IMG/VR virus record: IMGVR_UViG_3300025158_000014
Source of the DNA: an uncultured virus (IMG/VR IMGVR_UViG_3300025158_000014)
Taxonomy: Duplodnaviria; Heunggongvirae; Uroviricota; Caudoviricetes
DNA length: 64,000 nucleotides
Direction: 5' to 3' (one strand)
Position 1 is the stretch's first letter. The number at the start of each line of letters is the position of its first letter. The notes under the pieces were generated by a model. That model was not told the DNA's origin. It ran no database searches and saw nothing but the letters and a program-made list of their open reading frames with translations. Both the position numbers and the translations under genes were made by a program. Positions 1 to 64,000 of this stretch are shown here, in pieces.

Positions 1-153
1 GTTGCGTATCTGGGTGTGGCCAAAATCCTCAAATATCACAATGGCGAAATGGGTTGCGATTTATCAGAAATATATCGATAATAAATTGTGAGGTATTATG
101 GGGAAGAAAAGAAAATTAAAAAAAAACTAAAAAAGCATAAGAAGGGATTTTAT

Positions 154-1185
154 ATGTTTGGTATTAAAGAAAATAAAGCACTTGAACTTATTTCAGATAA
201 AGACTTTGATGATCTGATCAAACTCCATGATAAGGGCGGGGCATTTAACGTAAAAGAATCTAAATTCAATTGTTGGGATTCGGGTATTAAGATCATCAAA
301 ACTTGCGGTCATATAAATGTGTCTAAGTATCACATCGAATTTCACCTTCTTGCACATAAAAAAATTGAAAAATTAAAGAAAGTTTATCCTAATTTGGAAT
401 GGTTGGCGTACTTGGTTGGATCTGTTGACCACGATAATCATAAAGTATCTGTTACTGACTTGGTTATTCCTGATTCTCAAAAGGTTACCGGCACTAGCGT
501 TTATAACGTTGAATATAATTGGGAATCCTTGGCTGATAATAAAGTTATAATTGGTGTTATCCATAGTCATAATACCATGGGAGCATTCTTCTCAGGGACA
601 GATGATGCTTATATCAACCAAAATCATGACGTATCAATTGTGGTCTCTACTGCTGCAGGTCGTGAAATCAAAGCGCAAGTCAGGGTTAAAACTCTTTGTA
701 ATTCTTACATTCTTGCCGAAAACATTGAGTTTTCAGTAAAATACCCCCAACTTTTTGATGAAAGTGAATTTGAGTCCGAACTTTCAGAGAAAATAATTTC
801 TCATTCTTCAATTAGTAGCTGTAGAGGTATTATAGGTCGAAGCTTTTTGAATAATTTCACTGGTTATGATACCGAAAACAATGATTTTCTTGATCTTGAA
901 GAACTTGAATATGAATATCCCGAAAAAATGACCAAACTAGATATTCGTGATGAACTTCTTTTCTATTATGAAGAAGAAGATGTTGATGAGATGATTAGAG
1001 ATGGATCAGCTGTCAATGAACTTAAAATTATTCGTAAAAAAGTAAAAGAGAATTCGGATAAAGGCTTTTTGGATCAAGAGGATGGCTGGTCTTCGGTAGA
1101 CTTTGAAGAAGAATTTGAAGAAGACGAGGATGAGGACGAAGATTACGAATTTGATGATAAATTTGATTATTTTAAGTTGTTGTAG
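154..1185 (+). CDS. JAB/MPN+ (JAMM) metalloprotease-like protein with acidic C-terminal tail
   Basis: LEW...HSHNTMGAFFSGTD fits E-xn-HxH-x7-S-x2-D; ATG at 154 chosen over GTG at 88. Confidence 0.75.
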   Translation: MFGIKENKALELISDKDFDDLIKLHDKGGAFNVKESKFNCWDSGIKIIKTCGHINVSKYHIEFHLLAHKKIEKLKKVYPNLEWLAYLVGSVDHDNHKVSVTDLVIPDSQKVTGTSVYNVEYNWESLADNKVIIGVIHSHNTMGAFFSGTDDAYINQNHDVSIVVSTAAGREIKAQVRVKTLCNSYILAENIEFSVKYPQLFDESEFESELSEKIISHSSISSCRGIIGRSFLNNFTGYDTENNDFLDLEELEYEYPEKMTKLDIRDELLFYYEEEDVDEMIRDGSAVNELKIIRKKVKENSDKGFLDQEDGWSSVDFEEEFEEDEDEDEDYEFDDKFDYFKLL

Positions 1186-1234
1186 ATGATTTCATAGATA
1201 AGACTCAAGAATATAAAAATCCTCCGATGTAATT

Positions 1235-1268
1235 GGAGTATTAACTTAAAGGTTAGTACTCCTTTTTT
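1235..1268 (+). terminator. Rho-independent terminator
   Basis: GGAGTATTAAC/GTTAGTACTCC stem followed by T6. Confidence 0.75.
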
Positions 1269-1269
1269 A

Positions 1270-1277
1270 TATAAATA
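1270..1277 (+). promoter_or_regulatory. T4-type late promoter
   Basis: TATAAATA just upstream of the holin/spanin cassette. Confidence 0.7.
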
Positions 1278-1301
1278 TATATATGCTTAATGGAGGTTAC
1301 T

Positions 1302-1604
1302 ATGAGTGTCATTAAAAAAATATGGGAGTTCTTCATTCCTTTACTATCCGAGAGAAATGATAAAGGTGAATATAAACGAGCATCTTTAGGTAGAATCTCG
1401 TTCTGGATCGTGTTTGGTATAGCAATTTGGATCTGGATAGCAGGAACGGGTGATATTCAAGCATCACATTTACAAATGCTTTACATTACAGCTACCTATA
1501 ATCTCATGAAAAAAGCATCATGGTTTAATAGGTCAGATCTTTCTGCGGGACCAGATGCAAAAAATTATAGTGATCCTTATAATGATAGATCTCCAAGAAT
1601 CTAA
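1302..1604 (+). CDS. Putative holin
   Basis: Small membrane protein, GGAGG SD, directly upstream of the spanins. Confidence 0.55.
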   Translation: MSVIKKIWEFFIPLLSERNDKGEYKRASLGRISFWIVFGIAIWIWIAGTGDIQASHLQMLYITATYNLMKKASWFNRSDLSAGPDAKNYSDPYNDRSPRI

Positions 1605-1613
1605 GGAGTTAAT

Positions 1614-2039
1614 ATGTGGACAACAATACTGACTATAATTAAAAGACCAACAGTGGTCGCCATAATTGTGTTGCTTTTGTTATGCGGAACATTATACATT
1701 AATAACGCTAGACAGGATGTTAAAATTGCGGAATTGGGCACTAAAATCGCAAAAATAGAATTAAATTATTCTACTTGTAAAACCAGTAAATCTACACTAC
1801 AAGAAGCTATCAACGTTTGTAATGGTCAGTCTGATGCTTGGGTTGCAAGTAATGATGCTCTAAGAGAACAGATAACCAAATGTTACGATGAAGTTGCTTA
1901 TTGGCAAAATTTATATGATAACAAAATCTGTTTCACTAATGAAGACGAAACCCCTGTTGTCCCCTCTCAGGGTAAGGTGGTCAATGATGTTAAAAGTTCC
2001 GAAGCTGTTCATCGTATTAACATTATTTTTGGGGATTAA
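1614..2039 (+). CDS. i-spanin (Rz-like)
   Basis: N-terminal TM, coiled coil with Cys, overlaps a downstream lipoprotein gene. Confidence 0.7.
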   Translation: MWTTILTIIKRPTVVAIIVLLLLCGTLYINNARQDVKIAELGTKIAKIELNYSTCKTSKSTLQEAINVCNGQSDAWVASNDALREQITKCYDEVAYWQNLYDNKICFTNEDETPVVPSQGKVVNDVKSSEAVHRINIIFGD

Positions 2040-2295
2040 TGGATGTGGTTGGTTTTCCAAACCTGAACCTGAAATTGTTACAAAAATATCATATATTTAC
2101 GTATATAATAAATGTCCTATACCAAAAGTACCAGAATATACAAAGCTTGATAATTCTAGTCATATAGGAAGTGCTTTTAATATAAATATTCTTGTAGGAA
2201 ATGTAGAAAAAATGAAATCCTATAATAAAAGTTTGTTGGGGTCATTGGAGTGTTATGACAAACAAACCAAGGAGATAAATAATGATAGACATTGA
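1984..2295 (+). CDS. o-spanin lipoprotein (Rz1-like)
   Basis: Signal peptide ending LFLGINGC (lipobox), Pro/Cys-rich mature part, overlaps the i-spanin 3' end. Confidence 0.7.
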   Translation: MMLKVPKLFIVLTLFLGINGCGWFSKPEPEIVTKISYIYVYNKCPIPKVPEYTKLDNSSHIGSAFNINILVGNVEKMKSYNKSLLGSLECYDKQTKEINNDRH

Positions 2296-2540
2296 TTTAT
2301 TAGTTGAAAGATATATAATAGATGCTAATATTTATTCGGGGAATAAAACTCCGATGTCCAGAGTAGAAGCTTTGAGTGAGTAGATTGGAAAAATCAAAAG
2401 ACAAAGATGAAATGGGGTTTCTTGTCAGAGTTGCTAGTTTTGCCGGTGCGACTCGACATGAACTAGAAGATGCTCTTAATGGTAGAAAATATAATTTCTA
2501 TACAGCAGATATCAACAAAGAAAAGCGATGGAGATGGTGA
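2282..2540 (+). pseudogene. Frameshifted small protein with capsid-targeting-like leader
   Basis: Starts MIDIDLLVERYIID; GAGT is duplicated at 2374-2381 and removing one copy restores an ORF to 2540. Confidence 0.55.
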
Positions 2541-2755
2541 TGAATAACATATTAGATCGAATTAATGATAAACTGGATGAGATGGCAAAAGGAGATTTTG
2601 CTGGATGGGTTGCTATGTATGGTGGTAAGCGCATTGAAATTACCAAAGATCAAGCAACAGATTTATATGGAGCAAAACAGCTTGCTATCAAACAGTTAAA
2701 AGTTCCCAAATCAAAACAAGGTCTTTTAGCTATAAAGCTGGGTTATGAAGAATAA
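2540..2755 (+). CDS. Small putative internal head protein
   Basis: MNNILDRINDKLDE leader; tightly coupled in a late operon. Confidence 0.55.
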   Translation: MNNILDRINDKLDEMAKGDFAGWVAMYGGKRIEITKDQATDLYGAKQLAIKQLKVPKSKQGLLAIKLGYEE

Positions 2756-3141
2756 TGAGATTTGAACGATACATAAACGAAGGTGATGGTGATTTTGACT
2801 TAAATAAACGTATCGTTTTTTCATGGAAAGGTCATAAGGTAGTTAATACCGAGCATGGTAAGCAACGCATCAAACAACGTAGTGATATTACGGACTTTCA
2901 AATGTTGACAATGTTCAAAAATGCTATTAAGAAGATTGAAAGTAAATCCGTAAAGATAGGGGAAAAAATTGTTTTTTGGTCTAAAACATTAGGACAAGCT
3001 TTTATAGCAAAGATAGATGATGTTAAGGATTTGATATTACTTACGTTCTTTCCGAGACACAAGAAACCGAGTGGAGTAAATGATCCATATCAACGAGAAG
3101 TTGTTATAGAAGGCGAACATTTAAGAATAGTGGAGATATGA
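2755..3141 (+). CDS. Putative virion-packaged protein, possible BECR/RelE-like RNase fold
   Basis: MRFERYINE leader; TEHGKQRIKQR...ILLTFF pattern. Confidence 0.45.
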   Translation: MRFERYINEGDGDFDLNKRIVFSWKGHKVVNTEHGKQRIKQRSDITDFQMLTMFKNAIKKIESKSVKIGEKIVFWSKTLGQAFIAKIDDVKDLILLTFFPRHKKPSGVNDPYQREVVIEGEHLRIVEI

Positions 3142-3845
3142 AATTAATGAGGCTTGAGCAGTATATAACCGAAAGCATTAACGATAAGGGTATTTTCAAG
3201 GCCATATTCATGGCAGGTTCGCCGGGATCAGGAAAGTCGTTTGTAAGAAAAAAATTGTCAGGTGGGTATGAACCCAGAGTCGTAAATACCGATAAATTCA
3301 CAGAATTCTTCGGGGGGTGGAATGGTTTTAGTGAGAAGATAAAACTTCTTAATAATAATCAATTATTGTTATATTTAAATTCTATGTTACCTCTTTGGAT
3401 TGACGGAACTTCTGGTAATAGAAACAATCTCATGACAAGAGAAGGTCTTTTGTCAGGGATGGGATACGATACTGGTATGATATGGGTCAATACTGACCTT
3501 GACGAAGCAGTTAAGAGGGCACAGGAGCGCGAAGCCCATGGCGGTAGACATGTTGATATCCCTTGGTTAAAAGAAACTTACGAAAAAATTCAGAAGATGA
3601 AATCATTCTATATGACTCGTTTTCAATGGTTCTTAGAGGTTGACAATAATACTGGACAATTAACTGATGAAGTGGTACAAAATCTATACTCAAAAACACT
3701 TCCATTTTTTGGGGGACCAGTGAAAAACCCACATGGGCAAGAAATTATAAATACTTTAAAAGAGATGGGTGGAAAATACCTTACGGATATGGAAGAATAT
3801 GATATGAAGTTTATTCAAAATAGAACAAAAGCGTGGTTTACGTGA
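3138..3845 (+). CDS. P-loop kinase (zeta-toxin/AAA_33-like) with capsid-targeting-like leader
   Basis: MRLEQYITE; Walker A GSPGSGKS; WIDGT; lid RAQERE. Confidence 0.75.
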   Translation: MKLMRLEQYITESINDKGIFKAIFMAGSPGSGKSFVRKKLSGGYEPRVVNTDKFTEFFGGWNGFSEKIKLLNNNQLLLYLNSMLPLWIDGTSGNRNNLMTREGLLSGMGYDTGMIWVNTDLDEAVKRAQEREAHGGRHVDIPWLKETYEKIQKMKSFYMTRFQWFLEVDNNTGQLTDEVVQNLYSKTLPFFGGPVKNPHGQEIINTLKEMGGKYLTDMEEYDMKFIQNRTKAWFT

Positions 3846-4681
3846 TGAAAAAGTTCTACGATAAATTAAATGAGGCGACAACTCTATCTTCCGGTGGATA
3901 TACTAATCCCGGTGATGGATCTGGTATTACAGGTGATGATGATCTTCCTACTGGTACGACTGTGTTTGGTGATAAAATGGTGCCTGTTGTTGTAAATAAT
4001 CGATTAACAGGTAAAACCATAAAGTATGTACCAGCCGAGGATCTAGGTCAAGGGTGGAATTATGATGAATTTGAAAATTCATCTGGTATGGGATCAATAA
4101 AAGGGTATTCAACGACACTCTTAGGTTTAAGAGAATTATTAGGGAAAAGGTTGTTTAAACATGCCCAAAAAGAGAAACTTAAGATGCAGACTGATAAATG
4201 GGATAAGCGTTCAGGGGATCAAGATGATAGCGGTACTAATCAAACAGCAAAGATCAGTGATGATGATCCTTCAAAAATAGAATTATCTAAGGGTGGAACT
4301 GAAAGTGAAATTAAGAATGAAAAACCCGAAACAAATGATCATTGGAGAGAAGTGCCTATGAAACATATTGGCGATTTAGACATAATGGAGAAAATTAACA
4401 ATTACTTAGGGGAACCCGAAGAGATGGTTAATGAGGTGGTTGCTGATGCGAATGACAGGAAATTATTAGCACAAGCTATCATAAAAGGCAAGAACACAAA
4501 GATAAGTATTAAGAGTTTAGGTGTTCAGGCGATTGTGACCAATTCTGAGGCTGAAACTATTGTAACATACCAAAAAAATGAAGATTTTACTCTAATTTTA
4601 GTGGATATTGCTGATACTTTGGGCATGGAATTTAAATTAACCAAAGATGGTGGAAAACAAGCTTTCCGTTTAATAAAATAA
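3845..4681 (+). CDS. Hypothetical protein, putative internal head protein
   Basis: MKKFYDKLNE leader, long ORF. Confidence 0.55.
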   Translation: MKKFYDKLNEATTLSSGGYTNPGDGSGITGDDDLPTGTTVFGDKMVPVVVNNRLTGKTIKYVPAEDLGQGWNYDEFENSSGMGSIKGYSTTLLGLRELLGKRLFKHAQKEKLKMQTDKWDKRSGDQDDSGTNQTAKISDDDPSKIELSKGGTESEIKNEKPETNDHWREVPMKHIGDLDIMEKINNYLGEPEEMVNEVVADANDRKLLAQAIIKGKNTKISIKSLGVQAIVTNSEAETIVTYQKNEDFTLILVDIADTLGMEFKLTKDGGKQAFRLIK

Positions 4682-4691
4682 AACCCTGTTA

Positions 4692-5033
4692 TCAATCGAA
4701 CAGGGTTTCTTTATACCTCTGACCTTCTATGATATTGTATTCTGTCACATCAAAACCTTCAATGTTGTAATATTTGAGTCTAGTCTCTGAGTTTTTGGTT
4801 AGATTCTTCTCTGTATCGCAAATATCCCAAACAATTGCACCATTATCTTTATCTGCATGAAGTCTCAAGGTTCGTCCTATACTCTGTAAGATTCTTATCT
4901 TACTTTTAAATGGTGATGCAAGTATTAAGTGTCTCAGTGATTTAATGTTTATTCCCTGCTGGAAAATCCCGTAAGTGGCGATAAGAACTATTTTCTTTGC
5001 CACGAAATCCTCCTTTACTTCTGTTGGTTTCAT
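4692..5033 (-). CDS. uvsW: UvsW helicase, C-terminal fragment (motifs V-VI)
   Basis: IATYGIFQQGINI and QSIGRTLR; alternative GTG start at 5003 with an AAGGAGG SD. Confidence 0.85.
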   Translation of the reverse strand: MKPTEVKEDFVAKKIVLIATYGIFQQGINIKSLRHLILASPFKSKIRILQSIGRTLRLHADKDNGAIVWDICDTEKNLTKNSETRLKYYNIEGFDVTEYNIIEGQRYKETLFD

Positions 5034-5050
5034 GCGTCACGTATCTCCTG

Positions 5051-6208
5051 TTATGCTAGCTTTTCCCAAGCTATATTTTGTGGACTTTTTAGTTCTTGTA
5101 AACGAACCGTGGCATTTGCACCAAATACTCTATTTGCGTATCTCAACCACAAATCCATAGTTGAGGTTTCCTTAGATCCTTTTCTTCCGATCTTCACTTT
5201 CAATACAAAACCAGTAGCTTTTTTATCAGTAATATTATATGAAATATCTTTAATTTCTAAGGGGTTGTTTGTCAGTTCTGATCTTGAAGGAACATAATAT
5301 AGACTCTTCTGTGACTGATAAAAATATGGTTTAACGGAAAAGTTTAGCAATTTTTCTATAACATGTGTGTTTGTTAATGCATTAGATATTAGAGGCAAAA
5401 CACCATTAGCAGCCGCTTCAAATACCTGCTTTGATAATGTGCTGAATTCTTGGGTATTTGCTGTTAAATGTGCCCCAAACACAGAATGTAATTCAATATT
5501 ATGCCCAACTTCGGCTAGCAATCCACTTTCTGTGTAATCTTTACTTTTGTTTTTAGCAACAACAGTATATGAATTATCCGTATTATATCTGATATTATAG
5601 TGTGGTGACCTTTTATCGGGAACATAAATTTCTCCCTTCATACTCTTGGCTTTTGCTAGAGTTGACTTCATAACCACAGTCTTCCATTTATCATATAATC
5701 CCGTACTAACTTTATCACAATAAAATTTTATACTATCAACTCCTTTGGGGTTTTCTATACCAAGATGTGAGGGTGACAAATTAGATAATGTGATACCTTG
5801 CTTCCCTTTAATCGAAATGCCGAACGCAGAAGAACCAACAAATTCAACGTCAGCTGGATTACTATCATCACCCTTGGCATTTGTACCGCCCACCCAAAAT
5901 AATTTTGGTATTGATCCGACTTTACCTGTGACTAATTTTTTTCTGGACTTTGATATTTCATAATATGTATTGAATACGTTAGCGTTATAGTTTATAGGAA
6001 GAAATTTAAGTATTTCTGAATAAACGTGATCAGGATTTTCCAATTTATTGGAATCCCACCATAAACTAGGGTCAAACTCAAGACTGGTAGGATCAAATCC
6101 TTTTAAATTCTGAGTCTTTGTAGTATATGCTAGAAGACATGCTAATTCGGTATTGTACCGTTCGGCACCAGACTTCCCACCCTCAAGTAAATATTGTTCG
6201 AATTTCAT
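5051..6208 (-). CDS. Putative PD-(D/E)XK restriction-endonuclease-like protein with capsid-targeting-like leader
   Basis: MKFEQYLLE; PADVEF...GISIK; overlaps the methyltransferase stop codon (ATGA). Confidence 0.55.
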   Translation of the reverse strand: MKFEQYLLEGGKSGAERYNTELACLLAYTTKTQNLKGFDPTSLEFDPSLWWDSNKLENPDHVYSEILKFLPINYNANVFNTYYEISKSRKKLVTGKVGSIPKLFWVGGTNAKGDDSNPADVEFVGSSAFGISIKGKQGITLSNLSPSHLGIENPKGVDSIKFYCDKVSTGLYDKWKTVVMKSTLAKAKSMKGEIYVPDKRSPHYNIRYNTDNSYTVVAKNKSKDYTESGLLAEVGHNIELHSVFGAHLTANTQEFSTLSKQVFEAAANGVLPLISNALTNTHVIEKLLNFSVKPYFYQSQKSLYYVPSRSELTNNPLEIKDISYNITDKKATGFVLKVKIGRKGSKETSTMDLWLRYANRVFGANATVRLQELKSPQNIAWEKLA

Positions 6209-7029
6209 AAGTTATCTTTATTATCCTCGTATAATTGTATAAATTCCCCTATTGTAAACGTGGGGCTTATTGCAGTTGTATCATACGAATATTTATACAA
6301 TAAATGATTTAGTTTTTTTAACTTTGAAACAATAATATCACTGTCAACTTTTAAGAATATAAATTGTGTTATTGGGGTTGCATAGCTAGATTCAATTAAC
6401 TCACCTACACGATTGCTGTATCCTGTTCTACGAATAGCATAGTTAGTGTTGTTTATATCAAATTTATTCCCCTGTGGTATGACTTGGAAATCAGATGAAT
6501 GTTTTGGTAATATTATTTTCTTTCTAGGAAAAAAATCTTTTTTCCAGACCTGAATACAACATCTAGCGTTTGTACCTGATACAAATGATCCAATATCAAC
6601 ATTCAATTGCTGATCCAAGTGAAATCTTGTGTCAAGCTGGTTAATTATATATGCTTTTTTAAACGATCTTGGTAGTATAAATGCTATAGTATCACTATAC
6701 TTTGCTGCATGATTAAAGAATTCGATAGCCAATTGCGCTCTGAATCCAAATGGCGGATTGCCGATGGTTAGAATTTTCTGACCATCTTTGGGGCGCATAT
6801 CAAAATCAAAGAAGTCCATTTTTTTTATAACATCATCATTTTCGGGTGCGATATCTAAGGCAATTAGCTTTGATGCATCTATAAAATTACATATAGAACC
6901 ATCACCAGCAGAGGGTTCTATTATGTGGTCATAATCATCCTGATTTATAAGGCTCACCAATTTCTTCGAAACATCAACATTTGTGTAATGTTTGTCTAGT
7001 TTTTCTTTTGTCTGTTTTTGTGTCATCAT
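6205..7029 (-). CDS. Amino (probably N6-adenine) DNA methyltransferase, gamma motif order
   Basis: IIEPSAGDGS (motif I) followed by IGNPPFG (motif IV). Confidence 0.85.
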   Translation of the reverse strand: MMTQKQTKEKLDKHYTNVDVSKKLVSLINQDDYDHIIEPSAGDGSICNFIDASKLIALDIAPENDDVIKKMDFFDFDMRPKDGQKILTIGNPPFGFRAQLAIEFFNHAAKYSDTIAFILPRSFKKAYIINQLDTRFHLDQQLNVDIGSFVSGTNARCCIQVWKKDFFPRKKIILPKHSSDFQVIPQGNKFDINNTNYAIRRTGYSNRVGELIESSYATPITQFIFLKVDSDIIVSKLKKLNHLLYKYSYDTTAISPTFTIGEFIQLYEDNKDNL

Positions 7030-7058
7030 TTATTATGTGTCACACCTTATATTCGTAA

Positions 7059-7862
7059 TCAATCTTTACTAATATTACTTGTAATCCAATCGTCAGCAAT
7101 ATCATCATCAATGGTGATTTCTGATGCTTTCTTGAAACTGCCATCCGTGAGAGGAATATTTTCATCAGGACTAATTTGTATCTCAGTTTCACCGAAAAAA
7201 AGTTTAATCACCTTTTCACCCTGATCATCCATACATTTACGCCATCTTTCTCTTTTTGTAGCAGAATCTTTACCACTTAAGAACTTTATTTCATGATCTT
7301 TAAGGGTCTCATCTTCCTCTAAAACCGTCTTTAATGTTTCACCCTCATCCGACACCTTACCTACAAGAATCAACACATTACCGTCCGAATTCTTAATGAT
7401 GTCCTTGATTAGACCCTGACGATATGAATTATTAAAACATATATCCTTTATTTCGTTATAATTAGCTAGACCTTGGCGATGTGAATTATCAGAGCATATA
7501 TCCTTTTTTCCTGTATGACTACTTCTCGGTGGTACTTTATATTCAATATGAACCATTTTAATGAATGCTTCTGCAACGTAACCCATCTTGGCTAATCTTG
7601 AGGCACCATATTCACGTAATACCGGACCGAGATAGGATTGAACTTGTAGACAATCCAACTGTTGAGAGGGCATTGTACCAGTAAAACCAAATCTCCATCT
7701 TGCATTAGGACACATTTGTAACAATTCATTTAATACGATTGCTTTGCAGCCATGACAATTGGATACAACTATATCATTGGCGATATAATTGTTATTATTT
7801 TTTACATGGAGATTGTATACCTTATCAGGTTTTTCAATTTCAGTTCTTTTTACGAGTCGCAT
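7059..7862 (-). CDS. uvsW: UvsW middle fragment: C-intein (35 aa), helicase motifs II-IV, Hint-like tail
   Basis: MRLVKRTEI...VYNLHV...YIANDIVVSN|CHG; FGFTGT; FLSGKD. Confidence 0.85.
   Translation of the reverse strand: MRLVKRTEIEKPDKVYNLHVKNNNNYIANDIVVSNCHGCKAIVLNELLQMCPNARWRFGFTGTMPSQQLDCLQVQSYLGPVLREYGASRLAKMGYVAEAFIKMVHIEYKVPPRSSHTGKKDICSDNSHRQGLANYNEIKDICFNNSYRQGLIKDIIKNSDGNVLILVGKVSDEGETLKTVLEEDETLKDHEIKFLSGKDSATKRERWRKCMDDQGEKVIKLFFGETEIQISPDENIPLTDGSFKKASEITIDDDIADDWITSNISKD
7758..7862 (-). mobile_element. Split intein C-half
   Basis: Block F/G pattern ending Ser-Asn, followed by +1 Cys. Confidence 0.85.
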
Positions 7863-8772
7863 TTAATTTCCTTGTGGTTTCTTCATCAAACACACCATCA
7901 GCGAGACGATGAATGTTATCTGTTATATATTCTTCTGTTAAAATGTCATAAGTGTATCCGTTAAGATAACACCATTCAGACAAACACTCTTCTTTGGTAC
8001 GTTCTACCTTCCCATTAACTCTACACATTGGTTTTAGTTCTACAATGTGTTTTGTGTTATGATTAACAAAATCCACGATATATATCTTATCTTTGCCTTC
8101 AATATTATACGGTATTCTCAAGGTTTCGTATTCATAATCTTGATTGAAGTGGTGAAAGAATGCTTCCCATGACGATCTATATTTTTTATTGTTATAATAT
8201 ACTTGCCAATGTGTATGTGAATTATGAATATTTGGTGTAAAATCTCCATTCATAATCAACTTTTTAACAGAAACAGATTGTTTATATCTTTGCTCTTTTG
8301 TAGGTATAACACCAAATGAAGGGTTGCCTTCACCCATCCTATCACAAGAAAGTTTTAACAAACGGTCATCATCTTCTTTTGTTAGTCCTTTATTCCAAGG
8401 AGATAATCCTGTTTGTATGTCTTTATTCCAAGGGTTACCAGTGTTTAAGTTGTTACGTATCTTATCACCATGTTTGTCCTGACAACCAAGACCGCCCTTT
8501 TTTGCAATATCATGCTTCATTTGTCTATAATATTTTTCCCTTATATTAGAGTCTATGTTATATAATAAATCAAACATGGTTACATATGGCGATTTTAATA
8601 TTCTTCTGTTAAGAGTAATTACATCGTTTCTTCTTTCAATAACAAGACCATTAGACAATACAGATTTCGTTGGGCTGTAGTTCTTTACTCTGAGTAATTG
8701 ATTATTTTTTTCTAATACATCGTTTAGTTTGTTTCTATGGTTGTTATGTCTTGATATTTCGTTGTTTCTCAT
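7840..8772 (-). CDS. Free-standing homing endonuclease between the split-intein halves
   Basis: NUMOD-like PWNKGLTK/GEGNPSFG repeats; YRSSWE...YIVDF...IVELKP (TnsA-like PD-(D/E)XK). Confidence 0.75.
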   Translation of the reverse strand: MRNNEISRHNNHRNKLNDVLEKNNQLLRVKNYSPTKSVLSNGLVIERRNDVITLNRRILKSPYVTMFDLLYNIDSNIREKYYRQMKHDIAKKGGLGCQDKHGDKIRNNLNTGNPWNKDIQTGLSPWNKGLTKEDDDRLLKLSCDRMGEGNPSFGVIPTKEQRYKQSVSVKKLIMNGDFTPNIHNSHTHWQVYYNNKKYRSSWEAFFHHFNQDYEYETLRIPYNIEGKDKIYIVDFVNHNTKHIVELKPMCRVNGKVERTKEECLSEWCYLNGYTYDILTEEYITDNIHRLADGVFDEETTRKLNATRKKN

Positions 8773-8805
8773 AATACATACCCTCTTGTGATGTGAACTT
8801 ATAGG

Positions 8806-8813
8806 TATTTATA
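8806..8813 (-). promoter_or_regulatory. T4-type late promoter for the endonuclease and downstream fragments
   Basis: TATAAATA on the minus strand, 34 nt upstream of the ATG at 8772. Confidence 0.65.
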
Positions 8814-8818
8814 TTTTT

Positions 8819-9112
8819 TTATTCAAACCCTATAACATCATGTTCACAAGTTAACTCATCTGCCCTGATATAACCTTTATCGGTAAGTATTTTATGATTA
8901 CCTGTAACTCTTAATATTTCACCACCATCAAATTCTAACTCATACATTCTCTCGTTAGATGATATAGTCATGTTTTCGTATACATCTTCAATTATATCTT
9001 GTTCATATTCATTAGTTTCGGTGTTATACGAAATAACGATGTCCCCTATAACCAAATCTTTTATCTTTTTATAGCCATTGTCGGTTTTTATGAGAGTATC
9101 GCCATCAACACA
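8819..9112 (-). mobile_element. Split intein N-half (97 aa)
   Basis: Block A CVDGDTLI and block B VTGNHK, then stop. Confidence 0.85.
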
Positions 9113-9772
9113 CTCATCCACAATAACCATATCCATATGTTCCATATAGTGTTTTACATTGTTTAGTGACTGCCAAGTACTGATAATTAAAGGGTTGTTC
9201 CATTCCTTCCACTTATCACCAACACGCCCAACAGTAGACATATCCACTCCATATTCTTTCATATCACCATAGAACTGAGTGACCAGACCAACAGAAGGCA
9301 CAATAATTATACCGTTTTTTGTTAAATTCTTTTCTTGTAGTGCTTTAACAACATATGATATCATTAAACTTTTACCACTGGCCGTTGCAGACCTGATGAT
9401 GCCTTTACCTGTCTTAAGACACGCAGAGATACAATCATCTTGATAGTTATATGGTTGAAATTTTAAGTTTTTGTGATATTCGGGTTTGATTCCGACAAAT
9501 AAAGACTTTACTTCGGATGAAAGTGTATAAGGTAATTCTGACCATTCTTTCTTATGATACTTAATTAACTCTAATAGTAGACCATAAGGTATAGTCCTCT
9601 TCACGGAGTCCATAAGACCAACTTTACCATCCCAGCTTCCGCACTTATATTGTAACATAAACTTATAACCGTCAACGTAATGACGGAAATATTCTTTTAC
9701 TTCGGTGAGATATGTCCAATTTTCTGTATCGATTCTGATATGAAGAGGATCATGTAATTCTAAATTAACCAC
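8819..9772 (-). CDS. uvsW: UvsW N-terminal fragment fused to an N-intein
   Basis: WDGKV, YQDDC, SATASGKS, IVDE|CVDGDTLI...TGNHKIL. Confidence 0.9.
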   Translation of the reverse strand: MVNLELHDPLHIRIDTENWTYLTEVKEYFRHYVDGYKFMLQYKCGSWDGKVGLMDSVKRTIPYGLLLELIKYHKKEWSELPYTLSSEVKSLFVGIKPEYHKNLKFQPYNYQDDCISACLKTGKGIIRSATASGKSLMISYVVKALQEKNLTKNGIIIVPSVGLVTQFYGDMKEYGVDMSTVGRVGDKWKEWNNPLIISTWQSLNNVKHYMEHMDMVIVDECVDGDTLIKTDNGYKKIKDLVIGDIVISYNTETNEYEQDIIEDVYENMTISSNERMYELEFDGGEILRVTGNHKILTDKGYIRADELTCEHDVIGFE

Positions 9773-9775
9773 TAA

Positions 9776-10258
9776 TCAATAACCGCCTTTACCGTTCTCA
9801 CAGAATAATTTCATATTCCATTGTAATTTATCCATTGCTTGCCAAATAGTCTCGAAATATTTAACCCTCATTTCCTGCTTTCTGACCAAACCTTTTAATT
9901 TTATCAGATCAGGATCTTTAGGTAAATAATATCGTTCTATTTCAGTTTTTGTTAAAGTGACCGCACCGTCTTTCAATGATATATATTTATCACCGATCAT
10001 CTGTGCCAAACGGTCTTCGACGGTAGATAACTTGGACTGTTCTTGCAAAAATTTGAGGCGAAAGTCTTTCATGTGGAACGATAGACGTTGTAATCTTTCT
10101 TGAATATTAAATTCATTAAAAGTAAGAAGATCATATACATTATATTCCTCTTCCAACTTTTTAAATATACTATCCTCGTTCAATTCTTCACGTATTTTAT
10201 TGAGGACTGCTTTAGTTTCCTCGTTATAAACACTTAACATGTGAGTGTAATCTGTCAT
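9776..10258 (-). CDS. uvsY: UvsY-like recombination mediator
   Basis: Helical protein with LTKTEIERY...DPDLIK...QWNMK, adjacent to uvsW as in T4-like phages. Confidence 0.6.
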   Translation of the reverse strand: MTDYTHMLSVYNEETKAVLNKIREELNEDSIFKKLEEEYNVYDLLTFNEFNIQERLQRLSFHMKDFRLKFLQEQSKLSTVEDRLAQMIGDKYISLKDGAVTLTKTEIERYYLPKDPDLIKLKGLVRKQEMRVKYFETIWQAMDKLQWNMKLFCENGKGGY

Positions 10259-10531
10259 ATAATAAACAAATCCTTTATTTTTTTTTTTGAAATGGACGTA
10301 AACATCAAGATTTCATTTGATCAGTGTAGCCGGGGTTACTTCCAAAAATTCCATAAGAACTATTCCATTGTCATTGACACAATGTACCATATTTAGTATA
10401 AATAGTAAATATAAAGTAGTGAAATAAAATGAAAAATTTTTGGGGTATAGAGGTTATAAAAGTTATGAACCTGTAAGATGACATAGCTGCTTTTGTGTGA
10501 TAGTATGCTAAAAAACTGTGGAGTAAACGCT

Positions 10532-11929
10532 TTGTCAGAATTAACAACAGATCCCCAATATCTCGAAATGGTTATAGCTAAAGCTTTGATGGAAGACAAA
10601 GACTTTGTTGCAACCATCACTAATGTTTTTGAAGAAAATTACTTCGACTCTCCTGATGTGAAGTCTTTGTTCACTTTCACAAAAAGCTATTTCGCGGAAT
10701 ATAATGAGATTCCTACTCGTAGTATTGTCATAAACAGTATTCCCTTGGATTCAAGAAGTTCTCTTGAAACATACCTGAATCACACTAATAACACTGACAT
10801 AAATATTCCACAAAACCGTGATTGGTTAATGACACAGACTGATCTATATCTAAAAGACAAAGCAATTAAGGATGCGATTAGAAAATCGGTTGATGTCATT
10901 GATAGTCGTGGAGATACTCACGATATCAGGAAAATGGTCGAAGAAGCATTATGTCGATCAATAAATATTGATATCGGACTAAACTATTTCAGGGATATAG
11001 GTCCACGACTAACACGAATGTTTACGGATGAAAACCAACGACTTAAGACCTATTTTCCGGTATTTGATGAGTTTATTAATGGGGGTTTCCCGCCTAAAAC
11101 GCTAAGTGTGTTTGTTGCTAAAATCCACGGATTTAAATCAAATGTTATGGCGAATATGATAGCCCGACAGGTTTTAAATGGCAAAAACATTGCTCTTGCC
11201 TCACTTGAAATGTCCGAGGATATGTTTGCTCAACGATTCGATGGTATTTATTCATTATTAGATATAAATAGATTTTATTTCAACCGTAGATTGAAGCAAA
11301 GATTGGTTGGAAGATTGCGTGAAATTAAAGATTTACCGGGTCGAGGCGATCTTCATATTAAAGCGTTTCCTACAGGTAAAGCGTCAGTGAATGATTTCAG
11401 GAAATGGGTTCGTGAATTGAAGATGAGGGGTGTTCAATTAGACGGGTTTTTCTTTGACTATCTTAATCTTATGGCATCTACCGAAGTCGGTAAATCAGAT
11501 AATACCTACAGTTCAGTTAAAAGTATTGCAGAAGAAACTCGCGCCATGGGATTTGAGTTTGATATCCCAATGATTTCAGTAAGTCAGTTAAATCGTGCTG
11601 GTACTTTTATGAATTTTGATGATGTTGATATGAATAGCATTGCTGAGTCAATGGGTGTTCCTGCTACTGCTGATTTTATGATGATTATGGGTTCTAATGA
11701 CGAACATATGGTATACAACAACGAGGTTCATTATAAAATAGTCAAAAACCGTCTTGGGGGTAGAGTAGGTGAAATGGACAAATTTTATTATGATGCTCGT
11801 TCAATGAAAATGTATTGTTCGTCTGAAATGGAACAATGGATGCAAGACGTAGATATTTCTGGAGATGATAGGATGATATCCCCTCAACCAGAATCGCAGC
11901 AACATCAAGGGAGAAGAAGGAGAGAATGA
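10532..11929 (+). CDS. DnaB/gp41-like replicative helicase
   Basis: GFKS Walker A variant, SLEMSE, FDYLNL, SQLNR, AESMG, KNRLG; TTG start after GGAG. Confidence 0.9.
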   Translation: MSELTTDPQYLEMVIAKALMEDKDFVATITNVFEENYFDSPDVKSLFTFTKSYFAEYNEIPTRSIVINSIPLDSRSSLETYLNHTNNTDINIPQNRDWLMTQTDLYLKDKAIKDAIRKSVDVIDSRGDTHDIRKMVEEALCRSINIDIGLNYFRDIGPRLTRMFTDENQRLKTYFPVFDEFINGGFPPKTLSVFVAKIHGFKSNVMANMIARQVLNGKNIALASLEMSEDMFAQRFDGIYSLLDINRFYFNRRLKQRLVGRLREIKDLPGRGDLHIKAFPTGKASVNDFRKWVRELKMRGVQLDGFFFDYLNLMASTEVGKSDNTYSSVKSIAEETRAMGFEFDIPMISVSQLNRAGTFMNFDDVDMNSIAESMGVPATADFMMIMGSNDEHMVYNNEVHYKIVKNRLGGRVGEMDKFYYDARSMKMYCSSEMEQWMQDVDISGDDRMISPQPESQQHQGRRRRE

Positions 11930-12447
11930 TATTTGTTATAGGCATACATAAAACAGGGTTAACATCACTATCTCATGCCATGAGGGAGTTGGGTCTTGAA
12001 GGCTGGCAATATCCCCATCCAAACAATGTTAGTATGTTGAGAATGGGGCGAGTCAAGATAGATTTTGGGTGCGATTGTCCATTTATGTATGATTACAGAA
12101 AATGGGGTGCTATGTTCCCTAATTCAAAATTTATTGTTACAACCAGAGAAGACGAAAAAGAATGGATTTCCTCAAACAGAGCGCAGCAAGAAAAGAGGAG
12201 ATTTCCTTATTACAGAGATATTTATACTATGGGTTTATGGGGTCAACTTGAGTTTACAGATGAACATATGTTGAAGGTAAAAGAAAAACATTACTCAGGT
12301 ATAGCGGAATACTTCAAAGGCAGACCACAAGATGTATTATATATGAATGTTATAGAACATGGTGATGGTTGGGATAAACTTTGCCCATTCATTGGGAAAG
12401 ATATTCCTAATACACCATTTCCACATAGGAATAAGAGAGATGATTGA
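11926..12447 (+). CDS. Sulfotransferase-family (P-loop) protein
   Basis: IGIHKTGLTSL, KFIVTTR, GWDKLCPFIG...PFPHRN. Confidence 0.75.
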   Translation: MIFVIGIHKTGLTSLSHAMRELGLEGWQYPHPNNVSMLRMGRVKIDFGCDCPFMYDYRKWGAMFPNSKFIVTTREDEKEWISSNRAQQEKRRFPYYRDIYTMGLWGQLEFTDEHMLKVKEKHYSGIAEYFKGRPQDVLYMNVIEHGDGWDKLCPFIGKDIPNTPFPHRNKRDD

Positions 12448-12778
12448 GACATTAGAACTTGGTGAAAATTTAATAGATAATCATATAATACCTGATTGTA
12501 TTAAACGATATACAACAGACAAATTACCTATCCATCTAGCAGTACATGAGATAAATGCTAATGATAATTTTGATGTTTATTGTGATGTGCATGAACATGA
12601 AGGTGAAGATGAACTGAATATAATTTTAGGTGATGTGGAATTTGAACTATTAGTAGGGTCTGATTATCAAAGAGTTAATAGTAGAACTGCAGTTTGGATA
12701 CCAGCAGGAGTACCCCACTCTGCAAACGTCACAAGAGGAACAGGTTATTTTATATGTATAAGATTCAAGAAGATTTAG
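12440..12778 (+). CDS. Cupin-domain protein
   Basis: HEHEGEDE...IPAGVPHS. Confidence 0.75.
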   Translation: MIETLELGENLIDNHIIPDCIKRYTTDKLPIHLAVHEINANDNFDVYCDVHEHEGEDELNIILGDVEFELLVGSDYQRVNSRTAVWIPAGVPHSANVTRGTGYFICIRFKKI

Positions 12779-13194
12779 AACATTGGCAAAATCTACAACC
12801 GCCACTGTCACCGAATAGTTATGAGATTTCCCTGTATAGTGAATTAACTAGTCATGGAATCGCGGGGGGTAATGTTTTATTGTTGGGAGAAACCAAGTCA
12901 TTAATGGGGTTTGCCGCAAAAACAATAGATCTTCATCCGATTCGCGGGGAATATGGCGACTGGTTTGATATACAGGGGCTTTATAGTACAATTATAGGGG
13001 ATGGTGTTATAAATCTTGCAGGGATGGAGTTAGTTGATGTGGTTAGACCTCACTGTAAACGGTTTGTAACAAGAGTTTTTACGAAAAGATTACCCGGTAT
13101 GAAATATGCCACTTATTTTCCGACAGTGTTTCCAGATTCTAGTCTAAATTTCAAGACACAAGATGGATGTAGAATGATAATTTGGGAGTTTTAA
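12754..13194 (+). CDS. Hypothetical protein, methyltransferase-like Rossmann fold
   Basis: VLLLGET...GDWFD...IIGDGVIN. Confidence 0.45.
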   Translation: MYKIQEDLEHWQNLQPPLSPNSYEISLYSELTSHGIAGGNVLLLGETKSLMGFAAKTIDLHPIRGEYGDWFDIQGLYSTIIGDGVINLAGMELVDVVRPHCKRFVTRVFTKRLPGMKYATYFPTVFPDSSLNFKTQDGCRMIIWEF

Positions 13195-13813
13195 ATGAAT
13201 ATTTTATGTATGTTTTCTGGTGGACTGGATAGCACAGGAGCTTTATACTCATTGTTAACCCAATCTGAGTATAAAGATTACAATATTCACGTGCATTCTA
13301 TGGGTCTATCTAATATAGAAAACAGGAGTGGTGCAGAATTTCAGGCAACGATGAATATCAAAAAAATGGTTCATTGACAAAGGATATAAATTTAAGTTTA
13401 CACGAAGTGTTCATGAATATAAATTTATGTCAAATTGTTTTATATGGGATTCTGATATATGTGCATTTATGGCAGGACAGATCACTAGATGCTCACCAAG
13501 AAGCTACAACTATATTGTTATGGGTAGAACAAAAACAGATGATGATATGAATCACTCGAATATGACAGGTCGTATTAAGAGAGCTAGAGAGATATTCCAT
13601 GCTTCTTATGGAGAATCTTCCAAACAAAAACCTGAATATCTTTATCCTGTTATAGACATGACCAAGCAGGATATATGGGATATGTTGCCCGAGGAGTTAA
13701 GAAATTATACATGGTCGTGCAGAACACCAAAACAAAATAATAAATTTGATTGGGTGACCTGTGGGTCATGTATCACATGTAATGATATAAAAAAGTATAT
13801 AAGGAGTGATTGA
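13195..13813 (+). pseudogene. QueC-like PP-loop protein, frameshifted at an A7 run (13360-13366)
   Basis: FSGGLDST in the first ORF and TWSC...CGSCITC in the second; removing one A joins them. Confidence 0.7.
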
Positions 13814-14166
13814 TGGTAACTGAATTAAATGCCGAAAAATGGAAAGAAATACTTGACAAAGAAAGGATTGCAGTGGTTAAATGTTATGCTTCATGGTGTG
13901 GTCCATGTAAATTTTACGCACCTCATTTTCAGAAAGTTTCCGACAATTTAAGTGTTTACAATGACACTGAAATCAAGTATTATCAAATGAACAATGATAA
14001 AAGTCTAAGTTTTAAGCGATCATTTAATGTAATGGTCTTGCCGTCTGTGTTATTTTTTGTGTATGGAGTTTTGGTTTATAAAATCCAAGGAATAACAAGA
14101 TCTGCTATTTTTGAGGAAATACTCGATAAAACACTGAAAGTACCTTTTTCTATAAAAGAACCATAA
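13810..14166 (+). CDS. Thioredoxin
   Basis: WCGPCK. Confidence 0.9.
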   Translation: MMVTELNAEKWKEILDKERIAVVKCYASWCGPCKFYAPHFQKVSDNLSVYNDTEIKYYQMNNDKSLSFKRSFNVMVLPSVLFFVYGVLVYKIQGITRSAIFEEILDKTLKVPFSIKEP

Positions 14167-14359
14167 TGACATTTCATGAATTAAACATTGATTAAAAACT
14201 CATTAAAGGAGTGGATATAAAGAATGATAGAGTATAAAGTTGTGGAAAACCCCCCTAATTTTGGGGGATGTGAGTTAATATTAAACGAATTAGCCGAAGA
14301 TGGTTGGAGAGTCATAGGATTTTCTCAATATCAAATATGCCTTGAAAGGGAAAAACAAA

Positions 14360-14974
14360 ATGAAGATGACGAAGTTAAGCAAATCTGTGGATAATGTTGT
14401 TGAAAAATTTGAGGACTTGATTGAAGGAACTTTCTTCGAAAATGTATATTACTACTGTTATCGCAAATTTAAATGGGGGTGGTGGAATCCACGCACTGCA
14501 TGGTATAAGGTCAAATATGGTGTAGGAAATCTCATTAGTTATTTCTATTTGATCTGGAATGATCGTGATTGGGATTATCACTATTGGGTCAGTATGAACA
14601 TCAAAAAACTTGAGAGAATGGAAAACCTCATCCGTAATCACGGTAACCATCTATACAATGTTCGTGACGCCGACAATATCCACCTTGCCGTGTTGATCCT
14701 CAAGAGAATTCAGGCTGACGAATATCATGAGAATGCTTTCAGGGATCACAATAAAAAGTGGGGTAACTTAAATATTTCATGGAAAAAATTAAATGATGGA
14801 ACTGAATGTAGTCAGATGTTGTCTGAAAGGGAGAATGTCAAAACCGAAAGCGACGAGAAATACGAAATTAAGGCTAGCCGTAGACTGATTATGCACAGTG
14901 ATTACATGAAAAAACAAGACCTTGAATATGTAACAAAGATAATCAATAAGTACTTGTTTAGTTGGTGGGATTGA
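14360..14974 (+). CDS. Hypothetical phage protein
   Basis: IWNDRDWD...WWD pattern typical of large-phage ORFs. Confidence 0.6.
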   Translation: MKMTKLSKSVDNVVEKFEDLIEGTFFENVYYYCYRKFKWGWWNPRTAWYKVKYGVGNLISYFYLIWNDRDWDYHYWVSMNIKKLERMENLIRNHGNHLYNVRDADNIHLAVLILKRIQADEYHENAFRDHNKKWGNLNISWKKLNDGTECSQMLSERENVKTESDEKYEIKASRRLIMHSDYMKKQDLEYVTKIINKYLFSWWD

Positions 14975-15522
14975 TGACGGAGAAATTGCGTCATATAACA
15001 GAAAAAATACATCAGTGTAGAAAATGTCCCTTATGTGATAACGATAAAACGTTACCATATATCGGGGAGTATGCAAAAAATATATTCCTACTGGATTTTA
15101 TCCGACATGATGCACATGATTACATGGATAAATTATGGAAATTATTCAAAGAAGTTGGATTATCTAAACAAGAATTTATTGTTATATATACAACTCAGTG
15201 TATGACAAAACCAACAAAACGTGGAGGAAAAATACATACGTCGCCACCCGCAAAAATTCACCGAGAAAAATGTAAACTTTGGCTAAATGAGTTTGTACAT
15301 GCCTTGGATAAACCTAAGATGTTAATCATGGGTAATGTGGCAATGGAGCATGTAACGAATCAGTTTTCTGGTATTGTTGAGTTGAATGCGACCACAATCA
15401 AACCAAAAATAGAAGGTGTTATTGTGCCATGTGTTTTATCCGTAAGCCCTAGTTATTTAAAAGAGTGGGGGGAAGGGTATTATATGGTGAAAAAAAGTCT
15501 TGAAGTCTTCAAACATCTGTGA
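14974..15522 (+). CDS. Divergent family-4 uracil-DNA glycosylase-like protein
   Basis: CRKCPLC, later Cys, MGNVA; GEAPG and HPS motifs not retained. Confidence 0.55.
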   Translation: MTEKLRHITEKIHQCRKCPLCDNDKTLPYIGEYAKNIFLLDFIRHDAHDYMDKLWKLFKEVGLSKQEFIVIYTTQCMTKPTKRGGKIHTSPPAKIHREKCKLWLNEFVHALDKPKMLIMGNVAMEHVTNQFSGIVELNATTIKPKIEGVIVPCVLSVSPSYLKEWGEGYYMVKKSLEVFKHL

Positions 15523-15735
15523 TATAGTCTATTTGTCTCTAGCGAATAGGAGTTCATAATATTTTTAAATTTTTATAAAGAAAAATTAGTTGAAGCGCAA
15601 AAACTTGATCCTAATTCTAAACTTGTAGTAAAACGAGACGGTAGATCAGCAAAGATTTTCTATGGCAAGTTTGTTGACTTTTATCAGCATAAGAGTCTGG
15701 TCGCTCACCTTCTCAATTAAAGGAAATGGAATATT

Positions 15736-16041
15736 ATGAAAGTATTTCTTGATGATGAAAGAGTTACCCCAGATGGGTGGTTTCGTACCTATGACCCGAC
15801 TCAGACCATCGGCATCCTTGAAATGGGTTTAGTTACACATTTAAGTTTAGACCATGATTTGGGTGACGATGAATTGATAGGTACGGGTTATGATGTTATT
15901 CTATGGATTGAAGAAAATGTTGTGTTGAACGACTTCAAGCCGCCTATCATTATGATTCACTCCGCAAACCCCTCTGCCCGTCAGAAGATGGAAGCGGGTA
16001 TTAAACAGATAAGGAAATTGTATGAAAATTCAGGTAGTTAG
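15736..16041 (+). CDS. Cyclic-phosphate-processing receiver-like domain protein
   Basis: FLDDER, SLDHDLG, GYDV, HSANP. Confidence 0.75.
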   Translation: MKVFLDDERVTPDGWFRTYDPTQTIGILEMGLVTHLSLDHDLGDDELIGTGYDVILWIEENVVLNDFKPPIIMIHSANPSARQKMEAGIKQIRKLYENSGS

Positions 16042-16906
16042 CGATATCCATGCAGAATTTGGATTAATTCAGAAAAATTATGACAAGATGGTTGATACCC
16101 CTGCTGATGTATTAGTATTGGCAGGGGATATTGCATCATCCAATTCAATTATATCGGTTCTCAAAAAAATCAAAAAGGATTGTAGCCATAAACAGATCAT
16201 ATTTGTTGCTGGTAACCACGAATTTTATGGAACCTCAAGAAAAACACTTGATCCTGAGTTAATGTCTGTAAGCGGTGGTAATTTAAACATTTTAATCGAA
16301 CGTGATATTGTTATTGGTGGCATCATCTTCGTTGGTACTACCGGATGGTGGGATGGTTCAGGTGGTACTCTTGGTATGACCGTAAAGTATGGATTAAACG
16401 ACTTCCGTATGATATATGATCTTATGGATAACGGTGATGGTGTGTGGTGGGGTCAGAAATCAAAAACATTCATTGACAGTAAATTATACTTCTATAGAGA
16501 TACTTTCCCTGACATGAAAAGGGTTATAGTCACTCACCACTTTCCTCACAGGGGTAGTATTAGCTCTAAATTTCAAGGTTCAGCATTGAATGTGTGTTTT
16601 TATAACGCATGGGAAGACCTTATTCAAGAATACCGCCCTGAACTGTGGATTCATGGTCATACCCATGATTCTTTTGATTATAAAGTTGGGGGTAATTGGA
16701 GTAAACCCGATGAACCCTCTGATGATAAAGGGTATACTCGTATTGTATGCAATCCGCAAGGTTACCCAGAGAAGTTTATATCACCGAAGGACGCACTCAG
16801 GGAACATTACGAAAATGATGAACTTTTATCAAAGGGATCAGAATATAATACTTATCTTTGTGCTGAAAATGATCAATTTGACCCTTGTAAGGTAGTAGAA
16901 ATCTAA
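16022..16906 (+). CDS. Calcineurin-like metallophosphoesterase
   Basis: SDIH, AGDI, GNHE, THH, HGHTH, NPQGY. Confidence 0.9.
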   Translation: MKIQVVSDIHAEFGLIQKNYDKMVDTPADVLVLAGDIASSNSIISVLKKIKKDCSHKQIIFVAGNHEFYGTSRKTLDPELMSVSGGNLNILIERDIVIGGIIFVGTTGWWDGSGGTLGMTVKYGLNDFRMIYDLMDNGDGVWWGQKSKTFIDSKLYFYRDTFPDMKRVIVTHHFPHRGSISSKFQGSALNVCFYNAWEDLIQEYRPELWIHGHTHDSFDYKVGGNWSKPDEPSDDKGYTRIVCNPQGYPEKFISPKDALREHYENDELLSKGSEYNTYLCAENDQFDPCKVVEI

Positions 16907-16922
16907 TAAAAAGGACTATAAA

Positions 16923-17456
16923 ATGAACGCGAAAAAAACAGCCAGACGTAAAGCAATTCTTGATGGGATTATGGAATCACTAAAACATGATGAGGTTTTT
17001 GACCGTGTAAAATACAAACAAAAGACCGAATCAGAACTACAAAACCGTATGGCAGTACCTTTGAATAGAACTGTTGCAAAACTGTTCGAGGAATATAAGG
17101 GTTATAACCATGACCGTGCTGTATCAGAGGCACGTGTGAGATTTGCAAGTGAGGAAGATCCGAATACAACAGTCAAAAACTTTATGTTCATGGGGGTACA
17201 ACATCGCCCAGACTTCACTATAGATTTTGATGATATTCGTATCGCAGTTGAAATCAAAAAAGGTCATTCAGGTCAATCAGTCCGTGAATGTATTGGTCAA
17301 TCCGTGGTATACAACACAAATTATGATTTTACATGTGTTTTATACGTGGATACCTCCGCCGATGAGCGTATTAAAAACTCCCTTAACGGTGAGCGTGAGA
17401 AAGAATTGATTGAATCTCTTTGGAAAAATCATAATGTAATGTTGGACGTTATTTAA
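16923..17456 (+). CDS. PD-(D/E)XK nuclease-like protein
   Basis: RPDF...IAVEIKK...GQSVVY. Confidence 0.6.
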   Translation: MNAKKTARRKAILDGIMESLKHDEVFDRVKYKQKTESELQNRMAVPLNRTVAKLFEEYKGYNHDRAVSEARVRFASEEDPNTTVKNFMFMGVQHRPDFTIDFDDIRIAVEIKKGHSGQSVRECIGQSVVYNTNYDFTCVLYVDTSADERIKNSLNGEREKELIESLWKNHNVMLDVI

Positions 17457-18418
17457 TGACAAGTTTATGGGAAGACGTGTTCGATCAACCTGAACCAGAA
17501 ATCGAGAAAGTGTCTATTGTTCCAAAGGATGAGCATGTTAATATTCTCAAGCGAATGGACGATTACGAAAAAAATCATTGCTGGCAGTATGATATAAGAC
17601 TTAAAAATATGGAACAAGACTTAATTGATGTCGGATTAACCAAGGAGATTACAGATAACTTACGAGTATCAGATTTTGAATTTCGCTTTGTTGAGGATAA
17701 AAAAGAACGACAAAAATTAATTGAGTTTATAAAAAGACATGAGTGGTTAGGGAATCTATCACAATTCACCACGCATTGGTTTGGTGCATATTATAACGAC
17801 ATTCTATCAGGTGTCGTATTGATGAATATGCCTAATGCGTTTTCTAATGTTGTTGGTGAAAACACAAAAAACCTTGAGAGACTGATAAGCAGGGGTGCCT
17901 GTATTTCATGGAGTCCCAAAAACTTAGCATCCTCTATGTTGATGTGGTGTATTAATTGGATGGTTGCTAATACCAGATACCGTGTATTTTCGGCATACTC
18001 CGATCCAACAGCTAAAGAACTCGGAACGATTTATCAAGCATGTAATTTCTATTACATAGGACAAAAATCTGGTACCACAAAAAGATATGTGAATCCTTTC
18101 ACTGGCAGGCTCGTATCTGACCGATTTTTTAGGGCAAGGAGCGCATATAAGCAGTATGCTAAACAATTGGGGATTGAATGGCAGAAAAACTGGAACAATG
18201 ATCAATCAATACTGTGGCATAATATGCCTAAAGAAATAGAACAACAATTAAGACAGCAATCCAAGAAAATGCAATCAGAAGCAAAATATTTTACATTTCC
18301 TCCTAAACATAAGTACATATATATCAAAGGAAAGACAAAAAAAGAAGATAAAATGCTTAAGACTATCTTTATGGAGAAAACAAAGGTCTATGATTACCCC
18401 AAAAAAAGGGGAAATTAA
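17456..18418 (+). CDS. Mom-like GNAT-fold DNA modification protein
   Basis: FIKRHEWLG, PKNLAS, AYSDP..ELGTIYQACNFYYIG, KHKY. Confidence 0.65.
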   Translation: MTSLWEDVFDQPEPEIEKVSIVPKDEHVNILKRMDDYEKNHCWQYDIRLKNMEQDLIDVGLTKEITDNLRVSDFEFRFVEDKKERQKLIEFIKRHEWLGNLSQFTTHWFGAYYNDILSGVVLMNMPNAFSNVVGENTKNLERLISRGACISWSPKNLASSMLMWCINWMVANTRYRVFSAYSDPTAKELGTIYQACNFYYIGQKSGTTKRYVNPFTGRLVSDRFFRARSAYKQYAKQLGIEWQKNWNNDQSILWHNMPKEIEQQLRQQSKKMQSEAKYFTFPPKHKYIYIKGKTKKEDKMLKTIFMEKTKVYDYPKKRGN

Positions 18419-18516
18419 TAGTTTGTGCGTGTATGTAAATAAATCGAAATTTACATGATATCCCCCTATGGTAACATGGGTGGTATAAAATTTTATAGAT
18501 ATAGGGAAGGTGTATT

Positions 18517-21267
18517 ATTTTTCGTAATATTCACTATGACACAAAACGTAGTCGTGTATATCTTTGGGAACAAACAACAGGAACCAATGACTATCGTATA
18601 ATAGATTGGGTTCCGTATGTCTTCGAGCCTGACGATCACGGACATATTGAAACTGTTGAGGGAATTCCTGTAAGAAAGGTCGAATTCAAATCATACAGTG
18701 AGTATGTAGACTACCAGAAAAATAACATATCCAATGTATATGAAAATGAAAGCCCAAAAGAAATCCAATTCTTATCCGAGTGGTATCACAATATCCCTGA
18801 TGATGCTATTGATCCTCCGAAACTTAAGATATACTCATTAGATATTGAGGTTCATACCGAAAAGGGGTTTCCTAAACCCGATCAAGCAGCGTATCCAATT
18901 CCATTGATTAATGTCAGAGAGTTTGGAGAGGGTGGTATTAACAAGTCTTGGGGAACGAAACCATACACTGGTGAATATGATGTTGATTTTGTTCATTGTA
19001 AAAATGAACATGACCTATTAACACAGTTCTTTGATTGGTGGTATCGTAACGCTCCTGATGTTGTTACGGGCTGGAATATATCACCGCATAACAAAACTAA
19101 TGAGAGGGGAGGGTTTGACCTTCCATATCTTGTCAATCGATCAAAGAATCTCTTTGGCACGAAAGCAGATGTATATAAAAAACTGTCACCGATTGGCATC
19201 GTTCGTTGTTGGGATGATAATAAATCTGGTGCTATGTATGTTGATATTGCAGGTGTATCTGTTCTTGATTATTTTGCGTTATACAAATGGTATACAACCA
19301 AGAACCCAGAGAACTATAAACTTGATACAATCGCACGTGAAGAATTAGGATTGGGTAAATTGGATTATTCAGAATACACCGATCTTCGTACTCTATATAA
19401 TGCTAACTGGAATTTGTATGTCGAGTACAACATTATTGATAACCAGAGAATTATGGAGCTTGAAGATAAATTAGGGTATATTTTGCTTGCACAATCACTT
19501 GCTCTATTATGTCGTTGTAAAATGGAACACTATACCGCATCGACCCATTTGGTTGAAGGTTTGATGTTAACGCACTTTAGACGTAATAACCTTTGTGCGC
19601 CTAGAATGGAAGGTGGACACCAAGAATGGTTCCCTGCGGCTTTCGTCAAAGAACCTCAAAAAGGTCAGTATGACTGGATTATAGACCTCGATATTGCATC
19701 ATCCTACCCTACAGCTATCATCACCCTTAATATGTCATCAGAGACCTATTATGGGCGTTGTATCGGATATAAAGACATACACGGAAGATGGATTGATACT
19801 GTTACAGGACGTGGTGACATGGATATTGTGGATGTTGCGCGGGCAGAAGCCCCAATATGTGATTTTGTTAAGAATCGTGAGTTTCCAACATTCAAACTAT
19901 TGAAGGGTGAAGACGTTGTTTTAATGAAAGGTGACAAATTAGATAAATTCAACCGAGCATTAAAAGCGGGGCTATTAGCAGTTGCGCCGTCAGGATCTAT
20001 GTATTTACAAAATAAAAAGGGATCATATGCTCAGGTTGTCCAACAGACTTATGCAAAAAGACAGGAGATCAATAAACTCAAAAAAGAGTTCAAAGGTAAA
20101 GCAACAAGAGCGAGGAATGAAGACAAAATTAAAGAATACAATATTCAGGCGAATAAATATCATGCATTACAATGGGCGTTAAAGATTGTCATCAATTCAG
20201 CATATGGTGTTACAGGTGTTCCTTATTCAAGGTTCTTTAATATTCATACCGCAGAGGCGATTTGTTCTTGTGGACGTAGAGCAATCATTACAGGACAAAA
20301 TTACGTCAACCGTTGGTTCCATGATGGTGTCTGGAAGAACGAGGAAACCCTTGAACTTCTGAACAGATTAGGAGAAGTTGATACAGATTTCAACATCATA
20401 GAAGACATGGTATCATATATTGATACGGACTCCGTTTTCATTAAGTTGGGTGCATTTGTGGACAAGGTTGTTGGTGGGGATTGGAAAACTGCTTATGAGC
20501 AGGAGTTAATTTCTGATACAATCCTGGCATTATCAAAACACGTAGAGACATATGTTAATGATAGTGCTTATGAAGAGACACAAGTGGGTGAATACAATTC
20601 AAGGATGAGCAAAGAAGAGTTCAGTATCATGTTCAAACAGGAGATTGTCTGTAAGTCAGCATTGTTCATTACGAAGAAAAAGTATGGATATCATGTTGTT
20701 AATGAGGAAGGTGTACCATGTGATAAGATTGATGTTACTGGAATGGAAATTATCAGGTCAGAAACACCATCAGCATTTAAAGACGCATTGAAAGATTTAT
20801 TGAGTATGGTGTTGCGAAACGCACCTGATGATGTTATATTTGAGACATACAAAAAAGCAAAAGCAGAAATAAAGTTCACTTATCCAGAAGAGATATCAGA
20901 GAACAAGGGTGTCAAAGGGTTGGGTAAGTGGTTGAGGGATGGTGAACCTATGAAGGGAACACCGTATCATGTGAAGGCGGTTGCCGCTTATCATAAGCTG
21001 TTGAGAGAATTGGAACTTGAAGATAAGTACATCAAAATAGAAGAAGATACCAAGAATAAACTTGTGTATGTGAAAAAGAACCCTTATGGAGTCAAATGTG
21101 TAATGTATGACCGTTGGCCCAAGGAGTTCACAGATGCAGGGGTTGAGCCAGATATAAAACAAATGATCGAAAAGTACCTCACAAATAAACTCAGAATGTT
21201 ACTTGAACCTGCGAAAAGGGAACATATATTAGAACAAAACCAAGCATTTAACGCATTTTTTGGATAA
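18517..21267 (+). CDS. Family B DNA polymerase (gp43-like), probable ATT start
   Basis: LDIEV (ExoI, upstream of the tracked 18904 start), FDLPY, DLDIASSYP, KIVINSAYG, YIDTDS, KKKY. Confidence 0.92.
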   Translation: MFRNIHYDTKRSRVYLWEQTTGTNDYRIIDWVPYVFEPDDHGHIETVEGIPVRKVEFKSYSEYVDYQKNNISNVYENESPKEIQFLSEWYHNIPDDAIDPPKLKIYSLDIEVHTEKGFPKPDQAAYPIPLINVREFGEGGINKSWGTKPYTGEYDVDFVHCKNEHDLLTQFFDWWYRNAPDVVTGWNISPHNKTNERGGFDLPYLVNRSKNLFGTKADVYKKLSPIGIVRCWDDNKSGAMYVDIAGVSVLDYFALYKWYTTKNPENYKLDTIAREELGLGKLDYSEYTDLRTLYNANWNLYVEYNIIDNQRIMELEDKLGYILLAQSLALLCRCKMEHYTASTHLVEGLMLTHFRRNNLCAPRMEGGHQEWFPAAFVKEPQKGQYDWIIDLDIASSYPTAIITLNMSSETYYGRCIGYKDIHGRWIDTVTGRGDMDIVDVARAEAPICDFVKNREFPTFKLLKGEDVVLMKGDKLDKFNRALKAGLLAVAPSGSMYLQNKKGSYAQVVQQTYAKRQEINKLKKEFKGKATRARNEDKIKEYNIQANKYHALQWALKIVINSAYGVTGVPYSRFFNIHTAEAICSCGRRAIITGQNYVNRWFHDGVWKNEETLELLNRLGEVDTDFNIIEDMVSYIDTDSVFIKLGAFVDKVVGGDWKTAYEQELISDTILALSKHVETYVNDSAYEETQVGEYNSRMSKEEFSIMFKQEIVCKSALFITKKKYGYHVVNEEGVPCDKIDVTGMEIIRSETPSAFKDALKDLLSMVLRNAPDDVIFETYKKAKAEIKFTYPEEISENKGVKGLGKWLRDGEPMKGTPYHVKAVAAYHKLLRELELEDKYIKIEEDTKNKLVYVKKNPYGVKCVMYDRWPKEFTDAGVEPDIKQMIEKYLTNKLRMLLEPAKREHILEQNQAFNAFFG

Positions 21268-21282
21268 AAAGGAGAATAATTT

Positions 21283-21513
21283 ATGGTGAATGATAAACTT
21301 TTTGGTGATGAAACATCCCACGTAAGGAAAGATCCTGTGTTTAGGCGTTATATGGAAGAGTATAAAATCATTGACAATCAGATTGAGCAAATGCAGAGGC
21401 GTAGAGGGTATTTAAGTTACAATGAAGTTATAGAATTAACCAAGTTAAAGAAAATGAAACTAGCAGCTAAAGATAAATTAAAGCAATGTAAACAAAGGCA
21501 AGCGAGATATTAA
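21283..21513 (+). CDS. Small coiled-coil protein (DUF465/YdcH-like)
   Basis: LKKMKLAAKDKL. Confidence 0.5.
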   Translation: MVNDKLFGDETSHVRKDPVFRRYMEEYKIIDNQIEQMQRRRGYLSYNEVIELTKLKKMKLAAKDKLKQCKQRQARY

Positions 21514-21912
21514 ATGGATAAATCATGTATAGATAAAATGATCACTCAAGAATATCTGAGAGATCATCCTGATCACATATTTGTTTTCGGGGATAACATG
21601 ATAGGTAAGGGTAAGAAAGATGCAGCTATACACCGAGATGAGCCTAACTCATATGGATTTATCACAAAAAAGCGACCTTCTTATGACAATAATGCATACT
21701 ACAAACCGAAAGAATATGAAAGTGTATTCAAAGAAGAAATGAGGAAATTGGTGAGAGATATAGAAGTATGTCCACATTTAACCTTTCTCATATCTAAACT
21801 AGGCGCTGGACTGGCAAATAAGTATGGTATCTACGAAAAAGTCATCCATGACGGATTGAGAGTTCTAAAAAAATATCCAAACGTTAAATTTTTGTTTGAC
21901 TTGGATCATTAA
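21514..21912 (+). CDS. Macro-like domain protein
   Basis: IFVFGDN..GKG...LGAGLA. Confidence 0.5.
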   Translation: MDKSCIDKMITQEYLRDHPDHIFVFGDNMIGKGKKDAAIHRDEPNSYGFITKKRPSYDNNAYYKPKEYESVFKEEMRKLVRDIEVCPHLTFLISKLGAGLANKYGIYEKVIHDGLRVLKKYPNVKFLFDLDH

Positions 21913-22105
21913 AAGGAGTTTTTAAGATGAAACCTGATATTAGAAAAGTATTATGCAGATGTATTGAATATGGGTTGGAAAGTGGTTATAATAGAGCGCA
22001 TAAGCATGATTCAAATCCAAACAAAGATCGCATCTTGGAAGAAATCGATAATGCTATTTGGCTAGAAATATACGAATATTTTAATTTTGATGACGAAAAT
22101 TCGTA

Positions 22106-22136
22106 TTGACTATATCCATGGATATGGTAGTATGTA
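22106..22136 (+). promoter_or_regulatory. sigma70-type early promoter with palindromic spacer
   Basis: TTGACT and TAGTAT boxes; spacer TATCCATGGATA with a near-copy at about 51319. Confidence 0.55.
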
Positions 22137-22174
22137 GTTGTATTTGAGAATAACCCATTCCCAAAGGATTCTAA

Positions 22175-22858
22175 ATGAACTTCCTAAAAGTTGTTGACCA
22201 TACCCTTCTAAAAAATACCACAAATCTTAATGATATTGTCCGTCACTGCGACGAAGCCGTTGAAATGGAAGCATATTCTATCTGTGTTAACCCCGTATGG
22301 GTCAGAGAGTGCGCCGGTCTTCTTGAAAATGATGATGTTAAAGTCTGTACCGTTGTTGGTTTTCCTCTCGGGGCCAATTCAGCCAAGGTTAAAGCCTTTG
22401 AGGCCAAAGTTGCGGTCGAAGACGGCGCTGACGAAATCGACATGGTTATCAACATCGGTTTTGCCAAGTCCGGTTTTTTTGCTGAAATACTCGAAGAAAT
22501 CAACATGGTCAAAGCCGCCATAGGTGACACAATTCTGAAAGTCATTGTTGAGACTAGTGAATTTGATGAGAAGGTCAAGAATTCCCTGTACAAACTCGTC
22601 GCAATGAGCGATGCTGACTATATCAAGACCAGTACCGGAACTACGGAAAAAGGAGCAACGGTCGAAGACGTAAGGAAAATGGTTGAAATCGGCGGTGGTC
22701 GTTACAAGGTCAAAGCAAGCGGGGGTGTCAACAACCTCAAAATCATGAGGGAAATGATCGAAGCGGGTGCTGATCGCATTGGTACCTCTGGTGGTCTTCG
22801 TATCACAGAAGAACTTAAAGGTCACAACGTGAGTGGTCTGAAAGTTAGTAATTACTAA
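22175..22858 (+). CDS. deoC: Deoxyribose-phosphate aldolase
   Basis: DHTLL, VGFPLG, DEIDMVIN, KVIVET, IKTSTG, KASGG, RIGTS. Confidence 0.95.
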   Translation: MNFLKVVDHTLLKNTTNLNDIVRHCDEAVEMEAYSICVNPVWVRECAGLLENDDVKVCTVVGFPLGANSAKVKAFEAKVAVEDGADEIDMVINIGFAKSGFFAEILEEINMVKAAIGDTILKVIVETSEFDEKVKNSLYKLVAMSDADYIKTSTGTTEKGATVEDVRKMVEIGGGRYKVKASGGVNNLKIMREMIEAGADRIGTSGGLRITEELKGHNVSGLKVSNY

Positions 22859-22932
22859 TAGAACTTCAAAGAGGGGAAATTAGAAGGTAAAATTAAAGAT
22901 GAATTAATAGAAATCCGACAGTAAAATAATCC

Positions 22933-22995
22933 TTGACTCATAATAGAATATTAGATAGAATAGGGTTGTGTCGTTGACAGAATCCTATTCTTTTT
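22933..22995 (+). promoter_or_regulatory. Early promoter overlapping a stem-loop
   Basis: TTGACT-17-TAGAAT; AGAATAGGGTT/AATCCTATTCT inverted repeat followed by a T-run. Confidence 0.5.
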
Positions 22996-23004
22996 GGAGA
23001 AAGT

Positions 23005-23229
23005 ATGAAAAAATCACTGTTAGAAATGAAACTTTGGGAAGCCCCTATTTGGTGGAATGTGATTTGTTTCGGAACGGTACTCTCATGGTTGCTCATGTTG
23101 GGCGCCAAAGCATATGTGGGTAAAACATTGACTATGTTCTTCTTTGGTGGTTGGGCGATTGGCACTTTCGCCTTTTTCGTGACCCTGTTGTTCTTCCAAA
23201 AACAAGAACCTCGCAAAGGTGGAAAATAA
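23005..23229 (+). CDS. Small two-TM membrane protein
   Basis: Two hydrophobic segments, GGAG SD. Confidence 0.6.
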   Translation: MKKSLLEMKLWEAPIWWNVICFGTVLSWLLMLGAKAYVGKTLTMFFFGGWAIGTFAFFVTLLFFQKQEPRKGGK

Positions 23230-23453
23230 TGGACTACTACAAACGAATCTATAAAGGTGTTAAGAATTGTCCTTGTTGTGGTGGTGTGTCTTATTTCGGT
23301 ATCGTATCGGGTGGTACCTATGCTGTTCAATGCGGAGACTGTGACCTTACAGGTAAACAAGTCAGTCTGCCTGGATATTGGTCAAAAGGTGGTGTTCGAC
23401 TGATGGGTCGATTGTTCATGAGAGCATTAAAACCTTGGAATAGAAGGGTGTAA
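23229..23453 (+). CDS. Lar-like zinc-ribbon protein
   Basis: CPCCGG...CGDC...WNRR. Confidence 0.6.
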   Translation: MDYYKRIYKGVKNCPCCGGVSYFGIVSGGTYAVQCGDCDLTGKQVSLPGYWSKGGVRLMGRLFMRALKPWNRRV

Positions 23454-23836
23454 TAAAGTATGAAAAATCAAGAAATTTTACATAAACCAAGGAGAAACAT
23501 CATGGCAAAACAACTTAAAGTATGGAATGGTCGCTTCATTCCGCAACCGAAAGACCAAACGGATGCCGACCTATTCAAAGCTCATAGGGGGATGTACACG
23601 CCAACGTATGCGCCTATTCCCGCGCTGATGCCTGTAGGGTTATCGAAGAGTACCTTGGGTATAGCTTCAGGGAATCTGAAATTAAAGTGTACTGGTCACC
23701 TTGTTGGGGTAACTCCATGAAGGGTGTTAAACCTGAACGTGGTCTTTGGCTTGAGTTCAATCAATATGGGAAAGAATCATTTATCAAGAGGGTCGTATGA
23801 TGGAGTATAATAAAGTATGAAAAATCAAGAAATTTT
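23451..23836 (+). repeat. 29-bp direct repeat flanking one gene
   Basis: TAATAAAGTATGAAAAATCAAGAAATTTT at 23451-23479 and 23808-23836. Confidence 0.85.
23502..23800 (+). pseudogene. Hypothetical protein frameshifted at a G5 run (23587-23591)
   Basis: One extra G joins MAKQLKVWNGR to the ANVCAYSRADA...WGNSMKG frame. Confidence 0.55.
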
Positions 23837-26800
23837 CAGTATTATCCGAAACGAATTCACCGAGGAAATCGCGGTTAACGCAACTATCCTCATTTTAATC
23901 AATAAAACTCTTATGCCATATAATGAAGAAATGGTCAACAATGGTCTGTATGTTGAACGTCTAAAAAGTCAATATGTTAATGTTCTGTGGCAGCTTGACA
24001 AAGAAAAACAAGATCTCTGTATGAAGATTTGGGATGTCTGGCATACATTCGAGATTGGTCATAATATGGATGGTCTTGGTGGGTGTAAGAAAAAAACTCT
24101 CAAAGAACTAATTGGTATTGAACAAGTTGATGAACCCTTGACATCGAAACAAATTCTTGATAATATGGATAGGTGAAAGGATAATAAAATGAACGAAGAC
24201 TATAATAGTAGGATAAAGAAAGTGTATTTTCTTTTAAATTATGCATTAAGTCACCTTCCACCCAATGAAGAGGAAAATCACCCATTTAAAAATGACTATG
24301 AATTAAATGTAAAACTAGCAAGAAGAAATGTATTAGAAGCATATAGTGAAATTATGAATATGATTTATGAAGAACAAGATTGTTAAAACGAATTCTTGAT
24401 AATATGGATAGGTGAGTGATGAATAAATTATCAGACAATGATATAGATGAAATAATTGATCTTGTGGATCATTCATGGGAAAATAATAAAGATTTTCGTG
24501 GTAGATATAGGAAAGAATATTTTATATCAGACTTGAGATGTTTATTGCGAAACAGGAGTTCCGGTCTGCGTGAAAATGTATGTATTCATTGTTTGGGGAC
24601 AGGATATAAAACAAATGAGTAATTTTAAAGTATCAGCAACTCTACAAGCATCATTGAATGTTGATTGTCCGAAATGTGAAGAAACATTCGATGCTTTTGA
24701 CCAAGACAATGCAGGTGATATCCTTACACCAATTTTTTATAATGCATGGGATGATCTAATTGGTTGTGAGTTGAGTTGTCCCTATTGTAAAGAAGAAATT
24801 GAACTTACAGAAATTATCTGGTAGGAGATAATAATTGTGCGTAAGTATAAAATTGAAATTATGGAAACTCGAATGTTATCCGAGTTGAACTGTGATATCT
24901 GTGGAATGGATATCATAAACACACCACTCGAAGAACAAGAATCAATCTCAATCTCAGATGTCGGTGGATATGGCTCTGTTTGGGGTGATGGATACGAGTA
25001 CCAACTAGATATGTGTCAGCACTGCTTCAAGGAGAAACTTGGTCAATATGTGAGGATTTTGTGATATGTCCTGAATGTGATGATACTGTTATGACCGAGG
25101 GATTATGTAAAGATTGTAGAAATACAATGTTATCTAAACATAATTGTACTGATTGTGCATGTGAATCATGGATACAACCATGTGAATCATGTGATAATCA
25201 TATAAATCAAAGGAATCATTATAAATGAAACAGAAATATACACTCAAATTTGCTCTTGAAGTAGAGATTGAGATCAACGGCGAAAGACCAAGTGATGAAA
25301 TTCTACAAGATCGATTTATTGATGCTGTGAGTGAGAGATTTCCTAGTGTCGTATTTGATGATGATGAACTTGATTGTACTGTATTTGTAAATTCATGGTG
25401 TTATGATATGTTCACAATCAACGAGAACAAATAAGTGAATAGTGAATACGGAATAACTTATTATATAACAGCAGAAGACCCAAGATATCCTATTTTGGTC
25501 TTACAAGGTGAATTTGGGTCTGTTGGATATTCATTAAATAAGGAAACAGGACACTTGCATAGAGTTTGTCTATGTCATGCTCATAATGATAATGAATGTT
25601 GCTGTGGAGCATGGAGTGAGGATATATGAATTTAACTGATGATGATTTTGTAAAAATTTGTGAAGACGCCAACGAATCGTACAATAAACAGTCTGATTAT
25701 TTTGTTGTTCAGAAAGACTTTCGTGATAGTTATGATTATCATTTGATTATGTCTACAGCAAAACATCTATTCAAAAAAGAGAATGATTTGAGGGATGTCA
25801 TCAGAGAAGTTCAAAATATCTGTATTGAATCACTTGATAATGTTGGTGAAATTTGTATGAATACCGAAGATTCAGCAAAAGTCTTAACTATGCTAAATTA
25901 TAAAGTGAAATAAAAAGTGTTGAATATGAGAAATAAATTCTTATCAGAGTTAATGGGATTAAAATATCATGAAGTAACACATTCTCCATACGTGTTTGAG
26001 CTTGAAGGTATATCCGAGACTCGTTACAAACATAAATGTTCATGTGGTGCTGGATGGAATTCTATTCACGAATATGATGTATGTATTACAAGAAACCTTG
26101 ATTTTTCCACATGGGATAGTTTCGGTAAACTGTGGGAGTTCTCAGTCAAAAAAGACTGGTGGAATGAATTTGCTTGTGAACAAATTGAAACTATCACAGG
26201 TAACTATAGTTCATGGCTTGACGAAGAAATGATTAATCCTAGCGTATTTGCAGATAAAATTTACGAATTCTTGAAGGAGAGATAAAATGAGTGGTGGACA
26301 TTTTGATTATCAACAATACCGTCTTCATGATATAGCACAAAGTATTGAAGAAATTATTGCTCATAATAATGTTGAAAATGAGTATGGATATTCTTATGGA
26401 TTTTCAGAAGAAACTCTTGAAGAATTTCGTAAAGCAGTAGACTACTTAAAAATTGCTGAAGTTTATGTTCAACGTGTTGACTGGTTGGTATCTGGTGATG
26501 ATGGTGAAGATGATTTCCATAAACGGCTGAAAAAAGAACTTCAAAAAATTGTTGCGAGATAAATTATATGAAATATGAAGAAGCAAAAATCCGGTGTCAC
26601 ATAAGATCCGCGATTTATCGGGAAGCGGAACCTCACATCAAATATTGGAAGAATCATCCAAAAACATTAGATGAAAGGGTTATAGAATATGATAAACTAT
26701 GCAGTGATTGGAAAGAGTATGATCCTAGAGAAGACGATGATTGTTCGTTATCATTTTTTAACGATTAAAGATTGAAAAAAACAGATGTTGACTTTTTCTT

Positions 26801-27100
26801 TGTATTAGGATATGATATATGTATAAACGATGAAGGGATTCTAAAATGTTCTATAAAACTGTGGAATTTAAGAAACGTATTGATGGTACCATGTATGCAC
26901 ATTTTCAGAATGTACCGGGGGATCGAGAGGAAATTGAGACCAAACCGAATCCTTGCGGTTTCTACGATCATCCACAAGATATGCCTGATCAAGAGGCTTT
27001 TGTGACGCTTAAACAAGCCATGATAGATAATTATAAAAATGAAATAAAAGCCTTAGAAAAATTAATAGCTTCTGTGGAGAATGTACAATATAAAAACTGA
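23817..27100 (+). other. Array of about 13 small co-oriented early hypothetical ORFs, several Cys-rich
   Basis: Abutting 60-120 aa ORFs with SD sequences, interspersed with TTGAC promoters. Confidence 0.7.
24152..24415 (+). repeat. 25-bp direct repeat flanking one gene
   Basis: AATTCTTGATAATATGGATAGGTGA at 24152-24176 and 24391-24415. Confidence 0.85.
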
Positions 27101-27129
27101 ATTTATTAATTTAATCGATACGTTAAAAG

Positions 27130-27158
27130 TTGACTTGAATAATCGTTTATAGTATCAT
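27130..27158 (+). promoter_or_regulatory. sigma70 promoter of the ncRNA locus
   Basis: TTGACT-17 nt-TATCAT, with no credible + strand ORF downstream. Confidence 0.75.
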
Positions 27159-27174
27159 ATACATAGTGGTTGAG

Positions 27175-27440
<266 letters not shown>

Positions 27441-27442
27441 AA

Positions 27443-27536
27443 ATGAATAGTAGTTGTAGAAGTGTCGATGTATGAAATTCGCTCTTTCGTTATTAGGTAG
27501 CACCTATAAAATTCGATAACTACAACTACTGTTCAT
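27443..27536 (+). ncRNA. Second structured RNA (17-bp closing stem, branched interior)
   Basis: ATGAATAGTAGTTGTAG/CTACAACTACTGTTCAT plus internal hairpins. Confidence 0.6.
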
Positions 27537-27548
27537 ACATTAATACTA

Positions 27549-27588
27549 ACAAAACCTCATCATTTATGAACAAGTGATGAGGTTTTGT
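27549..27588. terminator. Bidirectional terminator
   Basis: AAAACCTCATCATTT/AAGTGATGAGGTTTT between convergent units. Confidence 0.8.
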
Positions 27589-27599
27589 CTTACTTATTA

Positions 27600-27815
27600 T
27601 TAGACTAAATCTCTCAACTGTTTTTCTAATTTTCTCATTTCTGTTTCTATTTTCATTATCTTCTTCTTTAATTCTTTATCAGTCACCCTAACAGAAACAT
27701 ATCTAAAATATTCATCAAACTCATTCCATTTAATTAATGCACTTTCTATTTGATGATAATCATTTATGTCTTTTTCACCAATATATTTCTCTGTGATATA
27801 ATTTATATTATTCAT
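27600..27815 (-). CDS. Small putative internal head protein
   Basis: MNNINYITEKYIGE; GGAGG SD. Confidence 0.6.
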   Translation of the reverse strand: MNNINYITEKYIGEKDINDYHQIESALIKWNEFDEYFRYVSVRVTDKELKKKIMKIETEMRKLEKQLRDLV

Positions 27816-27826
27816 TTATAATCCTC

Positions 27827-28138
27827 CTATGATATGTAAGCATTAAGTTCGTAAGTATTTCTGTCCGTATCTCTGTTATAAACCTGAAAATGAAGAGCTT
27901 TTCGTTGCTTTTTACCACCTTTGTATAGCGGAATGCTCAATTTAACAGTTTTACCTTTTGAAGGTTTCTTTGGTCCTGTTCCTATAATATCAAATGTCTC
28001 AGAATCATCAGTCTCATATCCCATTCTTTTTGCCAAAGCAAGAGCCTCGTCAGCAGCAGAGGTATACGTGTCATGATACAATTCATAATCACTTTTGGCT
28101 TCATTAATATACTTTGTTATTTTGCTTACAATATCCAT
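27827..28138 (-). CDS. Putative internal head protein
   Basis: MDIVSKITKYINE leader; late operon. Confidence 0.6.
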   Translation of the reverse strand: MDIVSKITKYINEAKSDYELYHDTYTSAADEALALAKRMGYETDDSETFDIIGTGPKKPSKGKTVKLSIPLYKGGKKQRKALHFQVYNRDTDRNTYELNAYIS

Positions 28139-28150
28139 TTATTTTCTCCT

Positions 28151-28405
28151 TTATATCATCACATAAACATATTTATTGTCACTATATTTTTCCAATGATA
28201 TATCACGAGTATATCTATGACCTCTTTTATCCTCAAGGGTAATGCTATCAGAATCGGGTAAAAGGTTCTTGTCAATTAAAATGGTTTGATTTGATTGTCT
28301 CACCCCTTTTACTTTCTTTGTTCTGGATATATGACCCAATACATCGAAAACTTCTGTAGTGGATTCACATAGGTATTGCTCCACGATAGAATCAATGTTT
28401 TTCAT
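28151..28405 (-). CDS. Putative internal head protein
   Basis: MKNIDSIVEQYLCE leader. Confidence 0.6.
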   Translation of the reverse strand: MKNIDSIVEQYLCESTTEVFDVLGHISRTKKVKGVRQSNQTILIDKNLLPDSDSITLEDKRGHRYTRDISLEKYSDNKYVYVMI

Positions 28406-28431
28406 GTGATATTCCTCCTTTTTGATATTTG

Positions 28432-28439
28432 TATTTATA
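28432..28439 (-). promoter_or_regulatory. T4-type late promoter
   Basis: TATAAATA upstream of the three-gene minus-strand operon. Confidence 0.7.
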
Positions 28440-28510
28440 ATTTTCTTGACATACCACGAAGATTGACCTATACTATATTTATCGTTGGCATTTAGCGGAG
28501 AGGATTGATT

Positions 28511-28783
28511 ATGAAAGAAGTCACAAAAACCAAATTGAATGATTGGTCACATGGTTGGTTGTCGGTAAAACGTAAAGAACTTGATGAACTTGGTATTGCT
28601 GATGACATTACCCCCTACTCGTATCAACGTGGTCAATCTGTCTATCTCGAAGAAGATTATGATATGATTACCTACCTTCGGGCACAGGAAAGACGTGGTG
28701 TCAATGTCAACATTAAATATGGTAAAAGGTGTTATAAGAATTCCCCTGTCCGTTCCTATAAAAGCTATACAACAAGGGTATAA
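28511..28783 (+). CDS. Hypothetical phage protein
   Basis: HGWLSV...YSYQ...YLEED. Confidence 0.6.
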   Translation: MKEVTKTKLNDWSHGWLSVKRKELDELGIADDITPYSYQRGQSVYLEEDYDMITYLRAQERRGVNVNIKYGKRCYKNSPVRSYKSYTTRV

Positions 28784-28785
28784 GT

Positions 28786-29808
28786 ATGAGAAAATTATCA
28801 AGTATTCAGAAAATTATGAACATTCAACCAATTGAAGGTGCTGATCGAATTGAAGTCGCAACTGTCAATGGTTGGAAAGTTGTTGTCGGGAAAGGTGATT
28901 TTAATGTAGGCGATTTGTGCGTCTATTTTGAAATTGATTCTATTCTCCCATTAGACAAATTCCCTGAATTAGAAAATTCCAAAGGGCGCATCAAAACTAT
29001 TCGTCTTCGTGGTCAACTCTCACAGGGGTATTGCATTACTTTCGATAGATTTAAGAAAATTCTTGATGATGGTGATTTTTGGGATAAAATGGATGAAGAT
29101 ATCTCCATTGTTAACTGGAAAGTAGGGGATGATGTAACTAATTTCCTTGGTGTCGAAAAATACGAACCTCCTATTCTGTTCAAAAATGGTGATGCAAAGG
29201 GGGTCTTCCCTTCTTATATCCTCCCTAAGTCCGATGAAGATCGTATTCAATCCAACATGGATTACCTTGACAAGTTTAAAGGTCTTCCTTGGGTGGCAAC
29301 CGTCAAATATGATGGTACTTCCGCGACTTTTGGATATGACAACGATGAGTTCTTTACATGTTCACGTAATCTTAAAATCCATGATGGTGATAACGTTTAT
29401 TGGAATATTGCCCGTAAATACAAACTTCACGAAATCCCCCCTTATCTTGTTGTTCAGGGTGAAGTTGTAGGACCTGGAATCCAAAATAACCGTCTCGGAC
29501 TCAAAGATATAGAATTCCATATTTTTCGTGTTTATGACCAACTCAAAAAGAGGTATTTGTTTTATGATGAAAGAATTAAATTATGCAAATCTTATGGTAT
29601 TCCACATGTCGCATTAGACTCTCGCGGTGATCATTTTGATATGACACTCGAAAAAGTACTTGACATTGCAGAAGGAAAATATAATAATACCAAGAATGAA
29701 AGGGAAGGACTCGTATTTGAAGTGGATGGTTTGGTGAACACTGAATTTGGTGGACACTTGAGTTTTAAAGTAATAAGTAACAAATTCTTACTTAAAGGCG
29801 GGGATTAA
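28786..29808 (+). CDS. ATP-dependent RNA ligase (DRB0094/Rnl2-like)
   Basis: PIEGADRIE, YFEIDS, KYDGTS, QGEVVG, REGLV, SFKVIS. Confidence 0.9.
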   Translation: MRKLSSIQKIMNIQPIEGADRIEVATVNGWKVVVGKGDFNVGDLCVYFEIDSILPLDKFPELENSKGRIKTIRLRGQLSQGYCITFDRFKKILDDGDFWDKMDEDISIVNWKVGDDVTNFLGVEKYEPPILFKNGDAKGVFPSYILPKSDEDRIQSNMDYLDKFKGLPWVATVKYDGTSATFGYDNDEFFTCSRNLKIHDGDNVYWNIARKYKLHEIPPYLVVQGEVVGPGIQNNRLGLKDIEFHIFRVYDQLKKRYLFYDERIKLCKSYGIPHVALDSRGDHFDMTLEKVLDIAEGKYNNTKNEREGLVFEVDGLVNTEFGGHLSFKVISNKFLLKGGD

Positions 29809-29810
29809 TC

Positions 29811-32800
29811 ATGGGAAATCGTGCGGTTATTTGTCACAGTGAAGAACCCGATTCAGTAGGTATTTATCTTCATTGGAATGGTGGTCTTGAATCAGTTCTC
29901 GCATTCCTTGATGTAGCAAAGGATCGTGGATATCGCCTTCCCGCATCAGATGAACAATATAGCATGGCTCGTCTTTGTGGATTGATTTGTGAATACTTTG
30001 AAGGTTCTACTTCCGTTGGTATTGGCTGTCTCAATCAACTTGACACGGACAATTACGACAATGGCACATATCTTATTGGGGGCAATTGGGAAATCATCAA
30101 ACGGTTTGGTGATGGTTCCGAACCAGATAAGTTGAGCTATAGTGACCTGAACCATAATCAGACTGCATTATATCATAAGATCAAAGGGGAATTATCCAAA
30201 TGAAAGTATATGAATTGATGGATATCCTGAAAGACCATGACCCCGAAATGAGGGTTGTGGTCAGGGGATATGAAGCAGGATATGATGATGTTGACAGAGT
30301 TGTCAAACTTAATGTCTGTCTCAATGTCCACAAGGAATGGTACCACGGTAAACATGATATACTTGATAGTGCTGATGAGGCAGAAGAATATCAACAAGAG
30401 GAAGTTTTGTATCTAAGGGGAGACGGAAATGAGTGATGATTCTTGGTATAAACCATCAGAAAAACTGCCAGAATATACAACACATGCTACGGGTAATCGT
30501 TTTTGTGTAATTATTGCAAGCTTTGGGGGGATGGTGACAGAGACACTGTATGAAGAGGGTGAATGGAAACCCATGCATATTGACGGTGTAAATGTATCAC
30601 CTGATTGGTGGAGATATATGCCGGTTCCCCCTGTAACAGACAAATAAAAGAGATCATAAAATGTCAGAATATACACCAGACAAATGGTTAATTGTAACAA
30701 TAAGCGGTTATGATCCTCATTATAGAGTTTTTGCAACGTGGTCTGGTGGATATCTTGATGGTGACTCATGGAAGATGAATTCTGGTATCACATCAGTCAC
30801 AGAAGACGATTATTATTACTACTTCAAGGGATCTTCTGGTTCTGTATATAATTGCCGTAAGACCTCTTATGGATCAAATGGTTACGGTTTGAGTGTTATT
30901 AATAACTTCATTAAACAAAGCGAAAAAGACGGGGTTTTTATCATTGAAATCATGGGTGAAGATTTTGATGTCATGAACACTGATTGGATTATTTGATGAT
31001 AAAAGTAGGTCAAAACGTTAGAATAATCAATTATGGTGGAATGTATAGTTCCTATAACGATATGGCGAAACACATGGGTTTGCTGTATTTCAAGACACAT
31101 GAACTGGTAACATTTGATTTTTCTCAAATCATGACCGTTATATATGTATCTCCGCATTTGAAATTCCCCGACAGTGCCACTTTAGTAGGAATAAGAGGAA
31201 AAGATATTAATGGAAATTTTCGTGACTATATCTATCACATAGATAGTCTTGAGGCTGTATCAGAAGATATTTTATCAGAAGATTTATTTCGGATTTAGGA
31301 GATGAAATGTTAGATTTTGAGACATTTAGAAATGCTTTGTTTACCATTAAACAAAATGTTATACGAGATAGACAATTACAGAACCTTGTTGGGGATGGTG
31401 TCGGCACATATACAGTTGACTCTAATGATTGTATCGTTGAGCTATTAGAACACCATTTTAACGGCGACAAAGACAAGTGGATTGAGTGGTGGGCATGGGA
31501 ATGTGATTTTGGTACAAAAGATTGTTATTACATAGAAAAAGACTCCAAGGAAAGGTATGATATTTCTGACCCAAGGGATTTCTATAATTTTATTGTTGAA
31601 ATTTATGAGATGACGTGATATTATGTATTTGTTGGTGACGAAACCCCCTTAAGAAAGGAAAAATATGGTCGCCAAGAATTTCGAAAAAAATTATGGAAGA
31701 AGCTAACATGGCCGCAGAAGCTGCAGGTGATAAATGGGTAGTGGAACACACTGAACCAGTATATGCTGTCTATAATGCTGATGTTATTACTGGTAAAGCA
31801 TATGGCAAAAGCCTTGGTACCATGTTAGATGTTTGTGGCATTGCGTATGTCCAGATTACCGATAAACGTACAGGGTTCGCCAAATATATCAAAAAGATTC
31901 AAAATGGTTATAATAATGCCGTTCATTTAAACAGCAAATATTCCGGGCGTCAAGAATGGGGTCTTCGTGAGGCATGTTCATATGCCGCTCTTAACGTTCT
32001 CGACAGTCACGGTATTAAGGGTGTTTCTGTCTGGTCTCATATTGACTGAAATATTAACCTAGTGAGGAGTAAAATGGATTACGAATTAATATATGAAAAA
32101 AAGAAAAAACGAGACTTGGCATTAAAAGAAAAATATCCCAAAATTCTAAAAAATCTTGGTGGTAATGCAAGAGAAACTTGTATGTCATGGGTTCATGATG
32201 GTATTTCTGTAAATGATGGATGGTTACCTTTGCTCGATAAATTAATGCATTGCCTTCAATTTCACCATGATAAAAATGGGTATCCACAAGTCGTTGCTGA
32301 CCAGATCAAAGAAAAATTCGGAACACTACGTTTTTACTATCATACAGAAGAAAATGATACTAATCATCCCTATAAAGGGGAAACAAGAAGTTCTGATTAC
32401 CTAAGTGGTATTATTAGTTTTGCAGAATCTATGTCTTCTATGATTTGTGAGAATTGTGGTGACCACGGAGAAATAACCAGAAACGGATGGATTAAAGTTC
32501 GTTGTAAAAATTGTACAGATAACAAAGAAAAGGAGTAATTTATACCACTATTTGAAGTATCAACCCGTCACAAGCATATGGTCGAAGCTAAATCACTTGA
32601 GAATTCTCACTGGATGGGTGAAGGACTCATTCATGAAGCATTGACATTCTTGAATCAAACGAGTAAACTACAATAAACTCTTAACAAGAAAGGAAAAGAC
32701 ATGCATTTCAAATACTCCGAACTTAAAAAATTGCGCCTCGAATACGATTTATCCGCAGAAGAACTACGTGAATTTGTTGAACATGTTATGGTATGTGATG

Positions 32801-34365
32801 ATGATTTTGTAATTGGTCGCTATCGCTATATTAATGGAGATGAGATCGACAAAATCATGCAAGATGAGCTATCCAGTGATGAGTATATCCTTGGTTGCTT
32901 TAATGCATGGTTACTTGCTAGTGTTCTGGAAATTGACCAAGATGTGATTGAGGAAATGCAGAAGTGTGAGGCATATACCGCAATTGGTAAACTGGTTCTG
33001 TCTTTGGGAAAACTGGAAAAACTACAGGAGTCATACGTTCAGGCTGATGGTTATGGTAACCACTTCGACCATTATAGCGGCTCGACTGACGAAATTCATT
33101 TCAGTGATGATATTCCTTCTTTCTACAGGTTCAGGAATGATTAACGGTGTTACCATAGATTTCACCGAAGAAATGGTATTGAACAATTCAAGTCTACCTA
33201 AAGGCATGAAAGATTTTAGATATTATCGCGCTGAAATATGGTCTGATAAAGATCAACATTATGCACATGAATTTGGTGGTCTATGGTTACCAAAACATGT
33301 TGATATTTGTTTAATAGAAGACTTCATAAATGAGAGGATCAAAGAGTCATGAATTATGTCGTCACAATGTATCGTTGGGGTTGTAGGGAAAACCATAGTT
33401 ATGTGGTAGGTGTTTATCACAACGAACAAGATGCCATCAATGCCGGTGAATTGGAAGCATGTGGTCGTGGTGGAAAGTATGAATATGAAGTATTAGGTTT
33501 CGACGAAAACAATAACAAAACATATTCTCATAGTGAAGTTGATATAAACAAATTGACATTAGATGAATGGAAGCGGGATATACAAAACGTCCAATTGGTT
33601 GAAAAATAATTATAAGAAAGGATTTTTAAATGAAAGCGTTGTTTACGAAAGTTAATATGTTCCGTGAGGGTGATAATCCTATTTTTGGTCACTCAGTCAC
33701 AAACATAAGCATCGACGATGAGGGTGCTGGAATGTTTATATCCTTGAAGCAATTTCCTGATACAGGTGATCAAGAATTACGTTTTGATCTGGATGAAATT
33801 GATGACCTTATCAAAAATATTCAATATATGAAGGAATTAATTAAACAGTATGGAGGAGAAGATAATGATTGATTTTGATACATTCAAAAAAACAATAAAA
33901 ATAATCAAAGATTATGACGAGAAAGACCAAAAACTTCATGATTTGGTTGGTGAAGGAATAGGTACATATTCATGTAATATCATTAGTGTTGTTATTGAAC
34001 TGTTATCAAAACACTTAGATAATGATGACTGTTGGCTTAGTTGGTGGATATGGGAGTGTAACTACGGTACCGAACACTGTTTATACAACGAGAAAGATTC
34101 GGATGAGGATATTGACTTGTCTGATATCAGGGTTTTCTATGACTTTTTGGTGAGTCTAAAGAAAAAGGATAATTGATAAATGACCGAACAAGAAAAACAA
34201 AGGATTAATAGTATGAGTCAGTTTGATATGGCTTATATGTGGAGATTTTCTGTAATTGGCGAACCTCTTCTTCAAGGTGATACAGGTGATTATTTTTCCA
34301 AGGTATTCAAAGAAAAGGGTGGAATGACACCCGAAATATCCAAAAGATTAGGTTGGGGGAGATAA
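29811..34365 (+). other. Second array of small early hypothetical ORFs
   Basis: About 14 co-oriented ORFs; 31307-31618 and 33850-34176 are paralogs (WWxWEC); ORF at 31665 is frameshifted at an A7 run. Confidence 0.7.
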
Positions 34366-34391
34366 AAAAATATTCAGGAGAACTATATTTA

Positions 34392-34964
34392 ATGAGCGAA
34401 AAAAATGAACGTGGACACGAAATGATGTATCCTATGATGCAAAGTACGCGCCATAACGGGCGTATATTGTATCTGGCAGGTGACATAAACGAACACGTAG
34501 CGTCAGAAATAAATATCGAAATGATTAAACTTCAAAGAGAAGATCCGCTACAAGATATTACATTAATTGTGGATAGTTATGGTGGCGATTTATTCGCAGC
34601 ATTCTCTATTGTTGATTGTATGGAAATGTTAACATGTGACATCAAAACCATTTGTATGGGAAAGGCAATGTCTGCTGGACAATTTATTTTCTCAACGGGG
34701 GCAAAGGGAAAAAGATTTATGAGTAAACATGCCCGTTTGATGCTCCATAATCCTGTGGCTGGATATGAAGGATCTGTTCCTGATATTGAAGTGGAAATTG
34801 AAGAATTACAGCGTTGTAGAGACCTATTCATCAAACATATTGGTGATAAATCAGGAAAAACTCCAGAAGAGATTAAAGATCTCATTAATAGAAACAAGTA
34901 TTTAGATGCAAATGAAGCAATCGAACTCGGTTTTGCTGATGCTATTGTTAGTAGATTAAAGTGA
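34392..34964 (+). CDS. clpP: ClpP-like protease
   Basis: DSYGG, AMSAG, LMLHNP, YLDANEAIELGFAD. Confidence 0.9.
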   Translation: MSEKNERGHEMMYPMMQSTRHNGRILYLAGDINEHVASEINIEMIKLQREDPLQDITLIVDSYGGDLFAAFSIVDCMEMLTCDIKTICMGKAMSAGQFIFSTGAKGKRFMSKHARLMLHNPVAGYEGSVPDIEVEIEELQRCRDLFIKHIGDKSGKTPEEIKDLINRNKYLDANEAIELGFADAIVSRLK

Positions 34965-35018
34965 GAATGATGTTATGAGTAAATACAGTGGAACGCATTT
35001 AAAAGGGTGGCATAAGTC

Positions 35019-35765
35019 ATGGTTTTAAATCACAGCAAAAACGAAAAACCAAACGGTCGTATCCTCGCCATTGGTGATGTGCATGGTTGCGCTAAGACAC
35101 TTGAAAGTCTTATTGACCAAGTTATGCCGATGCATGATGATGTTATGGTTTTCCTTGGTGACCTAGTTGATAGAGGGGATAAAGTATTCGAAACTATTGA
35201 GTTTTGTATTAAACTCAAAGAAATGTTTCCTGAGACTGTATTCCTCATGGGTAACCACGAAGAAATGTTCATTCATTACCTTAAGGGCAATGGGACCCCG
35301 GACAGTGACGGTATATTTCGATATAATGGTGGTAATGCCACAATCGATAGCTACTTAGAGAATCTTAGGATTTTGGATGAAATTGATAATCCGTTATGTT
35401 GGGATGATCTTCCCCAGAGTCACAGGAATTTCTACGATAACCTGAAAATTTACCACGAGATTGATGAATATGTCTTTGTCCATGCTGGTGTACGTCCCAA
35501 GGTACCATTAGCTGACCAGTTGGCATATGATATTATTTGGATTCGTGATGAGTTCTTGTACTTCTCTAGCCCTGTTATGCCGGGTCGTATCATCGTCCAC
35601 GGTCATACCCCTATGGAAAGAGAAGAAATTAATAAATACAACGAAAAATATAACGATAAATATAACTTGGATAGTGCTTGTGTTTTCGGTCTCGATTTAA
35701 CCTGCCGTGATCTGACCAATGGCATTGTCACAAGAGTAAAACGTCGTGACAGGAGAGTTGGATAA
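35019..35765 (+). CDS. Ser/Thr protein phosphatase (PPP family)
   Basis: GDVHG, GDLVDRG, GNHE, VHAG, HGHTP. Confidence 0.9.
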   Translation: MVLNHSKNEKPNGRILAIGDVHGCAKTLESLIDQVMPMHDDVMVFLGDLVDRGDKVFETIEFCIKLKEMFPETVFLMGNHEEMFIHYLKGNGTPDSDGIFRYNGGNATIDSYLENLRILDEIDNPLCWDDLPQSHRNFYDNLKIYHEIDEYVFVHAGVRPKVPLADQLAYDIIWIRDEFLYFSSPVMPGRIIVHGHTPMEREEINKYNEKYNDKYNLDSACVFGLDLTCRDLTNGIVTRVKRRDRRVG

Positions 35766-36079
35766 TGGAAGAATTTATTTTATATTTAGAAGACAATACG
35801 GAACTTGTGGAGTCAGTATTTGTAGAGTATTATAACGAACAAGCTACAGTTGAGGGTGAGAATATGCAGGGGAATGAAATGTTTGGGGGTTCCGATAGTT
35901 ATGACGAAGATCCTATAACCCTCTATGAAGATTTTGCTCACACAACAGGACACTCGGCGCATTACGCTGGTGCCGAAGGTGTAATACGTGAAATTGGGAT
36001 TCAGGGTGGATTCGAGGTTGAAGTTGATGACGAAGAACTCCAATGGGAGATTTTAGTACTTCTCGATAGAGAGTTTTAA
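35765..36079 (+). CDS. Highly acidic hypothetical protein
   Basis: Very E/D-rich 104-aa ORF. Confidence 0.55.
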   Translation: MEEFILYLEDNTELVESVFVEYYNEQATVEGENMQGNEMFGGSDSYDEDPITLYEDFAHTTGHSAHYAGAEGVIREIGIQGGFEVEVDDEELQWEILVLLDREF

Positions 36080-36080
36080 T

Positions 36081-36641
36081 ATGGCAGTTGTGGTATATGA
36101 TGACAATCAATACAGAAGATTGGTTGATCATGAGAACAGGATTCTTAGTCGATACATAGACCTTTTTGGTGAAGATCCGTTTGAAAAGGTCATACATGAC
36201 GATGAGGGTATGGATGACAATGCTCTTTCTCGCCTTGGTCTTAATGTTACACCAACACCCGAATCACAATGGTATGGTGATAGTGTTGTTGGTACTGTCG
36301 GTACATCAAGAGAGAGTAATGTTGGTGTGTTGGGGGTGGAAGGTGATGCCATCATAACTGATATTACCAGTGTCAACAATATAATGACCGATACTATAAC
36401 CACCATTGGCATGGCAAACCTAACTCACACAACAAATACAGGTATATTTGATAATTTTAGTAATGCCTGTATAAATAATCTTAACGTCCAGAACTCGTTG
36501 AACTTCAACGGTCAAGATTTGATTGAACGTATTGATAGGATGGAGAGGCAATTAAATCAACAGGATGACGAGATTCTTAGACTAAACGAAAAAGTAAGGA
36601 GATTAGAGGAAAACAATGGGCAAGACGGAGCACAGAGATAA
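36081..36641 (+). CDS. Hypothetical protein with C-terminal coiled coil
   Basis: In-operon ORF. Confidence 0.55.
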   Translation: MAVVVYDDNQYRRLVDHENRILSRYIDLFGEDPFEKVIHDDEGMDDNALSRLGLNVTPTPESQWYGDSVVGTVGTSRESNVGVLGVEGDAIITDITSVNNIMTDTITTIGMANLTHTTNTGIFDNFSNACINNLNVQNSLNFNGQDLIERIDRMERQLNQQDDEILRLNEKVRRLEENNGQDGAQR

Positions 36642-36776
36642 CTTTAAATTCGGCAAAGAGCCAAAGAAAAAGGAAAAGTACAAAATCAAGGATTATTACA
36701 AAGGCAAATCATCGAAAGACTTGGTGAATGAATCTGAAGAGTTAGAAGACGATTATAAGCATTAAAAAGGATTATA

Positions 36777-37346
36777 ATGAAATATGAAGATTTTAAACTA
36801 TTACACGAAACTAAGCCTACATTCTCAAAAAACAACGTTTCTGGTGGAATAATTTTCGTTTTATTCACGATTTGTATATTCATGTCAGCATTTCTGCACC
36901 AAGAAAGGCACACAACAGATTACGTCAATAAAATAAAAAAAAGTTTGCAAGTAGAAAGAGAACATCATCGTTACTACAAAGCCCTCGCAGAAGAAAGAAG
37001 GCGTGTTATCATTAAATATAATGCCGAAAGAACACAAACAGTAGATGTATCGTTCTATACAAGATCTGTCGCTGAGACGGATTCAACCCCAAATCAAACA
37101 GCAATTATAACCTTCGCCAGACCTGATTTCACTGTAGCGGTCAGTCACGATTTAAAGTGGATGTTAGGTCATTACATATATATTTACAAAAAAGGAGTCT
37201 TCTATGTGGAAGACTTGATGAATGAAAGATACAAAAAAAGAGTTGACATTTTAGTCGATAAAGTTAAAGATATACCTTCTGAGGGGGTTTTAAAGAACAT
37301 GGAAGTTATGGTATTAGGGAAAGAGTTAGATCTATATTACGAGTAA
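36777..37346 (+). CDS. Membrane-anchored 3D-domain (lytic transglycosylase-like) protein
   Basis: TM segment, ETDSTP, VAVSHDL, VEDLMNERY..RVDI. Confidence 0.75.
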   Translation: MKYEDFKLLHETKPTFSKNNVSGGIIFVLFTICIFMSAFLHQERHTTDYVNKIKKSLQVEREHHRYYKALAEERRRVIIKYNAERTQTVDVSFYTRSVAETDSTPNQTAIITFARPDFTVAVSHDLKWMLGHYIYIYKKGVFYVEDLMNERYKKRVDILVDKVKDIPSEGVLKNMEVMVLGKELDLYYE

Positions 37347-37360
37347 GAAAGGTCTATGGA

Positions 37361-38263
37361 ATGAAAAACAAAGTAGATGTATTGGTGCTGGGGCATGTTG
37401 ACCCAGACGGGTATTGCGCCGCTGGTATAGTGAGTTATTTTGAAACGGGCACCAAAGAGTGGTATGGAATGAATTATGGATATAAGATTCCATGGAACAA
37501 AATCAAACGTTCAAGAAAGATCTACATGGTAGATTTTTCGCTTCCTCCACAGGAAATGGCAAAAATCCGTGATATGGTTGGATATGATAATTTTATTTGG
37601 ATTGACCACCACAAAACTGTTATCGAAGATGTTGATAAGTCAGGACAAAAAATCAAAGGATTACGAAGAATTGGTAACTCTGGATGTGAATTAACATGGG
37701 AATGGTTTTCTGATCAACACATGCCAAAAGCTGTTCGGATGATCGGAAGATATGATGTATGGGATATAGAGTATACCAACATCAAAGAAGGTATTGTTAA
37801 ACAAGATCTATTTCCTTTTGTGACTGGCATCAAATTTCATGATCCTGATGGTGATAGTAATCAATTTTGGTTTAAATTGTTCGAATCCGAGGAATATTGT
37901 GATAAAATTATAGAAGAAGGTAGAATATGCTACGAATATCAACAAAAAATGTATGCTAAGTATTGTAAATCACACTCATTCGATATGGAGTGGGAAGGTC
38001 TGCGTTTTCTCGTTGTCAACGCATTGAACTGTAATAGTCAAATGTTTGATTCAAAATTCAATCATGATGACTATGACGCGGTTATGGCATATGGATATAC
38101 TAACAAGAACTGGTCAGTTAGTATGTACACCGATAAACCGGGGATTGATGTTGGTACCTTGGCACATAAGTATGGTGGGGGTGGACATACCGGGGCTTGT
38201 GGAATGAGTTTTATCCGAGATTTGCCTTTTCAACATCTATTACAATGGAAAGACAGAGAATAA
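37361..38263 (+). CDS. DHH/DHHA1 phosphoesterase
   Basis: DPDG, VDFS, IDHH, GGGGH. Confidence 0.9.
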   Translation: MKNKVDVLVLGHVDPDGYCAAGIVSYFETGTKEWYGMNYGYKIPWNKIKRSRKIYMVDFSLPPQEMAKIRDMVGYDNFIWIDHHKTVIEDVDKSGQKIKGLRRIGNSGCELTWEWFSDQHMPKAVRMIGRYDVWDIEYTNIKEGIVKQDLFPFVTGIKFHDPDGDSNQFWFKLFESEEYCDKIIEEGRICYEYQQKMYAKYCKSHSFDMEWEGLRFLVVNALNCNSQMFDSKFNHDDYDAVMAYGYTNKNWSVSMYTDKPGIDVGTLAHKYGGGGHTGACGMSFIRDLPFQHLLQWKDRE

Positions 38264-38266
38264 AAG

Positions 38267-38299
38267 AAAAAGGGAGTCTTTAATAGAGACTCCCTTTTT
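38267..38299. terminator. Bidirectional terminator
   Basis: AAAAAGGGAGTCT/AGACTCCCTTTTT. Confidence 0.85.
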
Positions 38300-38301
38300 A
38301 G

Positions 38302-39927
38302 TTAATCCCAATAATTTAACCTATAATCAGGTGACTTTTTCTTCTGAGTCTGGACATACCATGCATATGATGAGGTATCTGCACCAGCACTAACCTTGAC
38401 GTAAGGAAAATATATATCATACGAGTCTTTAAGTTTACCAGATAAATCTAACAAAGGAGATATCGTTGACCATGATCCTAAAATTAAAAATGAATTAGCC
38501 TCATTATATTCTATAACAAAATCATTCAAATACCATGAATTATCAAACAGTATTACATATAATCCCATACCAGACGTATATAATGGCGTCTGATCGGAAA
38601 GCGTTACCAGCGTATCCAAACCACTCTGAGTAAATATCCCATTATACCTTTTAGCTACACTGAAATCCAACACACCGGGGTTTTGAGGTGCGAATACAGG
38701 AAGACCCGTAGATATATTATATTTTGTTATAGAAGTGATAGTATCCATTGTTGATTCGTAAAATTTGATATCTCCGTAAGAATTAATCCATGAATACCAT
38801 ACACCTACGTTAGTACTGCCACTTACAACAAAAGAATCGGGTTCGACCCCTTGATTCGGGATAGTATCATCATAAGGACCATTTCTATCACTACATCCTA
38901 TAATTCTACATCCTTTAGATGCTTCAAACCATACTGCGTCAAGTATCTTACAATTTATAAAAGTTGACCATCTATCAAAAAAGAATCCATTTTTTGAGAT
39001 ACAATTAATAAATGTTGATCCTGATGATGGAGATACATCACCACCGAAATAACTATCTAAGACGACAGACCTGCCGCCAAGGTCAAGACCTCAACCACTA
39101 GACGTTCGAACGTTCCTGACATAACATCCTGTGGACAATGCTCCGTTTGCTATAGTTAAACCATTATTGCCATCGTTATATTTAAGTAATCCGTTAACAT
39201 TTTCAATAATCCATTTGATACCAGCTTTATCATGCCAAGGTCTGCTGCTATTGTCAAAGATATCATCCAGACCATTTGATGATATAAGTGTGGGTGGATT
39301 ATCCCATACACCAATAGAAAGATTTTTCATTTCTATCAAAATTTCTCTATTAATAGCGAAAGGTATTATCCCTTCATATGATTCATATGAATTATATTCT
39401 TTCAATACCAGTGTTGTATCACTAATAATATCTGTAATGGTGAACAGAGTATTCGTGTTATTTGGCTCAAAAAAGTCCCCTATGACCGGAGCTTTAGTGT
39501 ATGTTGTTTCTAATGAAGACCATACAAAGTTATTAGCCACGACAATATTTGTACCATATTCAAACGTAATTGAATATGTTTGTGATTCTGGTGACAAAAC
39601 CGGGGGATCTTGTGTATAGTCATAAGATGAATTATAGTTATCAGGGTAATGGACATCAAATCTATAAAAATTTGTTCCTTCTGTAACATGAATTCTAGTG
39701 TTATCCTCACCCTTACCATAAAAACGTATTGGTGTCACTGAAACCGATAAATCAACATCTATATCATTATAGATTTGATGATCTCCTTCGGATAATAACA
39801 TATTCCTCTGACCAGCATTCCAAGAGTCTTCTATTGTAAGGAAGTCTCCGGCTCCAGTCGGATCTATAATAGACCATGTGAGACTATCAACAGATCTTTT
39901 TGGAAAAAATTTATTCAATTGTGTCAT
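38302..39927 (-). CDS. Beta-helix/tailspike-like paralog interrupted by one in-frame TGA (39091-39093)
   Basis: Frame stays open on both sides of the TGA (542 codons); collinear with the paralogs at 59-64 kb. Confidence 0.7.
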
Positions 39928-39969
39928 TCATCTCTCCTATAATTTTCTTCGAAATGGTTGGTAGTAATA

Positions 39970-41496
39970 TTAGTTTTCTTCTCTGTCCTCTTTCTCTACC
40001 TTCTTCTTTTTTTTATTCTTGATATAATCAGGTCTATTGGTAACCATATAAACTCTAGCAGGATTAACCACTGATCCAGATCTTATCATAAAATCTTTAT
40101 TGATTAGAACAGGTGTTGTTTTATGACTACGATCATTTAAATTAAACGGTACTTTTGAATAATTAACACCTTCAAATGTGACATTTAATTCTACAACTAC
40201 CCTCTTCTCATCCAATTTTTCTTCCGAATCAGAATTATTTTTCATTCTAATTTCGTTTAATTTCGTCCCTGACATCTTTTTACCCATAGTAGACCATGTT
40301 ACCTTAGACCCTTCGACATTAACGTCTTGTGCGTCAAGTGAGGAGCTACCAGCGGCATTTCCGGTGTCAAACCGAGCATGTAATTGACCGATACCCTCGA
40401 TCTCTATGGATTCAATCACACCAATCTGCTGTGGTGGTCTATTCCAATTTATGGTATTCTTTGCATATTGCATCACCATATCAACAATATCTAATTTGGT
40501 CAGTTCCTCTATACCATCTGTACCGGGGGAAGAGTTAACCTCAAGAATATATGGGTTTCCTTCAACATCAAACATGATATCCACGCCGCACCATTTACAC
40601 TGAACTGATTTTGCAGCTTTAACTGCCAATTCTCGTATTTCCTTGGTTGGTCTATATTTACCAGTCTTTCCGCCTAGATGAACGTTTGAACGGAAATCGT
40701 TATCAACGACCTTTCGCTTCATTGCCGCAATAACCTTGTCACCCAAAACATGAAGTCGAACATCATGGTCAGACTTAACGTATCTCTGCAACATCATCTC
40801 AACTTCATCACCAACAGCCCATATAGCTTGAAGTGTGGACTTTAATGCTTTGTACTCATTGACAATGAATACACCTTTCCCCTGAGTACCACTTAATGTC
40901 TTAACAACAACAGGAAATCCACCGCCAACTTTTTTGTGTGCCAACTCAAGCATTTCCTCTGTAGGAACTAGCGCAGTATCAGGAACAGGAAGACCAGCTT
41001 CAACTAGCTTTAATGTTGTTAAATACTTGTCTTCACATGTTTGAATAGAAGACTTTTCGTTCAAGAAACAAAAACGATATCTCTCAAGACGTGACATAAG
41101 GTTTTGTGAATATCGATGAAACATAACACCGCGTCTGGCAATGACAAAAGTTTTATCACGATCAATCTCATGACCTTCTTTATCACCAACGTTATAGATC
41201 TTGATAGTTCCTTCGTCGCCTTTCTCAAGATAAGCAGTGTCAGCGAATGCTGTGTAAAAAGGAACATCATTTTTGCTACACCATTTCTCTATTTTGATGA
41301 TAGTTGGGTTCTTTTTTGACATCTTTCTATTCTTGGAATCGGTAGATGATGTTAGTATAAGGATATTAAACCCTTCAACCTCATCAATATCAACCATTTC
41401 CTCTTCGGGATCAGAGTCAATACCATCTGCTTCATGGATAACAGAATTTAACTTTAACTTTTCAAATTCTTCTTTAAGTGACATTTGATACCCCAT
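39970..41496 (-). CDS. rimK: RimK-family ATP-grasp ligase fused to a retropepsin-like (RimB-like) protease
   Basis: DKY, GTQGKGV, FRSNVHLGG, CGVD, LEVNSSPG; C-terminal ARFDTGN. Confidence 0.85.
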   Translation of the reverse strand: MGYQMSLKEEFEKLKLNSVIHEADGIDSDPEEEMVDIDEVEGFNILILTSSTDSKNRKMSKKNPTIIKIEKWCSKNDVPFYTAFADTAYLEKGDEGTIKIYNVGDKEGHEIDRDKTFVIARRGVMFHRYSQNLMSRLERYRFCFLNEKSSIQTCEDKYLTTLKLVEAGLPVPDTALVPTEEMLELAHKKVGGGFPVVVKTLSGTQGKGVFIVNEYKALKSTLQAIWAVGDEVEMMLQRYVKSDHDVRLHVLGDKVIAAMKRKVVDNDFRSNVHLGGKTGKYRPTKEIRELAVKAAKSVQCKWCGVDIMFDVEGNPYILEVNSSPGTDGIEELTKLDIVDMVMQYAKNTINWNRPPQQIGVIESIEIEGIGQLHARFDTGNAAGSSSLDAQDVNVEGSKVTWSTMGKKMSGTKLNEIRMKNNSDSEEKLDEKRVVVELNVTFEGVNYSKVPFNLNDRSHKTTPVLINKDFMIRSGSVVNPARVYMVTNRPDYIKNKKKKKVEKEDREEN

Positions 41497-41726
41497 TATG
41501 AGTTACTATTTCTAATATCTTTGTCTACCTCAGCGCCCAATTTACGTAAATCGCTGATAATTCTATGAACTTTCTTTCTGATATTAAAATTAATTATTTC
41601 CATTTCCGATATAGTTTCTAATTGAAACTGGATATCCTCAAACATCTTATCAACATCGTTTGCGATATCTTTAGGAGTGTTACGACCATTTAATATTTCT
41701 TTAAGATATTCTCTTATATTACTCAT
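41496..41726 (-). CDS. Small putative internal head protein
   Basis: MSNIREYLKE leader. Confidence 0.5.
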   Translation of the reverse strand: MSNIREYLKEILNGRNTPKDIANDVDKMFEDIQFQLETISEMEIINFNIRKKVHRIISDLRKLGAEVDKDIRNSNS

Positions 41727-41776
41727 TCATTAGACCCTACCTATTAATTATATTTTTCTGTTACATTTATCAGGTC

Positions 41777-43204
41777 TTACTGTAGCTTTTTATCCTTCAT
41801 CTCTTTAGCCACTTCATACATAATAGGTTTGAGTAATTCATCTGGATATCCCTTACCCCAAAAATTCAACCCCTGTACATTGGTGATATCTTTATGACCG
41901 CCTGATTGTGTTGTAATAATATCCCATAGATTTACGGTAATTTTATCTAACATGCTCTTCTGCTTGAATGACAACGAATCAAACTTTGACTTTGATATGC
42001 TTTTGATGAATGAAGTCCAACCACCCTCACTGTCAAGTTCGACACCGTTGACTTGTTTTTGATCAAACATGGCAACAAAGTCTTCCCATTTGAAACCCAT
42101 TGCATCCAAATCACCCTTAATATCACTCTCCATGATACGCTTGATATCACCAAGGCTAACCTTTTTTTTCTGCATCTTTGATTTAAATTTGGACATAATA
42201 TTATTCATAACCAAATCACCTAAATGATAAGGGTTTTTCCCTGATTTAAATGGATTTTTGGAAACCTGAACGAGACCCATAGCCCACCCAATACAAAGAT
42301 AATCAGCATCAGGATAAAGTTTGAATGGTGTATATCTATCATATACATTACTACCACCCATAAAGCCACCACCGTATTGAACAATTGTGTTTCCCCATAA
42401 AGTTGATTGCCCCATTTTCAGCTTAGAGGGGTTTGTCTCTGATTTAACCATGCCACCCTTCTGCTGTGATACATAATTTTCGGTACCCTTTTTAATGACA
42501 TTTGATGGTCTGAATCCATCTTTTTTTGCTAAATCAACGATAACATTGTACATACTAATAAGAGAAGGTTTTGATTTCATAACAACGTCTTGTAGAAAGT
42601 TCTTTTTTCCTTTATTGGCCAGAAGCAATTTATTAACAACCATACCCATAGCAAAGTGATTTTTTTCAACATCTATTGTATCATCATATCCAAACGCTCC
42701 ATTCATAACTTGATCTGGATTAATACCGTGTTTCGCATAATCAGCACTATCAACCATTTTGATGACTTCAAGGTCTTTAGTTGGAAATATTTCACTAGGA
42801 GATATTTTTGCTGAAATTGCTGCTACGTTAGCAGGATCATGAGCAAAATCAGTTGAAGTGGTTGTATTAACACCCGTCTGACCATCATGGTGATCTGTAT
42901 GAATATCAAGAAAAGGTTTGCCATGGGCAAAATCAACCATCCATGTTAACGTTCCCTTTTGTGGCTTTGCGGCTTTAAACTCGTTCCCTCCATAATTAAT
43001 GGGTATGACTTTTGTTGTTTTAATACCATATCGCTCAAGATAGGATTTCATACCAAGGGCTGAGGTTACACCATCTAAGTCCATATGAAAATAACCAGTT
43101 GCAGTCTTATATTTCTTGGCCAAATCTTTGATATTACGAAGACCTGACTCGTTTACCTTACTATGTACCGCTTCTGCTTGCTCTAAATGTTCAAATATAT
43201 TCAT
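41777..43204 (-). CDS. Divergent DHH-family phosphoesterase, likely virion-associated
   Basis: HMDLDG, VDFAH, TDHH, SGGH; N-terminal leader ending VNE. Confidence 0.7.
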   Translation of the reverse strand: MNIFEHLEQAEAVHSKVNESGLRNIKDLAKKYKTATGYFHMDLDGVTSALGMKSYLERYGIKTTKVIPINYGGNEFKAAKPQKGTLTWMVDFAHGKPFLDIHTDHHDGQTGVNTTTSTDFAHDPANVAAISAKISPSEIFPTKDLEVIKMVDSADYAKHGINPDQVMNGAFGYDDTIDVEKNHFAMGMVVNKLLLANKGKKNFLQDVVMKSKPSLISMYNVIVDLAKKDGFRPSNVIKKGTENYVSQQKGGMVKSETNPSKLKMGQSTLWGNTIVQYGGGFMGGSNVYDRYTPFKLYPDADYLCIGWAMGLVQVSKNPFKSGKNPYHLGDLVMNNIMSKFKSKMQKKKVSLGDIKRIMESDIKGDLDAMGFKWEDFVAMFDQKQVNGVELDSEGGWTSFIKSISKSKFDSLSFKQKSMLDKITVNLWDIITTQSGGHKDITNVQGLNFWGKGYPDELLKPIMYEVAKEMKDKKLQ

Positions 43205-43283
43205 ACTAACTCCTAGTTATAATTTATATTAGTATTTATCTTATATTACTACATATATACTTTGACCGATATTAAAACTCTAT

Positions 43284-43943
43284 TCACAATAACTTGGTCA
43301 ATTCATCCTCAAAAAACGGGTCTATCAGGTAGTATTCTTTGCATCTCCACATAGATTCAAAAGTCCTCTGACTTAACCACGTTTTCATACCACTATCTCT
43401 GAAACCTTCAACCCTTTTCTTCCATTTTTCAAGTTTCTTACGATCATAGTCATCATCCCCATTAGTACCAGCAATATCATTAATAAGTTCACCATTTTTA
43501 TCAAAGTTTATGACACGATGTGGTGTGTTTATAAATAAATCATCAACGTCAGGGTTATATATGTATTTGTATTGACCTATTGGCATGAATATCAATCCGT
43601 AACCATAAGTATAAGTCTCGCTATAATTATGTGTTGCAAATACACCAGTATTACGAGGCATCCAACCAAATTTCTTTTTAAATATTTTATTCAAATAATC
43701 CTGTATGTCCTGTCTCATGTTCATAGGTTTTCTATTCATACGAGGTTTTTTCTTGAATATGGCAAATTTATCTTTATCATTCTTACCCAGAGACCTAACG
43801 CCACGATAGAAATACCAATCAGTACCAAATTCACGAAGATATGGTGCGCATTTTCTTTTAAGTTCATCAGCAATCTCTTCGACAGAATTAAATTCAACCC
43901 TTTCAGCCGAGGATTCTTCGGTTATATATCGAACTAATCTCAT
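43284..43943 (-). CDS. ADP-ribosyltransferase-like paralog
   Basis: MRLVRYITE; FYRG, GVFAT..YG, FESMW. Confidence 0.55.
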   Translation of the reverse strand: MRLVRYITEESSAERVEFNSVEEIADELKRKCAPYLREFGTDWYFYRGVRSLGKNDKDKFAIFKKKPRMNRKPMNMRQDIQDYLNKIFKKKFGWMPRNTGVFATHNYSETYTYGYGLIFMPIGQYKYIYNPDVDDLFINTPHRVINFDKNGELINDIAGTNGDDDYDRKKLEKWKKRVEGFRDSGMKTWLSQRTFESMWRCKEYYLIDPFFEDELTKLL

Positions 43944-44590
43944 TAATACCTCTCAATGCCCAGATATTTTGATAATTCATCTATGATAACCATGTCAACA
44001 TAATAGTAACCATTAGGGCAATTAAATATAACCTCTCGTGCTTGTTTATCACGCCAAGCTTTTTTTAGATTACCGCCGAAATAACCATCAACCAAAAAAT
44101 CAACATCCTTCTGTTCCAAAAAATACAAAGGATCTTTATAACGTAATCTAAGTTCAGATTCTATTTGGCTTTGTGCTATAAAAAAATCATAATGATCTTC
44201 TGAATACACAAACTTATACCCATTCACAGGAAACATTAAATATAAGTTTTTTCCGTACCCCCTAGACATACCGGGTCTTGTTGCGGTAAACACTCCCTCA
44301 CTTCTGACTTTCCAACCAAATTTTTTCATGAATGATTTGTCTGCCATATCGTGGACACGTTTTCTTGTATCAACAGGTCTTCGATTCAGCCTTGGTTTTT
44401 GTTTAGAGATAAAAACGCCCCTTTCCAATTGTCGGTTAGTCCCTCTATAAAGAAACCCCCCAGTCTCTCTTATAAACAGAGAACAATCCTTTTGTAATAT
44501 TGTTAAAACATTATCAAGATCTGGATCCTCTCCACGTATTCTGGTACCTTGCTCCGTGATAAGGTCTGTTATGTACTGTTCAAATTTCAC
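43943..44590 (-). CDS. ADP-ribosyltransferase-like paralog
   Basis: MKFEQYITD; LYRG, GVFTAT..YG, REVIF. Confidence 0.55.
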   Translation of the reverse strand: MKFEQYITDLITEQGTRIRGEDPDLDNVLTILQKDCSLFIRETGGFLYRGTNRQLERGVFISKQKPRLNRRPVDTRKRVHDMADKSFMKKFGWKVRSEGVFTATRPGMSRGYGKNLYLMFPVNGYKFVYSEDHYDFFIAQSQIESELRLRYKDPLYFLEQKDVDFLVDGYFGGNLKKAWRDKQAREVIFNCPNGYYYVDMVIIDELSKYLGIERY

Positions 44591-44620
44591 TAAAAATACC
44601 CTCTACAATTCAACTTAATT

Positions 44621-45364
44621 TTATTGGGATGCGGCGATTTTCTCTCGTATTTTTCTGACCGCAGGTAATTCCGATTTTGCTGTATGTTTAATTCCAGTAT
44701 AAAATATGGCTAACATAAGGTTGTATATTGTTCTACCCAACCATGGAACAGAAATAATAGATCCCGTGGCAAACAAACCAATCAACATCAGCCCGTCAGG
44801 AGATCCAAAAATGTCCTCAAGACTATAAGCACCCTTCAATGCTAATGCTATATTTGTGAAATCGAAATCATAATCCAAATTACCTATAAATGTCATCTGA
44901 GTCCACATAAAAAATAACAGCCCTGCAACAACCGATCCAGTAACTTTCTTAAGTAGAGGATACTTTTCGGCAAACTCATCAAACTTAATCGTCCCCTGTC
45001 GTATCTTCTGATATATTTTGGTTTTGTATAATTCACTGAATATCTCAAACAATCCTTGTCTAATAAACATCGTCAGAGTATTGACAGACTTAAAAATAAC
45101 TTTTAATGAAAACCCAAATGATTTAAGCAACTTGAACATATTCTTTTCACTAAAAGCATTGATTATCTCTACGGCACTTAGACCAAAATCAAATATCATC
45201 TGATCGAGAATTTCGCCCGCCTCTTTAAACTTCCTGACAATAAACCCGACCGCCTTGTCCTTTAAATCAACAAGACCCTCGTCTACACCAAAGTAATAGT
45301 TTATTCCTTGGATGTATTGTTCATATGTAACATCAGATTCATTTATATACTGCTCAAATCTCAT
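44621..45364 (-). CDS. Membrane protein with capsid-targeting-like leader
   Basis: MRFEQYINE; C-terminal hydrophobic helices. Confidence 0.55.
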   Translation of the reverse strand: MRFEQYINESDVTYEQYIQGINYYFGVDEGLVDLKDKAVGFIVRKFKEAGEILDQMIFDFGLSAVEIINAFSEKNMFKLLKSFGFSLKVIFKSVNTLTMFIRQGLFEIFSELYKTKIYQKIRQGTIKFDEFAEKYPLLKKVTGSVVAGLLFFMWTQMTFIGNLDYDFDFTNIALALKGAYSLEDIFGSPDGLMLIGLFATGSIISVPWLGRTIYNLMLAIFYTGIKHTAKSELPAVRKIREKIAASQ

Positions 45365-46100
45365 ATAAATATTCTCCCTGTGAAGAACTAACCATCACCG
45401 TCTTTGTTGACCACCACACTTCCTTGTTAAACGGTAATACATCACCAACCTTTCGCAAAACAAACCCATTCTTTGCCGGATCAAGGTAATCAGTACACGC
45501 CTGTAACATGTTACCATTGTAAAACTCCTTAAAAAAACGGGACACTGGCTTATTTTTATGCGGCGAGCTTAATACCTCATCCATTTTTTCAAATTGTTTA
45601 AGTAAAGTTCCCCATTTATCAGAAGGTGATTCCTTTATATACGTTTCGAATGCAAACTTAAGATCTTCATTGAAAGTATCAAGCGAAGGACTAAAGGAAT
45701 CCCATAAATCATCCTCTGGACATACACCAATATCAGTACCATCAATGGGTAGCATTATATAAGTTTTTCCTATGTGACGATCGACCCTGCTGGGGCTTGA
45801 AGCACCAATTACTGACTTACTTCTCTTTGGATATTTGTTCCATAACGACATATTATCCATCATAACAGTATAATAATTATAGGTATATCGAGAATCTCTT
45901 TTGAATCTTGATGGTTCAACAACACCATAGTCATTTGTGTAATTTTCGGAACTTCTATATAAACCACGACCCTCTGTATACATTCTCAGTGAATTACTGC
46001 ATCTCTTTTTAATGAATTCAAACGCATCTTCACGACTGATCGGCTTGGTTCGACCACTAGTTCGTTTAGAATCCTCTATTAAAAAATTTTCTAATCTCAT
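45354..46100 (-). CDS. ADP-ribosyltransferase-like paralog
   Basis: MRLENFLIE; LYRS, SVIGASS, KEVWW. Confidence 0.5.
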   Translation of the reverse strand: MRLENFLIEDSKRTSGRTKPISREDAFEFIKKRCSNSLRMYTEGRGLYRSSENYTNDYGVVEPSRFKRDSRYTYNYYTVMMDNMSLWNKYPKRSKSVIGASSPSRVDRHIGKTYIMLPIDGTDIGVCPEDDLWDSFSPSLDTFNEDLKFAFETYIKESPSDKWGTLLKQFEKMDEVLSSPHKNKPVSRFFKEFYNGNMLQACTDYLDPAKNGFVLRKVGDVLPFNKEVWWSTKTVMVSSSQGEYLYEI

Positions 46101-46115
46101 AGTAGCTCCTAAATA

Positions 46116-46952
46116 TCAATCAATCTGCGGTAAATTGTGACGATGCAAGAAAAAACAAGCCTCTCCTTGTTCATACAACAATCTCCCTATATCATCAAAG
46201 GTAATATAACACTCACCATTCATCCCCCATGACTTACCCCATGAATTATGTATAGTGAATCTTTGTTTGGATACATTAACAGAATTAACTAAAACACAAT
46301 GACCACCAGCTATTTCACCTTTTGCATAGATATATCCATTAGAATCAGGATAGAACATTCCGGTATACCAATTAATCCCAATTACTGCTGGACCGTTATA
46401 TCCAACACCCAATATCAAGTCCTCCAATCCGAATGCCCAACGATACTCCTCTATCCACCCGAGTTTCTTCGCAACCTTGGCTCCAGCCAAAACACTCGTC
46501 CCTTCATAAAACGGGAATCCTCCGGGATATGACCCACCATTCCATTCATCGATTTTCTGTGCTTCCCAATATATTTTTTCTTTGGCATATCGTTCCGTGA
46601 TACCTCTGACTTCTGCTGGTCTGGCGATCAATTCATGGGCAATACCAAAACCAACACAGGCTCCATCAGGTCCCTGATCCAGTTGAGCATCGCATCTCCA
46701 TGTATAGGAACGTCTCTTCTTGGTACTGACTGTCGACCTTATACCATATCCACGACTACGTTCATCGAACTGGACTATACGATCAAGTCTAGCGTCACTC
46801 GTAATAACATGACCCTTCAATAATATACTTCCGTCAACTCGCATCTCATTTACAATTGAATTGAGTTTTTCGTCTTCAAGCTTCTTGATGTGTTTCATTT
46901 CTTTAACTTTTTCCAGATAATCATTATGTCTTGATTGTACAGTGCTACCCAT
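46116..46952 (-). CDS. Papain-like C1 cysteine peptidase
   Basis: DQGPDGACVGF, GGHCV, HNSWG..WG.NG. Confidence 0.88.
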   Translation of the reverse strand: MGSTVQSRHNDYLEKVKEMKHIKKLEDEKLNSIVNEMRVDGSILLKGHVITSDARLDRIVQFDERSRGYGIRSTVSTKKRRSYTWRCDAQLDQGPDGACVGFGIAHELIARPAEVRGITERYAKEKIYWEAQKIDEWNGGSYPGGFPFYEGTSVLAGAKVAKKLGWIEEYRWAFGLEDLILGVGYNGPAVIGINWYTGMFYPDSNGYIYAKGEIAGGHCVLVNSVNVSKQRFTIHNSWGKSWGMNGECYITFDDIGRLLYEQGEACFFLHRHNLPQID

Positions 46953-46970
46953 ATCAAATCTCCTTTGTTT

Positions 46971-47804
46971 TTATTGAATATAAGCTTCCATTTTATCTTT
47001 AAAACTTGGATCATTCCATAGACTCAATTCAACTAAAATACAGTAACCATCAGTCCATACCTCTTTTCTGCGGGGAATGGCATTACCGACCTTTTTTAAT
47101 TGAAAATTTTTATCAGGTTCCATGACTGTTTTATAAAATCCAAAAAGGTCTTTGCTATCGAACCACATATCAATCAAATTATCCGTCGGACTGTAACTTG
47201 ATAAAATTTTTGACAAATCTTTTCTTATGTCACGGTCAGTATTCATTCGCCCTATTATATCATTTATCGTTGAAAGCTTTGACCAAGATCCGTCATAGGG
47301 TCTGGCTATAGTAGGATAATTATAACTCTTTTCTTCTATATAACCCATATATGACCAAATAGTATCATCAACAAACGCATTTATTTGACCTAAATCTTCG
47401 CCGGTACTTTTATAACTTACAGAAAATATATCATCGTAATTAACAACACCCACTGTAGACCCATCTTCTGGAAGAACAACATAAAGTCTGTTCCCATAAG
47501 ACATAGCTTTACCCATATCAGTAGAACATATAACACTTTCACTTCTTTTGGGATATCCCGAGAAAGTACCTCCATTGTCCATGAAAAGGGTATAATAATT
47601 AAAGGTGTTTCTGGATTCTCTTTTTCTGTTCTGCTTAGGATCAATCTCCATAACAGTACCTTTACCAAGTACACCACGAAAGATAAGATTATTTTTAAGT
47701 GATCTATTATAAGCCTTCATGCATCTTTTGGATATAATCTCAAGACCCTTATCAAGGTTAATACTTTTGCTCCTGCCTTCATTTAAGTAATGTTCTAATT
47801 TCAT
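46971..47804 (-). CDS. ADP-ribosyltransferase-like paralog
   Basis: MKLEHYLNE; IFRG, SVICST..A.SYG, KEVW. Confidence 0.55.
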   Translation of the reverse strand: MKLEHYLNEGRSKSINLDKGLEIISKRCMKAYNRSLKNNLIFRGVLGKGTVMEIDPKQNRKRESRNTFNYYTLFMDNGGTFSGYPKRSESVICSTDMGKAMSYGNRLYVVLPEDGSTVGVVNYDDIFSVSYKSTGEDLGQINAFVDDTIWSYMGYIEEKSYNYPTIARPYDGSWSKLSTINDIIGRMNTDRDIRKDLSKILSSYSPTDNLIDMWFDSKDLFGFYKTVMEPDKNFQLKKVGNAIPRRKEVWTDGYCILVELSLWNDPSFKDKMEAYIQ

Positions 47805-48174
47805 AATGATTTCTTAAGCCTTTGTAAGAATTTCGTATCAAATGCATTATTTTCGAATGATACGATATAATATTCATAACATTTGAACATGGCCTCATGG
47901 GATGACTCTGCTTTCCACCCATGATATTTAAAAAACAACTCATCCATGAGATCATGTAAATGTTTCGGAGTGTCTTTAGGAACCATTTTTCGTCTCGACC
48001 TGACTTTTAGGATATAATCACTCATCTCTTTTTGTGTGCCACGATATACGGGGTTATATGGTTGTACTCCAAACTCTTTAATGAATGGTTGACAATCCCT
48101 TTTGAGGACATCAATGATATCATCCATTTCCAGTTCGCGCTTTGTTGGTTCTTCTTCATTTTATACAGTTTCAT
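47801..48174 (-). pseudogene. Internally deleted ADP-ribosyltransferase-like paralog
   Basis: VYRG...GWK joins directly to HEAMFKC, so the central part is missing; leader is frameshifted. Confidence 0.6.
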
Positions 48175-48860
48175 TACGACCTCGATATATAAAGAGTGCC
48201 ATCTTTTATTTTTCCGGTTAAAAAATATTCCTTAATATATTTATGATAATCCACGTCGATCAAATAATATCCGCTACACTTCCATACGACTTCTATGACA
48301 TAGTGGTGACCGTTGACGTTCTGATATTTTTTCAGCCCTTTATCTGTATATTTTGGTAAAAATTCCTCAATATACGATTTGCCTTTATTATACGCAAATT
48401 TATCAGACGTGTCGCCTTCTTTGTATTTTTTTATCCATTCATATGTGATAGAAAAATCAGCTATATCAATCACATCTTTGTTGTAGAGATAACTGTATGC
48501 TCCGACTGGAAAGAATAGAAACGATTTATTCCCATATTTAAGCGAATTACGATAGTCTGTTGATGTGTATACCCCCTCTGAACGCCATTTCCACCCCCAT
48601 TTTTTCTTACTCCATTCATCGAGAAAATAATGCATCAACAACTCGGAATCCTTCGGTCTTCTGTCCTGTCTTGCTGTACGATACATAACTGCATGTGTAT
48701 TAATATTTGTCCCCCGGAAAAAACGGCTACCGGATACATTAAATTCCTTTAACCACGGAGCGCAGTCTTTCTTGATCATTTCACAAACATCAATTAGGTC
48801 TGATACATTTTTAATATCTCTACTCTGATACCCCTCGGTCAAATAATGTTCAAGTCTCAT
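48174..48860 (-). CDS. ADP-ribosyltransferase-like paralog
   Basis: MRLEHYLTE; FFRG, GVYTST..YG, IEVVW. Confidence 0.58.
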   Translation of the reverse strand: MRLEHYLTEGYQSRDIKNVSDLIDVCEMIKKDCAPWLKEFNVSGSRFFRGTNINTHAVMYRTARQDRRPKDSELLMHYFLDEWSKKKWGWKWRSEGVYTSTDYRNSLKYGNKSFLFFPVGAYSYLYNKDVIDIADFSITYEWIKKYKEGDTSDKFAYNKGKSYIEEFLPKYTDKGLKKYQNVNGHHYVIEVVWKCSGYYLIDVDYHKYIKEYFLTGKIKDGTLYISRS

Positions 48861-49503
48861 GATAAAATTTCTCCTCCAACCGTTTAAAGCCAAAATCAAT
48901 CAATTTCTTAAAAAAATACGCGAACATAGGTAATAATACTATATTTATAAAAGGGTTTTTGGCATCAATTTTGAACAATGTCATAACATCTTCGATTTCT
49001 TTGGCAATATGCCCCTTCTCTGACAGATATGCTTGTTTTTCCTTTTCTAATTCATCAATGCGATTTTGTAACTTATCGACAATAGGTTCTACAGGAACCG
49101 GTGTGACTGATGAAGGTTCAGGACATCCATCCTCACGAACAACCATATTAAGTGGAGTATTTGGGCATTTATCATAGGTATCCGGGACATTATCACTATC
49201 ACTATCACTATCTATGGGATATGGTGATGCGGCAATTGGTGGCGAAGCCGGTAATCGTGACGGTTCAACTATCATAGCTAATGATTCATCACGATACGCA
49301 CGTTGTACTTGTCTCAACTCCATTTGCTTGGTCTCGATATCTTCAACTGCGGTATCAATTAAATTGTTATTCAGCTTGATCTGTGCATAAGTAGCTTGCT
49401 CTACTTGGACATAATTGATATAGTTGGTGTATCCCCATATACCTAAAATAATGAATCCAACTATTAAGTAAATAAAAAATCTCGTCCACCTGAATTTTTC
49501 CAT
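48850..49503 (-). CDS. Two-TM coiled-coil protein with a thrombospondin type-3-like Ca-binding repeat
   Basis: DSDSDNVPDTYDKCPNTP....DGCP; ATG at 49503 after AGGAG. Confidence 0.6.
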   Translation of the reverse strand: MEKFRWTRFFIYLIVGFIILGIWGYTNYINYVQVEQATYAQIKLNNNLIDTAVEDIETKQMELRQVQRAYRDESLAMIVEPSRLPASPPIAASPYPIDSDSDSDNVPDTYDKCPNTPLNMVVREDGCPEPSSVTPVPVEPIVDKLQNRIDELEKEKQAYLSEKGHIAKEIEDVMTLFKIDAKNPFINIVLLPMFAYFFKKLIDFGFKRLEEKFYHET

Positions 49504-49686
49504 AAAAAATCTCCTGAGAGTTATGTAAATATTTATGAAAACTTGATATACGATAGTGACTGTGATATGATAATTAAATGAGGGAATATTCGGAACAATA
49601 TAAACCCAATGAATTGAATGTTGACTGTCACCCGGATGATTAAACCTTATTAGAATGATCATATTTTTAGAAGATTTATTTGAGAT

Positions 49687-50070
49687 ATGAAGCGGAAGAA
49701 ATTGACATACGAACCAAGGGAACCACAATCACGTGCTTCCCTTTTAGCATTGAGATTTCAGTATCTTAGTGACCCAATGGTTGACAGTCGTGAGCCATGT
49801 GAAGTATGGCTTGACTTTCGTATGTCACTTCTGTCTCAATGGGAAAAAGAACGCGGTACACTCACCTGTCATTACTGTGGACGTGACAATCTACAGAAGG
49901 TTACGGAGGGTGTTGAACCTCGCAACCAAGCAACTCTTGACCATGTTATGCCACGTGCAAGGGGGGGCGCGGAATTTGATGAATCGAATCTTGTAGTTGC
50001 GTGTAGACCATGCAACGAACGCAAAGCAGATAACCCGCCCACGAAAATAATTCTTGCTGAAAATCCTTGA
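49687..50070 (+). CDS. HNH endonuclease
   Basis: CHYCG, TLDHVMPRARGG, NLVVACRPCN. Confidence 0.88.
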   Translation: MKRKKLTYEPREPQSRASLLALRFQYLSDPMVDSREPCEVWLDFRMSLLSQWEKERGTLTCHYCGRDNLQKVTEGVEPRNQATLDHVMPRARGGAEFDESNLVVACRPCNERKADNPPTKIILAENP

Positions 50071-50135
50071 CTATAAACGGGATCGATGTTAATCTGTAGT
50101 TGTGATTGACGTTAACCCTTCTTTGTGAGGACACT

Positions 50136-50776
50136 ATGAACCAAATCGAAATGAACATCATCACAAAAATCAAAAACACCAATAATAACAAACTTTTGGT
50201 ATGTCGTTTTGAAAAAGAGGAAATCCCCGTTCTTGACCAGATGCGTAACAAGGGTATTATTGCCCCTGCACGATTCTGTGGTGAACCTGCCGCAGCACTC
50301 TCTCAACGTTACCTGAAAGGACTTGTGTAATGAAAATCAATAAACGTTTCCAAGACTATGTTGACCACCATAACCTTTGGTATGAGGTTATTGGTAAACC
50401 TGAAAAATAGTATCAAATTTCCCCTGTCACAAGAAGACGTTAACGTGCTGGGTAATAAACTTTCCAATGAACTTTCCCCTGAGAATCTGCACTGTGATGG
50501 TGAAATTTCACGCAATCAAGCACAACGTAAATACAACAAACTGATGAACGTGGTCAAAGACCTGAATGTATACGCAAAGAAGAATGGTTTGTGTGAACCC
50601 AACATTTATTGTTAAGGAGATAGATTATGGATACTTTTACCGCAACAATGATTGCAGAAGGCGTTGAGCCAGTTGATACCGAAGAAGGATATTTTAGTGC
50701 ATGGCAACTCCAAGGTTGGTTTGGTCATACAGCATCCCAATTAATCGAACTTGGTCATTGTACCTACAACAAATAA
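50136..50776 (+). other. Three small early ORFs; the last appears internally deleted
   Basis: ORFs at about 50136, 50358 (LSPENLHCDGE) and 50627 (AWQLQGWFG). Confidence 0.55.
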
Positions 50777-50852
50777 CTCTTGACTGTAAACGGGGTTAGT
50801 GGTACTATCTTTATGTAGTCACCGTTAACCCCCTTCTGCATTGGAGTTTCCC

Positions 50853-51308
50853 TTGAAAAAATTCAGAGCTAAAACTGATATTTTCCTTTCCATGTGTGCT
50901 GATTCTAAATCTCTCGGTGAAGATAATGACTGTACTGTGAAAGCTATCGCAATCACCACTGGTATTCCTTATAAAAAGGTACATGAAACGTTGAAAAAAG
51001 GGGGTCGTGGTGATGGTAAATGCGCTACCCTGAGTCAAATGCAAAATGCTTGTCTTGACCTTGGTTTCAAGATGAAAAATATCCCTCTCGAGACTATCAA
51101 GGAAAAGTATCCTGCTGCGGGTCGCAAACTCAAGAGTATCACCACGAATCACCCCGAACTATTCAATAAGGCATGGAAAGATGGTAAGAATTATATCCTT
51201 CATTGTCGGGGTCATGTTGCCGCAGTCATCGATGGTGTGAACCACGATTGGACTTTTGGGCGGAAATATCGCGTTAATAATATTTACGAGGTTGTCCCTG
51301 CAAAATAA
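50853..51308 (+). CDS. Putative papain-fold (C39-like) peptidase-related phage protein
   Basis: DCTVKAIA...GHVAAVIDG..HDW. Confidence 0.5.
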   Translation: MKKFRAKTDIFLSMCADSKSLGEDNDCTVKAIAITTGIPYKKVHETLKKGGRGDGKCATLSQMQNACLDLGFKMKNIPLETIKEKYPAAGRKLKSITTNHPELFNKAWKDGKNYILHCRGHVAAVIDGVNHDWTFGRKYRVNNIYEVVPAK

Positions 51309-51388
51309 CAGTTGACACTATCCGTGGATATGATAGTATATAGATGTGGTCGCGGAGTGATCACCACTTTTTGAAAGGATATAAAATC

Positions 51389-51727
51389 ATGGCTTATATG
51401 AGTCAGGAACTAAAAGCTAAAATGGCACCCGGTATCAAAGCGGTACTTAAAAAAATATGGTGTTAAAGGTAGCATTTCTGTTAGAAACCATTCGACTTTG
51501 GTCGTTACCCTGTATAAAGGTCGCCTTGATCTCAAAGAGTCCCCGAATATTTTTTGGATTGATCGTCACTATGAAGGCAAGATTAAAGAATTTTTGAAGA
51601 ATTGCGTCAAGCCATGAGCATTGGATACTATGATAACAGTGACCCAATGATTGACTATCATGATGTCGCATACTATCGTAAAATCCAAGTCGGGACATAC
51701 ATTAAACCCTATGTATTAGAAAAATAG
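51389..51727 (+). pseudogene. Phage hypothetical protein with two homopolymer frameshifts
   Basis: MAYMSQE..KKYGVKGSISVRNHST..YDNSDPMIDY is reconstructed after fixing an A7 and a T5 run. Confidence 0.6.
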
Positions 51728-51756
51728 AGATGATCGTTTGGAGAGAAAAAAAAATA

Positions 51757-52860
51757 ATGAAACCTTATAAGATATTCGCAGAATTAATAGAACAAGATGC
51801 ATTGGATCAATTCCATCAAGCAATGGAACAAAAGTTTGTCGTTAAAGGTGCATTGATGCCTGATGCCCATAAAGGATACTCTTTGCCTATAGGAGCCGTT
51901 GTCGCCACAAAAAACGTCATTGTTCCTTCTTGGGTTGGATATGATATCGGTTGCGGTATGTGCGCAATCCCTACTTCATTCACCCTTTCCGATATATATC
52001 AAAACGCTCAAGCGATATGGGCTAGAATTCAAGAAGCTATACCTGTTGGATTTAATCATCATGATACACACCAGACATGGGATCGATATAGCACTATCGA
52101 AAAAACTGAAACCGCTATCAATATTTTTAATTACAAAAACGGTATTGGTTGGAGACAACTCGGAACCCTTGGCGGCGGCAACCATTTCATTGAAATCGGT
52201 TCAGACGAAAATGGAGTCATATGGATCATTGTTCACTCAGGATCTCGTGGTATCGGTCATGCCATAGCTACCCATTACATGAAAATTGCAGGTGGAGGTA
52301 AAGCCCGTGAAGGATCCTATGGATTGGATGTTAATTCTCCAAACGGAAAAGACTACATCATTGATTTAAATTTTGCTCTTGAATTCGCATTAGAAAACCG
52401 ATTTAAAATTATAAATCAAGTCAGCAATGTTATAGAGGAATACTGTAAAGGGAGTTTGGACTGGTCTTGTTTTATAAACAGAAACCATAACCACGCAGAA
52501 GAAAAAGACGGTCTGTGGATTCATAGAAAAGGCGCAACCCATGCAGAAGCAGGCATGGAAGGAGTCATTCCCGGTAACATGAGAGACGGATCATTCATTG
52601 TTGTCGGAAAAGGTAACCCTGAATCACTATACTCCAGTTCCCATGGTGCCGGTCGAGTTTTAGGTCGAAACGTCGCAAAGAAGATATTAGATATAAATGA
52701 CTTCACAGAAACTATGAAAGGTATTGTAGCAAACGTAGATGATAGTACATTAGATGAATCCCCTTTTGCTTATAAAAATATTTTTGATGTCATGAAACAA
52801 CAAGAGGAATTAGTCTCAGTTAAATATTACGTCAAACCAATAATTAATGTTAAAGGATGA
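51757..52860 (+). CDS. rtcB: RtcB 3'-phosphate/5'-OH RNA ligase
   Basis: MPDAH, DIGCGM, GTLGGGNHFIE, HSGSRG, HRKGAT, HGAGR, DESP..YK. Confidence 0.95.
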   Translation: MKPYKIFAELIEQDALDQFHQAMEQKFVVKGALMPDAHKGYSLPIGAVVATKNVIVPSWVGYDIGCGMCAIPTSFTLSDIYQNAQAIWARIQEAIPVGFNHHDTHQTWDRYSTIEKTETAINIFNYKNGIGWRQLGTLGGGNHFIEIGSDENGVIWIIVHSGSRGIGHAIATHYMKIAGGGKAREGSYGLDVNSPNGKDYIIDLNFALEFALENRFKIINQVSNVIEEYCKGSLDWSCFINRNHNHAEEKDGLWIHRKGATHAEAGMEGVIPGNMRDGSFIVVGKGNPESLYSSSHGAGRVLGRNVAKKILDINDFTETMKGIVANVDDSTLDESPFAYKNIFDVMKQQEELVSVKYYVKPIINVKG

Positions 52861-52906
52861 ATTGAAACCATTAAAAAGATTAAAGCCAAGAGGTAGGTAG
52901 GAAGAT

Positions 52907-53144
52907 ATGTATATAAAAATAATGCAACAATCACAAGACCAATACAAAGAGAAAATGTATCAATGCACCAATTACACCTATGTCGAGAATGATGTAACAA
53001 CAAAGTTTTTCCATTATTCACGATGAAGACAATGTTACCACTATCACATTTGACAACATACCAACAACCAAGATATGGATAATGAATGATAACGGAGTCA
53101 CGATAGACAGTTACAAGTACAATGAACACGGAAAGTTAAAATAA
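52907..53144 (+). pseudogene. Small hypothetical protein frameshifted at a T5 run (53006-53010)
   Basis: Removing one T joins MYIKIM to ..IWIMNDNGVTID. Confidence 0.45.
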
Positions 53145-53176
53145 AATAAACCAAACAAAAATCTATTTACCTGCCG

Positions 53177-53217
53177 ACCCTTTTCTGATAATAATACCAG
53201 AAAAGGGTTTATTTTTT
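53177..53217 (+). terminator. Rho-independent terminator
   Basis: ACCCTTTTCTG/CAGAAAAGGGT followed by a T-rich tail. Confidence 0.7.
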
Positions 53218-53219
53218 AC

Positions 53220-54780
53220 CAGAGGAACTATTCTCTTCAAATCTTATCTTGGATCATGGAATAACTGATGATGAAAACAGAATGATAGTCATTGAACCAA
53301 GTCTTTAACACTTTTCACCACCATTTAACACTAATATCCTCTAATAAATGGATAACAATAACCCCTTGAAATATAAGGGGGTTTTTAATGCCCTGATATA
53401 GTCAATAGAAGGTATACCATACAGGAGTATAATTAGGTATAATAAAAGATGATTCAATACCATAATAGACCATGACCGTTCGGATCAGATGAATTTAGAC
53501 CGCTTTTAAGTGTAGTCATTTAAAAATAAAAATAGAAGAAATTCTTATAAAATATAAGGAAAATAAAGGTGCGAAAAAAGGTAAAAATAGATAAAGAAAC
53601 AAAAAACCCTTTGTTTATAAGGGAAAGAAGTGTGTACTAATTCCTTGGAAGTATAATCACCCTCTACATTTTGCGTTAAAATAAATGTTCAGTAATTTTC
53701 TGGGGGTTGTCTGGTACAAAGTCCCACCTGACCGCATGTTTTAGGTCAATAGAGGAAAACGATTCATTAAAATAGGTTCACTCCCAGACCAAACTCCCGT
53801 TCTACAGCCTAAAACACTCGACATGAGGGGATTTTTAATGAAAAGTTATAAAGAGGTTTAATTTTTCATCTGAATACCACTATATATAGTGGTGTGAATG
53901 AATCATGGCTCAACACATATGATTTTCCATATACACTGATTTTTACTGACCTGAATGACACTTTTGGCCTAGACAGAACACCCATTTTTATTAAAATGAC
54001 CCACCACTATATATAGTGTTTGATTTTTTCAAAATTTATATAATAAAATGGGACTGACAACCCGTTTTCTTGTACCATATGTGATGTATTTCTTTATTAG
54101 GGCATAAACCATACCAAATTTTATCCACAACAGGAACTGTCTAGTTTACATAATACTAGTTATCGGTCATTAAGAAAATTATAATAATTTTTTTCCTCTT
54201 GTAAATTAGCCACTTGAAAGTATGAAAAAATACTGGATAATCGACATTATATCGGTTTTCATATATGTTGATAACTATTGATTTGATTACTTGATATGGT
54301 ATGGGGTAGATGAATGATAAAATATACTCTATATGGTATAGCATAAACGCCATTTTCAGTATAACACAGAGTGTCTGTGTAGTCAAATAATAAATTTCAA
54401 AGGAAAAGGGTTATTTTTTTGTATTCTGGCACAAACAATGCTATGACACAATAACCTATACAAAAATGTGTCAATTCATTAAAAATATTCCATTAATATG
54501 AAACACTGTGACGCAAAATAACTCCTCTTATCCCCTGTAAAATTATATATGAATATATATATTATATATGAAAAACCAATCGGTCAACTCGTCAAGGGGT
54601 AGGGGAGGTAATTGCTATACTCTTTACTTATGTAATTTTTAAGTTTTTATATGTCCCAATCTACGTATATACAAAATCCCTTTTTGAAAAGTAAATCGCA
54701 TCCTGAATGGTCATACCCTAAATTTTGTGTATAAAATTTTTTTTCCATGGGAACCTGTCAGAATTGTATATACATGTGTT
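53220..54780. other. Long non-coding region with palindromic motifs (origin, genome end or regulatory hub candidate)
   Basis: No credible ORFs; ACCACTATATATAGTG twice; CCTT..ATAAGG motifs. Confidence 0.5.
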
Positions 54781-54826
54781 TATTTTATATAAATAGGTAT
54801 AGATTGGAACAAAAGGAGATTTTATT

Positions 54827-54976
54827 ATGGGTGAGAACCGGGATAAAACTTATCCGATAAGGATGAATGAGGAAGAGTTAAAGATGACGAAGGAGTTAGC
54901 GAAGAGGGTTAAATTACCTGATATGGTACGGAGGTATATTAAGGAGTTGTATGATGAACATATATCGTCTGTATAG
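54827..54976 (+). CDS. Small ribbon-helix-helix-like protein
   Basis: MGENRDKTYPIRMNEEELK..LPDMVRRYIKE; AAGGAG SD; TATAAATA at 54788. Confidence 0.55.
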   Translation: MGENRDKTYPIRMNEEELKMTKELAKRVKLPDMVRRYIKELYDEHISSV

Positions 54977-54998
54977 AAGATCCCTCTTTTTGTTGATA

Positions 54999-55247
54999 TT
55001 AACCTTTTACTTCTTTTAAGATACAGTCGATACTGGAATACAGATCATCATTTGAGACACCAAGTGAATCCAAATATTCCATCCAGTTGAGTACCTCGTG
55101 AAGTTGCTCGTACATTTCTGGTGCCACGGATTCTATTCTTTTTGTCTTGGCTTCTATGCCGCAGTTGCAAGGCAGGTGAGGATATAGAGATCCTGTTTTG
55201 TTTTTGAGAATGTTACAAGTTGGTTTGTGTTCATTTATTATGTTCAT
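54999..55247 (-). CDS. Hypothetical protein
   Basis: Coupled to the methyltransferase stop codon. Confidence 0.5.
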   Translation of the reverse strand: MNIINEHKPTCNILKNKTGSLYPHLPCNCGIEAKTKRIESVAPEMYEQLHEVLNWMEYLDSLGVSNDDLYSSIDCILKEVKG

Positions 55248-55975
55248 TTATTTTGAATTCTTTCTTTGGCTGTATTGAAATAGGTTTCGTCAAGTTCAAT
55301 TCCTATGAATTTACGATTAAGGTGTTTACAAGCAAGACCTGTTGTTCCACTCCCCATTGTTGAGTCTAAAACGGTTTGTTGTTCTAGTGTGTATGTTTTT
55401 ATGAGGTATTTCATAAGCTCAAGAGGTTTTTGTGTTGGGTGAAAACCTTTACGATCTTGTTTGAACTTTTTGATGGATTTTGGGTATCTGATTCCGTTGT
55501 TTTCTTTATGTTGAGATTTACCAGATCCGTAAACTTCACCAATGGTTGCATCATCTTGAGCCATGAATGATTTGTAAGGGTCGCCTTTTTCCATTTGGGG
55601 AAAATACCGTCCTCTTTTTTTAGAAAATACTAATATTTGTTCATGGTTTTTCATGGGTTGGTGTTTTGCTAATAGAGGATTCATACCTTGGGGGTTTTCC
55701 CATATCCATTCATATTTGAACCATTCAGGATTTGACATGACAAGGTGAGAAGAAAATGGTTGTGTGGCGGTTAGTACAATATTACCATCATCCATAATGA
55801 TACGTTTATATTGAGTCCACATGTGTTCTATATCAATGACTGAATCCCATTTACAGGCTGTAACTCCATAGGGTAGGTCTGTTAAGATCAGATCAATAGA
55901 TTTATCTGGTATGTTTTTCATGACGTCCAGACAGTCTCCATGTATAAGTGTGACAGGGTTTTGTATCAGGTTCAA
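55244..55975 (-). CDS. Beta-class N6A/N4C DNA methyltransferase
   Basis: TDLPYG, HPTQKP, VLDSTMGSGTTG. Confidence 0.9.
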   Translation of the reverse strand: MNLIQNPVTLIHGDCLDVMKNIPDKSIDLILTDLPYGVTACKWDSVIDIEHMWTQYKRIIMDDGNIVLTATQPFSSHLVMSNPEWFKYEWIWENPQGMNPLLAKHQPMKNHEQILVFSKKRGRYFPQMEKGDPYKSFMAQDDATIGEVYGSGKSQHKENNGIRYPKSIKKFKQDRKGFHPTQKPLELMKYLIKTYTLEQQTVLDSTMGSGTTGLACKHLNRKFIGIELDETYFNTAKERIQNK

Positions 55976-56148
55976 TATAAAAAGATCTCCTGTTTATAGT
56001 CCAATATTAATTAGTATATGGTATATAGAATTCTATGTCAACATCGTTTCATCGTTGTTAAATCTAAAAAAATGATGTTTTGTCGGGGGATGAATAAATA
56101 ATATAAATACTTGTACCTGATAGAATCATTACGGAGGATTTTAATATA

Positions 56149-56862
56149 ATGGCAATATTAACAGATTTTTATGGAAAGATACCCAAATATGATGACAACA
56201 CGTTTGAATATGATATAAAAAGCACAACGCTCTTAGATTTTAGTGGATCAACAGCCGGTTCGCCTTGTTTTGTAGATATATACATGAATGCATATATAAG
56301 AGATTTAATTACGGCTGGAGCGGCGGATGCAAAAGTCTTTGATTCAAGACATTGTACAATCACTCGAATAGAATCATATGATAGTGTAACAGGTGTACCT
56401 ACCACATATAACTTTTATGCAGGTGGACACCCCAATTTAAAATGGATTGATTTAAGTCATTGCGGAAGAATTTATACCAATATTGATGATATTATTCCGG
56501 TTGATAATATTACGACAATTGATATTATTGTGCCAAATCATGGCATTCCTTTGAATACAGAAAATCTATCCAGTGGTTATATTAAAATGGGTGTAAGTGA
56601 TTATGGAACAAGTGGTATTTTATCAAGTGTTGATAATTTACCGATAAATGCCATCATTGATGAGAATACTCTACGATTAGGAATAACATTGGAATTTTGG
56701 AATTTGTCAAAATCAAATGCTGCGGGACAGAATCTTTATATAGATAACCCTATTATACATAATGTCGGTGGACAAAATTTTACAGGAAATAGATTAGACA
56801 TTCATTGGAAATTTGATAGGAATGATCCATACTTCTTGGAGAGCATTTTCTGTGACTATTGA
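56149..56862 (+). CDS. Late, probably structural, protein
   Basis: TATAAATA at 56102, GGAGG SD, beta-rich composition. Confidence 0.55.
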   Translation: MAILTDFYGKIPKYDDNTFEYDIKSTTLLDFSGSTAGSPCFVDIYMNAYIRDLITAGAADAKVFDSRHCTITRIESYDSVTGVPTTYNFYAGGHPNLKWIDLSHCGRIYTNIDDIIPVDNITTIDIIVPNHGIPLNTENLSSGYIKMGVSDYGTSGILSSVDNLPINAIIDENTLRLGITLEFWNLSKSNAAGQNLYIDNPIIHNVGGQNFTGNRLDIHWKFDRNDPYFLESIFCDY

Positions 56863-57096
56863 ATTTCAAATAAGTCTTCTGGTAGATTATTTTTATAAAA
56901 TTTTTCCAAAGCGTTGTTTTTATATTATTTCCAATAACAAAGCATCTTTTTAGTATCTTCCTCGGAAAGATAAGATGCATGAATGATCCTAACCGTTACT
57001 TGAAAAGTAATAAAACTTATCATGCTTTGCAACAGGAACCGTACATTCCTGTAACGAACCCAATAACATCTAAAAGGTTAACAACTTCGTCGCATG

Positions 57097-58035
57097 TCAT
57101 ACAATCATCTTAGCCAAAGATTCATCTATAGTTGTTGAAGGTGACCACCCGACTAAATTCTTAATCTTTGTTATATCAGGAACACGCCTCAAAGTATCTT
57201 CATACATTTTGTTATAAGCTTGTTCATATGTAAAATATTCTTTACCTGATGAACTTTTTGTGATACTAATAACCCGATCAGCAAGTTCATTGATAGATAT
57301 TTCCTCGTTATTTCCGATGTTGAATAATTGACCGTCTGTTCTAGAATCTTTAATCATAAACATTAACGCATCAATACAATCATTAATATAAGTAAAAGAT
57401 CTGGTTTGTTCACCTGTACCAAATATAGTCAGATTTTCTCCTGATAATGATTGTTTGATAAATCGAGGGACAACCATACCATATTTACCGGTTTGCCTCT
57501 TTCCGATAATATTAAATAACCTGACAATGGATATCCTTAAATCATGAACATTTTTGTTACTAAACATCATCTGTTCCATCAATAATTTATTAGTGGCATA
57601 CCCCCATCGACATTTTTCTGAGGTTCCAAATACAATATCATCACATTCAAACATCGGAATTTTGTTAGATTTACCATAAACTTCTGACGTACTGGAAAAT
57701 ATCAATTTAGAATTATATTTCTTGGCTTTCTCTAATATTGACTGATTAATAATCTCATCATTAATCATATGTTTAGCGGGGTCTTGATGTTGCATCATTT
57801 GACCTATACTTGATGCCAAATGAACAATGATATCGACTGGTTCTAAATAAAATTCTGTGGTCAAATCTTTAAAATAAAAATCAAAATTTGATTTATTGAA
57901 TAATTGTTGGATATTCTCTCTACATCCTGTAGAAAAATTATCAACACCTATAACATGATACTTAAGATTAACCAATCTATCACATAAATGTGATCCAATG
58001 AAACCTGCTGCTCCTGTAACTAAAATCTTTATCAT
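57097..58035 (-). CDS. NAD-dependent nucleotide-sugar epimerase/dehydratase
   Basis: GAAGFIGS, SSTSEVYG, YATNK, RLFN. Confidence 0.92.
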   Translation of the reverse strand: MIKILVTGAAGFIGSHLCDRLVNLKYHVIGVDNFSTGCRENIQQLFNKSNFDFYFKDLTTEFYLEPVDIIVHLASSIGQMMQHQDPAKHMINDEIINQSILEKAKKYNSKLIFSSTSEVYGKSNKIPMFECDDIVFGTSEKCRWGYATNKLLMEQMMFSNKNVHDLRISIVRLFNIIGKRQTGKYGMVVPRFIKQSLSGENLTIFGTGEQTRSFTYINDCIDALMFMIKDSRTDGQLFNIGNNEEISINELADRVISITKSSSGKEYFTYEQAYNKMYEDTLRRVPDITKIKNLVGWSPSTTIDESLAKMIV

Positions 58036-58377
58036 TGAATAATAATTGCGATCTATGAGTAAAACATTTAATAAACCGCTTCCTAATTTATTTTATTTTT
58101 GTATTGAAAATTATAGTTCATAATATTTTTATGAATAATGGTATCTCCTGATTTAATATAAACGGTGTTCATACCAAATACTCGAATGATAACATCTTTG
58201 CCATATTTTTCTTTGAATGAATTGATAATCTCAGAATTAATCATAGAAGAAACCTTTCATAGTGTTATGTTTGATGTAAAAAAAGAATACCAAAACGATA
58301 CATAAATGTCAAGATTTTTTGGGCGGTGAGACAATGAGACCACCGTATCACGTTACGTATAAAGCTGTGTACAAGTG

Positions 58378-58626
58378 TCATTTGATTAAATCAAAACTAT
58401 GTTTAGTTGGTATGGACAGCCCAAACGAATCCGACCAAAATTGAACTTTTTCGAAATTCATGGTTGTTTCGGAAATACTATAATCATGAACGTAATCCAT
58501 ATCAAATTCACGTTTAAGTAAAAAATATTGTTTCATGAAGGTTTTTGTTCCAATAGACATTTTAATGGTATACTGATACCCTTCAATTATTCTGAATCTT
58601 TTTTTAAACCAAAATTTTCTTTTCAC
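58378..58626 (-). CDS. Hypothetical protein
   Basis: In-operon ORF with AGAGG SD. Confidence 0.45.
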   Translation of the reverse strand: MKRKFWFKKRFRIIEGYQYTIKMSIGTKTFMKQYFLLKREFDMDYVHDYSISETTMNFEKVQFWSDSFGLSIPTKHSFDLIK

Positions 58627-58646
58627 ATTTATAAAACCTCTTTTTA

Positions 58647-59279
58647 TTATAACTTTTCGAGAATAATAAATTTAACTTTGATATCATCTCCATAATCAGG
58701 GTCACCGGGCAAATAAGGAAAATCCTTGGTTACTTTGATAACTTTAACTTTGCTGTGGTTATTTAAATACCTTTCATACCCCTGAGATTCATACATATCT
58801 GATCTATGAGATAAAACAATAACACCTTTAGGATTAGTAAGCGAAAATATATTCTCTAATATCCCCTTACTATCAAAATATGTTAATGATCCGATACAAG
58901 TGACAAGATCAAAGGTTCCATTGGACAGAAATGGTTTGTTCATATCATGCCGGGTTAAAGTTTTATAGATATTTTTACTTTTAGCTATATCCAACATCCG
59001 TTGACTTAAATCAACACCATGAATATTAGTGAAACCATTCTGTAATAAAGTAGTTCCGACTAGACCCGTTCCACAACAAACATCCAGTACTGACATATCA
59101 CGTGCAAAATGACCTCTAACGTGACGAACCCATTTTCTCCAAGCCGTGTATCCAAGTTCTTTAATTAAATACATATCATATTCTTTAGCAACAATGTTAT
59201 ACTCTTCTCGATTTAGTTCAATAGAACTGGATGGGTCTTTAGCCCAACTACTAACAATATCTTTAATGCTTTTTGACAT
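58647..59279 (-). CDS. Class I SAM-dependent methyltransferase
   Basis: VLDVCCGTG, GVDLS..ML. Confidence 0.88.
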   Translation of the reverse strand: MSKSIKDIVSSWAKDPSSSIELNREEYNIVAKEYDMYLIKELGYTAWRKWVRHVRGHFARDMSVLDVCCGTGLVGTTLLQNGFTNIHGVDLSQRMLDIAKSKNIYKTLTRHDMNKPFLSNGTFDLVTCIGSLTYFDSKGILENIFSLTNPKGVIVLSHRSDMYESQGYERYLNNHSKVKVIKVTKDFPYLPGDPDYGDDIKVKFIILEKL

Positions 59280-59312
59280 AAATATCCTTTTCTCTCTCTT
59301 TTTTTTTATTTT

Positions 59313-60999
59313 TTAAGTCACATTAATTCTATGCGAAATGTCTTTTGCTTGAATCTGTATACGATAAAATTTTGTTGTATAATCACCAGAAGTCGTATAG
59401 TGCGCATAATTAAAATGGAGTGCTTGCTCCGACCAGATAACCATCTCCATTAATATATGGACTTAGTATCGACCAAGAATCACGAATCCTGATTTCGTTT
59501 GAATTTAATGATACATTATCTATAACAAACAAATTATCAACAGATGAACTGCTATCAATTTTAAACCTAACAGTCATATTATCAGTGTCAACAATCGGTG
59601 TTGTTATTAAAGTTTCATCCGCTGATAATATAGTGTGATCTGTTGTCCCATCCTGTATCAGAATTCCGTAATATTTTTTTATTTTTGACAAATCGATATA
59701 ATTCATATCTTCTGATAATAATGTCAAACCTTCGCCACCATCATAAACTTGAATTGATGTAATAACATCAACATCAGATTCATACAAAGGTGCGACCCCT
59801 ATACCGGATGAAATAAAAGATCCAATATCTTGATAGGCATATACATAAGAAGAGGGCGATATATCTCTTCCCTGAAAATACAAAGATTCTGTAATATAAC
59901 CATCCAAAGGCATAACATCATCAACGGGACCATAAAAATCCTCACACCCCATAATTCTAGCGTCATAGTTTTGGTTATTTACAATTCTTCCGTTGAGATT
60001 TGTACAGTTAATAAGTTTACAATTTTTCGATACAATAATATCACCTTTATCAAAAACACAATCAACAAAGACATTATTACTATACATATACCCAATATCA
60101 AAATAACATCCAATTGCATAGAGTTTGGCAATATAAACTCCATTTAAACTCATAAAATTACAATTAATGGCTTGGCTACCAGCACCTCTTCCTGTTGTGG
60201 CAAATTCATTAAAATCCCCTCCATAAAAATCAAAAGTATCAAGATTATATGACATTGACACATAATAATTCCATTGATTTAACGTAATACTACTTGATCT
60301 GTGAGAAAAAAATTCAACATTCTGGTTTATTATCTCTTGACCATCAACAGTCATCGCGAAATTCTTAAATTCTATACGACAATTCTTTGAAACTCTCCAA
60401 CCAATTTCTTCAACAAAATCAATAACATCGTTATGGTCTTCTATGGTCAAGAATGTACCAGACTCATCAATGGATTGTATTCTAAAATATACTATTCCTT
60501 CACCAAGTTCTATGTAATCACCCACTTCAATGCGATAAGGTGTAAGTGAAGTTAAACCATCAGATGCAAGAGTATTCCAATTAAAATTATCAGCATAAAC
60601 TCTATCGCCACCTAAACTACAGGAAATAGTCTTATAACCCGATTGTATAATTGTAGGAGGATTAACAGAATAATCATAGTAGTTTTGATAATCCTTATCA
60701 TAATAAATTTTCATATTATGAAAAGTAGCGCCGTCATTAATAATAACTTTCGTTGTACTTCTACTCACACCATGGATACGTAATACGTCATCTGGTCTGT
60801 TATTCATATCCCTAAGTATATCTCTGGTTAACACGTGATTACCTTCTCGCAGAAAAATATTCCAGTCACCGGCATCATATGCATCGTTGATTGAAGTGTA
60901 ATCCCCTTTACCAGATAAATCAACAACCTTCCATTCCCCTGTCATTGGGTGAAGTGTTGTTTTTTTGTCTTTTATATAAAAATCATTTAATTCTGACAT
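59313..60999 (-). CDS. Beta-helix/tailspike-like paralog with C-terminus frameshifted by a 4-bp duplication
   Basis: DLSGKGDYTSINDA; TGCT duplicated at 59421-59428; paralog-like tail continues to 59313. Confidence 0.65.
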
Positions 61000-61019
61000 T
61001 ATTATCTCCTTGAAAATAA

Positions 61020-62681
61020 TTAATAATAATCTATCCTTGGTATATGGAGAGGTTTTGGTTGAACTTGGACATAATAAACGTTACCGAATCTATTCACCGA
61101 ACCACCATCATATACATAGGGAAAATATAGAGAAGATCCTTTTAACACACCATCATAGATAAAAGGTTCTAATATTGACCACGAATCTTTTAACCTTATA
61201 TTATAATAATCTATAGACTCAATTAAAAATGTTTCACTAACAGCGCCCTCATATTGACCTTGATACAACATACCTATATTATCACTTTGTGTTATATTAT
61301 TATTATGTAAAATGTTACCCTGATCAGATGTTAGAATAGTGTCATCCGTAAGACCATCACGGGTTAATATTCCATAATACCGTTTCATCCCAGAGAAATC
61401 AAATCCCTTTATATCATGATATGGTTGTATTGTTCCACTATTATACACATCGATAGCTGTTATAAGATCATGAGTAGCTTCATATGCTCCGGTATTCGAG
61501 ATAAACTGCCCTGCTTTATAAAAGCGATCTTTAGTTGAAACGATAGTTCTTCCTGAAAAAGTTAAAGTTTCGGTAAGTCTACCATTTCTGGGAATAATAC
61601 TATCAATTTTACCATCAACATCCAAACATCCAACGAATCTGACCTTATTATCATAATTATACAATTTACACTTTATACCTCTACACCCAATTAAGGATAA
61701 GTTTGTACCATCATCAATAAAAAAATTTTCATCAAAGATGCAATTAATAAAAGTTGAATTTCCATAACATACGATATCTTCAAAATAACAATCAAAGAAT
61801 TTACCTCTTGATATATAAGGGGATAGATCCTCAGAAAGAGTATTGAAATTTCTGATAGTACTACCAGAACCCATACCATCATAACAAAAGTTGATAGAAC
61901 CACCCGTGAGAGGCAAATAACCACCTGTGACATCAACATTATCTATTTTATATGCAACGGGACATGATACATTCCAGTCGTTACTTCTGTTATCATGATT
62001 GATAAAATCTCGTCTACCAGAATCATAGGTATCAATTAATTCTGGATGATCCGCATATAAGTGGATGTTAGAAAGTTCTAGTTTGAATTCTTTGGTTATA
62101 AAGAAATAGTCATAATTGATGATATCTTCGCAGTCATTATGACCATCAATTACAAGGTAACTACCATCAGCGGATATCTCCCTTATCCTGAAATATTGTG
62201 AATAAGTGAGTGATATATAACTTCCGACTTGTATACAAGGTCTTGTTTCTGATAACAAAATCCAATCAAAATTGTTTGCATAAACTTTGTTATCACCAAG
62301 TGAACAAGATATAAATCTTTCTTTTATTGCGCCACTTGGTGGGTTTGTGTTATAATCATAACCGTTATCAAAATCTTCCGTAAAATAAGGAATTATATTA
62401 TACATAATATTACCATTAGTATATATCAACTTTGTCGTTGATTTACTCTCACCATGTATTCTAAGGGGTATATCACCTTGAACTGACAAGTCATAACGCA
62501 TACTATCTGTCATGACATGATCACCTGTGGTTAAAAATAAGTTATAATGACCATCATTAAATGCATCTGTAACCGACACATAATCACCGTCACCATTCAC
62601 ATCAACAATCGTCCAATCACCATACATTGGATGAAGTGTTGTTTTTTTATATTTTGTATATAAGTTATTTAATTGTGTCAT
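61020..62681 (-). CDS. Beta-helix/tailspike-like paralog
   Basis: DVNGDGDYVSVTDA, xxNC/xGC repeats, YFPYV C-terminus. Confidence 0.65.
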   Translation of the reverse strand: MTQLNNLYTKYKKTTLHPMYGDWTIVDVNGDGDYVSVTDAFNDGHYNLFLTTGDHVMTDSMRYDLSVQGDIPLRIHGESKSTTKLIYTNGNIMYNIIPYFTEDFDNGYDYNTNPPSGAIKERFISCSLGDNKVYANNFDWILLSETRPCIQVGSYISLTYSQYFRIREISADGSYLVIDGHNDCEDIINYDYFFITKEFKLELSNIHLYADHPELIDTYDSGRRDFINHDNRSNDWNVSCPVAYKIDNVDVTGGYLPLTGGSINFCYDGMGSGSTIRNFNTLSEDLSPYISRGKFFDCYFEDIVCYGNSTFINCIFDENFFIDDGTNLSLIGCRGIKCKLYNYDNKVRFVGCLDVDGKIDSIIPRNGRLTETLTFSGRTIVSTKDRFYKAGQFISNTGAYEATHDLITAIDVYNSGTIQPYHDIKGFDFSGMKRYYGILTRDGLTDDTILTSDQGNILHNNNITQSDNIGMLYQGQYEGAVSETFLIESIDYYNIRLKDSWSILEPFIYDGVLKGSSLYFPYVYDGGSVNRFGNVYYVQVQPKPLHIPRIDYY

Positions 62682-62712
62682 TACGTTCTCCTACTTTCAT
62701 GTGAATGATTGA

Positions 62713-63999
62713 TCATAAACTTAACCAAAACCTTGAAATATTGTCTCTTATCTGAGCTTGAACATAAAAGGTATAATATGGATTATATACAGGGTTATAC
62801 ACATAAGGGAAGTATATAGATCTATTATTAATAAATTTACCCTCATATAAATAGGGGCTTAATATTGTCCATGAATTATTTAACCTCATTTCTTGGTTAG
62901 GATCTAAATCACTAGTGTCAATAATAAATGATGTAGTTGTTTGTCCAGATGAAACAAGCCACACAGATAAATTATCGGATAACAATACTTCATTATTAAA
63001 AAGAACATTATCAGTACCAAAATTAAAAATGGTATGGTCAGTAACACCATCTTGAGTGAATGTACCATAATAACGTTTTATTTTACTGAAATCTAATTGA
63101 TTATATTGATATTCATATCTAACACCTGTTGGTGTATATATTACTTCAACAGAAGTTATCATATCTTCATTACTTTCGTATGCACGGTATAGGGATTTGA
63201 AATTATCAACAAAAACAAATTTATCTGCGACAGTCGCACCATTGGTACCAGTAAAAACAAGCAATTCAGTTTTCCTGCCCTGTGAGGGCATTACATCTTC
63301 AACATCACCGTTCACATCTCTACATCCTATTACTCTAGACGTGGAAGTAATATTAAGTATTCTGCTGTTAAGTAAACTACAACCTATAAGTGTACACCTA
63401 TCAGACATATACAAATCATCACTGTCATCTATAACACAGTTTATTAGTGTAGAGTTATTATAAAGCTCAATTTCATCAAAATAACAGTTTGTTGCTGACA
63501 ACCCCGGTAGATATAATCGCCCTTTTGATAATGTATTAAAATTATTGACAGTTGAAATGCTCCCAACTCCATCATAAGAAAACCTGATAACGTCCCCGTT
63601 ACCCGTATTGCCACCATAAAAATCAACGCATTTAATATCACATGATATTCCTGCTCCTACACACCAACTATTCGTTGCAATACCATTTAAACTCCCACTC
63701 GGGAATATAATAAATTCGGTATTGTATTCCTCAAACGTATCAATTACTGACGCATCAGCAAATATAGTAATATTTTCAAGATTTAGTTTGATCTCTTTGG
63801 ATATAATCCAATAAGTTTGATTAATAAAATCACCTGAAATATTATGCCTGTTTAGTACAATAAATGCACCAGCAGGATCAATTGAAATTATTTCATAAAA
63901 CTCATTATTATTCAATACTATACAATCACCGACATTAATACTATATTTTGAGGGATAAGCTGTTGCCAGAGTATTCCAATTAAAATTATCCGCGTAAAC
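62713..63999 (-). CDS. Beta-helix/tailspike-like paralog (5' end outside the window)
   Basis: Frame open to the window edge (VYADNFNWNTLA); same repeats as its neighbours. Confidence 0.65.
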   Translation of the reverse strand, partial: VYADNFNWNTLATAYPSKYSINVGDCIVLNNNEFYEIISIDPAGAFIVLNRHNISGDFINQTYWIISKEIKLNLENITIFADASVIDTFEEYNTEFIIFPSGSLNGIATNSWCVGAGISCDIKCVDFYGGNTGNGDVIRFSYDGVGSISTVNNFNTLSKGRLYLPGLSATNCYFDEIELYNNSTLINCVIDDSDDLYMSDRCTLIGCSLLNSRILNITSTSRVIGCRDVNGDVEDVMPSQGRKTELLVFTGTNGATVADKFVFVDNFKSLYRAYESNEDMITSVEVIYTPTGVRYEYQYNQLDFSKIKRYYGTFTQDGVTDHTIFNFGTDNVLFNNEVLLSDNLSVWLVSSGQTTTSFIIDTSDLDPNQEMRLNNSWTILSPYLYEGKFINNRSIYFPYVYNPVYNPYYTFYVQAQIRDNISRFWLSL

Positions 64000-64000
64000 T

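Follow-up and report, generated by a model that had tools for sequence, protein, structure and literature searches.

How is a helicase made from a gene that is interrupted twice, with a complete intein at one interruption and none at the other? The window, a stretch of 64,000 nucleotides from an uncultured virus (IMG/VR IMGVR_UViG_3300025158_000014), poses this question on its minus strand, where uvsW is divided among three open reading frames (ORFs) in the order piece 1, endonuclease, piece 2, methylase, 385-aa ORF, piece 3.

Layout of the split uvsW locus

Piece 1 (8819..9772) runs from the N-terminal domain to motif II and ends in a 97-aa N-intein, whose first residue is Cys 9112 (Pfam UvsW_N, ResIII and Hint; TIGR01445 above cut-off). 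It is followed by a free-standing TnsA-like/NUMOD3 endonuclease (7840..8772; Pfam, PHROG) and by piece 2 (7059..7862, 267 aa), composed of a 35-aa C-intein (SN-C junction, +1 Cys 7757; TIGR01443 above cut-off), a helicase core (PHROG 9690) and a C-terminal tail. An imperfect 57-nt tandem duplication (7392..7505), absent from 21 other aligned homologues, adds 19 aa to piece 2. Joint 1 thus carries a complete split intein, with C1, TxxH, SN-C, an endonuclease between the live halves, and both N- and C-terminal NCBIfam intein models above cut-off, in agreement with the preliminary description, which had UvsW assembled from three gene products and trans-spliced at this joint. On L001, a contig of the same phage, 16 nt are missing in piece 1 relative to window positions ~9657-9672. 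In L009, the nearest relative, uvsW carries a further intein at motif I (L009:1527-3485), which also bears an endonuclease.

Joint 2 is of another kind. Helicase similarity extends to RERWRKCMDDQGE (~7215) and starts again at KKIVLIATYG (~4997), 2.2 kb downstream; piece 2 covers the PHROG 9690 profile to position 215 and piece 3 covers it from position 210, confirming the break and resumption first seen in the translations. Between them lie the 51-aa tail (7062..7214), an amino-methyltransferase of 274 aa (6205..7029; EPSAGDG, NPPF) and a PD-(D/E)XK-like nuclease candidate of 385 aa (5051..6208), whose start overlaps the methylase stop (ATGA). Piece 3 (4692..5033, 113 aa) provides motifs V-VI, is in frame over its whole length (Helicase_C; alignment), and ends at a terminator-like hairpin between convergent genes (4680..4709). 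Sigma-70 sites showed no excess over shuffles. The same arrangement is present on five further contigs (four from IMG/VR, one from JGI), four of which were compared (99.8-100% over 9-12.7 kb); its repetition indicates that it is not an assembly error. P0011, an uninterrupted relative, is continuous across the joint 2 site; its alignment with T4 UvsW (2OCA, E 2e-33) locates the split in the short connection from a RecA2 helix to the strand preceding motif V.

The N-terminus of piece 3 required a correction. A GTG at 5003, 5 nt behind an AAGGAGG (5015-5009), had been taken as the start, with the upstream leader as optional. The motif is indeed present ahead of the piece 3 core. However, the leader MKPTEVKEDFVA (4998..5033), an N-terminal extension recognized by alignment and leader comparison, has an MKP-like or MAxI counterpart at 45 of 45 distinct junctions, a count that shows presence rather than rarity since our script sought MKP/MAxI starts. 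Because the leader is kept at all junctions, conservation identifies ATG 5033, which has an AGGAG (5049-5045) 11 nt upstream, as the start of piece 3, and not GTG 5003. AAGGAGG also recurs within other leaders with no start codon behind it.

A Hint-derived tail and a widespread element

The tail is of Hint ancestry. HHalign aligned it with five UvsW N-inteins at 95.8% (E 6.8e-9, score 45.9, against 18.9 for the best of 40 shuffles), and fold searches with the tail model returned Hint folds almost exclusively, covering one lobe only and with no single high-Z match. The alignment is confined to N-intein residues 54-95, with the TGNH of the tail opposite non-conserved residues. The tail has no block A Cys/Ser and no block B TxxH, and piece 3 has no (H/S)N-C/S/T junction; N[CST] occurs in one of 41 distinct leaders, is not kept in its sister, and family alignments of tail and leader contain no conserved Cys, Ser, His or Asn. 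Pfam and PDB sequences gave no match to the tail, and matches to PHROG 643 (E 0.014) and to Enterocloster phages were judged to be chance. Profile and fold evidence identify the tail as an intein fragment, the N2 or C-terminal lobe of a split N-intein, stripped of catalytic residues. With neither a catalytic lobe nor a C-intein core left, joint 2 would not splice. The earlier reading of joint 2 as a Hint-like remnant devoid of splicing residues therefore stands, with a tail of 51 rather than 50 aa.

The tail and leader are conserved as a family. Four homologues of 54-68% identity retain the tail, and a tail profile search returned 78 clusters at 50% identity, 77 of them with a C-terminal match, mostly in UvsW fragments; the remaining one lies inside a gyrase intein. 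In 118 of 120 longer proteins the C-terminus lies no more than 11 residues from the tail; the other two are in-frame fusions retaining both tail and leader. A DNA pattern yielded 86 viral loci, brought to 89 by three more; 73 have piece 3 in reach and reduce to the 45 distinct junction contexts, so that junction counts omit the other 16 (12 with <700 nt downstream). A pattern search of a genome collection gave two matches, neither being a UvsW tail. The 41 distinct leaders, of varying length, comprise 33 MKP-like and eight MAxI types. Cultured Vibrio phages have the same tail, an MKPTKVV start and a 4-nt overlap, with cargo absent. In having C- and N-terminal extensions that are conserved around one constant split position, the family resembles MobA-type elements.

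The element is spread patchily over the UvsW tree, with at least five changes between whole and split on well-supported branches of 74 helicase cores; the split P0005 and the whole P0011 share 84.6% identity. L020 and the 98% identical L034 differ by a 1.04-kb block bringing an HNH-like gene, a new leader, a hairpin and a gap. We also observed that uvsW, once split, has been entered again by a second element (L020:7042-8083, L040:294-400); in L040, a remnant of the earlier leader precedes the new one.

Exchangeable cargo and stop-led gaps

The cargo at joint 2 is exchangeable. Spacers measure between -20 and 2025 nt, are unrelated in content, and fall into 15 HNH-like, eight GIY-YIG-like, six with one unrelated gene, three other, 12 short or empty and one methylase/nuclease context, the present phage, these classes being assigned by motif with a matching Pfam at E<=0.05 for seven of 30 cargo ORFs. 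The spacers of L020, L031, L034, L039, L040 and L048 hold a conserved gene of 262-279 aa with a terminator and a weak tail-sheath domain match.

In the window, no homing endonuclease was found in the joint 2 spacer, which instead holds methylase and restriction endonuclease-like ORFs. The methylase matches PADLOC type II models (MTase_II, E 6e-29) and PHROG 5172 and 799, as a type II restriction-modification (R-M) methyltransferase does. The 385-aa ORF has an E..PAD..SxK motif invariant in five homologues and an ESM Atlas lead (0.95 to a cluster with 19% RE_HaeIII), with no match in Pfam, PHROG, NCBIfam or PADLOC, nor among cultured phages. The preliminary description had this R-M-like cassette sit inside the gene as a homing endonuclease would. 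The presence of the pair is confirmed, but as an explanation of the split it finds no support: it occurs in one of 45 contexts, and the same split and tail accompany other or no cargo in the 44 others; comparison of the junctions thus marks it as late cargo and not as the cause. Several window ORFs (2755-4681, 5051-6208) begin with a MxFxxYxxE leader. This leader, or its MxFExYLxE form, is presumably a mark of head-packaged proteins. The window also strongly avoids certain motifs (CCWGG, 3 seen vs 52 expected; GGCC, 11 vs 47) and encodes a Mom-like gene (17456) and a second methylase (55244-55975).

In relatives, the coding sequence of piece 3 is often broken at motif V, which is in frame in 15 contexts, carries one extra T in five and is interrupted by a gap of 4-17 nt in 25. 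The gaps (4, 6, 7, 11 or 17 nt; e.g. L009:5957-6005) lie between the Tyr/Ser and Gly codons, and the extra T two codons further on. A stop opens all 12 distinct gap strings (25 contexts), directly after the take-off codon. The landing triplet matches the take-off codon fully in two of 14 take-off/gap types, as in L029 and L035 (TCG for both), and at two or more positions in 12 of 14; for gaps of at least 6 nt this holds for 10 of 11, against a chance of 0.32 each, the sequences being related. A hairpin of 10-13 bp (-14.9 to -23.1 kcal/mol) ends at the take-off codon in 25 of 25 gapped contexts, whereas in-frame alleles form only a -2.8 to -11.2 kcal/mol hairpin at that site. Compensatory changes, counted in two register groups totalling 18 sequences, amounted to 14 cells in the group of ten (0 of 500 shuffles as high) and four in the group of eight (1 of 500 shuffles); RNAalifold gave no consensus over 22 ungapped hairpins, because stems differ in register. 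Of 30 listed sequences, 27 have an open frame past the break and retain motif VI; two leave the contig and one (L058) is truncated.

Taken together, these features suggest that ribosomes cross the gaps by a hop pushed by the 5' hairpin, while a +1 shift is possible for 4-nt gaps. In L016, L046, L058, L072 and L080, the extra T sits at ACC-TTT-C/T with a moderate hairpin and always with GIY-YIG-like cargo, making them candidates for +1 frameshifting. Re-initiation and readthrough were rejected as general answers, an in-frame stop lying directly ahead of the resumed frame in L014, L018, L024, L030 and L056. All 23 endonuclease-bearing contexts are altered at motif V (14 by a gap, five by an extra T, four by changed codons), as expected if this site is the endonuclease target. 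By contrast, piece 3 of the window has no coding gap: its hairpin at the same site (4975..5003) is weak (-10.3 kcal/mol, z -2.6) and no gap follows at 4971/4970. Its 3' arm is shared with L009, where a GIY-YIG gene and a 7-nt gap are present, and synonymous divergence in the leader is low (0.36 over 21 codons). Loss of the gap in the window's lineage is plausible, the tree giving no order of events.

We consider it fairly probable that an endonuclease-driven mobile element split uvsW in the short loop between the RecA2 helix and the strand ahead of motif V, giving the upstream piece a C-terminal extension and the downstream piece a short N-terminal one. The former would be the N2 docking lobe of a split N-intein that lost its splicing parts; the pieces would be translated separately and assemble non-covalently, with tail and leader as a clasp. 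The helicase of this phage would then consist of trans-spliced pieces 1-2 and a non-covalent piece 3, the element's endonuclease having probably been lost, with the methylase/nuclease pair now in the spacer, the hairpin weakened and the stop-led gap gone. Tails are acidic and leaders basic (median charges -3 and +2), the window's own leader not being basic. The predicted complex between the tail and residues 1-32 of piece 3 scored 0.40, against 0.07 for the best control; at such scores a pass is wrong in most cases unless the complex was already probable (at <=0.60 lie 18 of the 157 solved complexes and both mismatches that passed). Relaxed selection, which would have spoken against a three-piece UvsW, was not seen in piece 3: pN/pS between window and L009 is 0.167/0.786 for piece 3 and 0.163/0.756 for the core, indicating equal constraint and purifying selection on piece 3, while the tail (0.342/0.466) is less constrained than the core. 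A clasp is most likely on this sequence and model evidence; of the joint as first described, the Hint origin of its tail is borne out, and binding is weakly indicated.

Other readings were weighed against this assembly model. The tail may be a self-folding Hint-derived appendage that stabilizes piece 2 or aids the holoenzyme, binding occurring through the helicase core and the leader serving translation as a start or nascent-peptide hop signal. In its favour, the predicted structure of the tail alone is confident, the leader is left unplaced in the model of a natural tail-leader fusion, leaders come in two types and several lengths, and NrdA tail deletions retained binding and lost activity; yet the leader start persists in gap-free in-frame alleles, Vibrio phages included, and the opposite charges and the weak pass of the complex prediction favour contact between the two. 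We find this reading unlikely. That uvsW is decaying, with piece 3 unused, would fit the 19-aa duplication and the frame breaks in 30 of 45 relatives, but with purifying selection on piece 3, motif VI preserved past the break and breaks at a single spot, each beginning with a stop, it is very improbable. We give equally little credence to joining at the RNA level or by an additional kind of protein ligation: relatives have strong RNA hairpins, and homologues of RNA ligase and RtcB are encoded in the window (28786-29808 and 51730-52860), but Rfam gave no match in 4400-10000, the spacers differ in length and content, and tail and leader lack conserved Cys, Ser, His or Asn.

In this lineage, the methylase/nuclease pair might itself be the homing engine, the nuclease cutting unmethylated rival uvsW and the methylase conferring self-immunity, which would make the gap dispensable. 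The coupled ORFs do fill the slot where L009 has its endonuclease and gap, the window's piece 3 is unbroken, its hairpin is weak and has the 3' arm codons of L009, and in another phage a 37% identical methylase relative adjoins another nuclease-like ORF between topoisomerase genes. Against this, the pair is found once in 45 contexts, a DNA-context search for four nuclease homologues returned only this phage, the nuclease is a candidate by its sequence, and it begins, like many neighbours, with the MxFExYLxE leader; we judge the proposal improbable. A wider conjecture, which we also hold to be rather unlikely though less so than these alternatives, is that dead half-inteins are the general clasp of gene-splitting elements, T4 gp39/gp60 extensions included; the large uvsW family would protect its target by codon changes, by +1 shifts at ACC-UUU or by 4-17 nt hops that a 5' hairpin drives and that land loosely, and here in a fourth way, the methylase/nuclease pair having taken the place of the endonuclease and removed the need for a hop.

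Relation to known gene-splitting systems

The closest parallel is the MobA-type element of T4 gene 39/mobA/gene 60, as far as the accessible parts of its descriptions go (Manning & Atkins, bioRxiv 10.1101/2022.08.31.505936; Xin et al. PMC11461880): a C-terminal extension (~44 aa in T4), an exchangeable HNH/GIY-YIG endonuclease, an N-terminal extension, a replaced homology region, a recoding signal at the conserved target, secondary fusions, and loss of endonuclease and bypass with tails kept. The uvsW element differs in its host gene, which is not a topoisomerase large subunit; in its intein-derived tail, the MobA extension being called unique in those parts; in gaps of 4-17 rather than 20-50 nt, a hairpin 5' of the take-off codon and a mostly near-cognate landing; and, in the window, in a joint 2 devoid of gap and homing endonuclease. 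Neither uvsW nor helicase is mentioned in the portion of the Manning & Atkins text available (10.1101/2022.08.31.505936). Bypass of gene 60 (Wills et al. 10.1101/2024.12.09.627546, seen in part) offers an analogy for the hop; the family adds about two dozen natural minimal bypass candidates to one well-studied phage case, and its 4-17 nt gaps allow the idea of a hairpin behind the ribosome to be tested. The tail aligned weakly with the T4 gp39 extension (L100:3778-3927; 33.6%, score 21.3 vs 16.0); T4 gp60 begins with MKFVKID, resembling a C-intein start, and the T4 structure paper, in the part available, leaves inteins unmentioned.

Aeh1 nrdA-a/mobE/nrdA-b likewise encodes a split enzyme that assembles non-covalently and whose tails derive from the element; its authors speculated, in the part of the paper available, that these tails could be degenerate intein remnants (Crona et al. 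PMC3045599). The NrdA-a tail does not match the uvsW tail profile, whereas the intein origin of the uvsW tail tested positive, bringing sequence and structure evidence to this 2011 speculation that tails of endonuclease-split phage enzymes derive from inteins. Joint 1 is exactly of the type of the fractured genes with split inteins, and joint 2 keeps their layout of N-intein part, endonuclease and downstream ORF; uvsW is not named among the hosts in the accessible part of that report (Dassa et al. PMC2677866). Joint 2 differs from this type in missing block A, TxxH, the C-terminal Asn and the +1 nucleophile.

We take residues 52-99 to be the boundaries of the acidic lobe of Npu DnaE. The tail superposes on this lobe, the first to capture the C-intein in the capture-and-collapse mechanism, as given in the part of the report available (PMC11923092). 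Joint 2 differs in that it keeps this lobe with no more than one partner strand and does not collapse into an active site. The clasp could be tested with two short peptides and with the cultured Vibrio phages having the same split, and a heterodimer tag of 50+10 residues could serve protein engineering. With a methylase ORF next to, and coupled with, a PD-(D/E)XK-like one, the spacer resembles a type II R-M system, from which it differs in that the nuclease candidate matches no family and is known here by motif and Atlas lead. We found no report of the uvsW element in the literature searched, outside which lay subscription papers and bioRxiv supplements (the Manning & Atkins tables) that could mention it. 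For annotation, split uvsW helicases resemble pseudogenes but are not. Compared with all these systems, what appears new in the window is that a single gene contains one live split intein and one dead one, together with R-M-like cargo and an apparent decay of the hop signal.

Follow-up and report, generated by a model that had tools for sequence, protein, structure and literature searches.

A putative nuclease with a capsid-targeting-like leader, paired with an untagged methylase inside a fragmented uvsW gene of a T4-like phage

Why should a phage furnish a probable nuclease with what looks like an address label for its own head, and leave the DNA methylase encoded beside it unlabelled? The question is raised by two overlapping genes of the uncultured virus IMGVR_UViG_3300025158_000014, of which a stretch of 64,000 nucleotides (hereafter the window) was analysed. 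A sequence-only reading had taken the two genes for a restriction-modification-like pair whose nuclease is packaged and then injected with pre-methylated phage DNA, either to cut host or competing phage DNA at entry or to drive the spread of the cassette. Packaged restriction enzymes have been described for algal giant viruses, and the head cargo of tailed phages includes restriction inhibitors. If the proposal is true, phages use restriction-modification offensively, some "orphan" phage methylases have unrecognised partners, and the nuclease represents a new restriction-enzyme family. Compared across related genomes, the feature is real, a new combination of known parts with good comparative support.

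The window phage is T4-like. Its uvsW gene is matched by Pfam, and two further genes, assigned by reading the open reading frames (ORFs), we take to be uvsY and a gp41-like helicase. A second record, G002, overlaps positions 1-10294 of the window (99.96% identity over 10.3 kb) and encodes both a gp21-type prohead protease (PF03420, E 3.5e-25) and gp23 (E 4.4e-108). The features of the locus are collected in Table 1.

Table 1. Features of the methylase-nuclease locus and of the uvsW pieces around it (window coordinates).
Feature	Position	Strand	Remarks
uvsW piece 3 (Helicase_C, E 1.3e-5), N-terminal extension MKPTEVKEDF	4692..5033	-	downstream border of the cassette
Probable PD-(D/E)xK-type endonuclease, 385 aa	5051..6208	-	E21, D120, S132-x-K134; no library family
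Nine-residue capsid-targeting-like leader MKFEQYLLE	6182..6208	-	predicted cut after E9, then GG
Amino-methyltransferase, 274 aa	6205..7029	-	motif I EPSAGDG before motif IV NPPF; no leader
Candidate T4-type late-promoter box TATAAATA	6290..6297	-	inside methylase 3' end, -89 to -82 from nuclease ATG
uvsW piece 2: C part of the split intein, middle of the helicase, non-helicase tail of about 52 aa	7059..7862	-	
Free-standing endonuclease (TnsA-like, NUMOD3; E 0.00097)	7840..8772	-	at the first uvsW split, between the intein halves
uvsW piece 1, ends in intein N part	8819..9772	-	Pfam UvsW_N, DEAD, Hint

The identity of the methylase is the more straightforward half of the problem. Its two motifs lie at residues 38-44 (EPSAGDG) and 90-95 (GNPPFG), and both are invariant in an alignment of 20 methylase relatives, the first in the form E-P-x-A-G-x-G; from the motif order, the enzyme presumably belongs to the gamma class. 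Profile searches returned PADLOC MTase_II (PDLC03256, E 6.3e-29), phrog_5172 (E 8.3e-40) and phrog_799, a DNA methyltransferase (E 1.8e-10), and no match in Pfam or NCBIfam. As in type II restriction-modification, the methyltransferase has a gene of its own, and this gene encodes both motif I and motif IV. The two structural claims of the sequence-only reading hold at this locus: the NPPF methyltransferase is coupled to the 385-aa ORF through an ATGA common to the stop of the one and the start of the other (bases 6205-6208, minus strand), and the leader stands on the nuclease ORF only, the N-termini of the methylase and its 19 aligned relatives having been read and found to carry none.

The 385-aa ORF requires more careful argument. 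The core of PD-(D/E)xK nucleases places a glutamate on a helix, an aspartate at the start of a strand and a (D/E/S/Q)xK motif on the next strand, and the ORF shows this residue pattern both in its conservation and in the secondary structure of its model. The stretch PADVEF...GISIK spans residues 118-134; E21, D120, G130 and K134 are invariant in 50 of 50 aligned homologs, S132 is kept in 49, and N143 and D158 in 46. In the model (pLDDT 92.3, pTM 0.86), E21 sits on helix 11-29, D120 falls just before strand 121-124, and S-x-K lies on strand 130-133. A nuclease fold is therefore likely. Structure prediction, the check proposed earlier, gave a confident model with a PD-(D/E)xK-like core, but the matches to HinP1I and MspI were weak; the word "nuclease" is backed indirectly by invariant residues of catalytic type, while no known restriction enzyme was matched significantly in fold or profile.

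The searches behind that qualification were broad. A VIA structural search, for which a Z of 8 serves as the caution line, returned HinP1I (Z 5.0, rmsd 4.3, 176 aligned), MspI (Z 4.7, rmsd 5.9, 177 aligned), ACE1 (Z 5.5, rmsd 6.2, 156 aligned), Dna2 (Z 4.8) and AdnAB, all weak and under that line, and its top rows interleave restriction-type folds with unrelated ones, every Z being below 8. Foldseek against the PDB and a second look with pdb_via gave no match, and the seven matches to viral-model structures at E<=0.001 are all unnamed. No family was assigned by Pfam, PHROGs, NCBIfam or PADLOC, and PDB sequences yielded only weak antibody matches (E 0.004 or worse). Searches with four family members found no homolog in cultured phages or plasmids, a GTDB pattern scan with the leaderless alignment found no cellular one, a search of 401 genomes of one phylum gave 0 matches, and a metagenome scan recovered the window phage only. 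The Atlas indicated a cluster with 19% RE_HaeIII members for the nuclease, as well as a cluster of similar structure (TM 0.76) whose members are mostly bacterial. Membership of the HaeIII family (PF09556) was nonetheless rejected at profile level: none of 50 members matches PF09556 at E 0.1, and hhalign with a four-sequence alignment gave probabilities of 0.2% (E 0.3, the same as an unrelated control) and 1.6%. The D...GxSxK stretch can be set in register with four HaeIII-family proteins, at the 0.2% probability that the control equals. The ORF thus resembles HinP1I, MspI and the HaeIII family in the order of helix glutamate, aspartate and x-x-K strand, and in having a type II-like methylase adjacent, but none of these resemblances reaches significance (Z 5.0 and 4.7, hhalign 0.2-1.6%), and the HaeIII-family loci compared have a C5 methylase (PCQ motif) where the window pair has an amino-methylase.

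What sets the nuclease apart from its partner is its N-terminus. Ten residues suffice for capsid targeting in T4, where gp21 cuts after L/I-X-E (PMC9026906, available text). The leader MKFEQYLLE fits the T4 internal-protein propeptide, being about ten residues long and ending L/I-X-E like those of IPI-III and Alt, and the window phage likewise has a gp21-type protease in its genome. A strict form of the leader pattern, composed after the ORFs had been seen, matches 8 of 109 window ORFs and none of 200,000 random internal positions, so the leader is not a product of chance. G002 contains 10 matching ORFs among 224, of which 3 are common with the window and 7 additional. With 15 such ORFs in the phage, the leader is common, and the nuclease gene is therefore not singled out by it. 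Other bearers include a run of paralogues on the minus strand at 43284-48899 (phrog_11975, phrog_15932 and phrog_12810), which are probably head cargo, and two further clusters, at 2528-4681 (plus strand) and 27600-28405 (minus strand), which include a P-loop kinase-like protein with matches to AAA_33 and Zeta_toxin. A RimK-like ATP-grasp protein at 39970-41496 (minus strand; phrog_2599, E 7.6e-27) has a longer leader-like N-terminus.

Within the nuclease family, 71 homologs divide into 34 that bear a leader, 13 that are leaderless, 8 that begin otherwise and 16 that are fragments or unscored. Ten of the leaderless proteins form one branch (SH-aLRT 100) of a quick tree built without the leaders, and proteins of this branch start M-G-G or M-G-A, precisely the point that a cut after LLE would leave. 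Three of the "other" homologs have a leader-like stretch ahead of an intact MGGK start, and residues 1-10 are the sole unconfident part of the nuclease model (pLDDT 36). From these three observations the leader emerges as a separable add-on. A bacterial origin of the leaderless branch was considered but gained no support, the loci found being viral, although the Atlas does list the mostly bacterial cluster noted above.

A head protein should also be made late. In T4 the late box reads TATAAATA, its first base being variable (PMC1524935, available text). The candidate box in the window phage lies far upstream of the nuclease and coincides with codons YKY of the methylase; since 16 boxes occur in the window against 11.2 expected, this single copy is weak evidence on its own. 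The family is more informative. In 18 of the 24 clusters recovered by the leader-type search, ATAAATA occurs no more than 100 nt upstream of the nuclease start, in 13 of them exactly at -14; the corresponding figures are 1 of 16 for methylases, 25 of 221 for other ORFs and 0 of 6 for leaderless loci. One locus, L068, has no late box within 150 nt upstream, and a sigma-70 promoter scan stayed at chance level. The late box goes with the leader, as expected of head cargo, and the case for late expression rests on the family and not on the copy in the window phage.

How regularly the two genes meet bears on whether the methylase is a true partner. The 39 viral loci of the nuclease family, window phage included, collapse to 24 clusters at 90% identity, and methylase neighbours were called by motif IV pattern, with families checked afterwards. 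A methylase is the direct neighbour in 10 clusters, lies within 4 kb in 13 and is absent in 11 (two of which are cut off downstream); methylases fill 10 of 46 adjacent slots compared with 7 of 208 farther ones, against a background of 1 in 234 ORFs at 13 uvsW loci and 1 in 224 in G002. The ten adjacent methylases comprise seven of an SPPY family, two of a DPPY family and the NPPF gene of the window. As seven of the ten belong to one methylase family in related phages, they are not independent cases; at least three unrelated methylase families nevertheless adjoin the nuclease, and a fourth does so by motif at L280. In the leaderless branch, each of the six loci where the gene is whole is followed immediately by a methylase (5 SPPY, 1 DPPY), which amounts to about two independent cases because the five SPPY loci are in closely related phages. 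The closest other nuclease (57%) and the closest other methylase (67%) are both on one contig of 11,489 bases, which suggests linkage.

These same counts can be turned to a different account, in which the nuclease is packaged and injected while the neighbouring methylase is an orphan anti-restriction enzyme that shares insertion hot spots with it, the nuclease recognising a structure, a host modification or RNA, or being kept harmless in some other way. We regard this as unlikely, but the strongest of the competing explanations. It would accommodate the 11 of 24 clusters with no methylase nearby, the several unrelated families among the neighbours, and the non-restriction nucleases ACE1, Dna2 and AdnAB among the VIA rows. 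Nine partial records without an adjacent methylase (14-83% complete) also bear on it: an SPPY methylase is found in only one of them, G611, where it lies about 51 kb from the nuclease, and a PF01555 search of five of the nine matched G611 only. Against it, adjacency is seen on both sides of the deepest split in the family tree, the SPPY methylase occurs on either side of the nuclease gene, and both methylase families studied usually adjoin some nuclease-like gene.

This last point deserves elaboration. Among the best 80 of 175 SPPY loci (40 clusters), the nuclease lies within 3 kb in 9, and a different nuclease-like ORF, which is leaderless, is adjacent in 16. The commonest neighbour of the SPPY methylase, at L202 (2285-3004) and in 15 other clusters, is a leaderless ORF of 226-262 aa with the pattern HE...FPDF...VEAK, a candidate further restriction-enzyme family. 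The NPPF methylase subfamily behaves comparably. In the T4-like L067 and L068 it is followed by an unrelated 425-aa leader-bearing ORF with the pattern RVKE...NPADLW...ISLK, the leader in L068 being out of frame by one base. The two (L067, 4773-6050; L068, 4796-6092) form a second, unrelated leader-bearing nuclease-like family coupled to this methylase subfamily; they match Synechococcus phage hypothetical proteins faintly (E 0.004-0.01), and folding the L067 protein from its sequence alone gave no usable model (pLDDT 30). In L069-L073 the ORFs ahead of the NPPF-subfamily methylase are leaderless, and one of them matches NERD and Hjc weakly; in L079 a PADLOC REase_II (E 2e-10) comes after a methylase that is more distantly related. 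Nuclease-like ORFs beside related methylases gave no match to the 385-aa family. Two side observations belong here: at L049 (3146-4831) a phage that also has topoisomerase-like genes carries a leaderless nuclease-like ORF of 277 aa and, after it, a stop-interrupted relative of the methylase, and the window itself holds, at 16923-17456 on the plus strand, a 177-aa ORF with a PD-(D/E)xK-like stretch, RPDF...VEIKK, and no PHROG match. It is tempting to generalise that uncultured T4-like phages with ordinary bases repeatedly made injected weapons out of restriction-modification pairs, leader and late promoter having been gained by two or more unrelated nuclease families while the methylase stayed untagged, so that host or rival DNA would be cut ahead of any phage gene expression; this is a proposition about which our doubt slightly exceeds our belief.

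The genomic setting, which was absent from the sequence-only reading, concerns how the pair travels. It interrupts uvsW, which is broken into three pieces over 4692-9772 (minus strand), and stands between pieces 2 and 3, one separation being a split-intein split with an endonuclease and the other a non-splicing break. Fractured genes with split inteins are a known layout, which the first uvsW split fits; ORFs 62% identical to its TnsA-like endonuclease stand at the same place in L054 and L057. Pieces 2 and 3, in turn, are contiguous in 12 of 13 relatives. The remaining case is instructive, since L057 has the same second split with the same tails, including the MKPTEVKEDF-type extension of piece 3, and a GIY-YIG gene (PF01541, E 2.6e-7) in the gap. 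Also in L057, the third uvsW piece (5933-6284) has its frame broken just past the conserved start by a short insertion, through artefact or decay. By eye, piece 2 of the window phage has a tail like the latter half of an intein N part that lacks the catalytic residues; this tail may join pieces 2 and 3.

There is precedent for such an arrangement in phage Aeh1, where the essential nrdA gene is split by mobE and the pieces gain non-catalytic tails that hold the product together (PMC3045599, available text). As there, a free-standing nuclease gene breaks a gene essential to the phage, and the pieces are tailed; unlike Aeh1, the gene is uvsW, with two splits, of which the second contains a methylase-nuclease pair or, in L057, the GIY-YIG gene. 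One relative that is 98% complete has neither methylase nor nuclease gene, and the nuclease is present or absent at otherwise syntenic loci (L249 and L252 versus L247 and L271). Judged by these comparisons the pair is a mobile passenger, and at the uvsW site one nuclease has probably taken the place of another, in one direction or the other. The suggestion that the enzyme drives spread of the cassette is therefore upheld as to mobility, seen in the uvsW gap and in the absence from a relative, but host, competitor and cassette-free relative cannot be told apart as its target.

One could go further and make selfish spread the main role, the nuclease cutting unmethylated relatives in mixed infection and recombination repair copying the cassette into the uvsW allele in the manner of a fractured-gene homing endonuclease, with the leader serving only for an early strike. 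The location in a split essential gene, the GIY-YIG gene at the same split, the contiguous alleles of 12 of 13 relatives, the 98% complete relative without either gene and the coming and going at syntenic loci all speak for this. The homing signature of a conserved break in uvsW with intact alleles in relatives is, however, confined to the window locus: no other family member is inside uvsW or at one fixed site, and a methylase is often adjacent, where a homing enzyme would have one site and no partner methylase. A short-site enzyme with its methylase would, moreover, cut throughout a rival genome and not at the insertion point. We consider this account improbable as the main role, although it, the orphan-methylase account and the packaged pair may overlap. 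Just as improbable, in our judgement, is that the ORF is inactive as a nuclease, its D...SxK look being chance, or that its leader is no packaging signal and it is a late, cytoplasmic or structural head protein, for which the lack of a significant match in any library and of a homolog in cultured phages speaks, and against which stand the invariant acidic and lysine residues in catalytic order, the methylase linkage, and a leaderless, ancestor-like start to which leader, cut motif and late box were added jointly.

The explanation we favour, with confidence evenly divided between acceptance and doubt, is that the genes constitute a mobile type II-like restriction-modification pair whose nuclease would be packaged and injected, a phage counterpart of the chlorovirus virion enzymes. 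The earlier proposal has gained indirect support from the invariant residues of catalytic type, the leader ending in L/I-X-E, the gp21-type protease, gp23, the late box, the enrichment of methylase neighbours and the mobility of the cassette. As the nuclease alone of the two bears a head-loading tag, the phage probably injects a ready-made restriction enzyme together with its own protected DNA. The methylase, presumably expressed from the uvsY-uvsW transcript, would methylate a short site on progeny DNA, its enzymatic identity resting on profile matches. The nuclease would be transcribed late and its leader would load it into the prohead, as such leaders do in T4, and the gp21-type protease of the phage would cut after LLE and produce the GG start seen in leaderless relatives. 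Ejected with the methylated genome, it would then cut unmethylated sites in the next cell, by analogy with chloroviruses, most likely on the host chromosome and also on co-infecting phage DNA. The pair moves as a unit, filling the uvsW gap that a GIY-YIG endonuclease holds in another phage.

The closest known parallels differ in instructive ways. In chloroviruses the virion holds restriction endonucleases and not methylases, and the enzymes are believed to degrade host DNA within minutes, but they did not account for the exclusion of other viruses (PMC7019647, available text). PBCV-1 and the window phage thus have in common a virus-encoded pair of which the endonuclease and not the methylase is particle-bound, in the window phage by prediction. 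They differ in that the one is a eukaryotic giant virus and the other a tailed T4-like phage with an unrelated, unnamed nuclease family, and in that the available text of PMC7019647 describes no capsid-targeting leader on the chlorovirus enzymes, whereas the window nuclease has one. T4 heads, for their part, can carry EcoRI and staphylococcal nuclease as engineered fusions, and natural T4 cargo in the available text of these sources includes the restriction inhibitor IPI but not a restriction enzyme with a partner methylase (PMC9026906, PMC3012670). Full-text searching, outside which most subscription journals lie, turned up no paper on a tailed phage whose own restriction enzyme is targeted to the capsid and accompanied by a methylase.

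Finally, the composition of the phage DNA bears on why such a pair might be useful. Over 217 kb of the phage several sites are strongly avoided, among them CCWGG (O/E 0.07), GGCC (0.30), CTGAAG (0.09) and several six-base sites; in the window and G002, avoidance is near-total for CCWGG, GRGCYC-like, GWGCWC-like, CTGAAG, CCCGGG, GACGTC and TCCGGA. The two records covering the phage yielded no match to a gene of the thymidylate-synthase family. Given the many avoided restriction sites and the lack of such a gene, the phage probably does without the global base modification of T4, and we infer that its DNA consists of ordinary bases exposed to host restriction. T4's global modification is then probably not a means by which this phage could tell self from host, and if such pairs have repeatedly become injected weapons, sequence-specific methylation would do the self/non-self job that glucosyl-hmC does in T4. 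The avoidance of so many sites suggests that restriction systems abound in the hosts, and might aid the search for the host; avoided words differ between phages and probably reflect their hosts. From word counts no recognition site could be assigned to the pair. CCCAG, chosen post hoc out of thousands of words, is low in both phages with the NPPF methylase subfamily (0.42 and 0.45) and stands at 0.98 in a cassette-free relative. A second methylase-like ORF in the window (55244-55975, minus strand), untagged and with a DLPY motif recognised by eye, could also protect the genome.
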